From: Cetorhinus maximus
Taxonomy: Eukaryota
Direction: 5' to 3'
Length of the DNA: 64,000 bases
Assembly (NCBI RefSeq): GCF_964194155.1
Contig: NC_135890.1
Coordinates: forward strand, 109,058,001 to 109,122,000
Part shown: piece after piece, positions 1-64,000 of the stretch
Layout of the letters: every line of letters begins with the position of its first letter
Numbering within the stretch: the first letter of the stretch is position 1
Translations under genes and position numbers: made by a program
The notes under the pieces: model-generated
Database searches by the model: none
Seen by the model: only the letters and a program-made list of their open reading frames with translations
Told to the model about the DNA's origin: nothing

Positions 1-309
1 TAATCTTATCACATCACCGATATTTTTACTATTTTTTATTGTTGCAGTTAGTTGTTGACATACTAACCAATTAAGCTAAATGTCAAATATTTAATTTTCT
101 GCCTGGAGTGTTCCAAATGGTCTACCTCACAGATGAGCCATGTTAAACAATTTTATGACTTGATGCAAAGTTACAACCATTACTTCCCCTGTCTGAAAAA
201 AACTTTTGCATCAAGAGAGTCGGCCTCCTGTATCCCCGTTTCAAAGCATACAGGAGAACACAAGCTAATTCTTTTGGCTGAAGAATCAAAAAGAGCACCT
301 GCTATTTCT

Positions 310-1780
310 GCAACAAGTTAAAGAAGCTATTGCTGAGCATTTGGATAAGTTCAAGGTAATCAGGCAGAGTCAACATGGTTGTGTGAAAGGGAAATCATGT
401 TTAACCAAATTACTGGAGCTCTTTGAGGAAATAACATATGCTGTGGGTAAAGGTGAACTTGTGGATGTACTGTACTTAGATTTCCAGAAGGGATTTGATG
501 AAGTGCCACATCAAAGATTATTGCAGAAAATAGAAGCACATGGTATAGGGGGTAACATATTGGCATGGATAGAAGATTGGCTGGCTAACAGGAGGCAGAG
601 TAGGCATAAATGGGTCTTTTTCAGGTTGGCAAGATGTAATGAGTGGTGTGCCACAGGGATCAGTGCTGGGACCTCAACTGTTTACAATTTATATAAATGA
701 CTTGGATGAAAGGATGGATGGGATGGTTGCCAAATTTGCTGATAGCACAAAGATAGGTAGGAAAGTAAGTTGTGAAGAGGACAAAAGGAGGCTACAAAAA
801 GATATGGGTAGGTTAAGTGAGTGTGCAAAGATCTGCCAAATGGAGTATAATATGAAATTGTCCATTTTGGAAGGAAGATTAAAACAGAAGCATATTATCT
901 AAATGATGAGAGATTGCAGGGCTCTGAAATGCAGAGGGATCTGGGTGTCTTAGTGCATAAAAAGGCTAGCGTGCAGGTATATCAAGTAATTAGGAAAGCT
1001 AATAGAATGTTATCATTTATTGCGAGGGGAATTGAATACAAAAGTAGGGAGATTATGCTTCAGTTATACAGAACACTAGTGAGACCACATCTGGAGTACT
1101 GTGTGCAGTATTGGTCACCTCATTTAAGTAAATGCGTTGGAAGCAGTTAAGAGAAGGTTTACCAAACTAATACCTGGAATGGGTCTTATGAGGGAAGGTT
1201 GGACAGGCTGGGCTTGTATCTGCTGGAGTTTAGAAGAGTAACAGGCGACTTGATTGAAACATAAAAGATCCTGAGAGGTCTTAACAGGGTGGATGTGGAA
1301 AGGATGTTGCCTATTGTAGGAGAATCTACCCCTTTCCTATTTTTACTTAGTTCTGTTGAAGGGTCATGAGGACTCAAAACGTCAACTGTGCTCTTCTCCA
1401 CCGATGCTGCCAGACCTGCTGAGTTTTTCCAGGTATTTCTGTTTTTGTTTTGGATTTCCAGCATCCGCAGTTCTTTGCTTTTAGAACTAGGGGGTCACTG
1501 TTTAAAAATAAGGGGTCACCCATTTAAAACAGAGGTGAGGTGAAATTTTTTCTGAGAATTTAGTGTCTTTGGAACTCTTCCTGAAAAGGCGGTGGAAGCA
1601 GAGTCTTTGCATATTTTTAAGACAGAGATGGAACGATTCTTGGTAAGCAAGGGGGTGATAGGTTATCAGGGTAGACGGGATGCAGATTTGAGGTTACTAT
1701 CAGATCAGCCATGCTCTTATTAAATGGCGCAGCAGGTTCGAGGGGCTGAATGACTTACTCCTGCTCCTTGTTCATATGTT
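310..1780 (+). mobile_element. CR1-type LINE, 5'-truncated and decayed (RT region to 3' end), interrupted by a Penelope pLTR fragment at about 1329-1482
   Basis: Frameshifted ORFs 341-700, 639-902 and 914-1150 carry LINE RT motifs ([52 protein letters not shown]). Confidence 0.9.
1329..1482 (+). mobile_element. Penelope-like pseudo-LTR fragment with a degenerate hammerhead motif, nested in CR1
   Basis: Matches 58070-58219; AGTT-CTGTTGA-A-GGGTC-ATGAG-GACTC-AAAA-CG-TC-AACT at 1349-1387. Confidence 0.85.
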
Positions 1781-2278
1781 CACTTTACATTAAAAAAGGG
1801 CAAAAACTACAAATTAGGTACATAAAAATAAGAGTGGACAAAAGGAATCAAACTAAGCAACTAAACAGCTGACAACAAAGATGAACGACACTAACACATG
1901 GGGTAAATGCTGGAAAAGTAGTCATGTGTGGAGAGGCCTCATAAGTAATTCTAATGTCTTGATTTCCTATCCCCCTCTCATTTTAACAAAATGCCTGCAT
2001 GCCGTGATTAATCAAATGCAGATTCAAACTGATTATTCAACATAACAGACTGAGCTCTTCGATTATAACTATTTGGCCACCTCACAATTGTAAATTGTGC
2101 TAATGTACAAACACCTTGAGCAATCTTTAAGTTAGGCAGAAGGGCTTCTGCTTTAACAAACCATTGCTATCTCACCTTGCCGACAGCACCGTCTTGACAG
2201 AAACACACCTTCATTTAGATGGGCTCCAAACAGATCCACACCTATTTTACATTATATGTACATGTTTTAATCAATAGA

Positions 2279-2496
2279 AAATGCTGGAAAAACTGAGGTC
2301 TGACAGCATCTGTGGAGAGGGGAGCAGAGTTAACGTTTCGAGTCAGCACGACTCAGATTGAAGAAGAGTCGTGCTGACTCGAAACGTTAACTCTGTGTTT
2401 CTCTTCACAGACGCTGTCAGACCTGCTGAGCTTTTCCAGCATTTTCTGTTTGTATTCCATATTTCCAGCACGCGCAGTATTTTGCTTTTATTTTAC
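2279..2496. mobile_element. Fold-back (inverted-repeat) Penelope pLTR-derived insertion in MORC2 intron 1
   Basis: Arms are reverse complements around about 2370; duplication ATCAATAGA at 2270-2278 and 2497-2505. Confidence 0.85.
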
Positions 2497-2799
2497 ATCA
2501 ATAGAGGCCGGGGATGTTATTAGAGACTCGTATACGGACTCGAAACGCTCCTCTCCGCCGATGCTGCCAGGCCTGCTGAGTTTTTCCAGGTGTTTTTATT
2601 TTTTGTTTTTGTTTATATGTTAGGCTGCTTCTGCTGCATCAAAAAGTATTTTTGCACCGTATTTTACAAGATTGAATTAAACGCTGTACAATTTAGAAGT
2701 TACACAATTAGGAATGCATAAAACGTGCACACATTGTGTTTCAGAAAATACAGACAATATGCACACGCCACATTTTAAGTCAATTTTTTTTTTTCAAAA

Positions 2800-3500
2800 A
2801 CCAAATTCCATGCGATGCTTTAAACCTTAGGCCGACACAGAGGCGATTTTCTCGCCCGATTTTGGTACTCACGAGTTGGTGTGCAGGTATTCGAAGGTCA
2901 GTTGAGCTCGGTTCAGGCAATTATAATTGGTACCAGCCATGGCGCCTTTCCCTTCTCTTCTAACGCCGCCCCCTCCCTCGCTCAGGCTGCGAAACTCGGG
3001 CCTCTCTCTCCGTGTATAAATTTCCCAGCCACATTTATCGTTCGCTCATGAATTAACGCGTTGGTTTTTTTTTATTTTCCCGGCCTTTTAAAACCCCCCC
3101 CCCCTCCCCCAAATAAGACCACCAAAAAAAAAAACCGCTCCTTCCCTCCAGCTCTCTTTCTCGCCCCTCAGGCCCAGCTTCGGTGTTTCTGCCCGGGCTC
3201 CACTCGGCTCGGCTCGGCTCGGCCCTGCCCTTCCTCTCCCGGCCCCGGTTACCTCACCGCCTTCCCTCCAGCTCCTCCGACCGCATCACCGCCGCCACAC
3301 ACACTCTTTGAAAACTAACTGCAGCCACCGGCCCGACTGCGCAGGCGCGGCGCCTACCCAACCTCTCCCCCCCCCCCTCCAAACCAAACAAACCCCCCCA
3401 CACACACACACACACACACACAGACCCCCACCGCGCCTGCGCCTCAGCAGCTCCTCCATTGCGCTTGTATCAATCCAGGCTGCAAACTCTTACTCCGTTT
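2800..3500 (-). promoter_or_regulatory. CpG-island promoter/5'UTR of MORC2
   Basis: CpG-rich against a CpG-depleted background; NRF1-like TGCGCAGGCGC (~3338-3348) and GCGCCTGCGC (~3433-3442); CCAAT/ATTGG near 3518; (CA)n at ~3398-3422. Confidence 0.75.
2873..2940 (-). CDS. MORC2: MORC family CW-type zinc finger 2 (GHKL ATPase), coding exon 1; the rest of the gene lies left of the window
   Basis: Reverse complement reads GGCGCC-ATG-G (strong Kozak), [22 protein letters not shown](S), then a GTGAGT donor; nearly identical to the vertebrate MORC2 N-terminus ([23 protein letters not shown]). Confidence 0.95.
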
Positions 3501-3559
3501 GGAAGAGGAGGGAAGAGATTGGCTGTTTTGTTTTTAAAAAATGAACACAGGCATCATTG

Positions 3560-3750
3560 GGGCTGGCTCAGTTCACAGCACTCGCACCTCTGAATCAACA
3601 AGTATAAAGGGTTTTTATCCCCCCCATTCAATATTTTCCCACTTTCTAAGCTTAGGCTGACGCATCAGTGCGGAAATGCTGCATTGGCATAAGGTACAGT
3701 TATTTGGACGAGGCATTAAATTAAACCCGTGTCTATTCTCTGATGATTTC
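3560..3750 (+). mobile_element. Degenerate tRNA-headed SINE (DeuSINE-like)
   Basis: tRNA-like head GGCTCAGT...GCACTCGCACCTCTGAATCA and similarity to the copies at 20775-21210 and 46785-47170. Confidence 0.45.
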
Positions 3751-3896
3751 GGAGAGCAAACATCGCATGGCACGGGGTGGGGGGGGAAGTTGAGTTGGCG
3801 AGACACAGCAACTGAGCAAATAGGTGATGACAGGGAACAGAAGATCAAGGGGAGAGTGAATAGTGAGAAAGATGAGAAGTGTTGTCATAGTGCAAA

Positions 3897-4040
3897 GCAA
3901 AAACAGAATTACCTGGAAAAACTCAGCAGGTCTGGCAGCATCGGCGGAGAAGAATAAAGTTGACGTTTTGAGTCCTCATGACCCTTCAACAGAACTAAGT
4001 AAAAATAGGAGAGGGGTGAAATATAAGCTGGTTTAAGGTG
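3897..4040 (-). mobile_element. Penelope pLTR fragment with hammerhead motif
   Basis: Same sequence as the 54371-54490 end of the full element; hammerhead core on the minus strand at ~3958-3996. Confidence 0.85.
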
Positions 4041-4579
4041 GGGGGAGAGTGCAAGACCAGGTGGAGAAATCAGGGACGAAGGGTAGACTGGGGGCAAAGT
4101 CTGGGACAACGTGGATGAGAAGGGAAGTCGGACACAGAGAAAATTGCAGGAAGGAAATTCGGGATGAAAAGGTTTCCTAATACTCCCACACCTCCAAATC
4201 ATGTTCTCCACTCAAGAACTAAAGGGATGCTCTTAGCCTATGCCCTGGTACCAATTTACTACAATCAGCTCATACTATGAGCCCTTTTTCCTCCCACCAT
4301 CTTTTCCCAGCCCAGATTGAAATCTTCCCATCTCCACGTTCTCCCTTTTATTTTGCTACTCTTAATGCCAATGTCATCTTAGTCACTACTCGCTCCTGTC
4401 TAACCACCCATAAGTTCCCCATTCCCTCTCACCTTCATGTCTTTTCTGGCTTCTATCCTAAACACACAGGTCTTACTGCCACTTGCTATTCACTCAAACC
4501 ATCTCCCACACGAAGGGCCCATATCATTCCCCTTCCCCAGCCTGAATGCCCAGTCCTCCACATAACTACATTATGAGGC

Positions 4580-4775
4580 ATAAAAACAAAAAATGCTGGA
4601 ATTACTCAGCAGGTCAGGCAGCATTTGTGGAGAGAGAAACAGTTACGTTTCAGGTCGATGACCTTTAATCATCAGCCTTAAATGTTGCATCTGTTTTTCA
4701 CTGCAGAGATCAGACCTGCTGAGTTAATTCCACCGTTTTTTAAAATTTGATTTTCAGCATCCATAGTTCTTTGCT
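4580..4775. mobile_element. Older fold-back Penelope pLTR derivative (different subfamily)
   Basis: ACTCAGCAGGTC...GACCTGCTGAGT inverted arms; stem II variant AGGTC-ATC-GACCT-GAAAC on the minus strand at ~4640-4665. Confidence 0.7.
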
Positions 4776-6877
4776 GTAACGTTATCAGACAACTACATTA
4801 AAAAGGGAAATTGCAGGCCTTTCTTTTCTTCAGTTTGGAAATGTGAGCTGTGTGTAGGATGAGTAATCCTTTGCAGGTGGAACAATGATGGCGTGTGGTC
4901 AGGTTTATTGGTGGTGGAACGGAGTAATTAATTGTTGGGTTGCTTTGTATGTAAAATACAAGTTTTTTGTGCAAATAGCATGGACTTGTGAGCATGAATA
5001 CCAATATTAATTTATTTTACAATTCATGACGACAAGCATCAGTAACAAAATCAAAGCAGGGCAAAATAAATTTCAGAAAACATGGAGAGCACTGGGAAAG
5101 TACTTTAAGGCCAAGACAAGATTTTAATGAAGAGCTAATTATTTATCACATCTCAGTATCACAGAGCTGCAGAACTTGAGGCAAAGCATCTTTTAACAGA
5201 TTTTTGAAACAGAGCTGCAGAGGGCAGTGACTTGGCTACTATTTATTTATTTAGGACAGCAGGAACCCCAGGGCCCATGAGCAGTGCTAAAAAAAGAAAT
5301 TTATGCTGCACATTGGTACAAGCAAAAATGCAAACAACTTTCTTTTTTTTAAAAACTAAAAATTTTGGCCATAGCAGCATTGAAAATACATGTAAGTGGA
5401 ATTGTTTGCAAGGGATGCTTGAGTTTTGACAACAGAGTCAAGATTGAGCCTTGAGGGGTGTTACAGTACCATCATACATATTACCAGCATTATCTGTTAG
5501 TTATTCACAGCAAGCATTCTCTTCACATCTGTCTGATAACCTCATTGCCCCTGCAGCCCCAGTTTGGGAACTTGAAACGTATTTTGATCTGCAGTGGTTG
5601 CAAAATTTCATTCAGTATCTATCCAGCTAATTTGACTGGCCAATATAAACAATTTTCAGTAGAAAAAAAATTAGATTTTTTTTTCCAAAATAGCATCTAA
5701 TCGTTGAATAATTTTGGAACTTTACAACATCTGTGAGGATCAAATTCAGGAATCCGACTGCTTAACCTGATGTCTTATTTATCTTGTTGGGTTGTCTCAA
5801 AGTGAGAGCATCATGACAGGAAATTCTAATGTAAAGAACGAGCTGTAAGTGCCATCAGAACCACCTGAAATTTCCTTAGGAAGTAATTTCCCCAACTGTT
5901 TCCTATGGCAAAGAACTGGCTGCCACCAGCCACAGTTTGCAAAAAAAAAAAATCTATCATGATTGTGGTTGCTGACAAGTAGAACTCTTTGGGAAGAACC
6001 CAATCAGAATGACAGCTGTAGAATAGCTTGCAGTGATTGTACATGCAATACAGTGGCAACTGGTGCAGCAGAAACAGTTCTATAGTATAAAAAGGGCATA
6101 CATCTCCCAAACAGGGATAATGAATCATAAAAATACACCAAAGCTATAATGGGCATTAGCAGACAATTCCATGCAACACAAATTTTAAGGGACCCCTTTT
6201 GATCTCTGTTCTTAATATAATTAATTGATATGAGCAGAGACTGTGATTAATCAAGTTGGCGATATTCAGCAAGGCAGAGCTTCAAAGAAGAACATAAAAC
6301 TTGGCATTTTCTGCAGTATTGATAACTATTGATATATGTTCTTGTCTCAGTGTCATTTTAGAAAAGGTTATTTTTCTGGTAAATAATTCAATGTATAGTT
6401 TTTATTTCATCACTTATTAAATGTTAATCCTGCTTGTGCAATTGCATTGCAATTAGATTCCCAATTTAAGCACCAGCCCAGAAAGTGTATAGACTAATTT
6501 CAAGCAGTCATTCAACACAGAAATCCTTCTACAGCCAAGATTAAAAACGAACTCAATGCAATAATTCAAATAGGGATTTGTGGATGAATGATTGCTGCCA
6601 GGCCTTAAACCTACGATCAAAGATACCAAGCAAATTTTATAATCAATGGGCCACAATGTACAGTGTCTGAGGCCTCAACTAATATCTGTCCTGCTGGAGA
6701 CAGCCTATTCCATTAGCAAGTTAAAGCCTTGCATTGCCTTTGGTGAATTCTAGTTTGTTTGATATCGATCGTTTCAGTATGCAAGGCAATTCTGTTAATT
6801 AGAACAGCCAATATTTTAACACTTTCCCAAGTAAACAACATTTTAATAGTCAGAAATCTAGGAATGTTAACTATTTA

Positions 6878-7313
6878 CCATAGATTGTAACATATGCTCG
6901 ATTGAGTTATAAGACAAACTCTGTTTTCGGATGCCAAAATGCATCGTTATACACCGATGCATAAATTGATACCCCCCTCCCCCCAATTTAAAGCCAATAA
7001 ATGTATGTTTAGGGCTATATTCAAATTAGGAGTTGGCCCCAACTTTTCAGCTCAGCAATACATGTTTACAGTATACTCATCTTATAAGCTGCCACATGGG
7101 ATCAAGCATGGGCCCTGTTGCCAAGAAAACATGCAGGAGTTTAAGACACACCCACACAGAGCAGACCGCACATGGCGGCCAAAATTTTTCACATTTTAAA
7201 ATGGCGACCACACAGCACTAGTTCATGTTTTATACTTGGCATATAAGTCGACCCCTATTTTTGGAAGGATTTTTTGAAGCTTCAAAGGCTGACTTATATG
7301 CCACGATCTATGG
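6878..7313. mobile_element. Non-autonomous Tc1/mariner-type (Tc2/pogo-like) DNA transposon (MITE)
   Basis: Imperfect TIRs CCATAGATTGTAACATAT / CCATAGATCGTGGCATAT with TA on both sides (6876-6877, 7314-7315). Confidence 0.7.
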
Positions 7314-9914
7314 TAATCTTCGTTCTACTACAACATTGCAATGCATTTTTCCTTCCAATTTTATGAAAATATTGATTCTTTGTTGGTGTGCAATTCCAAC
7401 AGCCGCCATCACGGTCCAAGTGACCATTGTTCAAGAGTAACTCTAGACAATGAATACAGCAGGGCATTTCGCCCTGGAGCCATGAGCCAAATTCAATCAC
7501 AGCCAAACCCTGGCTAACATTTTCTAAAATAAGTGCTCCAAGCCAATTGTAGCACCCCAACCACTATTTTGGCAAAGATTATCTAATTCTGCTCAGACTG
7601 GTGGATAAAACCTACAGACTGAGACTTTGATTCTTTTGGTAGCTGTGTTCAGCACTGTAAATAGGTAATAGGAAAGTTGGAGGGAAACCCACCTTAAATC
7701 ACTTTTGCACAATGTCTGGTGATTTATCCTTCGAGCTGCAGGATTGTGTTTGTTTCAGTGAAACCATGAAAGAGGTAAGAGTCTCATTTTAAAAACCAAG
7801 TGAATTGTTGCTCATGGAAAACACATTAAGCACGGCTCCTCATGTGCAACTTGTACTGGATTGCTGTTTAAAAAAAATACAACTCTACTAGACTGCTAGA
7901 CCACACTGTTTTCTTCAGGTTTTGCATAAGGATTATATGTCTGAGGCTGGGTGTGAGGCACAGTTTAGCTGCTTGCCAGTACATACACTTTTTTAAGCCC
8001 AATGAGTGACGAAAACCCCCCAGAATCCCAACATTCCCCAAGTCAGCCCTTTCCATTTTTAGCAGTGATATTGAAATAAAACCAAATTATAATAAACATA
8101 CACAAATCCAGAAGTAGGTATTTTTACCCTATAAAGCTAAAATAAACTTTAAAACGTAAAATGAATTAATTCTGTTTGCTGTAACCTACATTCGCTCTCC
8201 AATTGTTTTAAAATATTGTGCTCATCTGTTTTTCTCCATTGTCCATTTTTGAGGTCAAATATTGTCTGATAATTAGTTGAAAAAATAATTTGAGGCCAAT
8301 AACATATTATTCTAAAGATTAATATTATTTTGATTAAATATTTAAGTGTTTTTGACAAGGTTTTCATTGATGCTCCTGTGGCCCAACCATCAATAGCACT
8401 CAAGGTTAAAAGCTGTAATTTCTAAACTTTCAGAGCTCTCAAAAATCAGAGGTTCTTCCGCTTTCGTTGTCAGGATCGCACATGCCTTTCAGAAATAAAT
8501 CATCAATATTCCCTTTCATCAATAAGATTTACATCAGTTGACTGTTAACCTCAAGAACAACCAATACAGAAATTGGGCCTGATTTCTGACCTGGTTTTAA
8601 TATTATACTCAATTACTTCAGAGTCTGCGTGCTTGCTCCATAAATATTAACCGTAACTTGTAGCATATGGGAAAAATATTAAGACAAAAAAAATTGTGGT
8701 GAAAGAAAAAGCAGTGGTAAGGTGTAAATTCATACCTGCAAATAGATCTTAGCAGTTGTCTGTCTCAAATTTATTTTAACAATTGACATAAATACTGACA
8801 GCATGACCTGTAACTGAAGCCAATATGGTGCCACCACCATAAATTTATTATAAGAGCAAGTGGTTGCACTATACATGAACACACACTTACGGGTCCAACC
8901 TCAAATAACCAGTATGTCTGATTATGTATACACAGTAATACCCTGAAGTTTGTTGATATCAAAGTAAACAAGAGGAACAAAAGCATTTTGTTTTTAAAGA
9001 GACCCTTACTGTAAAAATAATTTTGGTATGTCTATATACAGAAGCTGTTCAACAAGCGGATCAATGGGTATTTGCACATTTTAGAGATCCTTCGCAATAT
9101 TAATAAGTCACATTTAATTTGAGTACAGTACATCTACCTATTAGGACATGTATCCTCTTTTTAAGCCTCTCAGTTGCCCTATCCCAGGCCATGTTCTTAG
9201 GCTGACGCCCATGCCAATTTTGATAGGCCAATAGGAAATTCACAAGAGATGCCACATGAAGACACTGGAGCTTCAAACTTCCACCCACCATGGGTATGCA
9301 AAAATTGCAGAAAATAACCATCTTAAACTTTCCACAGTATTCAAAATACACACACTTGGGATACTGAACAGTTGTGTTCCCCTATGACAATAGTTCACCA
9401 CAATCAAACACGTAGGAGAAATTAACAAAGTAACAATCACTCCAATGACAGCAAATGTTTATTAAAATAGTGAACAGAAAATAGTTGAACCTCAGTTTTC
9501 AAAGTATATTGTAAATAAGTTATTACATTCAAGTTTAATCAAAACCTCTTAAATTTTAAGACACTTTGGGGTGTGGGGGAAGGGAAGGGGTGGTAGATTG
9601 TATACAATTTATATGTTCCAGTAATTATTACAACCAAAGTACAATCATAACACAACCAGCAAAAACTTATTAAAGGCAAACTCTATTGGTTCCAAAAATA
9701 ATTGTTTTTAGAGGAGAAGAACACAAATTTAATGTGATCTTTATGCTATTTTCCTTTTAGGAAACTTGCAAGAATATTGAGTTAGAGAATTTCTCCATTT
9801 CTAATACAATCCATGTATTCCTACTCTTAGTTGGTAGCATCACATTTCTAGAAGGTGGACCTAGAACAGGAACAAAGAAATACAGTAAATACTTGTGAAT
9901 GTCATGCATATTTT

Positions 9915-10260
9915 CTCCCTCTCCTAAAGACACCAACTCATTCTGGAGTACAGTTCCACCAGTTTAGCTGTTCTTCGGTACCTCACCAATTTTTCATGTG
10001 GAAGACTGCACAGTGAGCATTGACAAGAGGTGATGGGAGCCTTAACCTCACCCATCTATTTGTGCATATATTCAGCAGGGATCACAGGATTGGAATCAGG
10101 ATCAAGAACCCTTGCTGATTTATTTTTCTTCCTGGCAAAGGATATAGAGGGCAACTGCAGCACCCTTACTCCCACCACAGCTGAGTTTAGCCAGCACAGC
10201 ACAGACTGTGAAATGAAGCTAGAACCTTATGTTGTATGGGTCCCAGTTGCAGCCACATGG
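9915..10260 (-). repeat. Ancient dispersed SINE-like repeat (unclassified); related copies at ~14270-14500 (+), 20150-20450 (+), 30890-31170 (+), 32950-33190 (-)
   Basis: Shared blocks such as CATGAAGAATGG...GAGGTAC.GGAGGGC and GGAACTGTA.TCCAG.ATGAG recur across the copies. Confidence 0.45.
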
Positions 10261-10844
10261 ACATCAAAATTCTGATTTGTAGCACTACGTACATGTCTCT
10301 TCTATCAACGTGCACAAACACTAATGCTGTACATATATATTGCACTATTTTCTATTGCTTCATGCTGTCTATAGAAATTAGCATGTGCGTGTGCAGATAA
10401 TTCTAGTTGGAAGTTAAAAACAAGTAATCACACTATAATGGTTTTTTTGGTCAGAAAGAATCACATGTCCAACATAATGAGTCCAACAGGTGGGGAAAGA
10501 GTTAAAAATTGGGCCCAAAGACTTACTTTTCCAATTAAACTTTGCACATTTATTGGAAAATGATTCTTAATCACACCAAGCATCACAGGATTGGACTGTA
10601 TTAACTATGCACGCAAGAAACAAAATTCAAGACACACAAAAGCTAAAGCTGGCTTAAGTTGTTTTCTATCATGGCCTACTCCGTTTCATGTTGCTGCCTC
10701 TGTGATCTTATCTGCTGCACACATCTTCCCACATTGACCCATTTTGAACATGAAACTTTCTTGGTCAGCATGCTCAGTACTATAAAGGCATTGCTATTTC
10801 TTATGTTCATTGGAGTGCTTTTTAAGAATTTATTTCCCCCCAAC

Positions 10845-12576
10845 AAACCATTCCTGAATGATGGGGGAGCCCAGCACAACAGTTCAAAAGACAAGGCTGA
10901 AGCATTTGCAACCATCTTCGGCTAGAAGTTCTGGGTGGATGATCCATCGTGGCCTCCTCCTGAGGGCCCCAGGATCATAGATGCCAATCTTCAGCCAATT
11001 CGATTCACTCCATGTGAATTTTTTTTATTCATTCATGGGATGTGAGCATCACTGGCAACAACAGCATTTATTGCCCACCCCTAATTGCCCTTGAGAAGAA
11101 TGCTGCAAAGGCCATGGTCCCTGATAACATGCTGGCAATAGTTTTGAAGACTTGTGCTCTAGAAGTAGCCACACCCATAGCCAAACTATTCCATTACAGC
11201 TACAACATTGACATCTATTTAGCAAGTGGAAAAATGCCCAGGCATGTCCTGTCCACAAAAAGGAAGACAAATCCAACCCATAGATCAGTCTACTCCCGAT
11301 TATCAGCAAACTGATGGAAGGTGCCATTGACACAGTGCTATCAAGCGACACTTACACGGCAATAACCTGCTCACTGACCCTAAGTTTGGTTCCACCAGGG
11401 CCACTCAGCTCCTGACCTTATTGCTGCCTTAGTCCATGGACAAAAGAGCTGAACTCATGAGGTGAGGTGATAGTGATTGCCCTTAACATAAGGCAGCATT
11501 TGACCAAGTGTGGCATCAAGGAGCACTAGCAAAACTGGAGTCAATGGGAATCAGGGGGGACGGGGACTCCTGGTTGGAGTCATAGCCTTGCACAAAGGAA
11601 GATGGTTGTAGTTGTTGAAGGTCAACCATCTCAGACCCAGGATATCAGTGCAGGAGTTCCTCAGGTCCGTGTCCTAGGGCCAACTATCCTCAGCTGCTTC
11701 ATCAATGACCTTCCCTCCATCGTAAGGTCAGGAGTTCAGCACCACTCGTGACTCCTCAGATACTGAAGTTCTCTGTGTCCATATGCAGCAAGACCTGGAC
11801 AACATTCAGGCTTGATAAGTGGCATGTAATATTTGCATCACACAAGTGCCAGGCAATGACCATCCTCAACAATAGAGAATCCAACCATGTTCTCTTGACG
11901 TTCAGTGGCATTACCATTGCTGAAACACCCATTTTCAACATCCTGGGGGGGTTACCATTGACCAGAAACGGAAATGGACCAGCTATATAAATACTGTGGC
12001 TACAAGAGCCAGGGAATTCTGTGGAGAGTAACTCACCTCTTGATACCCCAGAGCCTAGTTTACAAGGCACAAGTCAGGAATGTAATGGAATACTCTGCAC
12101 TTGCCTGGATGAGTGCAGCTTCAACCATACTCAAGAAGCTTGATACCATCCAGGCCAAAGCAGCCTGCTTGATTGGCACTCCAGCCACCACCTTCAACAT
12201 CCACTCCCTCCATTACCAATGCACAGTGACAGAAGTGTGGACCATCCATAAGATGCACTGCAGCAACTCACCAAGGCTCCTTAGACAGCACCTTCCAAAC
12301 CCAGGACCTCTACCATCTAGAAGGACAAGGGCAGCAGATGCATGGGCACACCGCCACCTGCACATTCCCCTCCAAGCCACACACCATCCTGACTTGGAAT
12401 TGTAACTATAACAAAATCTTGGAACTCCATAACAACACTGTGGGTGTACCTAAACCACATGGACTGCAGCAGTTCAAGATGGTGGCTCACCATCATCTTC
12501 TCAAGGGCAATTAGGGATGGGCAATAAATGCTGGCCAAGGCAGTGATGACCACATCCCATGAATGAATAAAAAAAA
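10845..12576 (+). mobile_element. CR1/L2-group LINE (second family), decayed RT plus 3' end
   Basis: KDKAEAFA, AAFDQVWH, GVPQ..VLGP and YKAQVRNVMEYS motifs; 3' end CCCATGAATGAATAAAAAAA shared with many copies in the window. Confidence 0.85.
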
Positions 12577-12586
12577 TCTGGTGGTA

Positions 12587-13895
12587 CAGGTACATTGTCT
12601 CAAATCTGGCTGTCCAAAAACCAAGCATTTTTATAATGTGCCATGAATCAATTTTAATTGAGTAAACTAAAATTAAAACTTAGATAAAAGCAAAAAACTG
12701 CAGATGCTGGAAATCCAAAACAAAAACAAAAATACCTGGAAAAACTCAGGTCTGACAGCATCTGCGGAGAGTAATACAGTTAACATTTCGAGTCTGTATG
12801 ACTCTTCAACAGAACTAAGGAAAAATAGAAAAGTGGTGAAATATAAGCTGGTTTAAGGGGGGGATGGGACAGGTAGAGCTGGATAGAGGGCCAGTGATAG
12901 GTGGAGATAACCAAAAGATGTTATAGACAAAAGAACAAAAAGTTGTTGAAGATGGTGATGATATTATCTAAGGAATGTGATAATAAAGATACAGATAGCC
13001 CTAGTGGGGGTGGGGTGGGGGGAAGGGATCGAAATAGCCTAAAAGGCAGAGATATAACAATGGATGGAAATACATTTAAAAATAATGGAAATAGGTGAGA
13101 AAAGAAAAATCTATATAAATTATTGGAAAAAAGGGGGATAGGAAAGGGGGTGGGGATGAAGGAGAGAGTTCATGAGTTTCTTTTCCCACCTATTTCCATT
13201 ATTTTTAAATGTATTTACATCCATTGTTTTATCTCTGCCTTTTAGCCTATTTCGATCCCTTCCCCCCACCCCACCAGGGCTATCTGTACCTTTATTATCA
13301 CATTCCTTAGATAATATCACCACCTTCAACACCTCTTTGTCCTTTTGTCTATGACATCTTTTGGTTATCTCCACCTATCACTGGCCCTCTATCCAGCTCT
13401 AAAACAAAAACAGAATTACCTGGAAAAACTCAGCAGGTCTGGCAGCATCGGTGGAGAAGAAGAGTCGACATTTCGGGTCCACACGACCCTTCAACAGAAC
13501 CAGCTATCCAGCTCTACCTGTCCCACCACCCCCCCCTTAAACCAGCTTATATTTCACCTCTTTTCTATTTTTCCTTAGTTCTGTTGAAGAGTCATACGGA
13601 CTCGAAACGTTAACTGTGTTCCTCTCCGCAGATGCTGTCAGACCTGCTGAGTTTTTTCAGGTATTTTTGTTTTTGTTTTAAAAATAAAACTTACCTGGAC
13701 AATTCGGCTAGGTGCTGCATTGATAAGGTGTGGTGCTGGAGTAGCCTCACTCTGCGCTCTGAGTGATCCTTGACCCCACCCGACCCAGTTTGACCTGAAC
13801 AGCCCACGGCCCAAATCACCCAACCTGAAATCTGGCAAGATCCGAAATCCAGCACGGTCTCGATCCTGAGGTTGCCAGTTTTGAGACTATACCTG
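12587..13895. mobile_element. Tigger/pogo-like non-autonomous DNA transposon hosting the Penelope fold-back insertion
   Basis: TIRs CAGGTACATTGTCTCAAATCTGGC (12587) and CAGGTATAGTCTCAAAACTGGC (reverse complement ending at 13895); TA on the left. Confidence 0.6.
12683..13679. mobile_element. Large fold-back Penelope 3'-region insertion containing a second nested pLTR fragment (13402-13503)
   Basis: 12683-13171 and 13172-13679 are inverted copies of the 3' region of the 54371-58219 element; TSD AAAA(T/A)TAAAACTTA-like 14-mer at 12669-12682 and 13680-13693 (1 mismatch). Confidence 0.9.
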
Positions 13896-14055
13896 TGCCA
13901 CAATCCCCATGCTGTACAAAAATAAACCGCTCAATTTCTTCCCAACTAAATCCATAGCACTGAAGGTGAATGTCTTCCACGAGAAAGAAGTTGTCAACTA
14001 TTAACATCTAGTTTATTGATGAAAGAGTTGACTTTTCTCAAATGAGCTTAGTTAC

Positions 14056-14193
14056 CTTGTGTAGGTTTATTGTCTTGTGCCTCAGTCTCTTTCTCATACC
14101 ACATGCTACAGATAAACAGAAGATAATAAAAGCCAGTAGAAGCAAAATGTAACTGGCCTTCAGTAAATGCTGACTGCAAAGAATACGGTCTTC
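14056..14193 (-). CDS. TMEM248/TMEM219-family protein, coding exon 5 (second TM helix); last exon not located (read-through gives ...NLHKVTKLI* ending at 14038)
   Basis: tttgtag|EDRILCSQHLLKASYILLLLAFIIFCLSVACGMRKRLRHKTINLHK|gtaact; aligns with TMEM248 DDRSLINLHLMHTSYFLFVMVITMFC; phase 0/0. Confidence 0.88.
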
Positions 14194-14676
14194 CTACAAA
14201 GGGAAAAAAACATTGAAATATAAATGGCAATATGAATTAATCAGTCTCCAATCCTTGCTGACTAAAATTTAGCACTGAACCATACAGACTAGAAGGTTGC
14301 AGATTAAATTCCTAGCCTCACTAACACCATTGGTACAATTGATACAATTTGCTTCAATGCCCCTGGGCTTTGGAGGGTTGGGGATGAACTCCTGCTGGAA
14401 TTCTTATATGAAGAATGGTCAACTGGGCAAGGTACTGGAGGGCAGCTAATGCCTGTGCAACAGTGCTCCAGCATGATTTTCCACTACCAGCGGGAAGGGA
14501 AAGAATCGCAAAAAAGTTCAAATAATCAAAACAAAAAAATAACTTTCAAAAGGCCTCTTAATTTGAAATAATTCAAAGAAATCCAAAACATATTTGATAT
14601 GGCCTTATTATGACACAGCCAATGATCCCAGGGGGAAACTTGGAACAACTGTCATAACCCATTTTTGAAATTTGTA

Positions 14677-15358
14677 TGTTGCGAGATGCAGGCTTTGAAT
14701 TCAGTCATAATAAAACTGCCAAGTCATAAGAGGTTTTTTATAAAACTAAATTAAACATTTATTAATACAAGAAAAATTTTAAGCACATACATATGTCTAT
14801 GAAATTATAGTAACTACAAAAATCTCCTAATTAATCTCTCAGTTACACCTCTGTTAAGGCAACAGTAAATCTCAGATTTTAAAGAGACACCTGGTAGGAC
14901 ACACCTTGGCCTTCAAAATGAGTTTCTTTCAGCTCTGGGTCCTTGCAGACAGCAGCTTGAGGCTTCTCACACTTGTTGGATCTTAAAAATACCTCTGCCT
15001 TACACACAATCTCCCTTACACATACCTTTCTCTTTGAATGTAAATTTTCTGTTGTATCACTAGGCTTTTAATCTTATCTTTTCTAACAATAACATTCTTT
15101 GATTCCATCAATTTAAAAAAAAACATTGCTCGGCGTCTTCTAGATAGGTGTAAGATTTCACCCGCAGTGCTGAATGGTTTCTTTTAACCAGTGCGAACTT
15201 ACACTTTATCTTCTACCTTATGTTTATCTAATTACTCAAAACTACTATACATCAAGGCACCCAGATTAGTTTTCTTTAATCCAAGACACACACACACAGA
15301 CCACACTAGAACTCTATTTTAAAATAATTTCCAGTAACATTATTATATCTTATTGACA
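14677..15358. mobile_element. Probable solo LTR (degenerate)
   Basis: Begins TGTTGCGA and ends ...TTGACA; internal AAACATTTATTAA block like the LTR at 60242-61427; no clear TSD. Confidence 0.35.
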
Positions 15359-15654
15359 GTCCTACACAGTTTTCTCAACAGATTTATGGATTTTTGCTGA
15401 TACCCATCTTCATACATGTTAGGAGATATGGAGGAAGGTCCACAGTAGACTTACAATTTCAGATTTCCCTTACACGCTCTGTGTGACCAAGCACCCAGCT
15501 GCTACTCTGTACTTTGCTCTTTCACCACAATATGGGTCAGAATTTTGACAGGTGGGCATTTTGGAAATAAATTATTTACATACAGTTGATTGAAAAGTTC
15601 TCTTTATATTATAATAGATTTGAGCAAATTGGTGACAACCAGGATAGAAGTGTT

Positions 15655-15800
15655 AAAAGCAAAATACTGTGGATGCTGGAAATCCAAAATAAGAACAGAA
15701 AATAACTGGAAAAACTCAGCAGGTCTGACAGCATCTGTGGAGAGAGGAGAGTCATACTGTCAGACCTGCTGAGTTTTTCCAGCATTTTCTGTTTTTATTA
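15655..15800. mobile_element. Short fold-back Penelope pLTR derivative about 40 bp downstream of a TMEM248-like exon donor
   Basis: CTGGAAAAACTCAGCAGGTCTGACAG ... CTGTCAGACCTGCTGAGTTTTTCCAG inverted arms. Confidence 0.85.
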
Positions 15801-15840
15801 CTATAGAGGAAAGTGTTCTTCTTTTGTTTCCAAGTCTCAC

Positions 15841-16000
15841 CTTTGACAGCACAATGGTAAATTTGGGTTCAGGTTTGTACTGTGCCTTGTAGCACTGAGC
15901 GGATGTGTGACTTTGTGGAGGTGTATTCTCTGAACTCTGTGCCAATGTGATCTGGTATAACACATCTGTGAGATTCTCCAAGTTACAGGAAGGAAAGTAT
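15841..16000 (-). CDS. TMEM248/TMEM219-family protein, coding exon 4
   Basis: tttgtcag|(R)YFPSCNLENLTDVLYQITLAQSSENTPPQSHTSAQCYKAQYKPEPKFTIVLSK|gtgaga; 160 nt, phase 2/0; matches TMEM248 P.C...CYK...PKLTVIV. Confidence 0.88.
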
Positions 16001-16344
16001 CTGACAAACAAAAGATGAAAATAAATAAATAAAAAAGGTCATCAACAACAATGAACATCAAAGCATGAACATATTTTGGGTTTTACTACTCCAGATACCA
16101 AGCTGCTAAAATGACGACTGATATAAAAACTACGATAAGTATATCACTCAAGAGTCCAAAATTACCATTGAAGAATTATTTATTTGTAAAATACTGTAAG
16201 TAATTGTTACATGCAGTAACAGTTTATACCATCTGTGGTTATTACAGGCAACCATCAATACTGGCCAATTAATTCTACCCTTTGTCATTCTCATAGATGT
16301 CAATTACAAAGGTGCGTTTATCCCATATTAAGTGCTCCTGTTTT

Positions 16345-16990
16345 TTTTAAAAATTCATTCGAGGGATGTGGGTTTTGCTGGCTGGGTCAGCATTTATTGC
16401 CCATCCCTAATTGCCCTTGAGAAGGTGGTGGTGAGCTGCCTTCTTGAACTACTGCAGTCCATGTGGGTAGGTACACTCACAGTGCTGTTAGAGAGGGAGT
16501 TCCACGATTTTGACCCAGCAACAGTGAAGGAACGGCGAAATATTTCCAAGTCAGGATGATGGGTGACTTGGAGAGGAACTTCCAGGTGGTGGTGTTCCCA
16601 GCTATCTGCTGTCCTTGTCCTTCTAGATGGTAGTGGTCATGGGTTTGGAAGGTGCTGTCAAAGGAGCCTTGGTGAATTCCTGCAATGTATCTTGTAGATG
16701 GTGCACACTGCTGCTACTGTGCATCAGTGGTGGAGGGCGTGAATGTTTGTGGATGTGGAACCAATCAAGTGGCCTATTTGTCCTGGATGGTGTCAAGCTT
16801 CTTGAGTGTTGTGGGAGCTGCACTCATCCAGACAAGTGAGGAGTATTCCATCACACTCCAGACTTGTGCCTTACAGATGGTGGACAGGCTTTGGGGAGTC
16901 AGGAGGTGGGTTACCCGTCACACAATTCCTAGTCTCTGACCTTCTCTTGTAGCCACAGTATTTATATGGCTAGTCCAGTTCAGTTTCTGA
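16345..16990 (-). mobile_element. CR1/L2-group LINE 3' fragment (same family as 10845-12576)
   Basis: Reverse complement of the 3' part of that family; further pieces at 17255-17790, 18810-19135, 58780-59070 and 59450-59590 (-) and 48065-48150 (+). Confidence 0.85.
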
Positions 16991-18293
16991 GCAGACTCAG
17001 CTATTAATCAGCAGTTTGCATCACATTAAGGTGTGATTACCTCGGCTACTTAATCCCTTGTCAGGTTAAAACATGTGCTAATCAGCACTGATGGCTGTTG
17101 TCAATATGACTGGAAAAAGGAAATTAATAAACCTCAGCACGGACATGGACCTTATAAACAACATGATGGCGCTGCTGAGGGTAAGCTAGGAACTTAGTAC
17201 AGGGCTTCACTCTAAAATCTACAGTTACAAATTTATAGACACACTGAATAGCTGACTTCTTTGGCCTAGATGATGTTGAACTTCTTGAGTGTTGTTCCAT
17301 CACACTCCTGACTTGTGCTTGGTAGATGGTGGCGTCAGAAGGAGATACGCTGCAGAATTTCCAATATCTGACCTGCTATTGTAGTCACAGAATTTATGTG
17401 GTTGGTCCAGTTAAGTTTCTGGTCAATGGTGACCCCCAGGATATTGATGATGAGGTTGATAATGCCATTGAATGTCAAAAGGAGATGATTAGGTTCTCTC
17501 TTGTTGGAAATGGTCATTCTTGCCACACAAGTGCCAGGCAATGTTACTCTCCACTTATCAGCCCAAGTCTTGCTTCAAAATCTGATAATAGCAAATGGAA
17601 CTTAGCAGTGGGCAATCATCAGCAAACATCCTCCATTTATGACATTGTGATGGAGAGAAGACATTGATGAAGCAGCTGAAGATGGTTAGACCTAGGACAC
17701 TACCCTGAGGAACTCCTGCAGCAATGTTTTGGGGCTGAGATGATTAGCCTTCAAAAACCACAACCATCTTGCTTTATAATAGGTATGACTCCAGTCAACC
17801 ATAGAGAGCAGCAGCGCCAAGCTCAATCCATTCTTCCTCATACATCAGACAAATTGCCATCTACCTATAACCACCTCTACCATCGCAGTCATTCATGCTG
17901 CTCTATATTGTTCCTCAACTACAACTTCACTGTCATCATCTAATCCCCTGGCTGTATCAAATTAACTCTTGTTCTCTTGTCTACTCATCCCTCTCTAAGA
18001 GGTATCAGGGTTTGCAATAATGGAAAATGCCCCCTGTTTAAATAAAAGGAGGATCCATTTATGACAGATATTCAAAAATTGGTTGCATTTCTAACGTAAA
18101 ATAACTGATTGGCCATCCAACTATAGGTTTGCTTCCCTTCCGGCTATCATAAATTGCTCAGCTTTGAACTAATAATTACTTTGTCTGTTAAAAAGAATGA
18201 GATTAAGGTTTCTGGGCAAAAAAGATTAGGAATCTCCAGATTTCTGACTCAACCCAAAAACAAACAGAACCCCTTGGTTCATTTTTCACTGAC

Positions 18294-18441
18294 CTTGCCT
18301 GGGGCAGAACATGTGCAGCTGCAGTCATTCTGATGCAGCTAAGGGGATTCTTGGTATTTGTGGAGTTTATTTGTGAAAGGTAATGTTCAGGTGGCCATGG
18401 CGATGTCAGCATGATATTAATAACCTCCTTTGCTTTAGAAT
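18294..18441 (-). CDS. TMEM248/TMEM219-family protein, coding exon 3
   Basis: ctctttcag|(D)SKAKEVINIMLTSPWPPEHYLSQINSTNTKNPLSCIRMTAAAHVLPQA(R)|gtcagt; 148 nt, phase 1/2; matches TMEM248 EEINITFTLP...ACMTLTASPGVFP. Confidence 0.9.
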
Positions 18442-19437
18442 CTGAAAGAGAAAGAAGATAGCACTTTGCAAACGGTCTAAAATAATGCTGGTAACTTTGT
18501 AGAAGCCTGCTGGGAAGCTCCTGAAAAATCTTCCAATTAAAAAACTGTTCCAAGATTGTTTAAACTTGTAAGTAAACGGGAATTATTGGACACAATATAC
18601 AGGTCAGTGATTTTGATTACCACAATATTGCATTATCTAGACTTTTGTTTTATTTTACAATGGACTAGACAGAAGGGTCACAGTCTACCCTACTGACTCA
18701 AATTCAGGAAGCCCAATGTAAACTGGTCAAATTTATAGATAATACTAAAATTAAACAAGGGGAGGAAGAGAGGGTATACATCAGAGGAAATAGTCAAAGC
18801 TTACAACTTTAAAAAAAAAATTCATTTACCGGATGTGGGCGTCATTGGCTAAGCCAATATTTTATTGCCCATCCATAATTGCCCTTGAGAAGATGGTGGT
18901 GAGCTGCCTTCTTGAACTGCCATAGTCTGTGGCGTACATACACTCACAATACTGTTAGGGAGGGAGTTCCGGGAGTTTGACCCAGCGACAGTGAAGGAAC
19001 AGCAATACATTTCCAAGTTAGGATGGCAAGTGGCTTGGAGGGGAACTTCCAGGTGATGGTGTCCCCACGTATCTCTGCTGCCTTGTCCTTCTGGATGGTA
19101 GCAGTCGTGGGTTTGGAAGGTGCTGCCTAAGGAGTCTATGTGGTGTCTTTAACGTAGAAAAACTTCCAAAAACCCCCTCTGAGGTATAATCTTCTCAAAG
19201 CATGGAGCTATTAGGAAAAGTTATCAAAAGCTATACTAAAGGAGTAGGTCACCTTATAAAAAGAGAAAAAGTGCATCTAACATAGCTTTAACTGACAGTT
19301 AGACTTGATGGCCAGCGTTTTCTGTATCTGTGCATTAAAAGAATGCAGAAGCACAAAATTATAGATGACATTTACAGGTTTAAACTTATCTTTAGTTATT
19401 AGTTCAGAAGGGGCTGCTACTGTACATTTGTGCTTAC

Positions 19438-19744
19438 CTTCCAGCCCCAGCAGGTTTCCAACTACCACAGCTTGGAGATGAGTTATGTCACCAGAAAATC
19501 TTTTTAACGGCTCCTTTAAATCAAAGGTCATTGGCACGAGCAGACTGACTGGTACGCCTTTTGTATAAGCAACAGTGGTTGAGGGTTGCCTTGTTGTCGT
19601 ATGAGCTAAAGGTTCTGGATCTGGTCGTCTCCTTATGGAACCATGTCCACTAGGTAGAGGTTCTGTGTTAGTCTGCCACAGGCTTTCATTTTCAGACAGA
19701 CAGAACTCCAGTTTACTGAGAGATTGCAGGACTGCATTCCAGGC
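19438..19744 (-). CDS. TMEM248/TMEM219-family protein, coding exon 2
   Basis: atttag|AWNAVLQSLSKLEFCLSENESL...VSLLVPMTFDLKEPLKRFSGDITHLQAVVVGNLLGLE|gtaagc; 307 nt open, phase 0/1; matches TMEM248 DWNTFLLRFNDLDLCVSENETL. Confidence 0.9.
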
Positions 19745-20774
19745 CTAAATCAATAGATAACAGACAGAACTCACATAAAAATTAGGGTTACTCATTATCA
19801 AATCTTGAAGTTATTCCCTCCCCTTCGTTCCTGAAGGTATTGAGTTGAAGCTTAGGTATGGATTCAGAGCTCTGCAGCCTCACTCATATGGCAATTATTT
19901 ATGTGAGCAAAGACAAGTGTTGTCCCACAATGAACAAGTTTTCCATCACCAAAATTGAGTTGGTCCACCATACGTACATTCATGCAGGTATGCCAACATC
20001 CTGGAAGTCACCATTGACCAGAAATTTAACTGGACCAGCCACATAAATGCCGTGTCTACAACGGCAGGTCAGACACCCATGGGGTTGTGATCTAGAACAT
20101 GAATCCTAGCCGATTTTTCTCCCACCAACTCCCCAACCTCAGCTGTTTGTGGCATAAAGCCGTGCCACCAAGGGTGTTCCAGGTTTCATCACTGGGCTAT
20201 GTTGATCCCAGCTAGCTGAAGAGCTACAATTGGTCTAAATGTACTAGGGAAGGAGAAGGTAAATTTGAGTTCCTAGTTCTCATCATTATCCTGTGGTTCC
20301 TGCATTTTTATGTTGGCATCTTTCATCTCAGCTGTGGTGCTCCTAGTTGAATAGATTGCCAGCCATTACCACCCAGGATAACACAAAGTGTGGTGACATG
20401 GGCTGGGTCGCAGAGGACTGAGAGCTCCTATGAAGCCATATCTTGTCATAAATCAGTGCTCTTCAGTAGCAAAGAAAATTAGCGGGGTGCTAGGGGGAAA
20501 CAAAAGAACGGTAGATCAGGAAGGACTCCCCATTCCCATTTTCTGGCCTCTTTTCCGAAGGCACTATAGTTCGGCTGAATTTCATTCAAATGGCTATCCT
20601 TCATGTATTGGTTAGACAGTAAGTATTGACAGGCTTTTTCAATCATATAGGGCAGCACAGTGTCCTCATCCAACATTTAAATATGAGCACTTTTGAATAA
20701 GGCCACTGGATAGGGATCAGAAATGGGAACCATGCCAAATTTATCCATGCTCTACTAAAGGGACGGTGAAAGAC

Positions 20775-21210
20775 ATAACTTGTATTTACATAATATCTTT
20801 CACATCCTCAGGACATCCCAAAGTGCTTAAGAGGGTATGAAAGATACTACATAAATTCAAGTTAGATGCAATACAAATTATTACAATTCAAAAATGATTC
20901 AATGTTCCCTTGTAGACAAATAGTCATTTTGCCACAGCAAGTCCTACAAATAGCACCAGGATAATCTCTTTCTGGTGGTGTTGGCTGAGGTATAAATGTT
21001 GGCCAGGGCAACCTAGTCATTACTGCACAGAAGGAGGCCCTGTTCTCCATAGGATCTTTTACATCAACCTGGCAGAGCACATAGGTGCTCCATTTAACAT
21101 CTTATCTGAAAGTTTGAAGTGGCAGACAAGATTACGCACTCAAGTCTGTATTGGGGGTTTTAACCCATGACTTTGGGACACGAATTCTACCACTGATCCT
21201 TGGCTGACAT
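20775..21210 (-). mobile_element. DeuSINE-like tRNA-derived SINE with L2-like tail; other copies at 46785-47170 and 47690-47890 (-)
   Basis: Minus strand has a tRNA-like head (TCAGCC..GG.TCAGTGGTAG), a Deu-domain-like TTTCAGATAAGATGTTAAA and an AAGCACTTTGGGATG tail. Confidence 0.6.
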
Positions 21211-21580
21211 TGAGATCAATTGCAGTTGCATTACTGCTATCGCAGTTGAGATTAAGTAATTCAGCATAGATTTGGGATCTTCTTCAGGGGAACATTAAGA
21301 AAATAAAACTTTAGCAACATCTGTTATTAACATACAGCACTTAGACAATAATAAACATGAGTTAAGTTAATTATGATGTACAGGTCCCCAAATATCAACA
21401 GGCAGGTGCACAAATGCAAGGGGAAAACCAATTTTACCCTCATATTTACATATGCATGAACAACATGGAGGAAGGAAAAATTAGACCACAGGGTTCTGGT
21501 TTGCTAGTAATGTGCAGCATCAAACAATCACTTTTGTGAAATTATCAGACTTGTTTTCTTGTTGCACTTTGTCAGCTTAC

Positions 21581-21739
21581 CTGAGGCACATCAGGGTTTG
21601 TGACTTCATGTGAATGGATGTAGATCCCGAGACTGAAGAAAGCGATGCCCAAAGAGCTGATGCTCAAAATAAATAAAACCATTGGTGGCCGGTGGACAAC
21701 AAAATACTTCACATTCTCCAATAGGTGCCATGTTACCAT
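21581..21739 (-). CDS. TMEM248/TMEM219-family protein, coding exon 1 (first TM helix); exon acceptor at 21757
   Basis: MVTWHLLENVKYFVVHRPPMVLFILSISSLGIAFFSLGIYIHSHEVTNPDVPQ|gtaagc; aligns with TMEM248 LENLKVYISSRPPLVVF and TMEM219 SPDIPQ. Confidence 0.92.
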
Positions 21740-23299
21740 GATGACAGCTGGTTACAACTAGATTAAAAAAAACAATTTACATACATGTAACAAGATGAGT
21801 AATGCTAGCGATATCTGTACGTACAACTCATAACTAAATTTGTATCGAATGGGAAGATTATTTTCTCCCTCATTTGCTAAATTGTGTTCAAGTTCCCAGC
21901 ACTATTCCCCACCCAAGCAGATGATCTGTTCCCAAAGATTGGGAGCTGGCAGAATATGAAATTCACCAACTGATTCTTCCTTCTTGTGGTGGAATGTCTA
22001 GCCTGGGCGCAAGGTTCTCTTCTCGCACAGCCAAGACTGGAAATTTGCTGGACATCAGAAAGGGCAACTGTGGACCAGCTTCCCACCTCTCTCGATAAAA
22101 TTTGTTCAAACCCAATGACCAGACTAATAATCCACCTGTGAAATACAATTCGACTCTCTCTTCTGTCACCCCGCCCCCATTCCATGCCCCAAACTTCCTG
22201 ACTCATGATATGCTGTTCATGTGGCCATTCGCCATTTGTCGGCAAGTTATTTGACCATGTTAGGGGGAAATCACAGATGTTTTTGCTATTTCAGTAAGAT
22301 GTCCATGCACCTGTACTGAACAGCAAGGATCAGTAGACATCAATCAAATGCGGGCTCCTTGTTTGATTTTTCTCCAACAACATTTAAGGTTAAGTGTAAA
22401 ATACTTCAAAAGAGATAAGGAAATAATGAGTCCTCTGGGGTATTTTGATATATTTTATTAAAAATAAAAAGAGTACATTAAAGGAATAGCATTTAAGCAA
22501 ACCCCAATTTTTGAAGAGGTCAAGACTCCTACAGTTCAAAAAATTAGCTGGCACACGTGGCAGCCAACACAACAGGGTAGGTTTCAGTCAGTTGTTCCAA
22601 GCAATAAGCTTGTACAAAAGCTCCCAAATCAGACAGCAACATACTTCTGAGCTTGAGCTTCAGTATTTGACTGAAGAGGCGCAATGTCGGTGATGTGACC
22701 GCCAGAATCAGAGCAGGCAGTTTGAGGTTTCACTCTGTCCATTAGTTCCTTCTTTTCCTTCCGTGCTGTTCTCAGTCACAACTACTCCCTCAGCTGTAGA
22801 ATGGTGGAAAAAAAAATAAGCCGACCACAAAACAGATTTCATCAGACCAACTTCCCTGCAGCCCATATAACCGTTATACCCACTGCACCTGAGTCAGTGC
22901 AGTTTGGTCTGTAGCACAGATAGCCTACCACTGACATGAAAACCATATCTGTGCCTTCCCCGCAAAAGCAGTAACGTTTTCATTGTAAAAATACAACGCT
23001 GAAAAGGGTCTGTAAAGCACAAATATCGGTTTTCTCTCGGATGCTTTGCATGCTGTTGAGACAACAAAGATATATTATCCCTTTTAACAGGGTTGACTTT
23101 GTCGGTAAAATCAGAGTCTGAACCTAAATTTTTGCATCATCTCGCATCTAATCCAAAACAGGATTTCTAATATCCAATTCCACCAGTGTAATTCTTGTCA
23201 AGAAATCAAAACTTCCAAATTTACCTTCCTTTAGCTCAATTTCCCTACAATCCAAGTATTTTTAAAATAAGTTATTTAATCTACGCTACTATTTAAAAA

Positions 23300-23910
23300 A
23301 CTAACCCTCGACACTACCGCCATTGCAAACTACTGACCCATCTCAAACCTCCCTTTCCTCTTCAAAGTCCTTGCCTCCCAAATTGTGCCCATCTTTCCCA
23401 GAAATCCTGTGTGAATCCCTCCAATCAGGTTTCTGCCCCTGCCACAGTACTGAAACAGCTCTTATAAAAGTCACAAACGACAACCTCTGTGACTGTGACA
23501 AAGGTAAACTATCCTTTCCCATCTTTCTCGACCCGTCTGCAGGCTTTGACGTAATATCACCCTCCTCCAACCTCTCCACCCTTGTCTAGTTGGATGAGGC
23601 TGCTCTCGCCCAATTCCATTTTTTTTTCTCTCTAATCATAGCCTGAGTATCATTCTAAATTATTTTCCTGCTCCCGCACCTTTTGCTCTGATGTTCATCC
23701 AAGGATCTATCCTTGCCACTCCCCCCTCAACCCTCCTATTTCACATGCTGCCCTTCGGCAACATTATGCAAAAGAACAGTGTTCTTTTTTCACCACCTCT
23801 TTCGATACCTCCACTGTTGCTAAATTATCAGACTGCTTATCTAACGTCCAGTACTGGATGAGCAGAAATTTCCTCCAATTAAATATTGGAAGCAGTGAAG
23901 CCATCGTTTG
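23300..23910 (+). mobile_element. L2-type LINE RT fragment, decayed
   Basis: QSGFCPCHSTETALIKVTND...LDPSAGFD is a typical L2 RT segment. Confidence 0.8.
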
Positions 23911-24519
23911 CAATCCAGTAATTACTGCTGAAAGTGTGCATATGTGCTACAAACACTCAATACCTAGAACAGCTTATAAGCGGTAACAGAGGTGAAATCT
24001 AGGATTCCTCGTTTTTCTTTTAAAATAGAATCCTCAACGTACCATCAAATCTCAATTGTAGGTTCAAAGTCAGTTCTCCATGTGGCATGCCTAATAGCAG
24101 ATGAGCATGAAAGACAGTCCTGGCTTGAATTTAACCAATTTCACTATTTATTTACAGTAGGTTCTCAAAACTCCATAAAAGCTCATAAGCAGGTTGGGTG
24201 TCACTGTCCTTCCCTCGCTCCCTAAGGTTTACCACGTGGAAAAATTTACTTTCAGATCTTGAGAGTACATCCTTACAGTTCCTGCTTCCTGAGGAAGATC
24301 TATCAGCTGGGCAAGATGATTGACCAAAGGCAGGGCCCAATCAGAACCAAGGTACAAATCCAAATCATAGAATAACTTAGCATCAATAAAAATTAAAATT
24401 AACCTCAGGCTCTAGGAAAACTAATGCACATTATCCTGGAAGAAATTGAAAATTCCTGATTGTAAATAATACCATATTTCTTCCATCCAGCTCTGAGCTC
24501 CATAAGTACCAAATTACAG

Positions 24520-25762
24520 AGTTGATGAAAGGTATGAAAGGCCAGGGCCACTCAGCTCCTGATCTTATTACAGCCTTGGTTCAAACATGGACAAAAGAGC
24601 TGAACTCCCAAGGTGAGGCAAGAGTGACTGCCCATGACATCAAGGCAGTATTTGACCGAGTGTGGCATCAAGGAGCCCTAGCAAAACTGGAGTCAATGGG
24701 AATCAGGGGGAAAACTCTCCACTGGTTGGAGTCATGTTTAGCACAAAGGAAGATGGTTGTGGTTGTTGGTAGTCAGTCAATCATCTCAGTCCTGGGACAT
24801 CGCTGCAGGAGTTCCTAGGCCCAACCATCTTCAGCTGCTTCCTCAATGACCTTCCCTCCATCATAAGATCAGAAGTGGGGATGTTCCAGATGATTGCATT
24901 ATGTTCAGCACCATTCACGGACTGTTTCAGTATCTGAGGAGTCATGTCCAAATGCAGCAAGGCCTAGACAATATCCCGGCTTGGGCTGATTGGTGGCAAG
25001 TAACATTTACGCCACACAAGTGCCAGGCAATCACCATCTCCAACAAGAGAAAATCTCACCATCACCCGTTGACATTCAATGGCATTACAATCGCTGAAAC
25101 CCCACTATCAACATCCTGGGGGCTTACCATTGACCAGAAACTGGACTGGACCAGCCATATAAATTCTGTGGCTACCAGAGCAGATCAAAGGCTGGGAATT
25201 CTGTGGAATTCTCATCTCCTGACTCCCCAAAGCCTGTCCACCATCTACAAGGCACAAGTCAGGAGTGTGATGGAAGATTCTGCACTTGCCTGGATGGGTG
25301 AAGCGCCAACAACATTCAAGAAGCTTGACACCATCCAGAACAAAGCAAAACACTTGATTGGCACCCCACCCACCACCTCCACCACTGATGCACAGTGCTA
25401 GCAGTATGTACCATCTATAAGATGCACTGTAGCAACTCATCAAGGTCCTTCAACAGCACCTTCCAAACCCATGAACCCTTTCACCGAGAAGGACAAGGGC
25501 ACTGGATGCATGGGAACACCACCAGCTGCAAGTTCCCCTCCAAGTCACACACCACCCTGACATGGAACTACATCACTGTTCCTTCACTATGACTGGATCA
25601 AAATCCTGGAACTGCCTTCCTAAAAGTAGCGTGGGTGTTTCTACAACATGGACTGCAGTGGTTCAAGAAGGCAGCACACCAACTTCTCAAGGGCAATGAG
25701 GGATGTGCAATAAATGCTGGCTGAGCCAATACCACCTACACCCCATGAATGAATTAAAAAAA
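24520..25762 (+). mobile_element. CR1/L2-group LINE, RT to 3' end
   Basis: DIKAVFDRVWHQG and YKAQVRSVME motifs; same 3' terminus as 10845-12576. Confidence 0.88.
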
Positions 25763-26079
25763 ACATGGTTTGAGATGGTTAACTCTCCAATTTTTCTTTC
25801 CTCTACAAGGAGAAACAGATGATCTCTGCAAAGCCTATAGTAGCATGGCTAAGATCAGTAAGTCATTGAGTAGAAAATAAGTTATACCTGGCATTTCCTC
25901 CCATCTCACTAACAGTGTGTCGAAATTCAAATACACAACTACATTTCTGTTTTATTATATAATTGCAGCAAAAGGCATCCTTTAGTTTAAAATCAAAACA
26001 CTCCGGATGCTGGAAATCTGAAACAAAAATAAAAATAGCTGGAAAAACTCAGGTCTGACAGCATCTGCGGAGGGGAAAA

Positions 26080-26120
26080 CAGTTAACGTTTCGAGTCCGT
26101 ATGACTCTTCATCAGAACTG
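26080..26120 (-). ncRNA. Minimal type I hammerhead ribozyme motif (mirror copy)
   Basis: Exact reverse complement of 26207-26247; lies on the transcribed strand of the host genes. Confidence 0.8.
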
Positions 26121-26206
26121 AGGAAATATAGAAATGAGGTGAAATATAAGCTGGTTGTCCCACCCCCCTCAACCAGCTTATGTTTCACCTCATTTCTATA
26201 TTTCCT

Positions 26207-26247
26207 CAGTTCTGATGAAGAGTCATACGGACTCGAAACGTTAACTG
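26207..26247 (+). ncRNA. Minimal type I hammerhead ribozyme motif
   Basis: CAGTT-CTGATGA-A-GAGTC-ATACG-GACTC-GAAA-CG-TT-AACTG: helix I CAGUU/AACUG, intact CUGAUGA and GAAA boxes, 5-bp helix II, palindromic ACGU in place of helix III, GUU cleavage triplet. Confidence 0.8.
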
Positions 26248-26767
26248 TTTTCCCCTCCGCAGATGCTGTCAGACCTGCTGATATTTTCCAGCTATTTTTA
26301 TTTTTGTTTCAGGCATCCTTTAGTGTTCGCCATATTCCTTGTTCACAGTCAACTGGGTGTCTCAGTGACTTGGCCCTTGAGGTCTACAGTGAAACTAGCT
26401 AGAAGACATCAGTGTTTTCCCAGTGGAAAAATGCCTGGACATCACTTACTCTTATCAACATGTACTTACACATCAGTTTAACCATTGTAAATACGCCCAG
26501 GGTGTTTCAAAAAGTAGCAGTCAGGCTTAACAAGGAGTAGTAAGGGTTGGCTGAGATGGCTGAAGACCTGGTCAGAAATCAGACTCATCATATCCACAAT
26601 ATTTTGGTTATTGGTGTGGTAATATACTGCCAATGTGGTTCTACAATCTTACTCCACCTTATTTCTAATTCTTTATGGATGACATTTATACAGCTCCACC
26701 CAATCCCATTTAAGGCTGCATCTCTGCAAGGTTTTACAGTATCACATGCAGTGAACGACTAAAGATG

Positions 26768-26890
26768 CTCTGAAGAAGGGTCATAAGGACTCAAAACGTT
26801 AACTCTCTTTCTCTCTCCACGATGCTGAGTTTTTCCAGCATTTTCTGTTTTTGTTTCAGATTTCCAGCATTCACAGTATTTTGCTTTCAG
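26768..26890 (+). mobile_element. Penelope pLTR fragment (CTGAAGA hammerhead variant)
   Basis: CTGAAGA-A-GGGTC-ATAAG-GACTC-AAAACGTTAACT; flanked by the duplication CTAAAGATG (26759-26767, 26891-26899). Confidence 0.8.
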
Positions 26891-28149
26891 CTAAAGATGA
26901 ATACTTGTTACAATCATTCCAGCACCATCCATTACAAAAATATTCACATTCTTGGAAAAGAAGTTAGTTCATTTTAATTTAAGTAATATGCATGTGTGGT
27001 TCTCTCTCTCTCTCACACACACTCACAATCCAATAATCAAAGGTTATACATGCAATGAAATAAAAGACAAGCCTGTAGTCTCCCTCAGCGACTTTAAATG
27101 CCAATAGAAGCCCAGGGTGTTGTGACCTATGTTACACAATGCACTAAGTGAAAGTTTACAAGTTTGATGATCTACCCAAGAGTTTGAAGATACCTGCTGT
27201 AGTCTGTTGAGATAATTACATCATCATTTGGCAGTGAAGTGATATTGAAGGACATGCGTTCAACTCCCTTTGCCAACTAATTCACAACCTCAACACTGCT
27301 GAGAGAAGCCAGATGCTTTCTGATAAGGGAAAAGAGAAAAGCCCAAGGACAGTTGTTTCTAGGCCACTGCTGCTGCTTCCCACTCCAGTCCGTCTGTTAA
27401 TACTACTTACAGGCCAGGGAAAGGTGTGGGGGGAGCAAGTCCTATTGGCCAGAAATATGCACAGAGAAAACACAAAACTTATACAAAACAATATTGTGTA
27501 ATACTAGTAATGAATTAACCTGATATCAAGGTTTGGTCTGCTGATCAAAACACTTGCATGTTTGTCACCAGTTTTATCCTAAGCCATGTGGCACTGCCTC
27601 TTCAAACATCGAGAAATCTTCACAAAAGCGATGTCCACAACCAAATGTCACTGCAAAAGCAAGAAAATACATTTTGAAGAAAAATCTTAACGATAAAATG
27701 TATTAGTGAATTTAACATAAGGTACTACTCCAATTTCAGTGTGCTCAGGGCCTGAAGCACACAAGCTATGCCCAATGCTTTATGACATTGCTCCAATCTT
27801 CAGTTAGATTTTCATCTTTTAGTAATTTTTTATTAATCTGCTTAATCAATTAACTTGCAGTAATGACATCACTGTTGGTAACCCCACAAAGCAAAAAATG
27901 TATTGTTGCAACCATTGCAAATTTTATTGCCGCCACAACACTTGTTTTTAAACTCAATTTTAAAAAAAATTATCTTTAAAAGAAAAATCAAAATTAACAT
28001 TTGTTGAAATAAAAGCAGAAAATGTTGGAACTTTTCTCTTTCAGACTAGGAGAGGTGTGTTTCTTACAATATCTCTTATATCATCATTCAGTTTTCCTTT
28101 TTGATTTTCAACAGTCTGAATGGAGGGAAATATGATGCCATTGTTTTTA

Positions 28150-28680
28150 TATTAGGTTTAGGGAAGCTATGTTAAACTTGTATAGAACACTGATTCAGCC
28201 TCAACTGAGTATTGTGTTCAGTTCTGGGCAGCGCCATGCTTTAGGAAAAATGGGAAGGCATCAGAGAGAGTGCAAAACAGATTCACAAGAATGGTTCCAG
28301 GGATGAGGAACTTCATAAGTAGTTAGATTGGAGAAGTTGGGACAATTTTCCTTGGATAAGAGAAGGTTGAGAGGAGGTTTGATAGAAGTATTTAAAATCA
28401 TGAAGGGTCTGGACAGAGTGGTTGGGAAAAAAGCGTTCCCATTGGTGCAGGGATTGAAAACAAAAGGGCACAGATTTAAGATAATTGGTAAAAGAAGCAA
28501 TGGTAAATGAGGAATAACATTTTCATGCAGCAAACGGTTAGGATCAGTAACGCGCTGCCCAGGTATGTGGTAGAGGCAGGTTCAATTGAGGCATTCAAGA
28601 GGAAATTGGATTGTTAGCGGAAAAGGAAGAATGTGCAAGACCATGGGGATAAGGCGGGGGAGTCGCACTAGTAGGGTTGC
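28150..28680 (+). mobile_element. CR1 LINE 3' fragment
   Basis: LEKLGQFSLDKRRLRGGLIEVFKIMKGLDRV...KGHRFK, the CR1 ORF2 C-terminus. Confidence 0.85.
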
Positions 28681-30039
28681 CAACTCTGGTTGTATATATT
28701 CCAGGAGACATTGGTAGAAGTAAAGTCACAGAAAGCCAGTGGCGTGAACAAGTTCTAAGGCAGCACAAGGGAGGAAAACAAGCCAACTTTAGGCAAACAA
28801 GATGAATTTGCAGCAAGGGTAAATAATGATTAAAGTTTAGAAGAAATAAAGCTTTACTCACACTTAAGGGGCTTGATGCATGGTTTCAAACAGAGATATT
28901 ATAAGCTGCTAAAACGGAGGAGAAAATAATTTTTTTCTCACTCTCTATCCCTGTTTTTAATGAAATGAAATGATCCGAAACTCTATATAAAAGCTGTTAT
29001 AAATCATAAGATCTAGTTACAATGGACCTTCAACAATTTTTTTGGCCAACTCATTGCTTATTGAAGAACTATGAAATAACAAATGTGGTTTCTGTTATGA
29101 AGGATATATCATTAATACTTTGTGAAGTCTTGAGCTTCATACACTTCAATAAATTTGCAGGGACAAGACACTCTATACAAAGAGTCAGAGCAGGACTCTA
29201 GGTGAGCAACTCTGACATACCTTCTCACAGACATCTTAAGACAGACACTAATAAAGGCTTAAGTGCATCTTGTTCCATCCCCTCCCCAGCCTCTGAGATA
29301 CAACATGCAGTTCTGCTTCAAATTCTATTTTCTTGTTATAAAATTGCTAAGGTACAAATAATTTCCCATTGATTTCACTAAGTCACATTACAGCAATTAT
29401 ACCAACACCTCTTACAGTTTGCTCAGACCCAAGTTCATGCAAATCTCCTAATTTCAGGCAACACCTCCTTTAGTAAAAAAAGACTAGAGGGGGTGAGACA
29501 AACAAGAGGACCGAAGCTGTTAGGTACAGTATAAAAAGAAACTACACTAGCAAGATCTATGTGGGTCACTTATTGGCAGTCCCCGATCTGGACCATGAGT
29601 ATGGTTTTTAGTTACTAACCTGACCTGTGTCTTTAAGGCCATCGCTCTAAATAGGAAAATGGATTAACAATTGCTTCCATTTCAATTACTGTTTTGCATC
29701 TGTAACCAAATGTGACGTTTTGGAATGTGATGTGAAACGCAGTTTATGATGGTTGTAAACTAGATGCCAAATATATATTGAATTTGTTTCAGTGTACAGT
29801 ATGAAATGCCCATGTTAAGGAGGAGATAACTGATCCAGTGGGAGAACAGTCTGTCCACCAGTCCAATCTTGAAACCTACCCTAGAGAATGGGGTTTGTTC
29901 AAAAGCCTGGACTGATCAAGAGTGCAAAATCAGCCCCAGGTATTTTTTAACAAATCTATCTTTGACCACAAATGTAAATATTGGCAACATGAGACCACGC
30001 TTCTAAAGATAGAATTTCTAACAACAGCCTCTGAAAGTA

Positions 30040-30243
30040 CGGGTACCAGACCCTTATTCGGTGTCCCAAAATCCGGAAGGGCCTGAAAACTGGCTACATT
30101 TGAAGCTGGTACCCTGGAATAAAATCCTTTTATTCTTCATTTTTCATAGATTTTCTGTACATGCTAGGCCTAGGACCCAAAATCCATTAAATCCCAAAAT
30201 CCAGTCTCAACCTGAGCTTTCCAGATATGGGGTTTGGCATCTG
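30040..30243. mobile_element. Tigger-like MITE
   Basis: Degenerate TIRs CGGGTACCAGACCC / CAGATGCCAAACCC with TA on both sides. Confidence 0.55.
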
Positions 30244-31534
30244 TAAACAGAATTCTACAATTCCTGTTCCAGTGGTGGACAGATTATACTACACATATTT
30301 AATCTGTAACATAGCTTAGAATTACCAATGTATAGCACAGGAACTAATCATATTGAGAGCTCGATTCTTAAAATGACACATTATCAAAAGAAATCAGAGG
30401 GAAATCATTTAAATTTTTATTTACATATCCATGCATAAAGTGCAAATATTAACCAGCACAGGTTCTTTCATTAAAAAAAACAGAATGTCCAAAAATAGAC
30501 TTTAAACAGTCTCATAAATCTCACCAAAGAACAGTCTTAAAAATGTAACACATAAAACAATACATAACTAAGATCTCACAAATGAACATGTACACAAAAG
30601 AAGAAAACACCCACTTGTCAAACGCAATCGCTGGGTCACACATGCAAGCTTTCAGGATCAGCATCCAACTGGAATACACCAGCTGTGCTCTTAACCACCG
30701 CCCCCCCAGTGCAGGTGGGATTGTTGGGAATGATGCAGAGTTTCCACACAGTCCCACTGGAACTAAATATATTTAAATACAATAATAAAATGTATTAAAT
30801 TCTTAATTATAGTTACAAGCATGATTGATTGATCCATTTACCTGAAAAACACTACTTACTAATTATCCTTAGCTGCTTGCACATAGTTAATAGGCATTAG
30901 TGTCTAGAAGGGAAATTGAAATATCAAGAGATAATTTCTGGTCTGTTCTGAGTTAGCTGTTCTAAGGGGTACAAAGTCAGCTAGATACCTCGCTTTGGAT
31001 CCCTACATTGACACCAGTCGAGGGGGGGTTGGTCTTCAGTGATGTTTCCCATTACTTAATAACTTGCTGAAATGTTTAGTCTCACATATGAAAACTGGGA
31101 CCTAGAATGTCTTATCAAACCTTATCCAGCATGAGCTGGCACCTTCAGAAAAAAGGAACGGAGAAAATTGTACAGAAATTGAAGAAATATAAAACATAGT
31201 TTTCATAATAAAACATCCACAGATTTACAGAAATATTCTGCAGACTGAGAACTATGAAGTGCATTAAGTAACAGGTAAACAAATTATTTCATTTAATTTT
31301 GTACTTAGATATTTTCTGTTTAAAAATGTACACAAATATTCAACATCTTCAAAAAAAAAGTTTGCTTGCAGTATCAAGCAGCCCCAAGTCAGGCAGGCAC
31401 AGCATGAATTAGAACAAAATAAAGCTTTGTCAACTCTATCCAACAGTGTATTTTGAAATGAGTCACAGGAAAACATCACCTATTGCATCATTATGACTTT
31501 CACCATAATAGTTAATTTAATGCCAAATCATGAC

Positions 31535-31870
31535 AGCAACAACTTGTATTTATATAGCACCTCTAACTTAGTAAAATGTCCCAAAGTGCTTCTCAGGAGT
31601 TATCAGAAATGTTTGACACCATGTCATATAGGGGATATTAGGGCTGATGAGAGGTAGTTTTTAAAGGAGCATCTAAAGGAAGAAAGAGAGGTAGGGAGAC
31701 AGAGGTTTAGGGTGGAAGTGCCAGAGCATAGGACCTAGGCAGCTGAAAACATGATTGCTATTGCTAGAGCAATTAAAATCAGGGATGATCAAGAGGTAAA
31801 TTGAAGGCTTGTAGGGCTGGAAGAGATTACAAAAATAGTGTGAGATTTGAAAACAAGGATGAGAATTTTA
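31535..31870 (-). mobile_element. L2 LINE 3' end; related copies at 45850-46050 and 59640-60240 (-)
   Basis: ACAACTTGTATTTATATAGCACC...CCCAAAGTGCTT terminus shared between the copies. Confidence 0.7.
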
Positions 31871-34800
31871 AATAAGGCAAAACATAACATAGGGGCACAA
31901 AATATTACTGAACTCTAAAGTATAGCTGTGCTTAAGGTTGATAACCTACTTGCCATAAAGACCCTAGGAACTTCAAATTCAAATTATACCAGATGCTTCA
32001 GTCAAGTGAGAAACATTTTCCAATCCATATCTATTTCAAGATTTGATCCCTGAAAGGGAAAATACTAATCTTCTGTCCTTTCCAGTTCCCATATAGTTTT
32101 TTTTAAGTAAGGGTTTACCTGTGGCATAGTTTGGAGCGCAGTTTAAATTGTTAGATGCTAACCAGGCTACTTCACAGTCACTCCATGTGGGAACAAGTGA
32201 TGTTAATTGGCTCCAAGGTCAATTAAAGGTTAATTATTGTGGAGGTTTCTGCAGATTGGTAACTACTTGCTACCCCTCATTTTGATTTTAACAACTTCAT
32301 TGGGATCTCGAGGCCATAATAAAAGAGGAAACACTAAGGTTACTTACTCTTTAAGCCATTTTAAGATTGCATCATCATCATTGGTCCTTCAATTTTGAAG
32401 ACAGCCAGAATATAATTTTTTGCAGCAAGTCCTTTGCTGACTTAAGAGATCTGTTTTTGCTTGGAATAGGCATCCATAGATTGAATAGTGGATTCTGGAT
32501 ATACCGGATTGGGAATCTTGATTTTTCAAGTGAGACTTCTTCAACTGGCCTTCACATTCAGCATCAGCAATATGACAAACTTCATTGCAGCAAGTGCCTT
32601 CATGAATGATTTATTTTGTGCTGTGCTTTCTTTTCTTAAGCATGTTGTTCCACTTATGAGTGTCTATTTTGCACTATCACAGAGATTTTGATTAGTTTTT
32701 ATATCTCTTTTGCTGAACACCACAAACGTCACTTCCCAGTTCTCAATACACCATGAAAAATAATTTTCGGGCTTTGCTTATCAGGCAGTCACATAATCAG
32801 CTCAGACGTTGCAAATGTCTGATGAATGAAAGATTGTATTAAACACATCACAACTGTGACAGACGACAAGGCAGATAGAAAAAGTTGTATCAATTGATGA
32901 TCTTAAGCAAAGGTAACAGAGGCAAATGACTGGAATAATTTTATCCGTTACGTTTCCTTCTCTAATTCTCCTCTGACTTTCTCAATTTAGCCACAGCTAC
33001 TCTTAAAATCCCAGGGCAATGCTTCTAAAGCGCCCATTCTTCATGTGAAAACCTGGACAGTGAGCACTGATGAACAATTCCACTGCAAGCAACCACAACC
33101 AGGCCAGCCTACCTAATGTGCACATGGGTGCACTTTACAGCAAGATCATAGGCTCGTGATCTAGCGCAGAGAATCCTGGATTGGGGTTTTGGAAATCATT
33201 TTTGGCTGATTAACTTATTCCTGATCAAACTCACACCATATAACAGCTAATCTATGGAATTTGTCTTAATTGTTATCATATATAGTATGTTTTACATGCA
33301 CTTTATTCTCTTAATTTAGTACAGAGCAGAATAATCTGATCACAATAAACCAGGTGTAGACTTATACTGGTTTGCTTCTATTGTGATACATTTAGTGAGA
33401 TACACCCTACTAACACAACTGTTCTGCTCCTGTTTCTAGTTAACAAAGTGTCCAAATGAAATCAAATTTTGTGCCAAACTACTTGGAGCTTCAGGTGACA
33501 TGAAATATTTATTCCATTAATTCCCAATTTACAATAGAAATTAGATACACAAAATTCAAGTCAAGGGTAGGAAATTAACAGGAAAACCTGTATGATTTGA
33601 AGCGAGTATCACCAGGGCAACTCTTTCAATAAAATCACTCACTAACAGCCACATCATGCCCAATGTTGCAACCAGATCCCCTCCTGTCCAAATTCAAACA
33701 TGACTAGAGATTTTGGCTCAACCAGAAATGGGATGGAAAATGCACACCTAGGACCTCGGTGTCAGGAATGAGGAGGAAGCTACAGGCAACACTGGCAGAA
33801 CTACGTAACTTGGAGATCCAGTTGGGAGGTCTGAGGTTAGCAACCAAGTGAATCCAATTGGAAAACCTCAATCCAAGGTAAACTGAATCATGCACAGAAG
33901 CATGACAGAACAGCTTGATAAATGGGCATGGATATAGCTCGAAAGGAAGCAGTAATAGTCATTTGATACAAATAAAATATATCCAGCTGTAATTTCCATC
34001 CTAATTCCAACATTACATTTCATGCCTTTTTTGACATTGATCAACTCAAATTTCATATTCAAAAAGATCATGGGCAATTTTCCTTTCAACTATGTTAAAG
34101 GTGAACATATTAAACCTTTATTAAGTTGATATTATGCTCTTTTATTTCTTAAAACTCAAAGCTCATTCATGTTTTCCAAACTTTATTGAACTGAGTCACA
34201 AAACTCCTTCTCAAAGCTACAATGATAGAACATACTAGCAGGCAAAACTTAACAGAACAATGGGCTCCCTTTAAAGAGAAGATGGTGCAGGTACATTTTC
34301 ACAAGGGGCAAAGGTAGGACAAACAAAGCCAGAGCTCCATGGATGACAAAAGAGATAGAGGGTAACATGGAGCAGAAAAAGTGTGTATAATAGATGTCAG
34401 CTTGATAATACACGTGAGAACCAGGATGAATATAGAAGCTCAGTGGGAAAGTGAAAAAAGTAATGAGAAGCAAAGCAAGAACATGAAAAGAGACTGGCAG
34501 CTAACATACAAGGGAATCCAAAAGTCTTCTTCAGGCATATAAATAGTAAAAGGGTAGTAAAAAGAGGGACTGGGCCACTTGTGGACCAAAAAAGAAATTC
34601 AAGTATAGAGGCTTGGCTGAGGTACTAATTTACTACTTTGCATTTGCCTTACCAAGAAAGAAGATGCCCAAGTCATAGAGAAAAGGAGGTATTTGAGATA
34701 CTAGATGGGCTAAAAATTGTTAGAGTAGGCATTAGAAAGGCTGACTGTACTTAAAATTTACAAGCCACCAGGACCAGATCAGATACATCCTAGGATATTG

Positions 34801-34965
34801 ATGGTTGAAATTGCGAAAGCATTGGCCATAATCTTCTAATCCTCCTTAGATACAGGGGTGGTGCCAAGAGACTAGCGAAAAGCAAATGTCACACCCTTGT
34901 CCAAAAAAGGGTACAAAGATAAGCCCAGCAACTACAGGCCAGTCAGTTTAACCTGGGTGATGGGA

Positions 34966-37900
34966 TAGAAACATAGAAAATAGGAGCAGGAGTAGGCCAT
35001 TCGGCCCTTCGAGCCTGCTCCGCCATTCATTATGATCATGGCTGATCATCCAACTCAATAGCCTGCTCCTGCTTTCTCCCCATATCCTTTGATCCCTTTT
35101 GCCCCAAGAGCTATATCTAACTCCTTCTTGAAAACATACAATGTTTTGGCCTCAACTACTTTCTGTGGTAGCGAATTCCACAGGCTCACCACTCTCTGGG
35201 TGAAGAAATTTCTCCTCATCTCAGTCCTAAATGGTCTACCCCATATCCTCAGACTGTGACCCCTAGTTCTGGACTCCCCCACCATCGGGGACATCCTTCC
35301 TGCATCTACCCTGTCTAGTCCTGTTAGAATTTTATAGGTTTCCATGAGATCCCCCCTCATTCTTCTGAACTCCAGCGAATATAATCCTAACTGACTCAAT
35401 CTCTCCTTATATGTCAGTCTTGCCATCGCAGGAATCAGTCAGGTAATCCTTCGCTGCACTCCCTCTATAGCAAGAACATCCTTCCTCAGATAAGGAGATC
35501 AAAACTGCACACAATATTCCAAGTGTGGTCTCACCAAGGCCCTGTATAATTGCAGCAAGACTCCCTGCTCCTGTACTCGAATCCTCTTGCTATGAAGGCC
35601 AACATACCATTTGCCTTCTTTACCACCTGCATGCTTACCTTCAACGACTGGTGTACGAGGTCACCCAGGTCTCGTTGCACATTCCCCTCTCTCAATTTAT
35701 AGCCATTCAGATAATAATCTGCCTTCCTGTTTTTACTACCAAAGTGGATAACCTCACATTTATCTGCATTATACTGCATCTGCCATGCATTTGCCCACTC
35801 ACTCAACTTGTCCAAATCACACTGAAGCATCTCTGCATTCTCCTCACAGCTCACCCTCCCACCCAGCTTTGTGTCATCTGCAAATTTAGAAATATTACAT
35901 TAAGTTCCCTCATCTAAGTCATTAATATATATTGTGAATAGCTGGGGTCCCAGCACCGATCCCTGTGGTACTCCACTAGTCACTGCCTGCCATTCGGAAA
36001 AAGACCCGTTTATTCCTACTCTTTGTTTCCTGTCTGCCAATTAGTTTTCTATCCATACACTACGCCAAATCCCATGCGCTTTAATTTTACTCGTCAATCT
36101 CTTATGTGGGACTTTGTTGAAAGCCTTCTGAAAGTCCAAATAAACCACATCCACTGGCTCCCCCTCATCAACTCTACTAGTTACATCCTTGAAAAATTCC
36201 AGTAGATTTGTCAAGCATGATTTCCCTTTTGTAAATCCATGCTGACTCTGTCCGGTTCTGCCAGTGTTTTCCAAGTGCTCAGCTATTAAATCTTTTATAA
36301 TGGACTCTAGAATTTTCCCCACGACCGATGTCAGGCTGACTGGTCTATAATTCCCTGTTTTCTCTCTATCTCCCTTTTTAAATAGTGGGGTCACATTAGC
36401 TACCCTCCAATCTGTAGGAACTGTTCCAGAGTCTAAAGAATCTCAGAAGATGACCACCAATGCATCCACTATTTCTAGGGCCACTTCCTTAAGTACTCTG
36501 GCATGTAGATTATCAGGCCCTGGGGATTTATCGGCTTTCAATTCCATCAATTTCTCCAACACCATTTCCCTGCTAATATTGATTTCTTTCAGTTCCTCCC
36601 TCTCACTAAACCCTGTGTTCCCCAACATTTCTGGTATGTTATTTGTGTCCTTCTTTGTGAAGACAGAACCAAAGTATGTATTTAGCTGGTCGACCATTTC
36701 TTTGTTCCCCATTATAAATTTCCCTGTTTCAGATTGTAAGGGACCTACATTTGTCTTCACCAATCTTTTTCTCTTTACATACCAATAGAAACTTTTACAG
36801 TCAGTTTTTATGTTCCCTGCAAGCTTACTCTCACACTCTATTTTCCCCTTCTTAATCAATCCCTTGGTCCTCTTTTGCTGAATTCTAAACTGCTCCCAAT
36901 CCTCAGGCCTGTTGTCTTCTCTGGCCAATTTGTATGTCTCTTCCTTGGATCTAATACTGTCTCTAATTTCCTTTGTAAGCCATGGTTTGGCCACCTTTCC
37001 TGTTTTACTTTTGCACCGGACAGAAATAAACAATTGTTGCAGTTCACCCATGCGCTCTTTGAACATTTGCCATTGCCTATCCACCGTCATCCCTTTAAAT
37101 AACGTTTCCTGATCCATCATAGCCAAACTCACGTCTCATACCATCGTAGTTTCTTTTATTAAGATTCAGGACCCTAGTCTCAGAATCAACTATGTCACTC
37201 TCCATCTTGATGAACAATTCTATCATATTATGGTCGCTCATCCCCCCAAGGGGCCTCACACAACAGATTGCCAATTATTCCTTTCTCATTACACAATACC
37301 CAGTCTAGGATGGTCTGTTCTCTAGTTGGTTCCTCAACGTATTGGTCCAGAAAACCATACCGTATACACTCCAGGAATTCCTGCTCTACGGTGTCGTTAC
37401 TAATTTGATTTGCCCAATCTATATGCAGATTAAAGTCACCCATAATTACAGATGTTCCTTTATTGCATGCGTCTCTAATTTCCTGTTTGCCATTCCCAAC
37501 ATCACCACTACAGTTTGGGGGTCTATATACAAACCCCAATAACGTTTTTTGCCCCTTAGTGTTTCTCAGCTCTACCCATACAGATTCCACATCGTCAGAG
37601 CTAATATCTTTCCTCACTATTGTGTTAATTTCCTTTTTAACCAGTAATGCAACTCCATCGCCTTTTCCTTTTTGTCTGTCATTCCTAAATACTGAATACC
37701 CCTGGATGTTCAGTTCCCATCCCTGGTCATCCTGCAGCCATGTCTCTGTCATCCCGACTATATCATACCTATTTACATCTTTTTGCACGATTAATTCATC
37801 CACTTTATTGCAAATGTTCCTCGCGTTAAGGCACAAAGCCTTAAGGCTTTTCTTTTTAACATTACTTGTCCCGTTCCCACTATTTTTCACTGAGGCCCTG

Positions 37901-39350
37901 TTTGATTCTTGCCCTTGATTTCTCTGCCTATCACTTTTATAATTCTCCTGTCTTTTGTTCTTGTCTTTGATTCCCCCAGCTCTGACCCCTTGCATAGGTT
38001 CCCATCCCCCTGCCATTTTAGTTTAAACCCTCCCCAACTACTCTAGCAAATATTCCCCCGGGACATTAGTCCCGGTCCTGACCAGGTGTAACCTGTCCAG
38101 TTTGTACTGGTCCCAATGTCCCAGGAATCTGAATCCGTCCCCTCATACCATCTCTTCAGCCACGTATGCATCCGATATATCCTGCTATTTCTACTCTGAC
38201 TAGCACGTGGCACTGGTAGTAATCCTGAGGTCACTACCTTTGAGGTTCTACTTTTCACCTTACTTCCTAACTCCCTATATTCTGCTTTTAGGACCTCATC
38301 CCTTTTTTTACCTATGTCGTTTGTACCAATGAATACCACGACCACTGGCTGTTCACCCTCACCCTTCAGAATGTCCTGTAGCCGCTCTGAGACATCCTTG
38401 ACCCTAGTGCTAGGGAGGCAATATACCATCCTGGAGTCTCGTTTGCAGCCACAGAAATGCCTATCTATTCTCCTTACAATTGAATCCCTTATAAGTATTG
38501 CATTCCCACACTTTTTACTCCTCCCTTGTGCAGCAGAGCCAACTGTGGTGCAATGAATTTGGCTGTTGCTGCTTTCCCCTGAGAGGCCAATCCCCTCCAA
38601 CAGTATCCAAAGCGGTATATCTGTTTTGCAGGGGAATAGTCACAGGAGATTCCTGCACTGCCTGCCAAGTCCTCTTGCTCTGCCTGGTGGTCACCCATTC
38701 CCTTCCTGCCTGTGGACTCTTCACCTGCAGTGTGACCACCTCTCTATATGTGTTATCCACGATACTCTCCACCTCGCAGATGCTCCACAGTGTCCCCAGC
38801 TGCTGCTCCAGCTCCGAAACCCAGGCTTCCAGGAGCTGCAGCTGGAGCCACTTCCCGCCCACACGCTGGCCTCGGGTTCTGGAAATGCTCCCGGCTTCCC
38901 ATATAGAGCAGGAGGAGCACACCACGCCTTTGAGCTCCCCTACCATGACTTACCCCTTTAAATTAAATTAAACCTTTTGGAAGATACCTAATATCAAATA
39001 ATATCAATTACTCTAGGGCCCTTGTTCCCTGCTCCTCGTTGTTACAGAATATAGCCCTTACAAACGATGAACCACAAAATAAGACCTTAAAAATTATAAG
39101 CGATAAAAGTATTAAATACTTACCCGACCATATTCATGGTACTCAAAGGATCACCTCGTTCCCTCCTCACCTCCTCCCTCAGTCACCAAACTCCAACTGC
39201 AGCCCAGAGCAGCACACCAGTGCAGAAAAAGTCAGCACTGTAAGATGGCCTGTTTTTATACTCTTTGAATCTAGCCTCTGAAAACCTGTTTAAGCCAATT
39301 ATCTAATTAACTAGTTGTAGCTGCAAGCAGAGCCTGCATAAACCCTGTTA
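34966..39350 (-). mobile_element. Near full-length younger CR1 LINE: ORF1 (Zn-finger + SGNH esterase) and ORF2 (APE endonuclease + RT), frameshifted
   Basis: ORF1 pieces 38515-38946 (CSSCSIWE) and 38043-38600 (DSIVR, VVVFIGTND); APE 37228-38016 (NARNI.NK, GMTETW, YRPP, MGDFN); RT 36041-36394 (YLDFQKAFNKVPH); TTCTATGT-type tail at 34966-34980. Confidence 0.93.
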
Positions 39351-39660
39351 GCTTTCAGAAATGATAATACAGGACAAAAGTAACAAATTACTGGTACAAG
39401 TGTGGATTAATTAAAGGAAGTCAGCACAGATTTGTTAAAAACAAACCATGTTGAACTAATGGAGTTTTCAGATGAGGTAAGAGAGAGGGTTAATGAGGGT
39501 AATACGGTTGATGTCAGGTATACAGACTTCCAAATGGTGTTTGATAAAGTGCCGCATAACAAGCTTGTCAGCAAAGTTCAAAGCCCATGGAATTAAACAG
39601 AAAGTGGCAGCATGGAAACAAAATTGACGGAGTGAAAGGAAAGAGCAGTGGTGAATGGCT

Positions 39661-39883
39661 AGAACAAAAACTAAAATACCTGGAAAAACTCAGCAGCTTT
39701 GACAGCATCTGCGGAGAGGAACACAGTTAACACATCGAGTCCTTATGACTCTTCATCATTCATTCAGACGCGAAGCGTTAACTGTGTTCCTCTCCGCAGA
39801 TGCTGTCAGACCTGCTGAGTTTTTCCAGGTATTTTTGTTTTTGTTCTAGATTTCCAGCATCCGCAGTATTTTGTTTTTATCTT
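39661..39883. mobile_element. Fold-back Penelope pLTR insertion nested in CR1
   Basis: Inverted arms; 14-bp TSD AGTG(G/A)TGAATGGCT at 39647-39660 and 39884-39897. Confidence 0.9.
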
Positions 39884-42800
39884 AGTGATGAATGGCTGTT
39901 TTTTCAGACTGGAGGAAGGCATACAGTGGGGTTCCCCAGGGGTCGGTACTAGAACCACTGCTGTTCTATATTAATGACACAGACTTGAATGTGCAGGGCA
40001 CAATTTCAAAATTTGCTGATCACACAAAATTTGAAACTATTGTGAACTTGAGAAGGATAGCAATATACTTCAAGAAGACAGGCAGACTGGTGGAATGGGC
40101 AGATATGTGGTAGATGAAATTTAATGCAGAGAAGTGTGAAATTATATACTTTTGGTAGGAAGAATGAGGAGAGGCAATTAAAAATAAAGGGTCCAATTCT
40201 AAAGGGGGTGCAAGAGCAGAGGGACCTGCAGGTGTAACTGTACAAATTGTTGAAGGTGACAAGGCAGGTTGAGAAAGTGATTGATAAAGTATATGGGATC
40301 CTTGGCCTTAAAAACCGAGGCATTGAATGCAAAAGCAATGGCTCGGTCTCATATGAAGCAGTGTGTCCAATTCTGGGCATCACACTTTAGGAAGGATGTG
40401 AAGGCATTAGAGATGGGGCAGAAAAGATTCACAAGAATGGCTCCAGAGATTAGGGATTTCAGTTACGTGGATAGTTTGGAGAAGCTAGAGTTGTTCTCTT
40501 TCGAGAAGGTTGAGAGAAGACTTGATAGAGGTGTTCAAAATCAAACTGTTCCATTTAGTAGAAATGTCAATACCCAGAGGACACTGATTTAAGGTGAATG
40601 ACAAAAGAATCAAGGGCAACATGAGAAAAATCATTTCTTTTTAATGCAGTGAATGTTTAAGGTTTGGAATGCACTGCCTGAATGTGTGGTGGAAACTGAT
40701 TCAATCATGGCTTTCAAAAGGGAATTGGATAATTATTTGAAGAGAAAAAAATTGCAGGGCCATGAAGAAAGGGCAAGGGAGTGGGACTGGCAAAGTTGCT
40801 CTTGCACAGAGCTGGCATGGATATGAAGGGCTAAATACTCAACTTCTGTCACATTATCCTTCCATGATTTAACATCCTTTTTCCAAAGAACTTCAATAAT
40901 GTTATTTCGTAATTATAGAACTAGTGATGAGGTTTGGGCAATTAAATATGAAATTACATCTTCAACATCCAGAAAAGGAAAATCCTCCAATTGGACCTGT
41001 TTAGGAGCTTGTTCTTGAAGAAATTACTGTTCTTTCCGAAAAAATTTGCCAAATAAATTTGGTGAATGCCCCATTTCTATCATACTGAAATTATGCGCAA
41101 GTGTTGCAATTATACGTTATGTAATAACAATGTGCTTGTAAACAAAGGAGAAAAACCATGTTAAACTTTTATCTACTGTACAACTTGCATTGATATAATG
41201 CAGTGGTTCATGTACTAACATTTCTGGGGGGATGGGGGGTGGGGTATGGAATGGAACACAGGAGAAATTGTCTATAGGTAGATCCTCTTGCACATCCCCA
41301 ACATAATCTGCCTTGTTTGTTTCTTCTCCCATTTCACTGTAACTTGTTGCAGAAATTATAGCTGCAGTCTCTCAGTCACCAGCATGGATGGCACTGTGAG
41401 CAGTTAAATAAAAGTCTTTGGGTTTGCATTTGATTGGGTTTAAACATTTTGGCAAGCTGAGCTCACGTTTGTTTTCTTTATAGATACTGTAGTTCTAAAT
41501 TAAAAAGACTTGCAATTCAGAATATTGCCAAGGTTACTACTGACCAGACGTTATAGGAGGTGACGGAGGCAGGTTGTGATGATGGTGCTGTAATTTCCAT
41601 AGGTTGCTTAAAAAAAATCTTTGCTTGGTATTGCTCCAAGATTTTTTCCTCCTTTATTGTGTCCTTTCCACAACTTTTCAAGATGTTGTTGTCTAGTTTT
41701 GACTTTTATACTAGTTTTTTTGGGAGGAATTCAAATGATTTTATGTGAAGATCTTGATTCATATTCACCAATTTCACAGGGTGACGGACCTATTGTCTTT
41801 GTAAAATTAATAATTTAAGTGCACCAATCCCAATGTAAATCTGGAATGCATAACAAATCATTAAAATGTGAAATGTTTTAATATAAAATGTTAATACTTA
41901 GAGGAAAAAAATATTTAAAGCAACTGTATATTTTTATTTTTAGAAGTGGTGGATGTTAAGTACAATAGGCTGCAATAAAACTAATTCATCTGGAGAGAGA
42001 GAAAAGTTTGCTTCAAAAGTGGACATCTAGTTTTCAGGTACAGTGATTACCAAGATGGAATGATACCTAGTACTGAGAATAGCATGTACTCAAAGCGACA
42101 TGGGGAGAGTTTGCTTTGGGAAAAATAATCCTCCTCATTCTTGGACTTTGCGGTATCCAAAAATATTTTGGGGAAATATCAAATAGGAAGGAATGAGCAG
42201 AATTTGAATGGTGTCTTAATTATTGAAAATAGATTTAGATGAATCTGAACAGTTTGTCATCTTTGATTTAAGTGAAACTGGCAGGAGAGATGTTTTCTAC
42301 CCAGTGAAATACAAACAGTACTACCCATTCACAAATTGTTCTGCAGTATCCATGCAGCCACAGGCTTCTCCTGCACATTGCAATTGTGTGCAACCAGGTT
42401 TTTTTTCCCTCAACGTGCAGTCATGCAGTATTTAAATGGAACAAAGTTTTCAAGGTACTTTTCAGGCTGATGCAGGTGAGAACATTCTTCCAACATAAGC
42501 AATTAGCTGAAATTTGGGTCCAAATTAGAGCACGATGGTCAGACAGGGCAGTCAAGGATTTGGTACTGTTTGTACAACTTAGCTGTGTGAAAGAGAGTTT
42601 TCACTTACTGGAATGAAATCAAAATATCGCCAGAATCCATATGTAGGAAACAATTTACAGCTCAAACTATTGCCCATCACTCCAAATGTTATGTGTATAT
42701 GCTTGAACATACCATTATTGTGACGGATGAGATTCTAAGTAGTACTACTATGGTATTGTTTAAATTAGGTTTGATATTTTGTACATTTTGCGCAATGCTT

Positions 42801-43189
42801 AGGCGTTAACAGAGTTAAAATGTTAAACCTGTATGATGATTTGGGTACACATGCAGCTCCAGAAGTGGGTATGCAATAGATAAAGTCTGGGAACCTCTGA
42901 TCTTGGGAGTATCCCAAGAGATGGGACAAAAAGGAGAAGCCATTGCTAGAGATGCACTGACTGCAGTGGAAAGTTCAATGGCGTTGGTTGACAGTAGAGA
43001 GGGTTGGAGGAGAATGACGATGTCAACTTAAGCACCCACAATCAGAGCCAAAGTACAAGAAAGGGAGTTTGGAAAGAACACTGTGGGATTTTAGCTTCGG
43101 GATCAGGACGGAAGACTTGAGTTGCCCCAGTGTGTGGGGTTAGAGAGATCGCTTTGGGAGGTTAAGTCACCTAAGGCTAATTTTGCGCC

Positions 43190-43500
43190 CAAATAAACGG
43201 CCCCTTCAGAGTAGATCATAACAGCTAAAATTCTAACAGCGGCACTTTCAACGCATGTCTGAATCTGTAGCGTTCCCTTCAGTAAAACATTCCGTTTGAG
43301 GCCCCTCGAATACTAGCCGGCGTCACCCTTTCCAATTGTTGTGGTTCAGCCGCTACACGGCCTCCATGTCACTCACCTCAGGCGCTGCGCCATCGGCCGG
43401 AAGTCACCGCCAAGTGTTGCGTCATGCCGCACGACGACCGGATATTGGGTCCGGGCTCCAGCGGCGCACGTGGCACGCGCCCTGCCCTGCCAGCAACCAG
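43190..43500 (-). promoter_or_regulatory. CpG-island promoter and first exon (ATG GCG CAG CGC CTG AG|gtgagt at 43393-43377), probably driving the TMEM248-like gene or a decayed upstream gene
   Basis: CpG-rich; ETS/GABPA CCGGAAGT 43397-43404, E-box CACGTG 43467-43472, canonical GTGAGT donor at 43376. Confidence 0.7.
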
Positions 43501-44339
43501 AGGTGAAAGGTTAATAACCTCAAATAGTAGCTATGCCTGCCTCCACGGCTGCTGCCTGAGCATTTCCAGTTTAAGATTTCTAGCATCTGCAGCATTTTGC
43601 TTTTCCACCACTGGGATCCTTTAGTACAAAATGTTAAGCTATTTCAAATGCTACATTTTGCTTTAGTTGTCTGCCAAGTTATAAGGGTAGCACTAGCTGA
43701 ACTAGGCATGACCCGCTGAGATGGTTGTCCTGATAAAAGCTTCTAAATGGAAAATTTAAAGATGGGTCTTGAAGATTTCAAGTGATAGGGCTGCAACTAC
43801 TTCCTTTAACAGCTTGTTCCATTGTCTTTAAGATTGTTGATACTGTCTTGGAAATAAATGGTCTTTGTAGTTTGTGGACAGTACCTTGTGTTGTCAGTCA
43901 GGGGGCACCAGGTACTTGTTTCTGTCGATCCCCATCAATACATTCTATATTTTATAGAACATGGTCAGTCTATTTTTCCTTCCACTGCTATAGTGATTCC
44001 CATTCCAAATCTTTGGAATATGGAAAGGATATGACACTGCTATATTTCCTATGCAGATTTGTGCAGCATGTCTTTGGATCGCTTCAATCTTATTTATATC
44101 TGACCATTAAGGATCCTACAAACAACATGCACACTTCAGGATTGTGTAAACACATGTTAAGTAAGCAATACCAAAGATTCATCCACAGAAATTCAAGAAC
44201 CCCATTTGCTTTAGATGTTATCTGCTGAATGTCCCTATTGAAGATTGTAAGATGAACCCCCAGGTACGGCTTTGTATGTATCTATTGGATCATTTGATTA
44301 CATCTGTACAACCGTGTTCAAATATTCCCCAGCCCCCAT

Positions 44340-44455
44340 TTCTAATTTTCTTTAGTTCTGATGAAGTCATACAGACTCGAAACATTAACTCTGTCTACCT
44401 CTCCACAGATGCTGTCAGACCTGCTGAGTTTTTCCAGCTAGTTTTATTTTTATTC
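44340..44455 (+). mobile_element. Penelope pLTR fragment with CTGATGA hammerhead core
   Basis: AGTT-CTGATGA-AGTC-ATACA-GACT-C-GAAA-CATT-AACT at 44354-44390, followed by the pLTR body. Confidence 0.8.
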
Positions 44456-44760
44456 TCCAACCTTAGTTTGTACTACATATGAAGACTACAGTTGACCCTG
44501 TTCAATGCCACAGGAGATTGACTAGTTGCTATAAATTTTAAAATGCTTTTAAGAAAAACTAAAAATATTGATTTTTCCAATACAATGAACTTCCAAGTCC
44601 TGTGTGTATATTGCACGAACTTTGCCAATGAATTTAAAGCTTAGCTTTATGATGGTACAGTTAGTCCCACAAGGGTTAACACCCCAACAGAATAACACAG
44701 CTAAAATTTCCAAGAACAGTGAAAAACAGTAATTTAACAACAATACAATGCTGTCACCTA

Positions 44761-45020
44761 CAACAAAAACAAAAATAGCTGGAAAAACTCAGGTCTGGCA
44801 GCATCTATGGAGAGGAATACAGTTAACGCTTCGAATCCATATGACTTCATCAGAACTAAAGAAATATAGAAAATATTTTCTATATTTCCTTAGTTCTAAT
44901 GAAGTCAGACAGACTTGAAACGTTAACTGTATTCCTCTCCGCAGATGCTGTCAGACCTGCTGAGTTTTTCCAGCTATTTGTTTCAGATTTCCAGCATTCG
45001 CAGTATTTTGGTTTTATCTT
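44761..45020. mobile_element. Fold-back Penelope pLTR insertion downstream of RPL6
   Basis: Inverted arms; perfect 14-bp TSD AATGCTGTCACCTA at 44747-44760 and 45021-45034. Confidence 0.92.
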
Positions 45021-45464
45021 AATGCTGTCACCTAATGGTTTAAGGGAATTTCTGAGTTTCATGTTTCTAGGGACTGCTCACATGGAGTCTTCAAGGCCAC
45101 ATATTTAAATCCATGCTCTTTCCTAATTTAGACAATTAATTTGCAGTAAATAAATTTGTGTATTCCAATTTAGGCTTCATCCACTAAAGGCAATTTTTAC
45201 AAACCTCCAGCCAAGAAATTTAAACAGATCAAACACAAATAAAATCAGATAAGATAGGGGGCTGTGACCCACAGACTGGTTTGGATACCCTGGATTAGAG
45301 CTTCCCTGGAGTTTCAACTACATCTTCCACCTTAAACATATGTTATAAATGTAAAACTATAAGCTCAATGTCTGTAAAAATTGTTTAAAAAATCTGATAA
45401 CATTTTTATTTTGAATCATGTTCACAAACACAAAAACAGAAGCCAAAAGTGTTGAAATCCCAAT

Positions 45465-45470
45465 TTTAAT
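45465..45470 (-). terminator. RPL6 polyadenylation signal (ATTAAA)
   Basis: ATTAAA about 24 nt after the stop, followed by a GU/U-rich tract; an AATAAA also lies at 45405-45410. Confidence 0.6.
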
Positions 45471-45493
45471 AAGTATATCTCTTTACAGCTTGC

Positions 45494-45646
45494 TTAAAAG
45501 ATTAATTTATGTGGATAAACGCCCTTAGACAGACAGAACATGGAGCGGAGGTAGCCACGGAGCTGAGCAGTCTGTTTAACAATGGGCAGGAGTTGGGAAT
45601 CCACAGTCTTCTGGTCTTCCTTCCGCTGTTCTGTTAGCTGATATTT
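45494..45646 (-). CDS. RPL6: 60S ribosomal protein L6 (eL6), last coding exon
   Basis: ctcag|[50 protein letters not shown]. Confidence 0.96.
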
Positions 45647-48247
45647 CTGAGGAGAGAGAAGAGTGCAAAGATGAGGCAGGACAAAATGTGGCAAGTTGAA
45701 TGACTAGAACTTCATAATCACATACATTATGTTGAATGAAATTTTTGTGCAATAGCCACTTTGAACTTCTTGAAGTTATATATTTTAGCCTCCTATATGT
45801 TAGAGGTTTTAAGCCACACAGCAAAGTCGTTTTTCCACTGCAATGAGGCTATCACTATAAAATGGTTTATATAGAGCATTAACATAATAAAACATCCCAA
45901 GGCACTTCACAGAGGCATTATTAAACAAAATATGGCAGTGTGTCACTGAAGGAGATAGTAGGGCAGATGACCAAAAGCTTGGCCAAAGAGGTAGATTTTA
46001 AGGAGTATCTTAAACGGAGGAAAGTGAGGTCAGGCAGAGGTTTAAGGAATATTTAAAATGTGTTGACTGAAGTGCAACATTTCCTCAAAACACATCGGTG
46101 CTGGACAGAGCATTAAACAGCAGCAACACAAGTTTTTAATCTGAAACCGTAGAATGGGTTAATTCCACAAAATGACTCCAATACGGACTGCAGTGATTTT
46201 GTGGGGTTTGTGCAAAATATGTGCTGTATGAAATGGTAAAACTTGGAGTCAGGCTTCATATGTTCATCAGCACCCTGTTAATACCTTATTGGCCACCTGA
46301 ACACAGACAAGATTACTAGAGGCACCTGGACTTTAACAGGCTCTTAATTAAAATCAGAAGTGCTGCTAAGGCAGAGAAACAATGGCATGTAAGATATAAT
46401 CCGATTTCCTGAAACCAACAATATGGTACCTGAAGTAATTTTTGGTTGCGGTCAAATCCTGGAAAATATCCTCCATGCAGCAATTTCCAAACAGATTCCC
46501 CAAATAAGCAAAGGGCATTTTCCAAAATAAAACTGATGCAATCAGTGGTAGCTTTCTGTTTCGTAAGACAATGGTTTTGCCTTATGAGACAGGTGGCTGC
46601 CACTGATTTTAACTTAATTGCATTAAATTGCAATACACACATACTAAAACTGTTCTGAAGAGTGTATTCAAACTGAAATGTTAGATCTGTTTCTCTTTCC
46701 AGATGCTGCCAGACCAATTAAGTATTTCCAGCACTGTTTTAATACTAAAACTAATTCCTAGTCCACAGCAAAATGAGGTAAAGAACAAACTTGTAATTTA
46801 AAGTGCCTTACATTGCATCCCAAAGTGCTTCAGTTACTGACGTACCCTTTAAACTGTAGTCACCGTTGTAATTTGGGAAATGCAGCAGCATTACAAGGTC
46901 CCACAAATAACAAAATAAATGACAATTTAAAAAAAAGTTAGCTGAGCAATAAGTGTCAACCAGAACACCGGGGGAACCACACTGCTCGTCTTCAAATGGC
47001 ACCATGAAATCTTGTGCCTAGTTGACAGAGGAGATGGGGCTTTAACAGATCAGTGTAGTACACAACTCAAGAGTCAGCTCAGATTATGTGCTCACAGCTC
47101 CGCAGTGGGGCTTAACTCTATAATTTTTTGACTAAGAGGCAAGATGCTACCATTGAAATAAGGCTGAAACTACATCTGAGACACACATGAAATCTGCTCT
47201 AATTTTGAAAAAGAATCACTATTTTGCTTCTATTGGAAGCTGTCCTACCCAGAAATATCCTATTTTTGGCTCATTAGTGCGAGCCACCTCAATCTGCAGT
47301 GAATCTACTTGGCTTGAAGTGTACCAATTCAAGCACTCCTCTCCAAGAGATTAGTTTTTATGCCAGTGACAGTTCCAGATTCGGATCGTCCTAATCTACC
47401 ATTCTCACCTGACTGAGTCCTACTCACTGGGATTAATCACTGTCTTTGTTAGTCAATAAAAAGCCCACTAAGTATCATGGAATGCAGACCACTCATTGGG
47501 CTGAGACTGTTACTATAGCAAGCAAAAATTGTGCCACATCATCGTTGAAGCCAACTTCTGACACAGAGTGTAGCTTGCACCCCTAGCAACCACATCAGGT
47601 ACCTGCACCTCCTAATTACAAAAAACAGACTTTAATCAAATAAGATATTGGCCTGATTTTTTTGAGAGAGATTATTGTCGAGGTATAATATTCACCAGAA
47701 TACCAGGGAGATCTCCACTCTTCTTCAAACTAGTGCCACTGACGTCCATCCAAGAGCACATTTTAACATCTCATCACAAAGTGAAGCATTCTCTCAGTAC
47801 TGCACTGAAGTGTCAGCCTGCAACCTTGTGCTCAAGTCTCGGGATTGGGTCTTGCCAAACACACAGCCAACTGAGCCACAACTGACACTTACTGGTCACG
47901 CACGCCCCAAAGTATGTGTTTATAGAAGCACAAGAGCAAACTCCCAAACAGCCCAGGCTCACAATTGATAAGGTCAGAGAATTGACTATATACACAAAGC
48001 TACACACCAACATGAGGCACCTTTGGGAGAAAATCCCAGTGGCTTCTAAAGCATGTCCTGTGGAATACAATTCTCAAGGCCAATTAAGGATGGACAATAA
48101 ATGCTGGCCTAGCCAGCAACACCCACACCCCATGAATGAATTTAAAAAACCCCACAGTATTTCAAATTACCATTCCCTTTCACTGCAAGTAAATCACCTG
48201 AATATATAACTGACATTTATGCCATCCATCAAATTTGCATTATAGAC

Positions 48248-48401
48248 CAATGTAACAATCTGTAAAGGTGGTTCGAGCGCACCCAACTACGAATTCCTTG
48301 CCGTATTCCCCTGCAATGCTAATTTCTGTGGACATTTTGGAACTTGTCATAATCATGTAGTGAAAACGGCCATAAATCATAAAAAACAGAACATGATCCC
48401 A
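48248..48401 (-). ncRNA. Candidate intronic box H/ACA snoRNA (RPL6 intron 6)
   Basis: Hairpin, H box ACAGAA (48329-48324), hairpin, ACA (48253-48251) + 3 nt; ~154 nt; several CpGs retained. Folding done by eye only. Confidence 0.45.
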
Positions 48402-48977
48402 AAAAATAAATCAGCAAAAAATTCTTAATTCAACTTTGTTGCTGGAATGAGTTTTGCTGCTGTCTAGCAACCAACATGGAGCAAAGCTCTACTACCTGAG
48501 TTTGGCAATTTAAGCTAAAGCATTGGGGGATGAGCCACATCTGAGAGGTACCTAACCATAAACAACCGTTACAGGCAGGAGGGGAAAAGCAGCAAATAAT
48601 CTGAGGTTTAAAATCACTCTCAGATGCAACTCCAAACAAGCAGAAGAGCATCGTTAACACAGCAAGTGTAATATGTCAACCCATTTTCTCAACCAGGCTT
48701 TCCAAAAGGAATCGGATAAATATAAAAGAAAAAAAATTCAGGTCTACGGGGAGGGGACTGGCCGAGAAGCTCTTAGAGATCCAGCATGGACACGACAGGC
48801 TGAATGGCCCCATTCTGTGCTGCAACCATTCTATGGGCAAGATTTGTAATGCAGGGGAAGCCTTTAGGAAGAACGGAGACAGAATGGTACAATTGTGCAA
48901 ACTCTGGAAAAAAAAGTAGATTGTGTGACACAAGTGATTAATGAGCTGGAACACTGAAGTACAGTGCAGTCTCTAAC

Positions 48978-49162
48978 CTCTTTCTCAGTGTCAAAGATCT
49001 CGCCCTCCTGGTGCTTGGGTCTGCGCAGCTTCTTCTTCTTGAAGTAGGAATCAGTCAAGTGCTTGGGGATTTTCACAGCTGACAGGTCAACCTTTGTAGA
49101 TGTTGCGATGACAAATTTTTGGTGAACTCTACGCAGTGGGACACGATTGAGAGCCAGAGGAC
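48978..49162 (-). CDS. RPL6: RPL6 coding exon 5
   Basis: (G)[61 protein letters not shown]|gttaga; 185 nt. Confidence 0.96.
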
Positions 49163-49777
49163 CTACAGCCAACACGAGAGGAATCAGAAGTAATCCAGAT
49201 CAGCAAAATGGAAAAGGAACACATTACAAAGACCAATGCAAACATGTTTAAGGTGCTAACATTTTAAATAATGTTGCAATACAGTACGCCTCAATGTTGC
49301 ACCAGAGCAAGGTACCATTCTGGCCCCATGATCGCTCTCAGTTCTGCACCTTTGTGCAATTAAAAAATGATATACAGACATCACTGAAAACAAATAAATC
49401 AAAGTGACGAACAGAATGGAATCAAAACCATACCCACTGTGAGAAGGCCAGTGGGGAGATGTTATATTTGCACAACTTCATATGCAAACAATGCACAACA
49501 TGAAGGAAAATTTTGTGACAAGCTTTTAAAAAGGTAAAACATGGGCAGAATTATTCATAAGGCTTAAGCTTGCAAAACACCTGACAAGTTGGCATGCTCA
49601 TCTGCAGAAACTGAAATTGTAATTATGAACATGAGCACATGCAAAATTCCCCAAACAGAAGACTTGGGAAAGCACATGCCAGCTGCAATATGCATACAAG
49701 TATTATTGAGCAAGAAGCTGTTCCCCATCTCTTCTAGCAGGTAAAATTTAAGTGAAAACAGCATTAAAGGAACTCAC

Positions 49778-49826
49778 CGGTGATCAGCAGCAGACCACTG
49801 TCGAGCTGCTTCAAGAAAAGCACACG
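49778..49826 (-). CDS. RPL6: RPL6 coding exon 4
   Basis: ttgcag|RVLFLKQLDSGLLLIT(G)|gtgagt; 49 nt. Confidence 0.95.
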
Positions 49827-49999
49827 CTGCAAGGAAAAGAAGTCAAAAATCAATCTTTATCAAAATTGTTCCCTACAAACTAATTAAAATTTATTGTCCT
49901 AGGCATAAGAAAAAAAGCCATATCTGTTAACAATAGTTTTCTTTTGCCCTCCAGATGAAAGAAGCAGTCTTATTCCAGAAGGGGGAAAAAAGGGAGGAG

Positions 50000-51410
50000 A
50001 GCCAAAGCCAGAATTCCTAGAATGACAAGGTAGATAGAGAATATAATGAAACAGAAAGAGGGTATATGATGCATGTCATGCCAAATACAAAAAGTGAAGC
50101 GGAAAATAAGGCTAGCAAAGGGCGAATGAGGAAAACAGAATGGCAATTAGCATAAAAGGGAACCAAAAATCTTCCACTGGCTGGTAAATTGTAAGTGGAT
50201 AACAAGAACAGGTTGGGGTCGATTAAGGACAAAGAGGGTGATTTAGGCTAAAATACTTAAATGATTACTCTGTACCAGTGTTTACGAAGGAAGAGGATGC
50301 TGACAAAATATATCCATGGAAGCCGAGATAATATGCAATGGATGGGGTGAAAAATGATAGGCAGGGTGTACTAGAAAAGCTGTCTATGCTGAAAGTGGAT
50401 AAGTTGTCTGATCTGGATGGCTTACATCTCAGGTTGATAAGGGAATTGGAGGTGGAGGTTGCAGTAGGGCCTACCATAATCTTTAAATTTGCCATAGATA
50501 CAGGGGAGCTGCTACAGGATTGGAGAGGGGCAAATGTGACAACTTTATTCAAAAAAGGGTGTAAGAACATTCCTAGCAAAGGTCAGTTTAAAATCAACAA
50601 TGGGCAAGGTTTTAGAAACCATAAACGGACAAAAAATTAATAGGCACTTGGAGAGGTTTGGAGTTACTTGAGCCAGCAGATTTTTGGAAGGCAGATCATG
50701 CTCGACTAATCTAATTGAAGTTTTTGATGAAGTAACAGAGAAGGTTGAAGGGTATGCAGTAAATGTTGATTTTTAAGAAAGCGTTTGACAAAGTATCACA
50801 TAAAAGGCTGGTTAACAAAATTGAGGCTCATGGAACAGGAGGCTAAGGTCAGTATCAGCTTGGGAAAAAATTGCCTTAAGGACAGAAAACAGCAGCTCAA
50901 GGTAAATGGTAATTTTTTTCCAGACTGGAGGATGGTAGACAGTGGCATTTCTCAAAGGTCAGTGTTTGCAGCACTGCCTTTTTGATAAATAAATGACCTA
51001 GATATTGGAATATAGAGCAAAATTTCAAAATTTGACAATGATACTAAACTTGAAGGCATAGCAAACAGTGAGGATGATACTACTGGGCTGAAATTTGACA
51101 TAAATAGGCTAGCTGAATGGGTAGACAAATGGCAGATGGAATTTAATACGGAGAGGTGTGAGGTGCTGTATTCTGGCAGAAAGAATACAGAGAGGCAAAA
51201 TGAATTTCATGGCACACAGCTCTAAAGAGTGTGAAGGGACAGAGGGACCTGGGGGGGTGGGGTTCATGTGCATAGACTTTGAAGGTGTCAGGACAAATTG
51301 AGTGTAGGTAGCAAAGCAGGGAAATGGGACTAACTGGATTGCTCTACAGAAAGTCTGCATGGATTCAATAGGCCGAATGGCCTCCTTCTGTACTGTAATG
51401 TCAATTCCAT
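50000..51410 (+). mobile_element. Decayed CR1 LINE in an RPL6 intron, antisense to the gene
   Basis: DGLHLRLIREL, DWRGANVTTLFKKG and further RT remnants; CR1 3' end near 51400. Confidence 0.85.
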
Positions 51411-51487
51411 CCATAGATGTAACAGTACAGTGAAAGAGATGAAGACAAAACACTGTCAATGATCAGTTAAGCCATAGACTCTCCTAC

Positions 51488-51631
51488 CTTACATCTGTGG
51501 CGACCAGTCAGCATGATAAGCACTGTCCCTGGGGTGATGGATGCACGCAGACGCCTCTTATGCTGGCTGAAAGGTTTGTTACCATGGCTAAGCCTTTTGC
51601 GAGGGACATCTTCAGTGGGGTAATATCGTGG
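51488..51631 (-). CDS. RPL6: RPL6 coding exon 3
   Basis: ttccag|[48 protein letters not shown]|gtagga; 144 nt. Confidence 0.96.
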
Positions 51632-52346
51632 CTGGAAAAACAAATATGATCAATATGCAGAAATATTTTTTAAAAATAAACTTTTCATTCTGGTTGTGCA
51701 ATCAAGTAACTTTGCTACTAAAAATTCAACAGCTCATCTCAAATTGACATTTTTTCAATTCAACAAAATGAAACTGGAATTTAGTTTTTGGATTTTCTGA
51801 CCAAATTTTTAAAAGATACCCTCCTCATCCCCCCCTGCCGCCATCCTGAACACTGATTCTTTGCTGCTCCATGAGCACCACCTGCTGGCAGGTTCCATCA
51901 CCCTCAAACCAGTCCTCATCCAACATTGCACATGCAGTCGAGGGATTGCTGGACAGCAAGCAGGAGTGGGAGCCCTGGCTCATTTACTACACCCACAGAC
52001 CAAGCTGATATTTAGGAAACATCATGGGTTGAACTCAAGTGTTCAATCGAATAATAATTCACCAAACTATCAGTAGAACAGGGATACTGTTAACCTATTA
52101 TTGCTCCACAGCACTGTAAGGTTTGTCATTTGGAAGCAGAATGCCAAAAAAAACCAGGCAGCTTGACCACAGAACTGCTGTGATGGCACAACAACCTTAT
52201 TGGTGGGGGGGAATAATTAACTGGGGAACATCAATGAAAGCTCCAGGTGCCTCAATTTAAAAAGACCCACAAAAGGTCAAAAATGAACCGTATATTTTTC
52301 ATCTGCCAAAACATTTTTATAACCTCAAGAGGGAGAGATTTGTTAC

Positions 52347-52445
52347 CATTTTGCGGACTTTAACGACACGGGTGCCACCATTCTTGTCTCCTCCAACAGG
52401 CTTGGTGATTGAAAAGACAGGTTTTTCCTTCAACTTCTTCTCAAT
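52347..52445 (-). CDS. RPL6: RPL6 coding exon 2
   Basis: tttcag|[33 protein letters not shown]|gtaaca; 99 nt. Confidence 0.96.
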
Positions 52446-52699
52446 CTGAAAAGGAATGAAGCGAACCTTTAACTTTGCTTCATCTGTAATTTGCTCCATT
52501 ACAAATCATTTACAAGCCCACCTCATGCTCAGTGTCAATCAAACATGCAGAACTGCACAAAGATCACGTGTCCTAACAATTTAAACTCAAATCCTTTTTG
52601 GGGTTAGGCAAATTTACTCCACTGCAGATTATACCAGCACACTTTTCCTAAGCTATATTCTCAAACTCAGAGCACTTGGCAGATCTTCTCTTTGCTTAC

Positions 52700-52873
52700 T
52701 TTTGTCTCAGGAGCTTTGTATTTGCGCTTGTACATGGCTCTCCTAGCATACATGGCAGAGCGGGAATATCTGCCAATGCCCCTGGCTAGCACAGGGTTGC
52801 GGCTAGAATGGCGACGCGGTTTCTTCTGTTCCTTTTTTTCTTCTGCCATTGGTTCCTTCTTCTCGCCTGCCAT
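52700..52873 (-). CDS. RPL6: RPL6 coding exon 1 (267 aa protein in total)
   Basis: ggcag|[58 protein letters not shown]|gtaagc. Confidence 0.96.
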
Positions 52874-54232
52874 CTGCCAAACAAAAAAGTTATACTTTAA
52901 AACAGGCTTGCACATGACGTACAGCAGAGGCTTGAAAGTGGCATAGGCCAATGCCCCAATAGCACAAACAACAGGGACAGGCTTGGAACCTAGGTTCCAA
53001 TCTGCTAAATAAACCCTTTTGATGCACTGAAGCATCTTGTACCAAATACTTGTGATGTAAGGCATTTTTAGCGCTTTGAAAACTGAACACACCAAATCCA
53101 GACACCAAGAAACTCACAACTGAGTAACCAAACACTGAATCAGCCAGTTAACACTTGTCAGACTTGAAGGCTGCCATCTAAAAAACTAGTATTAGAAGTG
53201 GCAAAGAGAACAATCTAGAAGGAAAATTTGTGATCTACAGGGATGCTTAAATTTAACCTCTTCTCAAATGTGCACAGCAGGGACAACCCACTGCATGAAC
53301 ATTCAGCTTTGTGTGGGATTTAACTGATATAACATTCTCTCTCCTATGTAGAAAGGTTAAAAAAGCCAATTGTCTAACTAACTAACTAAAACATATTACT
53401 CCATATATCCCACCACACGAAATTCAAGCTAAACGTCTGGACAATATGGGGTGACATTACATTAGATTATACCAGTGACTCAAACTGTAAGGAAGACCGA
53501 CGTCTTTGATCAGCGGACAGATAATCCACACATCAGAATTCCGGAATCAATCACCAGTGATTATTTAGGATGAAAACTAGGAATCAAATAATTGTAGAAA
53601 CGCTATGGCGTAGTTCACTTCAATAATTGTACACATTGAAAAGCAGGCTAACCAAATGAATTAGTGTTATTCAGATAAAATTAACCGGGTAAGAACTAGT
53701 TTGGATAAACTGGTTTCAACTGCAATTGGACAAAAATTGTAAGAGCCCGAACCAGGTCAGGCGACATTTCTGTTCCAGATCATTCATACCCATCGCATTG
53801 GGAGTGTTAAGGACATGAATATAGGCCATTTCCCAAGCCCAGCACTCACACTGCCTAACTCCATGCACTAAGTCTCCCAAGTTCCTGTCCGTTTCTACTC
53901 CATCCAGCAGCCTCTCCCTTACCCATCCCTAACTTCTTTTTCCATCCCACCCACCGAGATTTCTAGTTACGGCACAAGGGCTCGGAAACCGCCATTACAC
54001 CGCTTCTCGCCTAAAACGACACCGTGTCCTGACGGTTGCCCCACTGCCTCCCAACAAAAAGACCCACAAACATCATCAAAGAAACACCTCAACTACAAAT
54101 ATTGGCTAATTCCAGCAGCTTACGCTCTATGCTGCTCTTTTCTCGTAGTACTAGATATGTACAAGGCTCCCCGGCTCCGATGGAAGCCGATTTACGGGCC
54201 AGTCCTTCACCCAAAAACAGCGCCATTCTTAC

Positions 54233-54333
54233 CTTTACTCAAAAGGAAGGGCCTAACATCCGGGCCCCAGTGGTATAAAGCTCGCCGGATCTACGTCACT
54301 CATCTACCTGCAAAGCACTATGGGAGGTGTAGT
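54233..54333 (-). promoter_or_regulatory. RPL6 non-coding exon 1 with 5'TOP tract and core promoter
   Basis: Minus strand CCCTTCCTTTTGAGTAAAG|gtaagaATGGCG (TOP start ~54251, donor 54232, YY1-like motif); TTTATA at about -25; ACTACAnnTCCCA (ZNF143/THAP11-type) at 54321-54333. Confidence 0.8.
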
Positions 54334-54869
54334 CACAACCTTTAAAGGGATACTTATTGGAGTTAACCAAAACAAAAACAAAAATACCTGGAAAAACTCA
54401 GCAGGTCTGGCAGCATCATTCAAGTCCGAATGACCCTTCAACAGAACTAAGTAAAAATAGAAGAGACGTGAAATATAAGCTGGTTTGGGGGGGGCGCCAA
54501 GTAGAGCTGGATCCAGCATCCGCAGTAGTTTTTTGTTTTTATATTAGAGCTGGATAGAAGACCAGTGATAGGAAGAGATAACCAAAAGATGTCACAGACA
54601 AGAGGACAAAGAGGTGTTGAAGGTGGTGATATTATCTGAGGAATGTGCTAATTAAGGGTAGAAAGCAGGATGAGCAAGGTACAGATAGCCCTAGTGGGGG
54701 TGGGATGGGGTGAAGGAATCAAAAAAGGCTAAAAGGTAGAGATAAAATAATGGATGGAAATACATTTTGAAATAATGGAAGTAGGTGAGAAAAGAAAAAT
54801 CTATATAAATTATTGCAAAAAAAATGGTGGGGGGGGTATCGGAAAGGAAGTGGGGATGGAGGAGAGAGT

Positions 54870-55371
54870 TCATGATCTAAAATTGTTGAACTCTATATTC
54901 AGTCCGGAAGGCTGTAAAGTGCCTATTTGGAAGATGAGGTGCTGTTCCTCCAGTTTGCATTGAGCTTTACTGGAGCAATGCAGCAAGCCAAAGACGGACA
55001 TGTGGGCTTGAGAGCAGGGTGGAGTGTTGAAATGGCAAGCGACAGGGAGGTCTGGGTAATGCTTGTGGACAGACCGAAGGTGTTCTGCAAAGCGATCACC
55101 CAGTCTGCGTTTGGTCTCTCCAATGTAGAGGAAACCGCATTGGGAGCAACAAATGCAGTAGCCTAAATTGAGGGAAGTGCAAGTGAAATGCTGCTTCACT
55201 TGAAAGGAGTGTTTGGGCCCTTGGACGGTGAGGAGAGGGGAAGTAAAGGGGCAGGTGTTGCACCTTCTGCGGTTGCATGGGAAGGTGCTGTGGGAGGGGG
55301 TTGAGGTGTAGGGGGTGATGGAGGAGTGGACCAGGGTGTCCCGGAGGGAACGATCCCTGTGGAATGCCACC
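54870..55371 (-). CDS. GIY-YIG endonuclease domain with Cys-rich linker (frameshifted relative to the RT)
   Basis: AFHRDRSLRD.LVHS, CNRRRCNTC, NLGYCICCSQCGFLYIGETKRRLGDRFAEH, VACHFN...H, GTLQPSGLN. Confidence 0.92.
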
Positions 55372-57646
55372 GGGGGGGCGAAGGGAAGATGTGTTTGGTG
55401 GTGGCATCATGCTGGAGTAGGCGGAAATGGCGGAGGATGATCCTTTGAATGCGGAGGCTGGTGGGGTGATAAGTGAGGACAAGGGGGACCCTATCATGTT
55501 TCTGGGAGGGAGAAGAAGGTGTGAGGGTGGATGTGCGGGAGATAGGCCGGACACGGTTAAAGGCCCTGTCAACAACCGTGGGTGGAAAACCTCGGTTAAG
55601 GAAGAAGGAGGACATGTCAGAGGAACTGTTTTTGAAAGTGGCATCATCAGAACAGATGCGACGGAGGCGAAGGAACTGAAAGAATGGGATGGAGTCCTTA
55701 CAGGAAGCTGGGTGTGAGGAGCTGTAGTCGAGGTAGCTGTGGGAGTCGGTAGGCTTGTAATGGATATTGGTGGACAGTCTATCACCAGAAATTGAGACAA
55801 AGTGGTCAAGGAAGGGAAGGGAAGTGTCAGAGATGGACCATGTGAAAATGATGGAGGGGTGGAAATTGGAAGCAAAATTAATAAATTTTTCCAGGTCCAG
55901 ATGAGAGCATGAAGCAGCACCGAAGTAATCATCGATGTACCGGAGAAAGAGTTGTGGAAGGGGGCTGGAGTAGGACCGGAACAAGGAATGTTCCACATAC
56001 CCCATAAAGAGACAGGCAGAGCTGGGGCCCATGCAGGTACCCATAGCCACACCTTTTATTTGGAGGAAGTGAGATGAGTTTAAGGAGAAATTGTTCAGTG
56101 TGAGAACAAGTTCAGCCAGACGGAGGAGAGTAGTGGTGGATGGGGATTGTTCGGGCCTCTGTTCGAGGAAGAAGCGGAGAGCCATCAGACCATCCTGGTG
56201 GGGGATGGAGGTGTAGAGGGATTGGACGTCCATGGTGAAGAGGAGGCGGTTGGGGCCAGGGAACTGGAAATTGTTGATATGATGTAGGGTGTCAGAGGAA
56301 TCACGGATGTAGGTGGGAAGGGACTGGACAAGGGGAGAGAAAATGGAGTCAAGATAACAAGAAATGAGTTCCATGGGGCAGGAACAGGCTGACACGATCG
56401 GTCTGCCGAGACAGTCCTGTTTGTGGATTTTGGGTAGGAGGTAGAAGCGGGCCGTCCGAGGTTGGGAGACTATCAAGTTGGAAGCTGTGGAAGGAAGATC
56501 TCCAGAGGAGATGAGGTCAGTAACAGTCCTGGAAATAATGGCCTGATGTTCAGTGGTGGGGTCATGGTCCAGGGGGAGGTAGGAGGAAGTGTCTGCAAGT
56601 TGATGCTCAGCCTCTGCGAGGTAGAGGTCAGTGCGCCAGACAACAACAGCACCACCCTCGTCAGCGGGTTTGATGACAATGTCAGGGTCGGACCTGAGAG
56701 AACGGAATGCAGCAAGTTCAGAGAGAGACAGATTAGAGTGGGTGAGAGGAGCAGAGAAATTGAGACGACTAATGTCATGCCGACAGTTCTCAATGAAAAG
56801 ATCAAGAGAAGGTAAGAATCCAGAGGGAGGGGTCCAGATGGAGGGAGAATGTTGAAGGTGGGTAAAAGGATCCGTTGAACGGGGAGAGGACTCCTGCCCA
56901 AAGAAGTGAGCACAGAGACGAAGGCGGCAGAAGAAGAGTTCAGAATTGTGCCGAGCCCGAAATTCATTGAGATGAGGGCGTAAGGGTATGAAACTAAGTC
57001 CTTTGCTGAGCACTGAATGTTCAGCGTCGGAGAGGGGAAGGTCAGGGGGTATGGTGAATACACGGCCAGGGCTGGGATTGGAAGACGGGATGGGGACAGA
57101 GGGACAGGCAGGGGTGGAGGGTCCTGGATGGGTGTTGGTGTCAATGAGTTGTTGGAGCTTGCGTTCCTTTGCACCTGAAAGAAAGAGACAAAGTTTCTTG
57201 TTGAGGCGTCGGATGAGACGAAGAATAAAATGAAACTGGGGGCATGCGCAGCTTTGAAAAAGGGTGTGGCGGTGCTGCTGGAGGGAGAGGTCGAGTGTGT
57301 TCATATGGCGGCGCATGGCACTGAGTGTGGATCTCAGAATGCGACGAGAACAGCAGTCCGAGGAGCGTTGTATGTCCCTGAGATACCTGTAATCCTGGGT
57401 GGGTTCGAAACATGAGGGATGGAACTTCAGTTGAAATCCACATGGGGTAAGTCGGAGACGGAGACAGTCACTGAGGAAGGAAATATGGCTGTGAAAGCGA
57501 GTTTTAGTAAACACCTTTTCAAACATCGGTAGAGAAATGGAAAGCAATGAAGGTGAACAAGGCAAAAGAGAGATACGAAAATCCTGACGGAGAGAAGAGC
57601 AATACTTCTTCAAGGTAGGCATTCCTTGAAGAGAAGTGGCAGTCAA
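55372..57646 (-). CDS. Penelope-like reverse transcriptase (N-terminal part of the RT-GIY-YIG polyprotein)
   Basis: Uninterrupted ORF with IKPAD.GGAVVVW, FYLLPKIHK, GRPIVS, FTMDVQSLYTSI, GVAMG, FLRYIDD, LPFLD, YKPTDSHSYL. Confidence 0.93.
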
Positions 57647-58082
57647 TTAAACACTAAGATAAAAGCAAAAAACTGCAGATGTTGGAAATCCAAAACAAAA
57701 ATAAAATATCAGCAGGTCTGGCAGCATCTGCGGAGAGAAGCACAGTTAACGTTTCGCGTCTGAATGGTCCTTCAACAGAACTAAGTAAAAATAGAGGTGA
57801 AATATAAGCTGGTTTAAGGCGGTTTGGGACAAGTAGAGCTGGATAGAGGGCCAGTGATAGGTGGAGATAACCAAAAGATGTCACAGATGTACCTTGCTTG
57901 TCCTGCTTTCTACCCTTAATTAGCACATTCCTCAGATAATATCACCACCTTCAACAACTCTTTGTCCTTTTGTCTGTGACATCTTTTGGTTATCTCCACC
58001 TATCACTGGCCCTCTATCCAGCTCTACTTGTCCCACCCCCACTTAAACCAGCTTATATTTCATGTCTCTTCTATTTTTACTT

Positions 58083-58121
58083 AGTTCTGTTGAAGGGTCA
58101 TTCGGACTCGAAACGTTAACT
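58083..58121 (+). ncRNA. Minimal hammerhead motif (CUGUUGA variant) in the inverted pLTR; same variant at 13577-13615 (+) and 57745-57783 (-)
   Basis: AGTT-CTGTTGA-A-GGGTC-ATTCG-GACTC-GAAA-CG-TT-AACT. Confidence 0.7.
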
Positions 58122-59639
58122 GTGCTCCTCTCCGCAGATGCTGCCAGACCTGCTGAGTTTTTCCAGGTATTTTTGTTTTTGTTTTGGATTTCCAGCATCC
58201 GCAGTTTTTTGCTTTTATCTTGGAGTTAACCAAGCCTCACAACACATTTCAATATGATCTCTCTTAGTTTTCTTTAAGTCAATCCAAAACGAATTTAATT
58301 AAGAACTTTTATTGATTAATTTCTAGCTTCCAAATTAATATATAAATTTAATAGTAATACATGATGGGTTCTTGCTCTTGAGACACTATCCTTTTAATTC
58401 TGGGACCAAATGTGTGAATCCAGTCCAGATTAATCACACTGAACAACTTGCCTGCTAAAGTCAAAGTCACTCTCGTTCCTGTTGAACATAGGCTCCGAGA
58501 AAAATTCCCTTAATTATGCAGCCTGCCTCAAGAAGATCATAATATGACTTTTATGAGAAAAAGATGCAATACCAGTGCACCCTGTATTCCAATTAAGGCA
58601 CAATGTTGGGGACTTTTACCCCACATTCAATTTTTCCATGTTTGACCTGGCAATGCCTAATGCTGACAGTGGATTCCCAAATTGGGAACTAGTATGAGGT
58701 GAGTTTGTGCAGGAAGTCTTGCACCTGATTAGCTTTCGTACATTGTGAAGTCAAAAGAAACATGGAAGCAGAGTTACGCTTTTTAAAATTCATTTACGGG
58801 ATATGGGCATCGCTGGCTAGGCCAGCATTTATTACCCATCCCTAATTGCCCTTGAGAAGGTGGTGGTGAGCTGTCTTCTTGAACCGCTGCAGTCCCTGTG
58901 GTGTAGGTACACCCACAGTGCTGTTAAGGAGGGAGTTCAGGATTTTGCCCCAATGGCAGTGAAGGAACGGTAATATATTTCCAAGATAGGATGGTGCGTG
59001 GCTTGGAGGGGAACTTCCAGGTGATGGTGTTCCCATGTATCTGCTGCCCTTGTCCTTCTAGACGGTAGATCCTTCTAGATGTACTAACTTACATTCTCAT
59101 CAATGAACACCAAAATCACTTTTCATACCATCTGCCCAGTCTACACATATTGTTTTTTAATACATCACTTATTTTCTTTCTACTTTTGATTTTAGGTCTA
59201 CATCCTCAGTATTGTGTTTCTCACTTCTTTCATGCATGTTCACAGTGTGGTTAACAATATGGCACTACAACTGATCTTAGTGCCTTTTGGAAATGGAGGA
59301 AAATCATAATTCAATTATCTCTATTGGTTGTCAGGTGAGGATTGGACTAGGTTCACCTGAGATAATTGTTTTTGTAGGCCTTGGCACATTGACCTGGCAA
59401 AAACCAATGGTAGTTGTCTTCTTGGATCTGGATCAGCAGAGAAAAAGATTTTTAAAAATTCATTCATGGGATTTGGACACTGCTGCCAGGCCGTATTTAT
59501 TGCCCATCCCTAATTACCCTTGGGAAGGGTGATGAGTTGTCATCTTGAATCACTGCAATCTTTTGCTGTAAGTACACTTACAACACTGTTACCTCCATAA
59601 AGATGCCTGTGACTACCATACAGCATAGGACTAACACTA

Positions 59640-61900
59640 CAAACAACTTGCATTTATATAGCACCTTCAATGTAGTAAATGACCCAAGGTGCTTCACAGA
59701 AGCATTATCAAACAAAATTTGACACTAAGCCTCATAAGGACATATGACTAAAGGCCTGGCCAAAGAGGTAAGTTTTAAAGAGCATCCTTAAAGGTGGAAA
59801 GATAAGTTGAAAAGCAGAGATTTAAGTAGGGATTTCCAGAGCTTAGAGGGACTTGGCAGTTGAAAACACAGCCACCAATGGTGCAGCAATTAAAATTGGG
59901 GATTCACAAGAGGGCAAATTTGGAGGAGTATATATATCTCAGAGAGCAGTGGGGCGGGAGAATCATGAGAATTAAAAAAAATCAAGGTGTTGCTTAACCT
60001 GAAGCCAACATAGGTCATTGAGTACAGGGTGACAGATGAAGGGTACCTGGTGTGAGTTAGGATATACATGGCAGAGTTTTGGGTGAGCTCACATTTATGG
60101 ATGATGAATGATGGAAGGTCAGCCAAATGTGCGCTGGAACAGCCAAGTCTAGAGGCAATAATGGAATTGATAAGAGTTTCTTCAGCAGCAAATGGGGCAG
60201 AACTGGGCAATATTATTTAGGTGGAAATATGAGGTCTTAGTTATTATGATCCCAATTGATGTTATTACTGGACAAGTCAGATTCCAGGGTGGAATCCAAC
60301 TTGATAGATCTTATCTTTTAATTTTTGTTTAGATGTGAAGAGTGGCTACTGAGCAGAATCACAGGAGTCAGCTGATGAACTTTTAACAAAAGAATAAAAT
60401 ATTTATTAAACAGCAAAAGATGAACTATATTACAATACTCCTTCACCCACAACTATACCTTTGCAGATATACACAGATTTGTAAGGATAACACAAGTGAC
60501 TAAAGCTATCTTATACTCTCATGATCACAGTAAGTACACAGCCCATGTAAACCAATAGGCGACCTGTGGTGAGACACACCACACTCTAAAACCAAGTGAC
60601 CATGCTACCCCAAACAGATGCTATGGATCTCTCCTCAACTCCCCCCAGGTGCTTGTCCCACCGTGAACCAACCGGTCTCACTGAACTCCATTTTTCACAC
60701 AAGAGTTTCCAATCTCTACTCTTGAAGAACTCATTTTGGAATCTTCTCCAAAACTGATGCTTTCTCTTGGACGCCTTCTGCAAATCCACCTAAAGGGTTT
60801 CAAATTCTCCTTCCAATATCCCTCACCCCTGGATCACCACATGCATTCAAGCTTTGTCTTCCATGCACTCTCTCTCAAATGCTCAGCCATGCCAATAGAA
60901 CACCACTGCTTCACATGCCGATAGTTAAGAGTTACAGACCTTCAGCTGTCTCTTTGGATCTTCTGGCTTCTTGCAAGCCCACATTGCTTTAAATCTGCGC
61001 CTTGCAGCTTCTCTGTTCAAGCTTGGCGCCTTTCTCTGCCCCTCATTCTTAACTTCACTTAACAGGACCATTTCCAGATTCATGTTCTTTCTTTTTGACT
61101 AGAAGGTCTTCTTGGGATCCCTCTTCTTTATGTTCTTTAGGGAAACCTGCTTCCTGCAGCTCCATCCAGACCAGTTTCTCCTGGCAGCTGGTTCCAACTG
61201 AACTCAAACTGCTTTTGGTTCGTGGGTGTAGGGCAGGGGGCTCTCTCTCTGGACCCCTGTTGCTAGACAAGAGCAGTTTTTTTCTACCTTGTTTGTTTTA
61301 ACTCCCCTTCAAGGATCATAAAATCTCATTAAAATGTAGGTATCTTTTAAAGTGAAACTAAACCTCAGGTTTCATCCTTTTAACACATAAATACAAATTA
61401 AACTTACTTAAACTCTATCTCCTAGCATAGTGATGGTATAGATATGTGATTGGAAGCTCATCTTTGGATCTAATCTGACACCAAGGTTGTGAATAATTTG
61501 GTTCAGCCTCAACTTGGCAACGAGAGGGATGGTGTCGCTGGTTAGGAAAAGAAGATTGAGACAGGGACTGAAGAAAATGGCTTTGGACTTGATTGGAGGA
61601 AATTTCTGCTCATCCATTACTGGTGTTGGACAAGCAGTTTGACAAATTAAGAGTCAGTGGGGGATTAAAGCAGGTGGTGGTGAGGTAGAGCTATGGTGTT
61701 GCCAGTGTTCATGTGAACTTGATGTGCTTTCAGATGTTGTTGTCATGAGGCATGTAGATAAGAAATAGGAGGGGGCCAAGGATAGATCCTTGCAGGACAC
61801 CAGAAGCAATGTTGTGGGAGCAGGAAGGGGAACCATTGCAGGTGATTATCTGGCTACAACCAGATGGATTAGAATGGAACAAGGCTAGCACAATGAATCC
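59640..61900 (-). mobile_element. L2 LINE (-) split by a solo LTR
   Basis: L2 ORF2 remnants (ETLINSIIASRLGCS; HNLGVRLDPKMSFQSHI; GVLQGSILGPLLFLIYM) continue across 60241/61428. Confidence 0.75.
60242..61427. mobile_element. Solo LTR (Gypsy-like)
   Basis: Ends TATTATGA ... TCCTAGCA (decayed TG...CA inverted termini), 4-bp TSD TAGT at 60238-60241 and 61428-61431, interrupts an L2. Confidence 0.65.
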
Positions 61901-62319
61901 CACCCATTGATATAGTGGCACTAATAGTTGACTTGGAATGCAATTTAGCTACAGCTCCTTACAGCCTCCTGCAATGCTGACTAGGGGGATCATACCTTGG
62001 AATGGAACAGAGGGTAACCTTCCCCACCAGAATGTCCTCCCTTTCAGTAGTTGAGGCAGAGCAGCTCAAGTGCTGGATTGCTCTGTCACACTTCCAGAGT
62101 CATGATTGTGCCTAGAGTTTCCTTTCCATCACCATTGCTGACCACTTCCAAAGCCCTGCCACTTTAAAACCCCTTCATTTCAGCCCTAGTTTGAGATGGT
62201 TTTTGAGGCTTTCAGAATATTTGTGTCTCTATTGTAACCCTTCCTTTAATTAACCCAATCCCTGTACATTCAAGTGTACTCCAGTGGCCTCCAATTTTCC
62301 ACCGTTTAAACATAATCCC

Positions 62320-62770
62320 ACCCAGAATGCTGCTGCCTGCATCCTAATTCATACCAAGTCCCAATCTCGCATCACCCAAGCCAGCTGACCTACATCAACT
62401 CCTAGTTAAGCAATCTCAATTTTAAAATTTTCATTGTTGTTTTCAAATCAACCTCACCCCTACCTATCTCTAAGCTCCTCCAGCCCTACAATCCTCCAAG
62501 CTCTCCACACTCCTCTAATTCTGACCTTCTGCACATCCCCAATTTTAATTACTCCTCTAATGGGTCTTCAGCTACCGAGACCCTAAGCTCTGGAATTCCC
62601 TCCCTAAACCTCTCTACTTTGTTCCCCTCCATTTAAGACACTCCTTAAAACCTATCTTTTGGTCACCTATCCTAATAGCTCCTTATGTAACTTGGTGTCT
62701 AATTTCATTTGGTGACTTCTGTGACCTGCCTTAGGACATTTTACTAGGTTAGGTCCACTGTAAAAATTCT
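62320..62770 (+). mobile_element. L2 LINE 3' fragment
   Basis: Reverse complement of the L2 3' ends at 31535-31870 and 59640-60100. Confidence 0.7.
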
Positions 62771-62984
62771 AATTGTTATGGTGTCCTCCTTAAATCCATC
62801 TGTGTCTACAGTTGGTGCTGCAAATAATTATGCAAATATGCTTATACTGGAAATTGAGTGCTATTTGCATTTAATGTTTCTGGTGGCATTTATGCTAGCT
62901 CTTCACCACTAGAACTTAAGAGGTGGATTTTTATCTTTGGGTTTATGTTCAAGGTTGCTTATACCTATCCATTGGCTTCTTTAC

Positions 62985-63945
62985 ATCACAAAGCTATATA
63001 AGACTTGGGTGTCAGAAGTACAATATCAGGATTTGTGGATAACAGCAAATATTTGGGTGTAGTTAACCCTGAGGAAGACTGTGACAACATATGGGAAGGT
63101 ATTAATAAACATGCAGAATAGGCATGTAATTGGCAAATGAATTTCAAGATAGTTAAGTGTGAAGTGATACCTTTTGATTGGGAGAATAAAGAGGCTTCAA
63201 AATGCTTGGAAAATAAATGTTTGAATGGGATACAGGAGCAGGGGATCGGAAGGTACAGATACACCAATCACTAAAAGTAGCACTGAAGGTTGATATAAAA
63301 AGCAAAGCACTGGGCTTCATTTCTATAGGGATGTAATGGAAAAAAAGTCATGTTAAGCTTGTATAGAACCTTGGTTAGACCACACTTGGGAGTAGTGAAG
63401 AGTCCTGGTCTCCACATTATATAAAAGATATAGAGATGTTGGAGGTAAAAAAGTGAATGATACCAGAACTGAGGGGTTATACCTTTCAGAAAAGGTTGAA
63501 CCAGCTGGGGGTCTTCTGCTTTAGTTGTGTCAGTGTCAGACTAATATCCATATTCTGCCAACAAATGGTAGTAAAGAGAAGACTGAGGGGTTAACTCATA
63601 GAGGTCTTGAAGATTATGAAAAGGTTTGATAGGGTAGATTAAAAAATGATGCTTCCATTTGTGGGGGGCACGGAGACCAGAATTAGGGGCCACAAATGTT
63701 AGACAGTCACCAAAAAATCCAACAGGGAATTCAGAAGAAATTCCATTGCCAACCGTGGTTAGAATGCAGAACTCACTACCACAGGGACTAGTTGAGGTAA
63801 AAAGATGCATTTAAGCATAACTAGATAAACAAATGAGGGAGAAAGGAATGTAAGGGTACATTGATGGGGTTAGATGAAGAAAGGTGGGAAGAGGATTGTA
63901 GGGAGCATAAAGATCAGTGTGGACCTGTTTCTGTGCCATTTTGTG
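62985..63945 (+). mobile_element. Decayed CR1 LINE 3' part
   Basis: WQMNF...KCEV, LYRTLVRPHL and FDRVD-type remnants in shifting frames. Confidence 0.8.
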
Positions 63946-64000
63946 CAAATACTGTGTACACAATACTTTCCAGCCAGCCAAGGTTAGATTAGATTAAGTG

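Follow-up and report, generated by a model that had tools for sequence, protein, structure and literature searches.

Fold-Back Inserts of a Penelope-like Element in Cetorhinus maximus: One Tailed Arm, a Symmetric Cut-Site Preference, and a Possible Twin-Priming Origin

Introduction

How does a stretch of DNA that encodes nothing come to consist of two copies of one retroelement end, placed head to head within a single target-site duplication (TSD)? The question is raised by an insert at positions 25973–26324 of the window, the 64,000-nucleotide stretch of Cetorhinus maximus DNA analyzed here (NC_135890.1, 109,058,001–109,122,000), whose numbering is used throughout. MITEs are short, non-coding elements that have inverted repeats and occur in many copies. 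The head-to-head layout has already been described for Penelope-like elements (PLEs) and is a known kind of Penelope insertion (PMC3846280, PMC8557442; here and below, papers are cited for the accessible portions of their text). The EN+ PLE unit comprises a pLTR with an adjacent inverted 5'-truncated copy, a one-sided tail of 30–40 bp, and a TSD; in the accessible text of the same two papers the tail is called only "optional" or "often one-sided", and the origin of the inverted repeats and the tail is called undefined in PMC8557442. The later steps of PLE integration are left unvalidated in the accessible portions of an in vitro study (PMC11167929).

Results

Structure of the Insert at 25973–26324

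The insert is framed by a 14-bp duplication, AGGCATCCTTTAGT, at 25973–25986 and 26311–26324 (both on the plus strand), and two head-to-head arms of the pLTR end lie between these copies; the flank letters that follow the right copy, GTTCG, agree with the cut-site motif described below. The left arm (25987–26157, minus strand) is a 3' pLTR copy that stops at the far, tail-bearing site, here called L, with its tail at about 25987–26020 and its hammerhead core at 26109–26115. The right arm (26156–26310, plus strand) is a pLTR copy that stops at the near, short site, here called S, and has no tail. The arms are unequal at both ends: the L arm ends ~36 nt further 3' than the S arm, this difference being the tail, and the right arm extends ~14 nt deeper into the pLTR than the left one, its additional 5' letters forming the hairpin loop (26158–26170, plus strand). 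The insert folds into a single long hairpin (z −40, with 0 of 100 shuffles equally stable), and its longest ATG frame is 23 aa, in line with the preliminary description, which had called such inserts ORF-less.

Some further features of this locus were recorded. Between 26021–26158 and 26171–26310 the arms differ by 3 substitutions and one 3-nt gap, and 93 consecutive letters are identical. The insert is common to a related organism, whose flank differs at 12 of 510 positions; given the near-identical arms despite the diverged flank, arm-to-arm conversion is possible. The right ends of this insert and of that at 44761 are present in DNA runs of a related organism, and an empty allele for either was not seen in the repeat-swamped contigs of four DNA runs and the related-organism runs. 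Elsewhere, at 32284–32303, contigs of related organism A carry a 20-bp tandem duplication that the window does not have.

Other Inserts in the Window and the Parent Element

Seven inserts of the window had been described as two inverted arms and nothing else, and this holds for six of them. The exception, a long fold-back at 12683–13678 (L left, S right), contains a nested third arm (13401–13503, minus strand), which is single, S-ended, of another subfamily, and framed by its own 12-bp duplication (13389/13504); its 5' end coincides with the pile-up position of arm 5' ends treated below. Duplications of 14 bp, claimed for four of the inserts and the full element, were found at 25987, at 39661–39883 (S left, L right; 39647/39884, 1 mismatch), at 44761–45020 (S left, L right; 44747/45021), and around the full element, while the A-rich one of the 12683 insert measures 15 nt with 1 mismatch (12668/13679). 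The remaining three inserts are two-armed, but their repeats are short: 9 bp (2270/2497) at 2273–2494 (the 2279 insert; S left, L right), 10 bp (4564/4791) in the old fold-back at 4580–4783 (S left, degenerate L right), and 7 bp, with no clear duplication, in the very short fold-back at 15655–15799 (L left, S right), where both arms lack the core.

The arms match end pieces of the Penelope-like element in the window, so the origin first proposed for them stands. This full element has the same frame as the hairpins: a 3.5-kb S-ended arm (54371–57887, minus strand; 3' pLTR, coding region, and 5' pLTR) meets a 0.33-kb inverted L-ended arm (57887–58219, plus strand) within a 14-bp duplication at 54357–54370 and 58220–58233. 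The pLTR copies before and after the ORF lie at 54371–54875 and 57653–57887, and the adjacent inverted 5'-truncated copy is present, as in EN+ PLEs. Its frames, GIY-YIG at 54870–55406 and RT at 55196–57646 (minus strand), are separated by a frameshift. In Pfam, the RT frame matches RVT_1 (E = 5e-5) and the endonuclease frame GIY-YIG (E = 0.004), each below the database's cut-off; at E ≤ 1e-30 the element has 1,254 relatives, many with RT and GIY-YIG together, and the closest named proteins are from bamboo shark (66%) and devil ray (72%). A CX4CxxC linker (CNRRRCNTC) precedes the endonuclease. Since a CX2-5CxxC linker between RT and EN defines the Neptune/Nematis clade (PMC8557442), this motif marks the element as a probable Neptune/Nematis-type PLE; a Poseidon label, considered as well, was set aside in view of the same motif.

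The window also holds a single L arm at 1327–1483, within an older repeat (365–1780) that recurs at 34970–36250. Other retroelement remains (36443–38639, 24542–25765, 11395–12576, and 16339–17793) include GDSL-like esterase and APE-type endonuclease frames and a second repeated LINE-like 3' region; we take the esterase and endonuclease remains to be CR1/L2-like. A possible 5' UTR intron lies at 57627–57711 (minus strand), and its pattern has 662 matches genome-wide. Its putative signals are a donor-like CCAG/GTA in the pLTR, a branch-like TTGAC/TTCAC, and an acceptor-like TCTTC(C/A)AG two letters upstream of the first ATG; the window copy is without the donor, and the GT is absent from some subfamilies. 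Both RT start sites would lie inside this putative intron, a position that could be relevant to intron retention.

Abundance of Fold-Backs

We searched the 4.0-Gb genome with a symmetric pattern of two exact 17-nt motifs facing outward. The 10,577 matches (1,660 with an inner gap of 50–80 nt, 3,248 at 81–110 nt, 4,397 at 111–140 nt, 884 at 141–170 nt, and 388 at 200–230 nt) cover these five gap classes, and one composite may count twice; reversed-pattern controls gave 0. Position-picked DNA (98 evenly spaced 10-kb stretches, 980 kb) contains 12 fold-backs, which extrapolates to ~49,000 genome-wide (Poisson range 25,000–85,000), and 2 lie in the 200 kb adjoining the window. The window is enriched in fold-backs relative to position-picked and neighboring DNA; one insert per 9 kb, as given earlier, is correct for the window and about nine times too high for the genome. 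The family as a whole has one arm per 12 kb. Single arms outnumber fold-backs (72 of 100 arms in 1.18 Mb of position-picked and neighboring DNA), and most of the short single arms (49 of 60) are without a duplication of at least 8 bp. Two fold-backs 13 kb apart (G000 C1:75506176 and C1:75519056) have an identical printed inner sequence and, judged from it, are probably a local duplication.

The counts that follow come mainly from 100 motif-picked inserts, the first matches on one chromosome, a choice in which the ends were not a criterion and young subfamilies are favored.

One Tail per Insert

The S ends lie mostly 19–25 nt and the L ends mostly 53–72 nt past the motif. One L and one S end were called automatically in 97 of the 100 motif-picked inserts, and none was two-tailed; the remaining three are an L + S insert with a worn tail, an insert with a partial tail, and a three-arm composite. 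Genome-wide, motif plus tail matches 3,386 times and the two-tail pattern 16 times, where independent arms would lead one to expect 652; tail-to-tail pairs are absent from 1.24 Mb. Five of the 16 two-tailed matches (G000 C5:116003605, C7:39256367, C12:3113669, C12:81417254, and C12:88728922) come from a single subfamily, whose motif is changed and which carries an extra AAAAC; this subfamily may relax the one-tail rule. There is also a minor third start site: seven S arms, at the motif-picked loci L197, L199, L205, L206, L294, and L295, end 2–3 nt past the motif, ~20 nt short of where S arms usually end.

Cut Site and Duplication Length

The empty site was rebuilt from the flanks and each nicked strand was read separately; the motif and microhomology tests use 77 inserts, 23 without a 13–16 bp duplication being left out. 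We found that both ends show the same preference, W/GYYNGNT (the slash marks the cut), with two-fold symmetry, and that 111 of 118 half-sites have a pyrimidine at position +3. A profile built from one end gives the opposite end higher scores than flank controls (p = 3e-18 and 8e-21), and the cut-site profile does so for 31 further loci as well (p = 1e-20); only position +1 is open to bias from how the duplication edges are defined. This is a weak motif, and several window copies agree with it at one end only. Two like half-sites in inverted order suggest a complex of two-fold symmetry that contains two endonuclease domains. The match between primer and template is 1.49 nt at L and 1.27 nt at S, compared with null values of 0.66 and 0.77 that include chance extension (n = 77). 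In literature search listings and the papers cited here, we found nothing on the symmetric motif or the stagger and no tally of one-tailed inserts.

Among the 100 motif-picked inserts, the duplication is 14 bp in 45, 15 bp in 15, 13 bp in 14, and 12 bp in 7, so that 74 fall at 13–15 bp; none scoring at least 8 is present in 6. The mode of 14 bp proposed earlier is therefore borne out, and the distribution is not a broad one without a mode. Shuffled flank pairs reach a duplication of at least 12 bp in 1 of 396 cases, and a mainly BLAST-picked set has 14 bp in 27 of 79. When chance extension is allowed for, the fitted true stagger is 14 in 58–68% and 13 in 20–26%. The duplications range over 12–16 bp and the ends are unequal in 97 of 100 inserts, in contrast to the equal TIRs and short fixed TSD of MITEs. 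The 14-bp mode by itself is not rare, since L1 duplications peak at 14–16 bp (PMC2912911).

Junctions and Subfamilies

Subfamily letters agree between the two arms of one insert in 59/60 and 54/60 cases (expected 0.69 and 0.37); a clear mixed-subfamily insert is absent among these 60, with 6 differing at a 4-letter site. Rare non-CpG changes stand on both arms in 7 cases and on one arm in 59. Six of the seven both-arm changes are T>C or A>G in this small sample (L269, L288, L300, L302, L306, L315, and L333), and the arms show no ADAR-type strand bias (39 vs. 37 and 48 vs. 44).

Junctions were mapped in 97 motif-picked inserts, three non-LS inserts being left out, and no two are alike, which answers the earlier question of recurring junctions in favor of one-off products. 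Among 171 inserts, one junction, at short homology, recurs in four loci, which had been picked for likeness to the 39661 insert; their mutual identity of 0.89–0.93 compares with 0.86–0.94 to others, and they fall into two subfamilies. The best whole-length matches at other loci reach 89, 85, and 91%, and single arms reach up to 96%. Because the junctions are one-off, the sequences indicate that the hairpins are by-products, neither a self-copying family nor a MITE. The proposal of a product lineage of its own fails on the differing junctions and on the several subfamilies that produce hairpins; the statement that these inserts are not MITEs is upheld by the unequal ends, the retroelement parent, and the lack of clonal copies.

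The S arm extends further 5' in 54 of the 97 inserts and the L arm is longer in 38. In the 84 inserts left after 13 more were set aside for long unassigned inserts, the S arm is at least 8 nt longer in 29 and the L arm in 13. Direct neighbors, the tandem arrangement of retrozymes, number 2 among 125 arms, whereas the hairpin arms are inverted.

Hammerhead Motif and 5' Ends of the Arms

The right arm of the 25987 insert contains a minimal type I hammerhead motif (26207–26247, plus strand), assigned from its sequence and the features given in PMC4209133: stem I (26207–26211/26243–26247), CUGAUGA (26212–26218), an extra A, stem II (26220–26234), GAAAC, a palindromic ACGU, and a predicted cut after 26242. 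An Rfam scan returned nothing at the gathering score, the hammerhead being a minimal motif taken from the sequence. The canonical CUGANGA core occurs in at least 99 of 270 arms of a mixed sample, and at least 120 have U or C at A6; stem II pairs are retained in 92–97% of arms, with G–U pairs and some double changes. The local hammerhead fold is no better than shuffles, and in a transcript across the insert arm is predicted to pair with arm. The motif fits the minimal PLE type, with putative ribozyme activity; "ribozyme-bearing", the earlier wording, is apt for the presence of the motif and too strong for the many non-canonical cores and for a transcript in which the arms pair.

The AG at 26208–26209 is the start point of many arms elsewhere. 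Just 8 of 131 positions, at the front of stem I, account for 27 of the 85 arm 5' ends in position-picked, neighboring, and window DNA (p = 5e-13), and 38 S and 28 L arms start there in the motif-picked set (n = 97), which is partly gap-constrained. Past this front the genome counts fall five-fold, from 4,397 to 884. We infer that the simplest cause of the pile-up is the RNA 5' end, because an RT arriving there has already unwound the ribozyme; arms that run past it, including those of the 25987 insert, would derive from longer RNAs. Hammerhead cleavage as the source of the template 5' end was rejected, with only 2 of 85 arms beginning at the cut site (432–438), around which the motif-picked set has scattered single counts without a peak. 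The pile-up may also be read as a splice acceptor, which the site resembles, and a comparable acceptor is reported for the D. virilis element (PMC4209133); no recurrent upstream exon was found at the junctions, and unassigned letters number at most 8 in 45 of the 53 inserts that have an arm at this point. No cap-derived G stands out at the arm 5' ends.

Discussion

The reading that we favor, with a probability of about 0.6, is that an RT-endonuclease acts as a dimer, cutting the two target strands at matching sites and starting two cDNAs on a single RNA. Two endonuclease domains would nick opposite strands 13–14 bp apart at W/GYYNGNT-like sites, leaving two 3' overhangs. One 3' end would prime at L and the other at S, ~36 nt closer to the RNA 5' end, so that the same RNA stretch would be copied twice, with the enzyme that follows displacing the cDNA ahead of it. 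Priming in the 5' leader pLTR would run off at the RNA 5' end, the hammerhead front, giving arms of at most ~100 and 137 nt, while priming in the 3' pLTR would give longer arms, up to the full element; host end-joining would then connect both cDNA ends via short homology or filler. Two RNA-templated syntheses from opposite target strands, as the preliminary description had it, remain the best reading. Twin priming by a dimer would account for all five patterns that we recorded and agrees with the Poseidon biochemistry, although for this Neptune-type family that support would come from another clade with another cut preference. Many single arms, mostly without a clear duplication, and the longer L arm in 38 of 97 inserts speak against it. 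We give even odds to the stricter form, obligate twin priming by a two-fold symmetric dimer at ANCNRRC-W-N12-W-GYYNGNT, with 13–14 nt 3' overhangs, one RNA, and two fixed starts.

That a single RNA serves both arms fits the one-tail rule and the shared variants, and two RNAs of one source would fit as well. A double cut and double priming in which each subunit of an asymmetric complex carries its own RNA, one starting at L and the other at S, with the RNAs perhaps paired through the palindromic stem III of the hammerhead, would spare the enzyme copying one RNA twice; minimal hammerheads have been proposed to act as dimers (PMC4209133), and the symmetric target and the subfamily match are accommodated if both RNAs come from one locus. 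Yet a symmetric dimer with two RNAs predicts two tails in a quarter of inserts (16 observed vs. 652), an extra asymmetry has to be invoked, and a clear mixed-subfamily insert is lacking among 60, though 6 differ at the 4-letter site; we regard two RNAs as rather unlikely. Exactly one tail and identical arms would follow automatically if the cDNA primed at L snapped back and copied itself, halting ~36 nt short of the primer, and self-priming was earlier proposed from junction palindromes (PMC3846280). Such a copy cannot exceed its template, however, and in 54 of 97 inserts it is the S arm that extends beyond the L arm on the 5' side (by at least 8 nt in 29 vs. 13); in the full element the S arm spans 3.5 kb and the L arm 0.33 kb. 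The S-side cut motif also equals the L-side one. Even though later deletions at the hairpin center could blur the arm lengths, snap-back copying seems improbable.

Tens of thousands of similar-sized copies, and the one junction found in four loci picked for likeness to 39661, are what a non-autonomous family moving as a unit, MITE-like or retrozyme-like, might leave behind. This is very doubtful, as unequal ends, long and variable duplications, and 97 junctions with none in common count against it; furthermore, whole-length matches fall below those of single arms, and the same-junction loci are no closer kin and belong to two subfamilies. Two independent insertions, or recombination between inverted neighbors, are scarcely credible: arms are frequent (one per 12 kb) and nesting does occur (12683), but the single duplication that frames both arms in 74 of 100 inserts contradicts this origin, as do the subfamily match of the arms, the one-tail rule, and the absence of tail-to-tail pairs.

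In Adineta vaga, the Pen2a unit resembles the inserts here in its head-to-head pLTRs, its tail at one end, and one TSD around the whole (PMC3846280). Compared with Pen2a, which has 8–10 bp TSDs and, in a few copies, an optional or often one-sided tail in the accessible text (PMC3846280, PMC8557442), the units here are minimal and ORF-less, number tens of thousands, and have 13–14 bp duplications, a near-strict single tail, and a symmetric cut motif. In the case of the Poseidon element PAc of Anolis, both strands are cut and extended in vitro, as proposed here, two internal RT start sites bound the tail, a dimer is predicted, and the RNA template is uncleaved (PMC11167929). PAc differs in its clade, its ATT cut preference, and start sites that lie within the ORF, and it shows neither primer–template homology nor a strand difference in start site; the accessible text gives no stagger and no pairing of the two starts within one event (PMC11167929). 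L1 twin priming is similar in that two target ends prime one RNA with microhomologies and a TSD peak of 14–16 bp (PMC2912911); in L1 the internal site used by the second primer varies and each piece represents its own part of the RNA, whereas here the starts are fixed ~36 nt apart and both arms cover the same part.

The minimal hammerheads of PLE pLTRs share with those here a short stem I, an extra base after A9, and a palindromic stem III (PMC4209133), but most of the common subfamilies here change A6 (CUGUUGA, CUGCCGA, and CUGCUGA). Schistosoma has hammerhead pairs 100–700 bp apart on opposite strands (PMC4209133); such pairs are explained here as single insertions. Non-LTR retrozymes are likewise non-coding, hammerhead-bearing, and PLE-derived, yet they are direct tandem repeats (bioRxiv 10.64898/2026.07.22.740005, accessible portion), and the inserts here are inverted pairs with a TSD. 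From MITEs, the hairpins differ in their unequal ends, their long variable TSD, the lack of clonal copies, and their retroelement parent.

The value of these inserts lies in a quantitative record of the PLE integration step: tens of thousands of natural products set numbers for any mechanism, namely the stagger, the symmetric motif, the one-tail pairing, and the RNA 5' end. If obligate twin priming is true, a single reaction would give rise to the inverted pLTR together with tail and TSD, and the short hairpins would be strong-stop-like run-offs from the 5' leader. In flies, inverted Penelope copies give siRNAs (PMC3681739), and the hairpins in C. maximus would yield long double-stranded RNA if transcribed.

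Follow-up and report, generated by a model that had tools for sequence, protein, structure and literature searches.

The window, meaning the whole 64-kb stretch of Cetorhinus maximus DNA analyzed here, contains on its minus strand two coding exons of a TMEM219-family gene (PF14940; 19280–21751, with exons at 21575–21751 and 19280–19744 and E values of 2.4e-12 and 3.8e-13), which we take to be possibly TMEM248. The identification came from Pfam (TMEM219), all scores of a protein atlas search with the 19280–19744 ORF being below 0.9. Minus is plausibly the strand of this host gene, and a CpG island at 43001–43500, with ETS- and CRE-like motifs and a GT donor at ~43376, would be its promoter on that strand. 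The gene adjoins that of ribosomal protein L6 (RPL6), whose exons (PF03868 and PF01159) were found at 45497–53113, also on the minus strand. A second CpG island (3001–3500), GC-rich and accompanied by (GT)n, is probably the promoter of the next gene. The repeats include an abundant SINE-like family (11019–11105, 16345–16607, 18813–19074, 25446–25762, and 58780–59059), presumably resembling shark HE1, and CR1/L2-like RT fragments (24450–25401 and 35055–38639).

Between the CpG island and the minus-strand TMEM219-family exons, and therefore probably within an intron (the putative 5′ intron), lies a single 324-bp inverted insertion (25987–26310) bounded by identical 14-bp target-site duplications (25973–25986 and 26311–26324). 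It consists of two pLTR arms that face outward, a minus-strand arm with a tail extension of ~30 nt (25987–26157) and a sense, plus-strand arm without the tail (26170–26310), which differ by three substitutions and one 3-nt indel. According to the inverted-repeat and folding analysis, the arms form an inverted repeat of 108 nt, 99% complementary, around a 12-nt C-rich junction that makes up the hairpin loop (26158–26169). Each arm carries a minimal hammerhead with a canonical A6 core, one on the host-gene strand (26081–26119, minus) and one on the plus strand (26208–26246). A sequence-only reading of this DNA had put the cleavage site after 26242, which would be the site of the plus-strand copy; the host-strand copy would be cut after 26085. 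A TATA-like box (26142–26148, minus strand) is located 29 nt upstream of an initiator-like A at 26119 and, judging from its sequence and its spacing across the family, would be a core promoter.

The hallmarks of an EN+ Penelope-like insertion, namely an inverted truncated pLTR, a one-sided tail, and a target duplication, are all present at 25987–26310. Inverted truncated pLTRs with a one-sided tail are a known layout of Penelope-like elements (PLEs; PMC8557442), and the layout at 26 kb would be compatible with a model in which both strands prime synthesis and RT begins at two internal positions (PMC11167929). It does not have the head-to-tail tandem units of a non-LTR retrozyme, with a ribozyme in each, its arms being inverted and their ribozymes on opposite strands. 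Where inverted arms meet, the junctions tend to fall within the hammerhead or immediately ahead of it, both in the window (2341–2354, 39731–39777, and 44872–44877) and at other genomic loci, and they often involve AGCT or AGTT/AACT microhomology.

RNA of the insertion was predicted to fold into a hairpin in both directions (−247 and −243 kcal/mol), with probabilities of 0.0 for helices I and II in either direction and a cost of 66.7 kcal/mol for forming both. The antisense arm is transcribed first whichever strand is read, and the co-transcriptional prefixes were already fully paired in the folding prediction. Read-through RNA of either strand is thus predicted to zip into a ~140-bp hairpin in which the hammerhead is buried and inert. 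Domesticated intronic hammerheads of the human RECK type fold as free monomers in the host pre-mRNA, unlike the motif at 26 kb, which is predicted to be buried in the hairpin and has no helix III. The two motifs of the insertion are unable to dimerize in cis, and an nhmmer search of the 64-kb window found no intact same-strand dimer partner in the host intron. Contigs from four presumed-RNA runs on 24000–43700 were mostly repeats and contained no usable exon joints. We regard the 26 kb copy itself as ordinary and an effect of its self-cleavage on the host gene as unlikely. Long near-perfect inverted-pLTR hairpins are present at 26018–26310, 13009–13275, 57848–58012, 39655–39850, and 15699–15800; within host pre-mRNA, such hairpins would yield double-stranded RNA, a possible source of A-to-I editing or small RNAs.

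The motif reads AGUU-CUGAUGA-A-GAGUC/AUACG/GACUC-GAAA-CGUU-AACU at 26208–26246 (+) and 26119–26081 (−). A strict scan of the window for CUGANGA, helix II, and GAAA returned these two cores (26212–26238 on the plus strand and 26115–26089 on the minus strand) and two other matches, at 54636 and 57935, which have a helix of only three pairs and were rejected as not being the hammerhead motif. With nhmmer, 23 homologous segments were identified in the window. The sequence-only reading had counted CUGANGA in more than ten copies, which was not borne out: only two of the 23 segments, the two arms of 25987–26310, carry the full canonical motif and eight read CUGUUGA, with U at position 6. These eight include the copies at 58095 and 13475, while the remaining segments are truncated or CpG-decayed (GAAA>AAAA, ACGU>AUGU). 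By nhmmer and motif alignment, the copies at 58083–58121 (+), with a G-U at helix II pair 2, and at 13577–13615 (+) are intact apart from U6, and the U6 copy at 13463–13501 (−) combines a GGGUC/GACCC helix II with a decayed C15.2. The helix II pairs and loops that had been quoted were all found at about the expected positions, GUU and GUC cleavage triplets both occur, and the palindromic ACGU was confirmed. Of the four examples given earlier for covariation, the helices are indeed present, but two (58095 and 13475) carry U6, and the one at ~4650 is degenerate, with extra bases after the core and no N17. The Rfam search that had been proposed gave no match to any hammerhead model at E ≤ 1. It did give 12 matches to other families (miRNA, plastid 3′UTR, and snoRNA), all under the gathering scores, and those with displayed alignments reflect long hairpins. 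The motif is not random, the exact genome patterns having 5,783 and 26,373 matches compared to 0 for the reversed controls.

A near full-length Penelope-like element of the same family as the 26 kb insertion, and taken to be its parent, lies at 54371–58220 on the minus strand, with an RT ORF at 55199–57646 and a GIY-YIG part in another frame at 54873–55406. It has an inverted pLTR at its 5′ side, a 13-bp target duplication, and U6 cores. Its position is just upstream of the first RPL6 coding exon found. The motif is on the sense strand, in the pLTR of an element encoding RT and GIY-YIG, in agreement with the earlier assignment to the minimal type I hammerheads of Penelope pLTRs. Elsewhere in the genome, 20 long loci were examined, and two of them, L213 and L214, are complete: each has an intact ORF of 917 aa and C6 in both pLTRs, and the two units are identical at 3264 of 3291 positions (99.2%). 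Long open frames together with C6 are also present at L198 and L200, and none of the three A6 loci examined kept a long ORF. Protein-coding constraint on position 6 was considered and rejected, because the first Met of the intact ORF is ~180 nt downstream of C3.

A CX2-5CxxC linker motif between RT and endonuclease (residue 782 of the L213 protein) points to a Neptune-like element, following the definition of the Neptune clade in PMC8557442. Like the EN+ PLE units of that clade (Craig et al. 2021, PMC8557442), the units described here have RT followed by GIY-YIG, a Zn motif in the linker, pLTRs in partial tandem as well as in inverted, truncated form, and a one-sided tail. In young subfamilies, a donor-like CCAG/GTAATT is found ~50 nt after the cleavage site (L213:3940–4140 and related loci), and its GT is absent from the old A6 families. 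Speculatively, if this site were spliced to the acceptor-like AG of the following pLTR, two hammerheads would end up near each other.

Helix II of the hammerhead shows compensatory changes. At pair 4, with the 5′ C fixed, the partner is G in 92 of the first 100 listed of 11,687 matches, and all 92 of these C-G copies carry C6. At pair 2, with the 3′ C fixed, the 5′ base is G in 94 of the first 100 listed of 1,658 matches, in contrast to the main A6/U6 patterns, where A is common at this position. Pair 1 (10.1–11.1) is G-C in 12 of 14 chosen representatives and A-U in two old copies. Across these 14 representatives, helix II was 100% paired, with double changes at two of its five pairs, and its covariation score was reached by two of 500 shuffles, a control that ignores relatedness. 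The helix II covariation first noticed from the sequence is therefore real, and the compensatory changes are a few evolutionary events copied many times. Helix I is weaker, 92.9% of its cells being paired in the same representatives, with no double change and a C-A mismatch in old families. When two motifs were folded as a dimer, the double-hammerhead had −11.7 kcal/mol versus −20.0 kcal/mol for the predicted optimum.

The family has the extra base after A9, the G10.1-C11.1 pair, and the palindromic 15.2–16.2 of minimal hammerheads, and the 26 kb copies and the A6 subfamilies also have the CUGANGA ... GAAA core, A15.1-U16.1, and H17. The U6 and C6 subfamilies lack A6 and are core variants. The extra base, the G10.1-C11.1 pair, and the palindromic 15.2–16.2, together with the type I topology, the putative 4-bp helix I, the absence of helix III, the location in pLTRs, and the thousands of lone or opposite-strand copies, are shared with the minimal hammerheads that the pLTRs of metazoan PLEs carry (Cervera and De la Pena 2014, PMC4209133). 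The family differs from these in its helix II of 5 bp and in its dominant subfamilies, which are U6 or C6 and thus outside that CUGANGA core. In its available text, the same report names U3-A8 as the only core covariation and does not mention cartilaginous fish.

One genome pattern gave position-6 counts of 5,783 for A, 26,373 for U, and 4,644 for C or G, and other patterns matched 11,749 A6A7 copies, 6,089 C6 copies (overlapping the set of 4,644), and 11,687 mostly C6 copies; counts from different patterns are not strictly comparable, and exact patterns favor young copies. Most members of the family are non-canonical at position 6, a point that the sequence-only reading had missed. The copies sampled were those matched first on the largest contigs. 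In a fixed-position sample (97 stretches, 970 kb, 96 matches), these subfamilies were found again, with the remaining bases of the core conserved, and so they were among copies anchored only downstream, without any requirement on the core. In this downstream-anchored sample, C6 was found in all 17 youngest-group arms that include position 6 (23 arms in total).

A tree built without columns 6–7 from 61 of 146 filtered copies grouped 22 of 23 U6 rows and 20 of 20 C6 rows in one supported clade, with all C6 rows in a supported subclade and the old A6 families and the 26 kb copy outside. Four A6 rows fall within the U6 clade, so the order A>U>C is not a clean sweep. The median nearest-neighbor divergence was 6.1% for A6U7 (n = 9), 3.7% for U6U7 (n = 30), 1.8% for C6C7 (n = 24), and 1.7% for C6U7 (n = 20), in a set of 84 of 186 aligned copies where some neighbors are arms of one insertion. 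As read from these alignments, A6 has drifted from A to U to C through successive subfamilies, and the youngest elements carry C6.

The A6C change slows hammerheads, strongly in Mg2+ (PMC3088659, PMC7151607); in one ribozyme its cost was >10,000-fold in Mg2+ compared to Mn2+, and A6C ribozymes cleave well in Mn2+ (PMC7151607). By analogy, the younger and most successful copies, which changed this catalytic letter and kept the fold, likely cut slowly. A pyrimidine at core position 6 is also found in the A6C hammerhead of phage Bcep176 (Perreault 2011, PMC3088659; Naghdi 2020, PMC7151607), but that is a single rare phage case with full helices, whereas here >10,000 C6 and >26,000 U6 copies are fixed in expanding subfamilies. 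In the literature searched, we found no report of A6U hammerheads or of PLE variants at position 6. Such variants may already be shown by Lunse et al., whose data reportedly hold about 150,000 PLE-linked variants.

A TATA-like box at −29/−30, counted from the A of helix I, was present in most main-lineage copies: 24 of 28 C6C7, 21 of 25 C6U7, 46 of 60 U6U7, and 17 of 30 A6U7 copies. The sequence around the A of helix I, TCAGTTC or TTAGTTC, is initiator-like. We infer that this A is where transcription starts, from the TATA-like/initiator promoter. Old copies have a sharp 5′ boundary at the first base of helix I: of the first 100 A6A7 matches listed, about 55 (hand tally) begin at −5 to 0 relative to C3, with a mode at −4 (about 26 of the 100 listed) and almost none at −6 to −15, while only 1 of 24 arms of the youngest group starts at this 5′ pile-up (−4).

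The ends of young copies may also bear on cleavage. In an unselected list, 99 of the 100 young copies listed run through the cleavage site and one starts there, and we estimate that about 1–2% of young copies would begin at this site, which makes it likely that copying uses uncut RNA. Among truncated young copies, no other single position serves as a start as often as the cleavage site (+1), with about 12 of 100 listed (hand count), so that some cleavage may occur even with C6; of 30 fetched loci, 20 are truncated, five starting at +1 versus four at −6. The distribution of 5′ ends was flatter in the A6/U6 group than in young copies, which means that canonical cores come without more cut ends.

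The explanation that we favor, and hold to be probable, is that the 26 kb feature is an inverted, 5′-truncated Penelope-like insertion whose pLTR hammerhead is predicted to be inert in host RNA, and that in the living element the hammerhead is likely a slow ribozyme at the start of the transcript. For the stub at 26 kb, both target strands would have served as primers, with reverse transcription beginning at two sites downstream of the ribozyme, and joining of the resulting two cDNAs would have produced the inverted insertion. The element transcript would open with the hammerhead, starting on the A of helix I. Reverse transcription would begin 3′ of the cleavage site, copies longer than about 100–140 nt would need uncut RNA, and a cut would deprive the message of its cap or of the RT start. 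A weaker core would cost the element little, or even help it, because long copies would need uncut RNA. The fold would be kept for slow cleavage, probably assisted by a dimer or a protein, or for a structural role.

Such attenuation agrees with the dispensable ribozyme activity in the anole element (PMC11167929) and with the thriving ribozyme-less PLEs (PMC8557442), which proliferate well. For Anolis carolinensis Poseidon PAc (Frangieh et al. 2024, PMC11167929), the main substrate is uncut RNA, RT begins at two internal positions, and extension takes place on both strands. The elements described here resemble PAc in their one-sided tail and, as far as sequence can suggest what was assayed for PAc, in two RT starts downstream of the ribozyme, extension of both target strands, and an uncut RNA template. 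They differ in their ORF, which starts ~150 nt after the cleavage site and not inside stem II, and in their protein, which has the CX2-5CxxC linker and is Neptune-like.

A stronger version of the favored explanation, which we offer tentatively and consider rather unlikely, is that a vertebrate Penelope lineage that starts its RNA exactly on the hammerhead has been selected, through one subfamily after another, to throttle the ribozyme, with A6 changing to U and then to C and helix II being rebuilt, leaving a conditional ribozyme. If true, this ribozyme would be switched on by an element protein, a second RNA, or Mn2+, and would choose between an intact template and a cut, decapped RNA.

A rival reading, also rather unlikely, is that in young copies the motif has lost catalysis altogether and is retained only as a hairpin near the promoter or as a structure bound by a protein or by RT. 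In its favor, successful lineages have changed position 6 twice, the box downstream of the ribozyme matches the core in conservation, and ribozyme mutants do not impair insertion in vitro (PMC11167929). However, the single-stranded C3, U4, G5, G8, A9, G12, A13, and A14 are fixed while loop 2 and the flanks vary, and the weak excess of copy starts at +1 also argues against a dead motif.

Somewhat more doubtful is the opposite proposal, in which position 6 is tolerant and the U6 and C6 cores still cleave usefully inside the ribonucleoprotein of the element, through protein chaperoning, dimerization, or Mn2+. It would explain why no subfamily has lost helix II, ACGU, or the rest of the core and why +1 is the modal start of truncated C6 copies, and it is in line with the anole ribozyme, which cleaves only with protein (PMC11167929), and with the activity of A6C ribozymes in Mn2+. 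The small share of young copies estimated to start at +1 and the cost of A6C in Mg2+ cited above speak against it.

About equally doubtful is the proposal that the AG conserved ahead of the core serves as a 3′ splice acceptor, the situation in Drosophila virilis Penelope, rather than, or in addition to, marking a transcription start. The AG is at −4/−3 in 144 of 146 copies, preceded by a pyrimidine-rich stretch and often by a CTAAC-like branch motif, but pyrimidine-rich flanks were selected by the filter itself. In D. virilis, the Penelope intron ends at the 5′ end of helix I (PMC4209133), and the promoter is internal and TATA-less (PMC2377424). Against a splice acceptor here stand the TATA-like box, the lack of an upstream exon in common, and the failure to find a conserved donor; the starts are mostly at −4, a mode that fits a transcription start better than a splice junction at −2.

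Finally, the sequence-only reading was right that the 26080–26120 copy has a canonical core on what is plausibly the host-gene strand (26119–26081), between the CpG island and the TMEM219-family exons, but its suggestion that this copy could cut host RNA as it is transcribed from the 43.4 kb promoter is very improbable and not supported, because the antisense arm is made first and the read-through RNA is predicted to form the hairpin, with a helix II probability near 0, the folding penalty given above, and no intact same-strand partner in the host intron; RNA from the arm's own initiator, which would escape the hairpin (helix II probability of 0.48), would not be host RNA, and in vitro, lone minimal motifs showed no cleavage (PMC4209133).

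Minimal type I hammerheads in the pLTRs of Penelope elements are of a known kind; what sets this family apart, as far as its sequences tell, is the drift of position 6 across the family and the coincidence of promoter and ribozyme. The family bears on the puzzle of why Penelope elements keep hammerheads, which cleave poorly, are not needed for insertion in vitro, and are missing from certain clades that have been very successful. The family is a natural dated series in one genome, with A6, U6, and C6 cores, GUU and GUC triplets, and three rewirings of helix II. Since the series includes intact, nearly identical young elements, the rate of cleavage can be compared against transposition success, and if the ribozyme has indeed been throttled, the purpose of PLE hammerheads could be tested on a dated natural series within this one genome.
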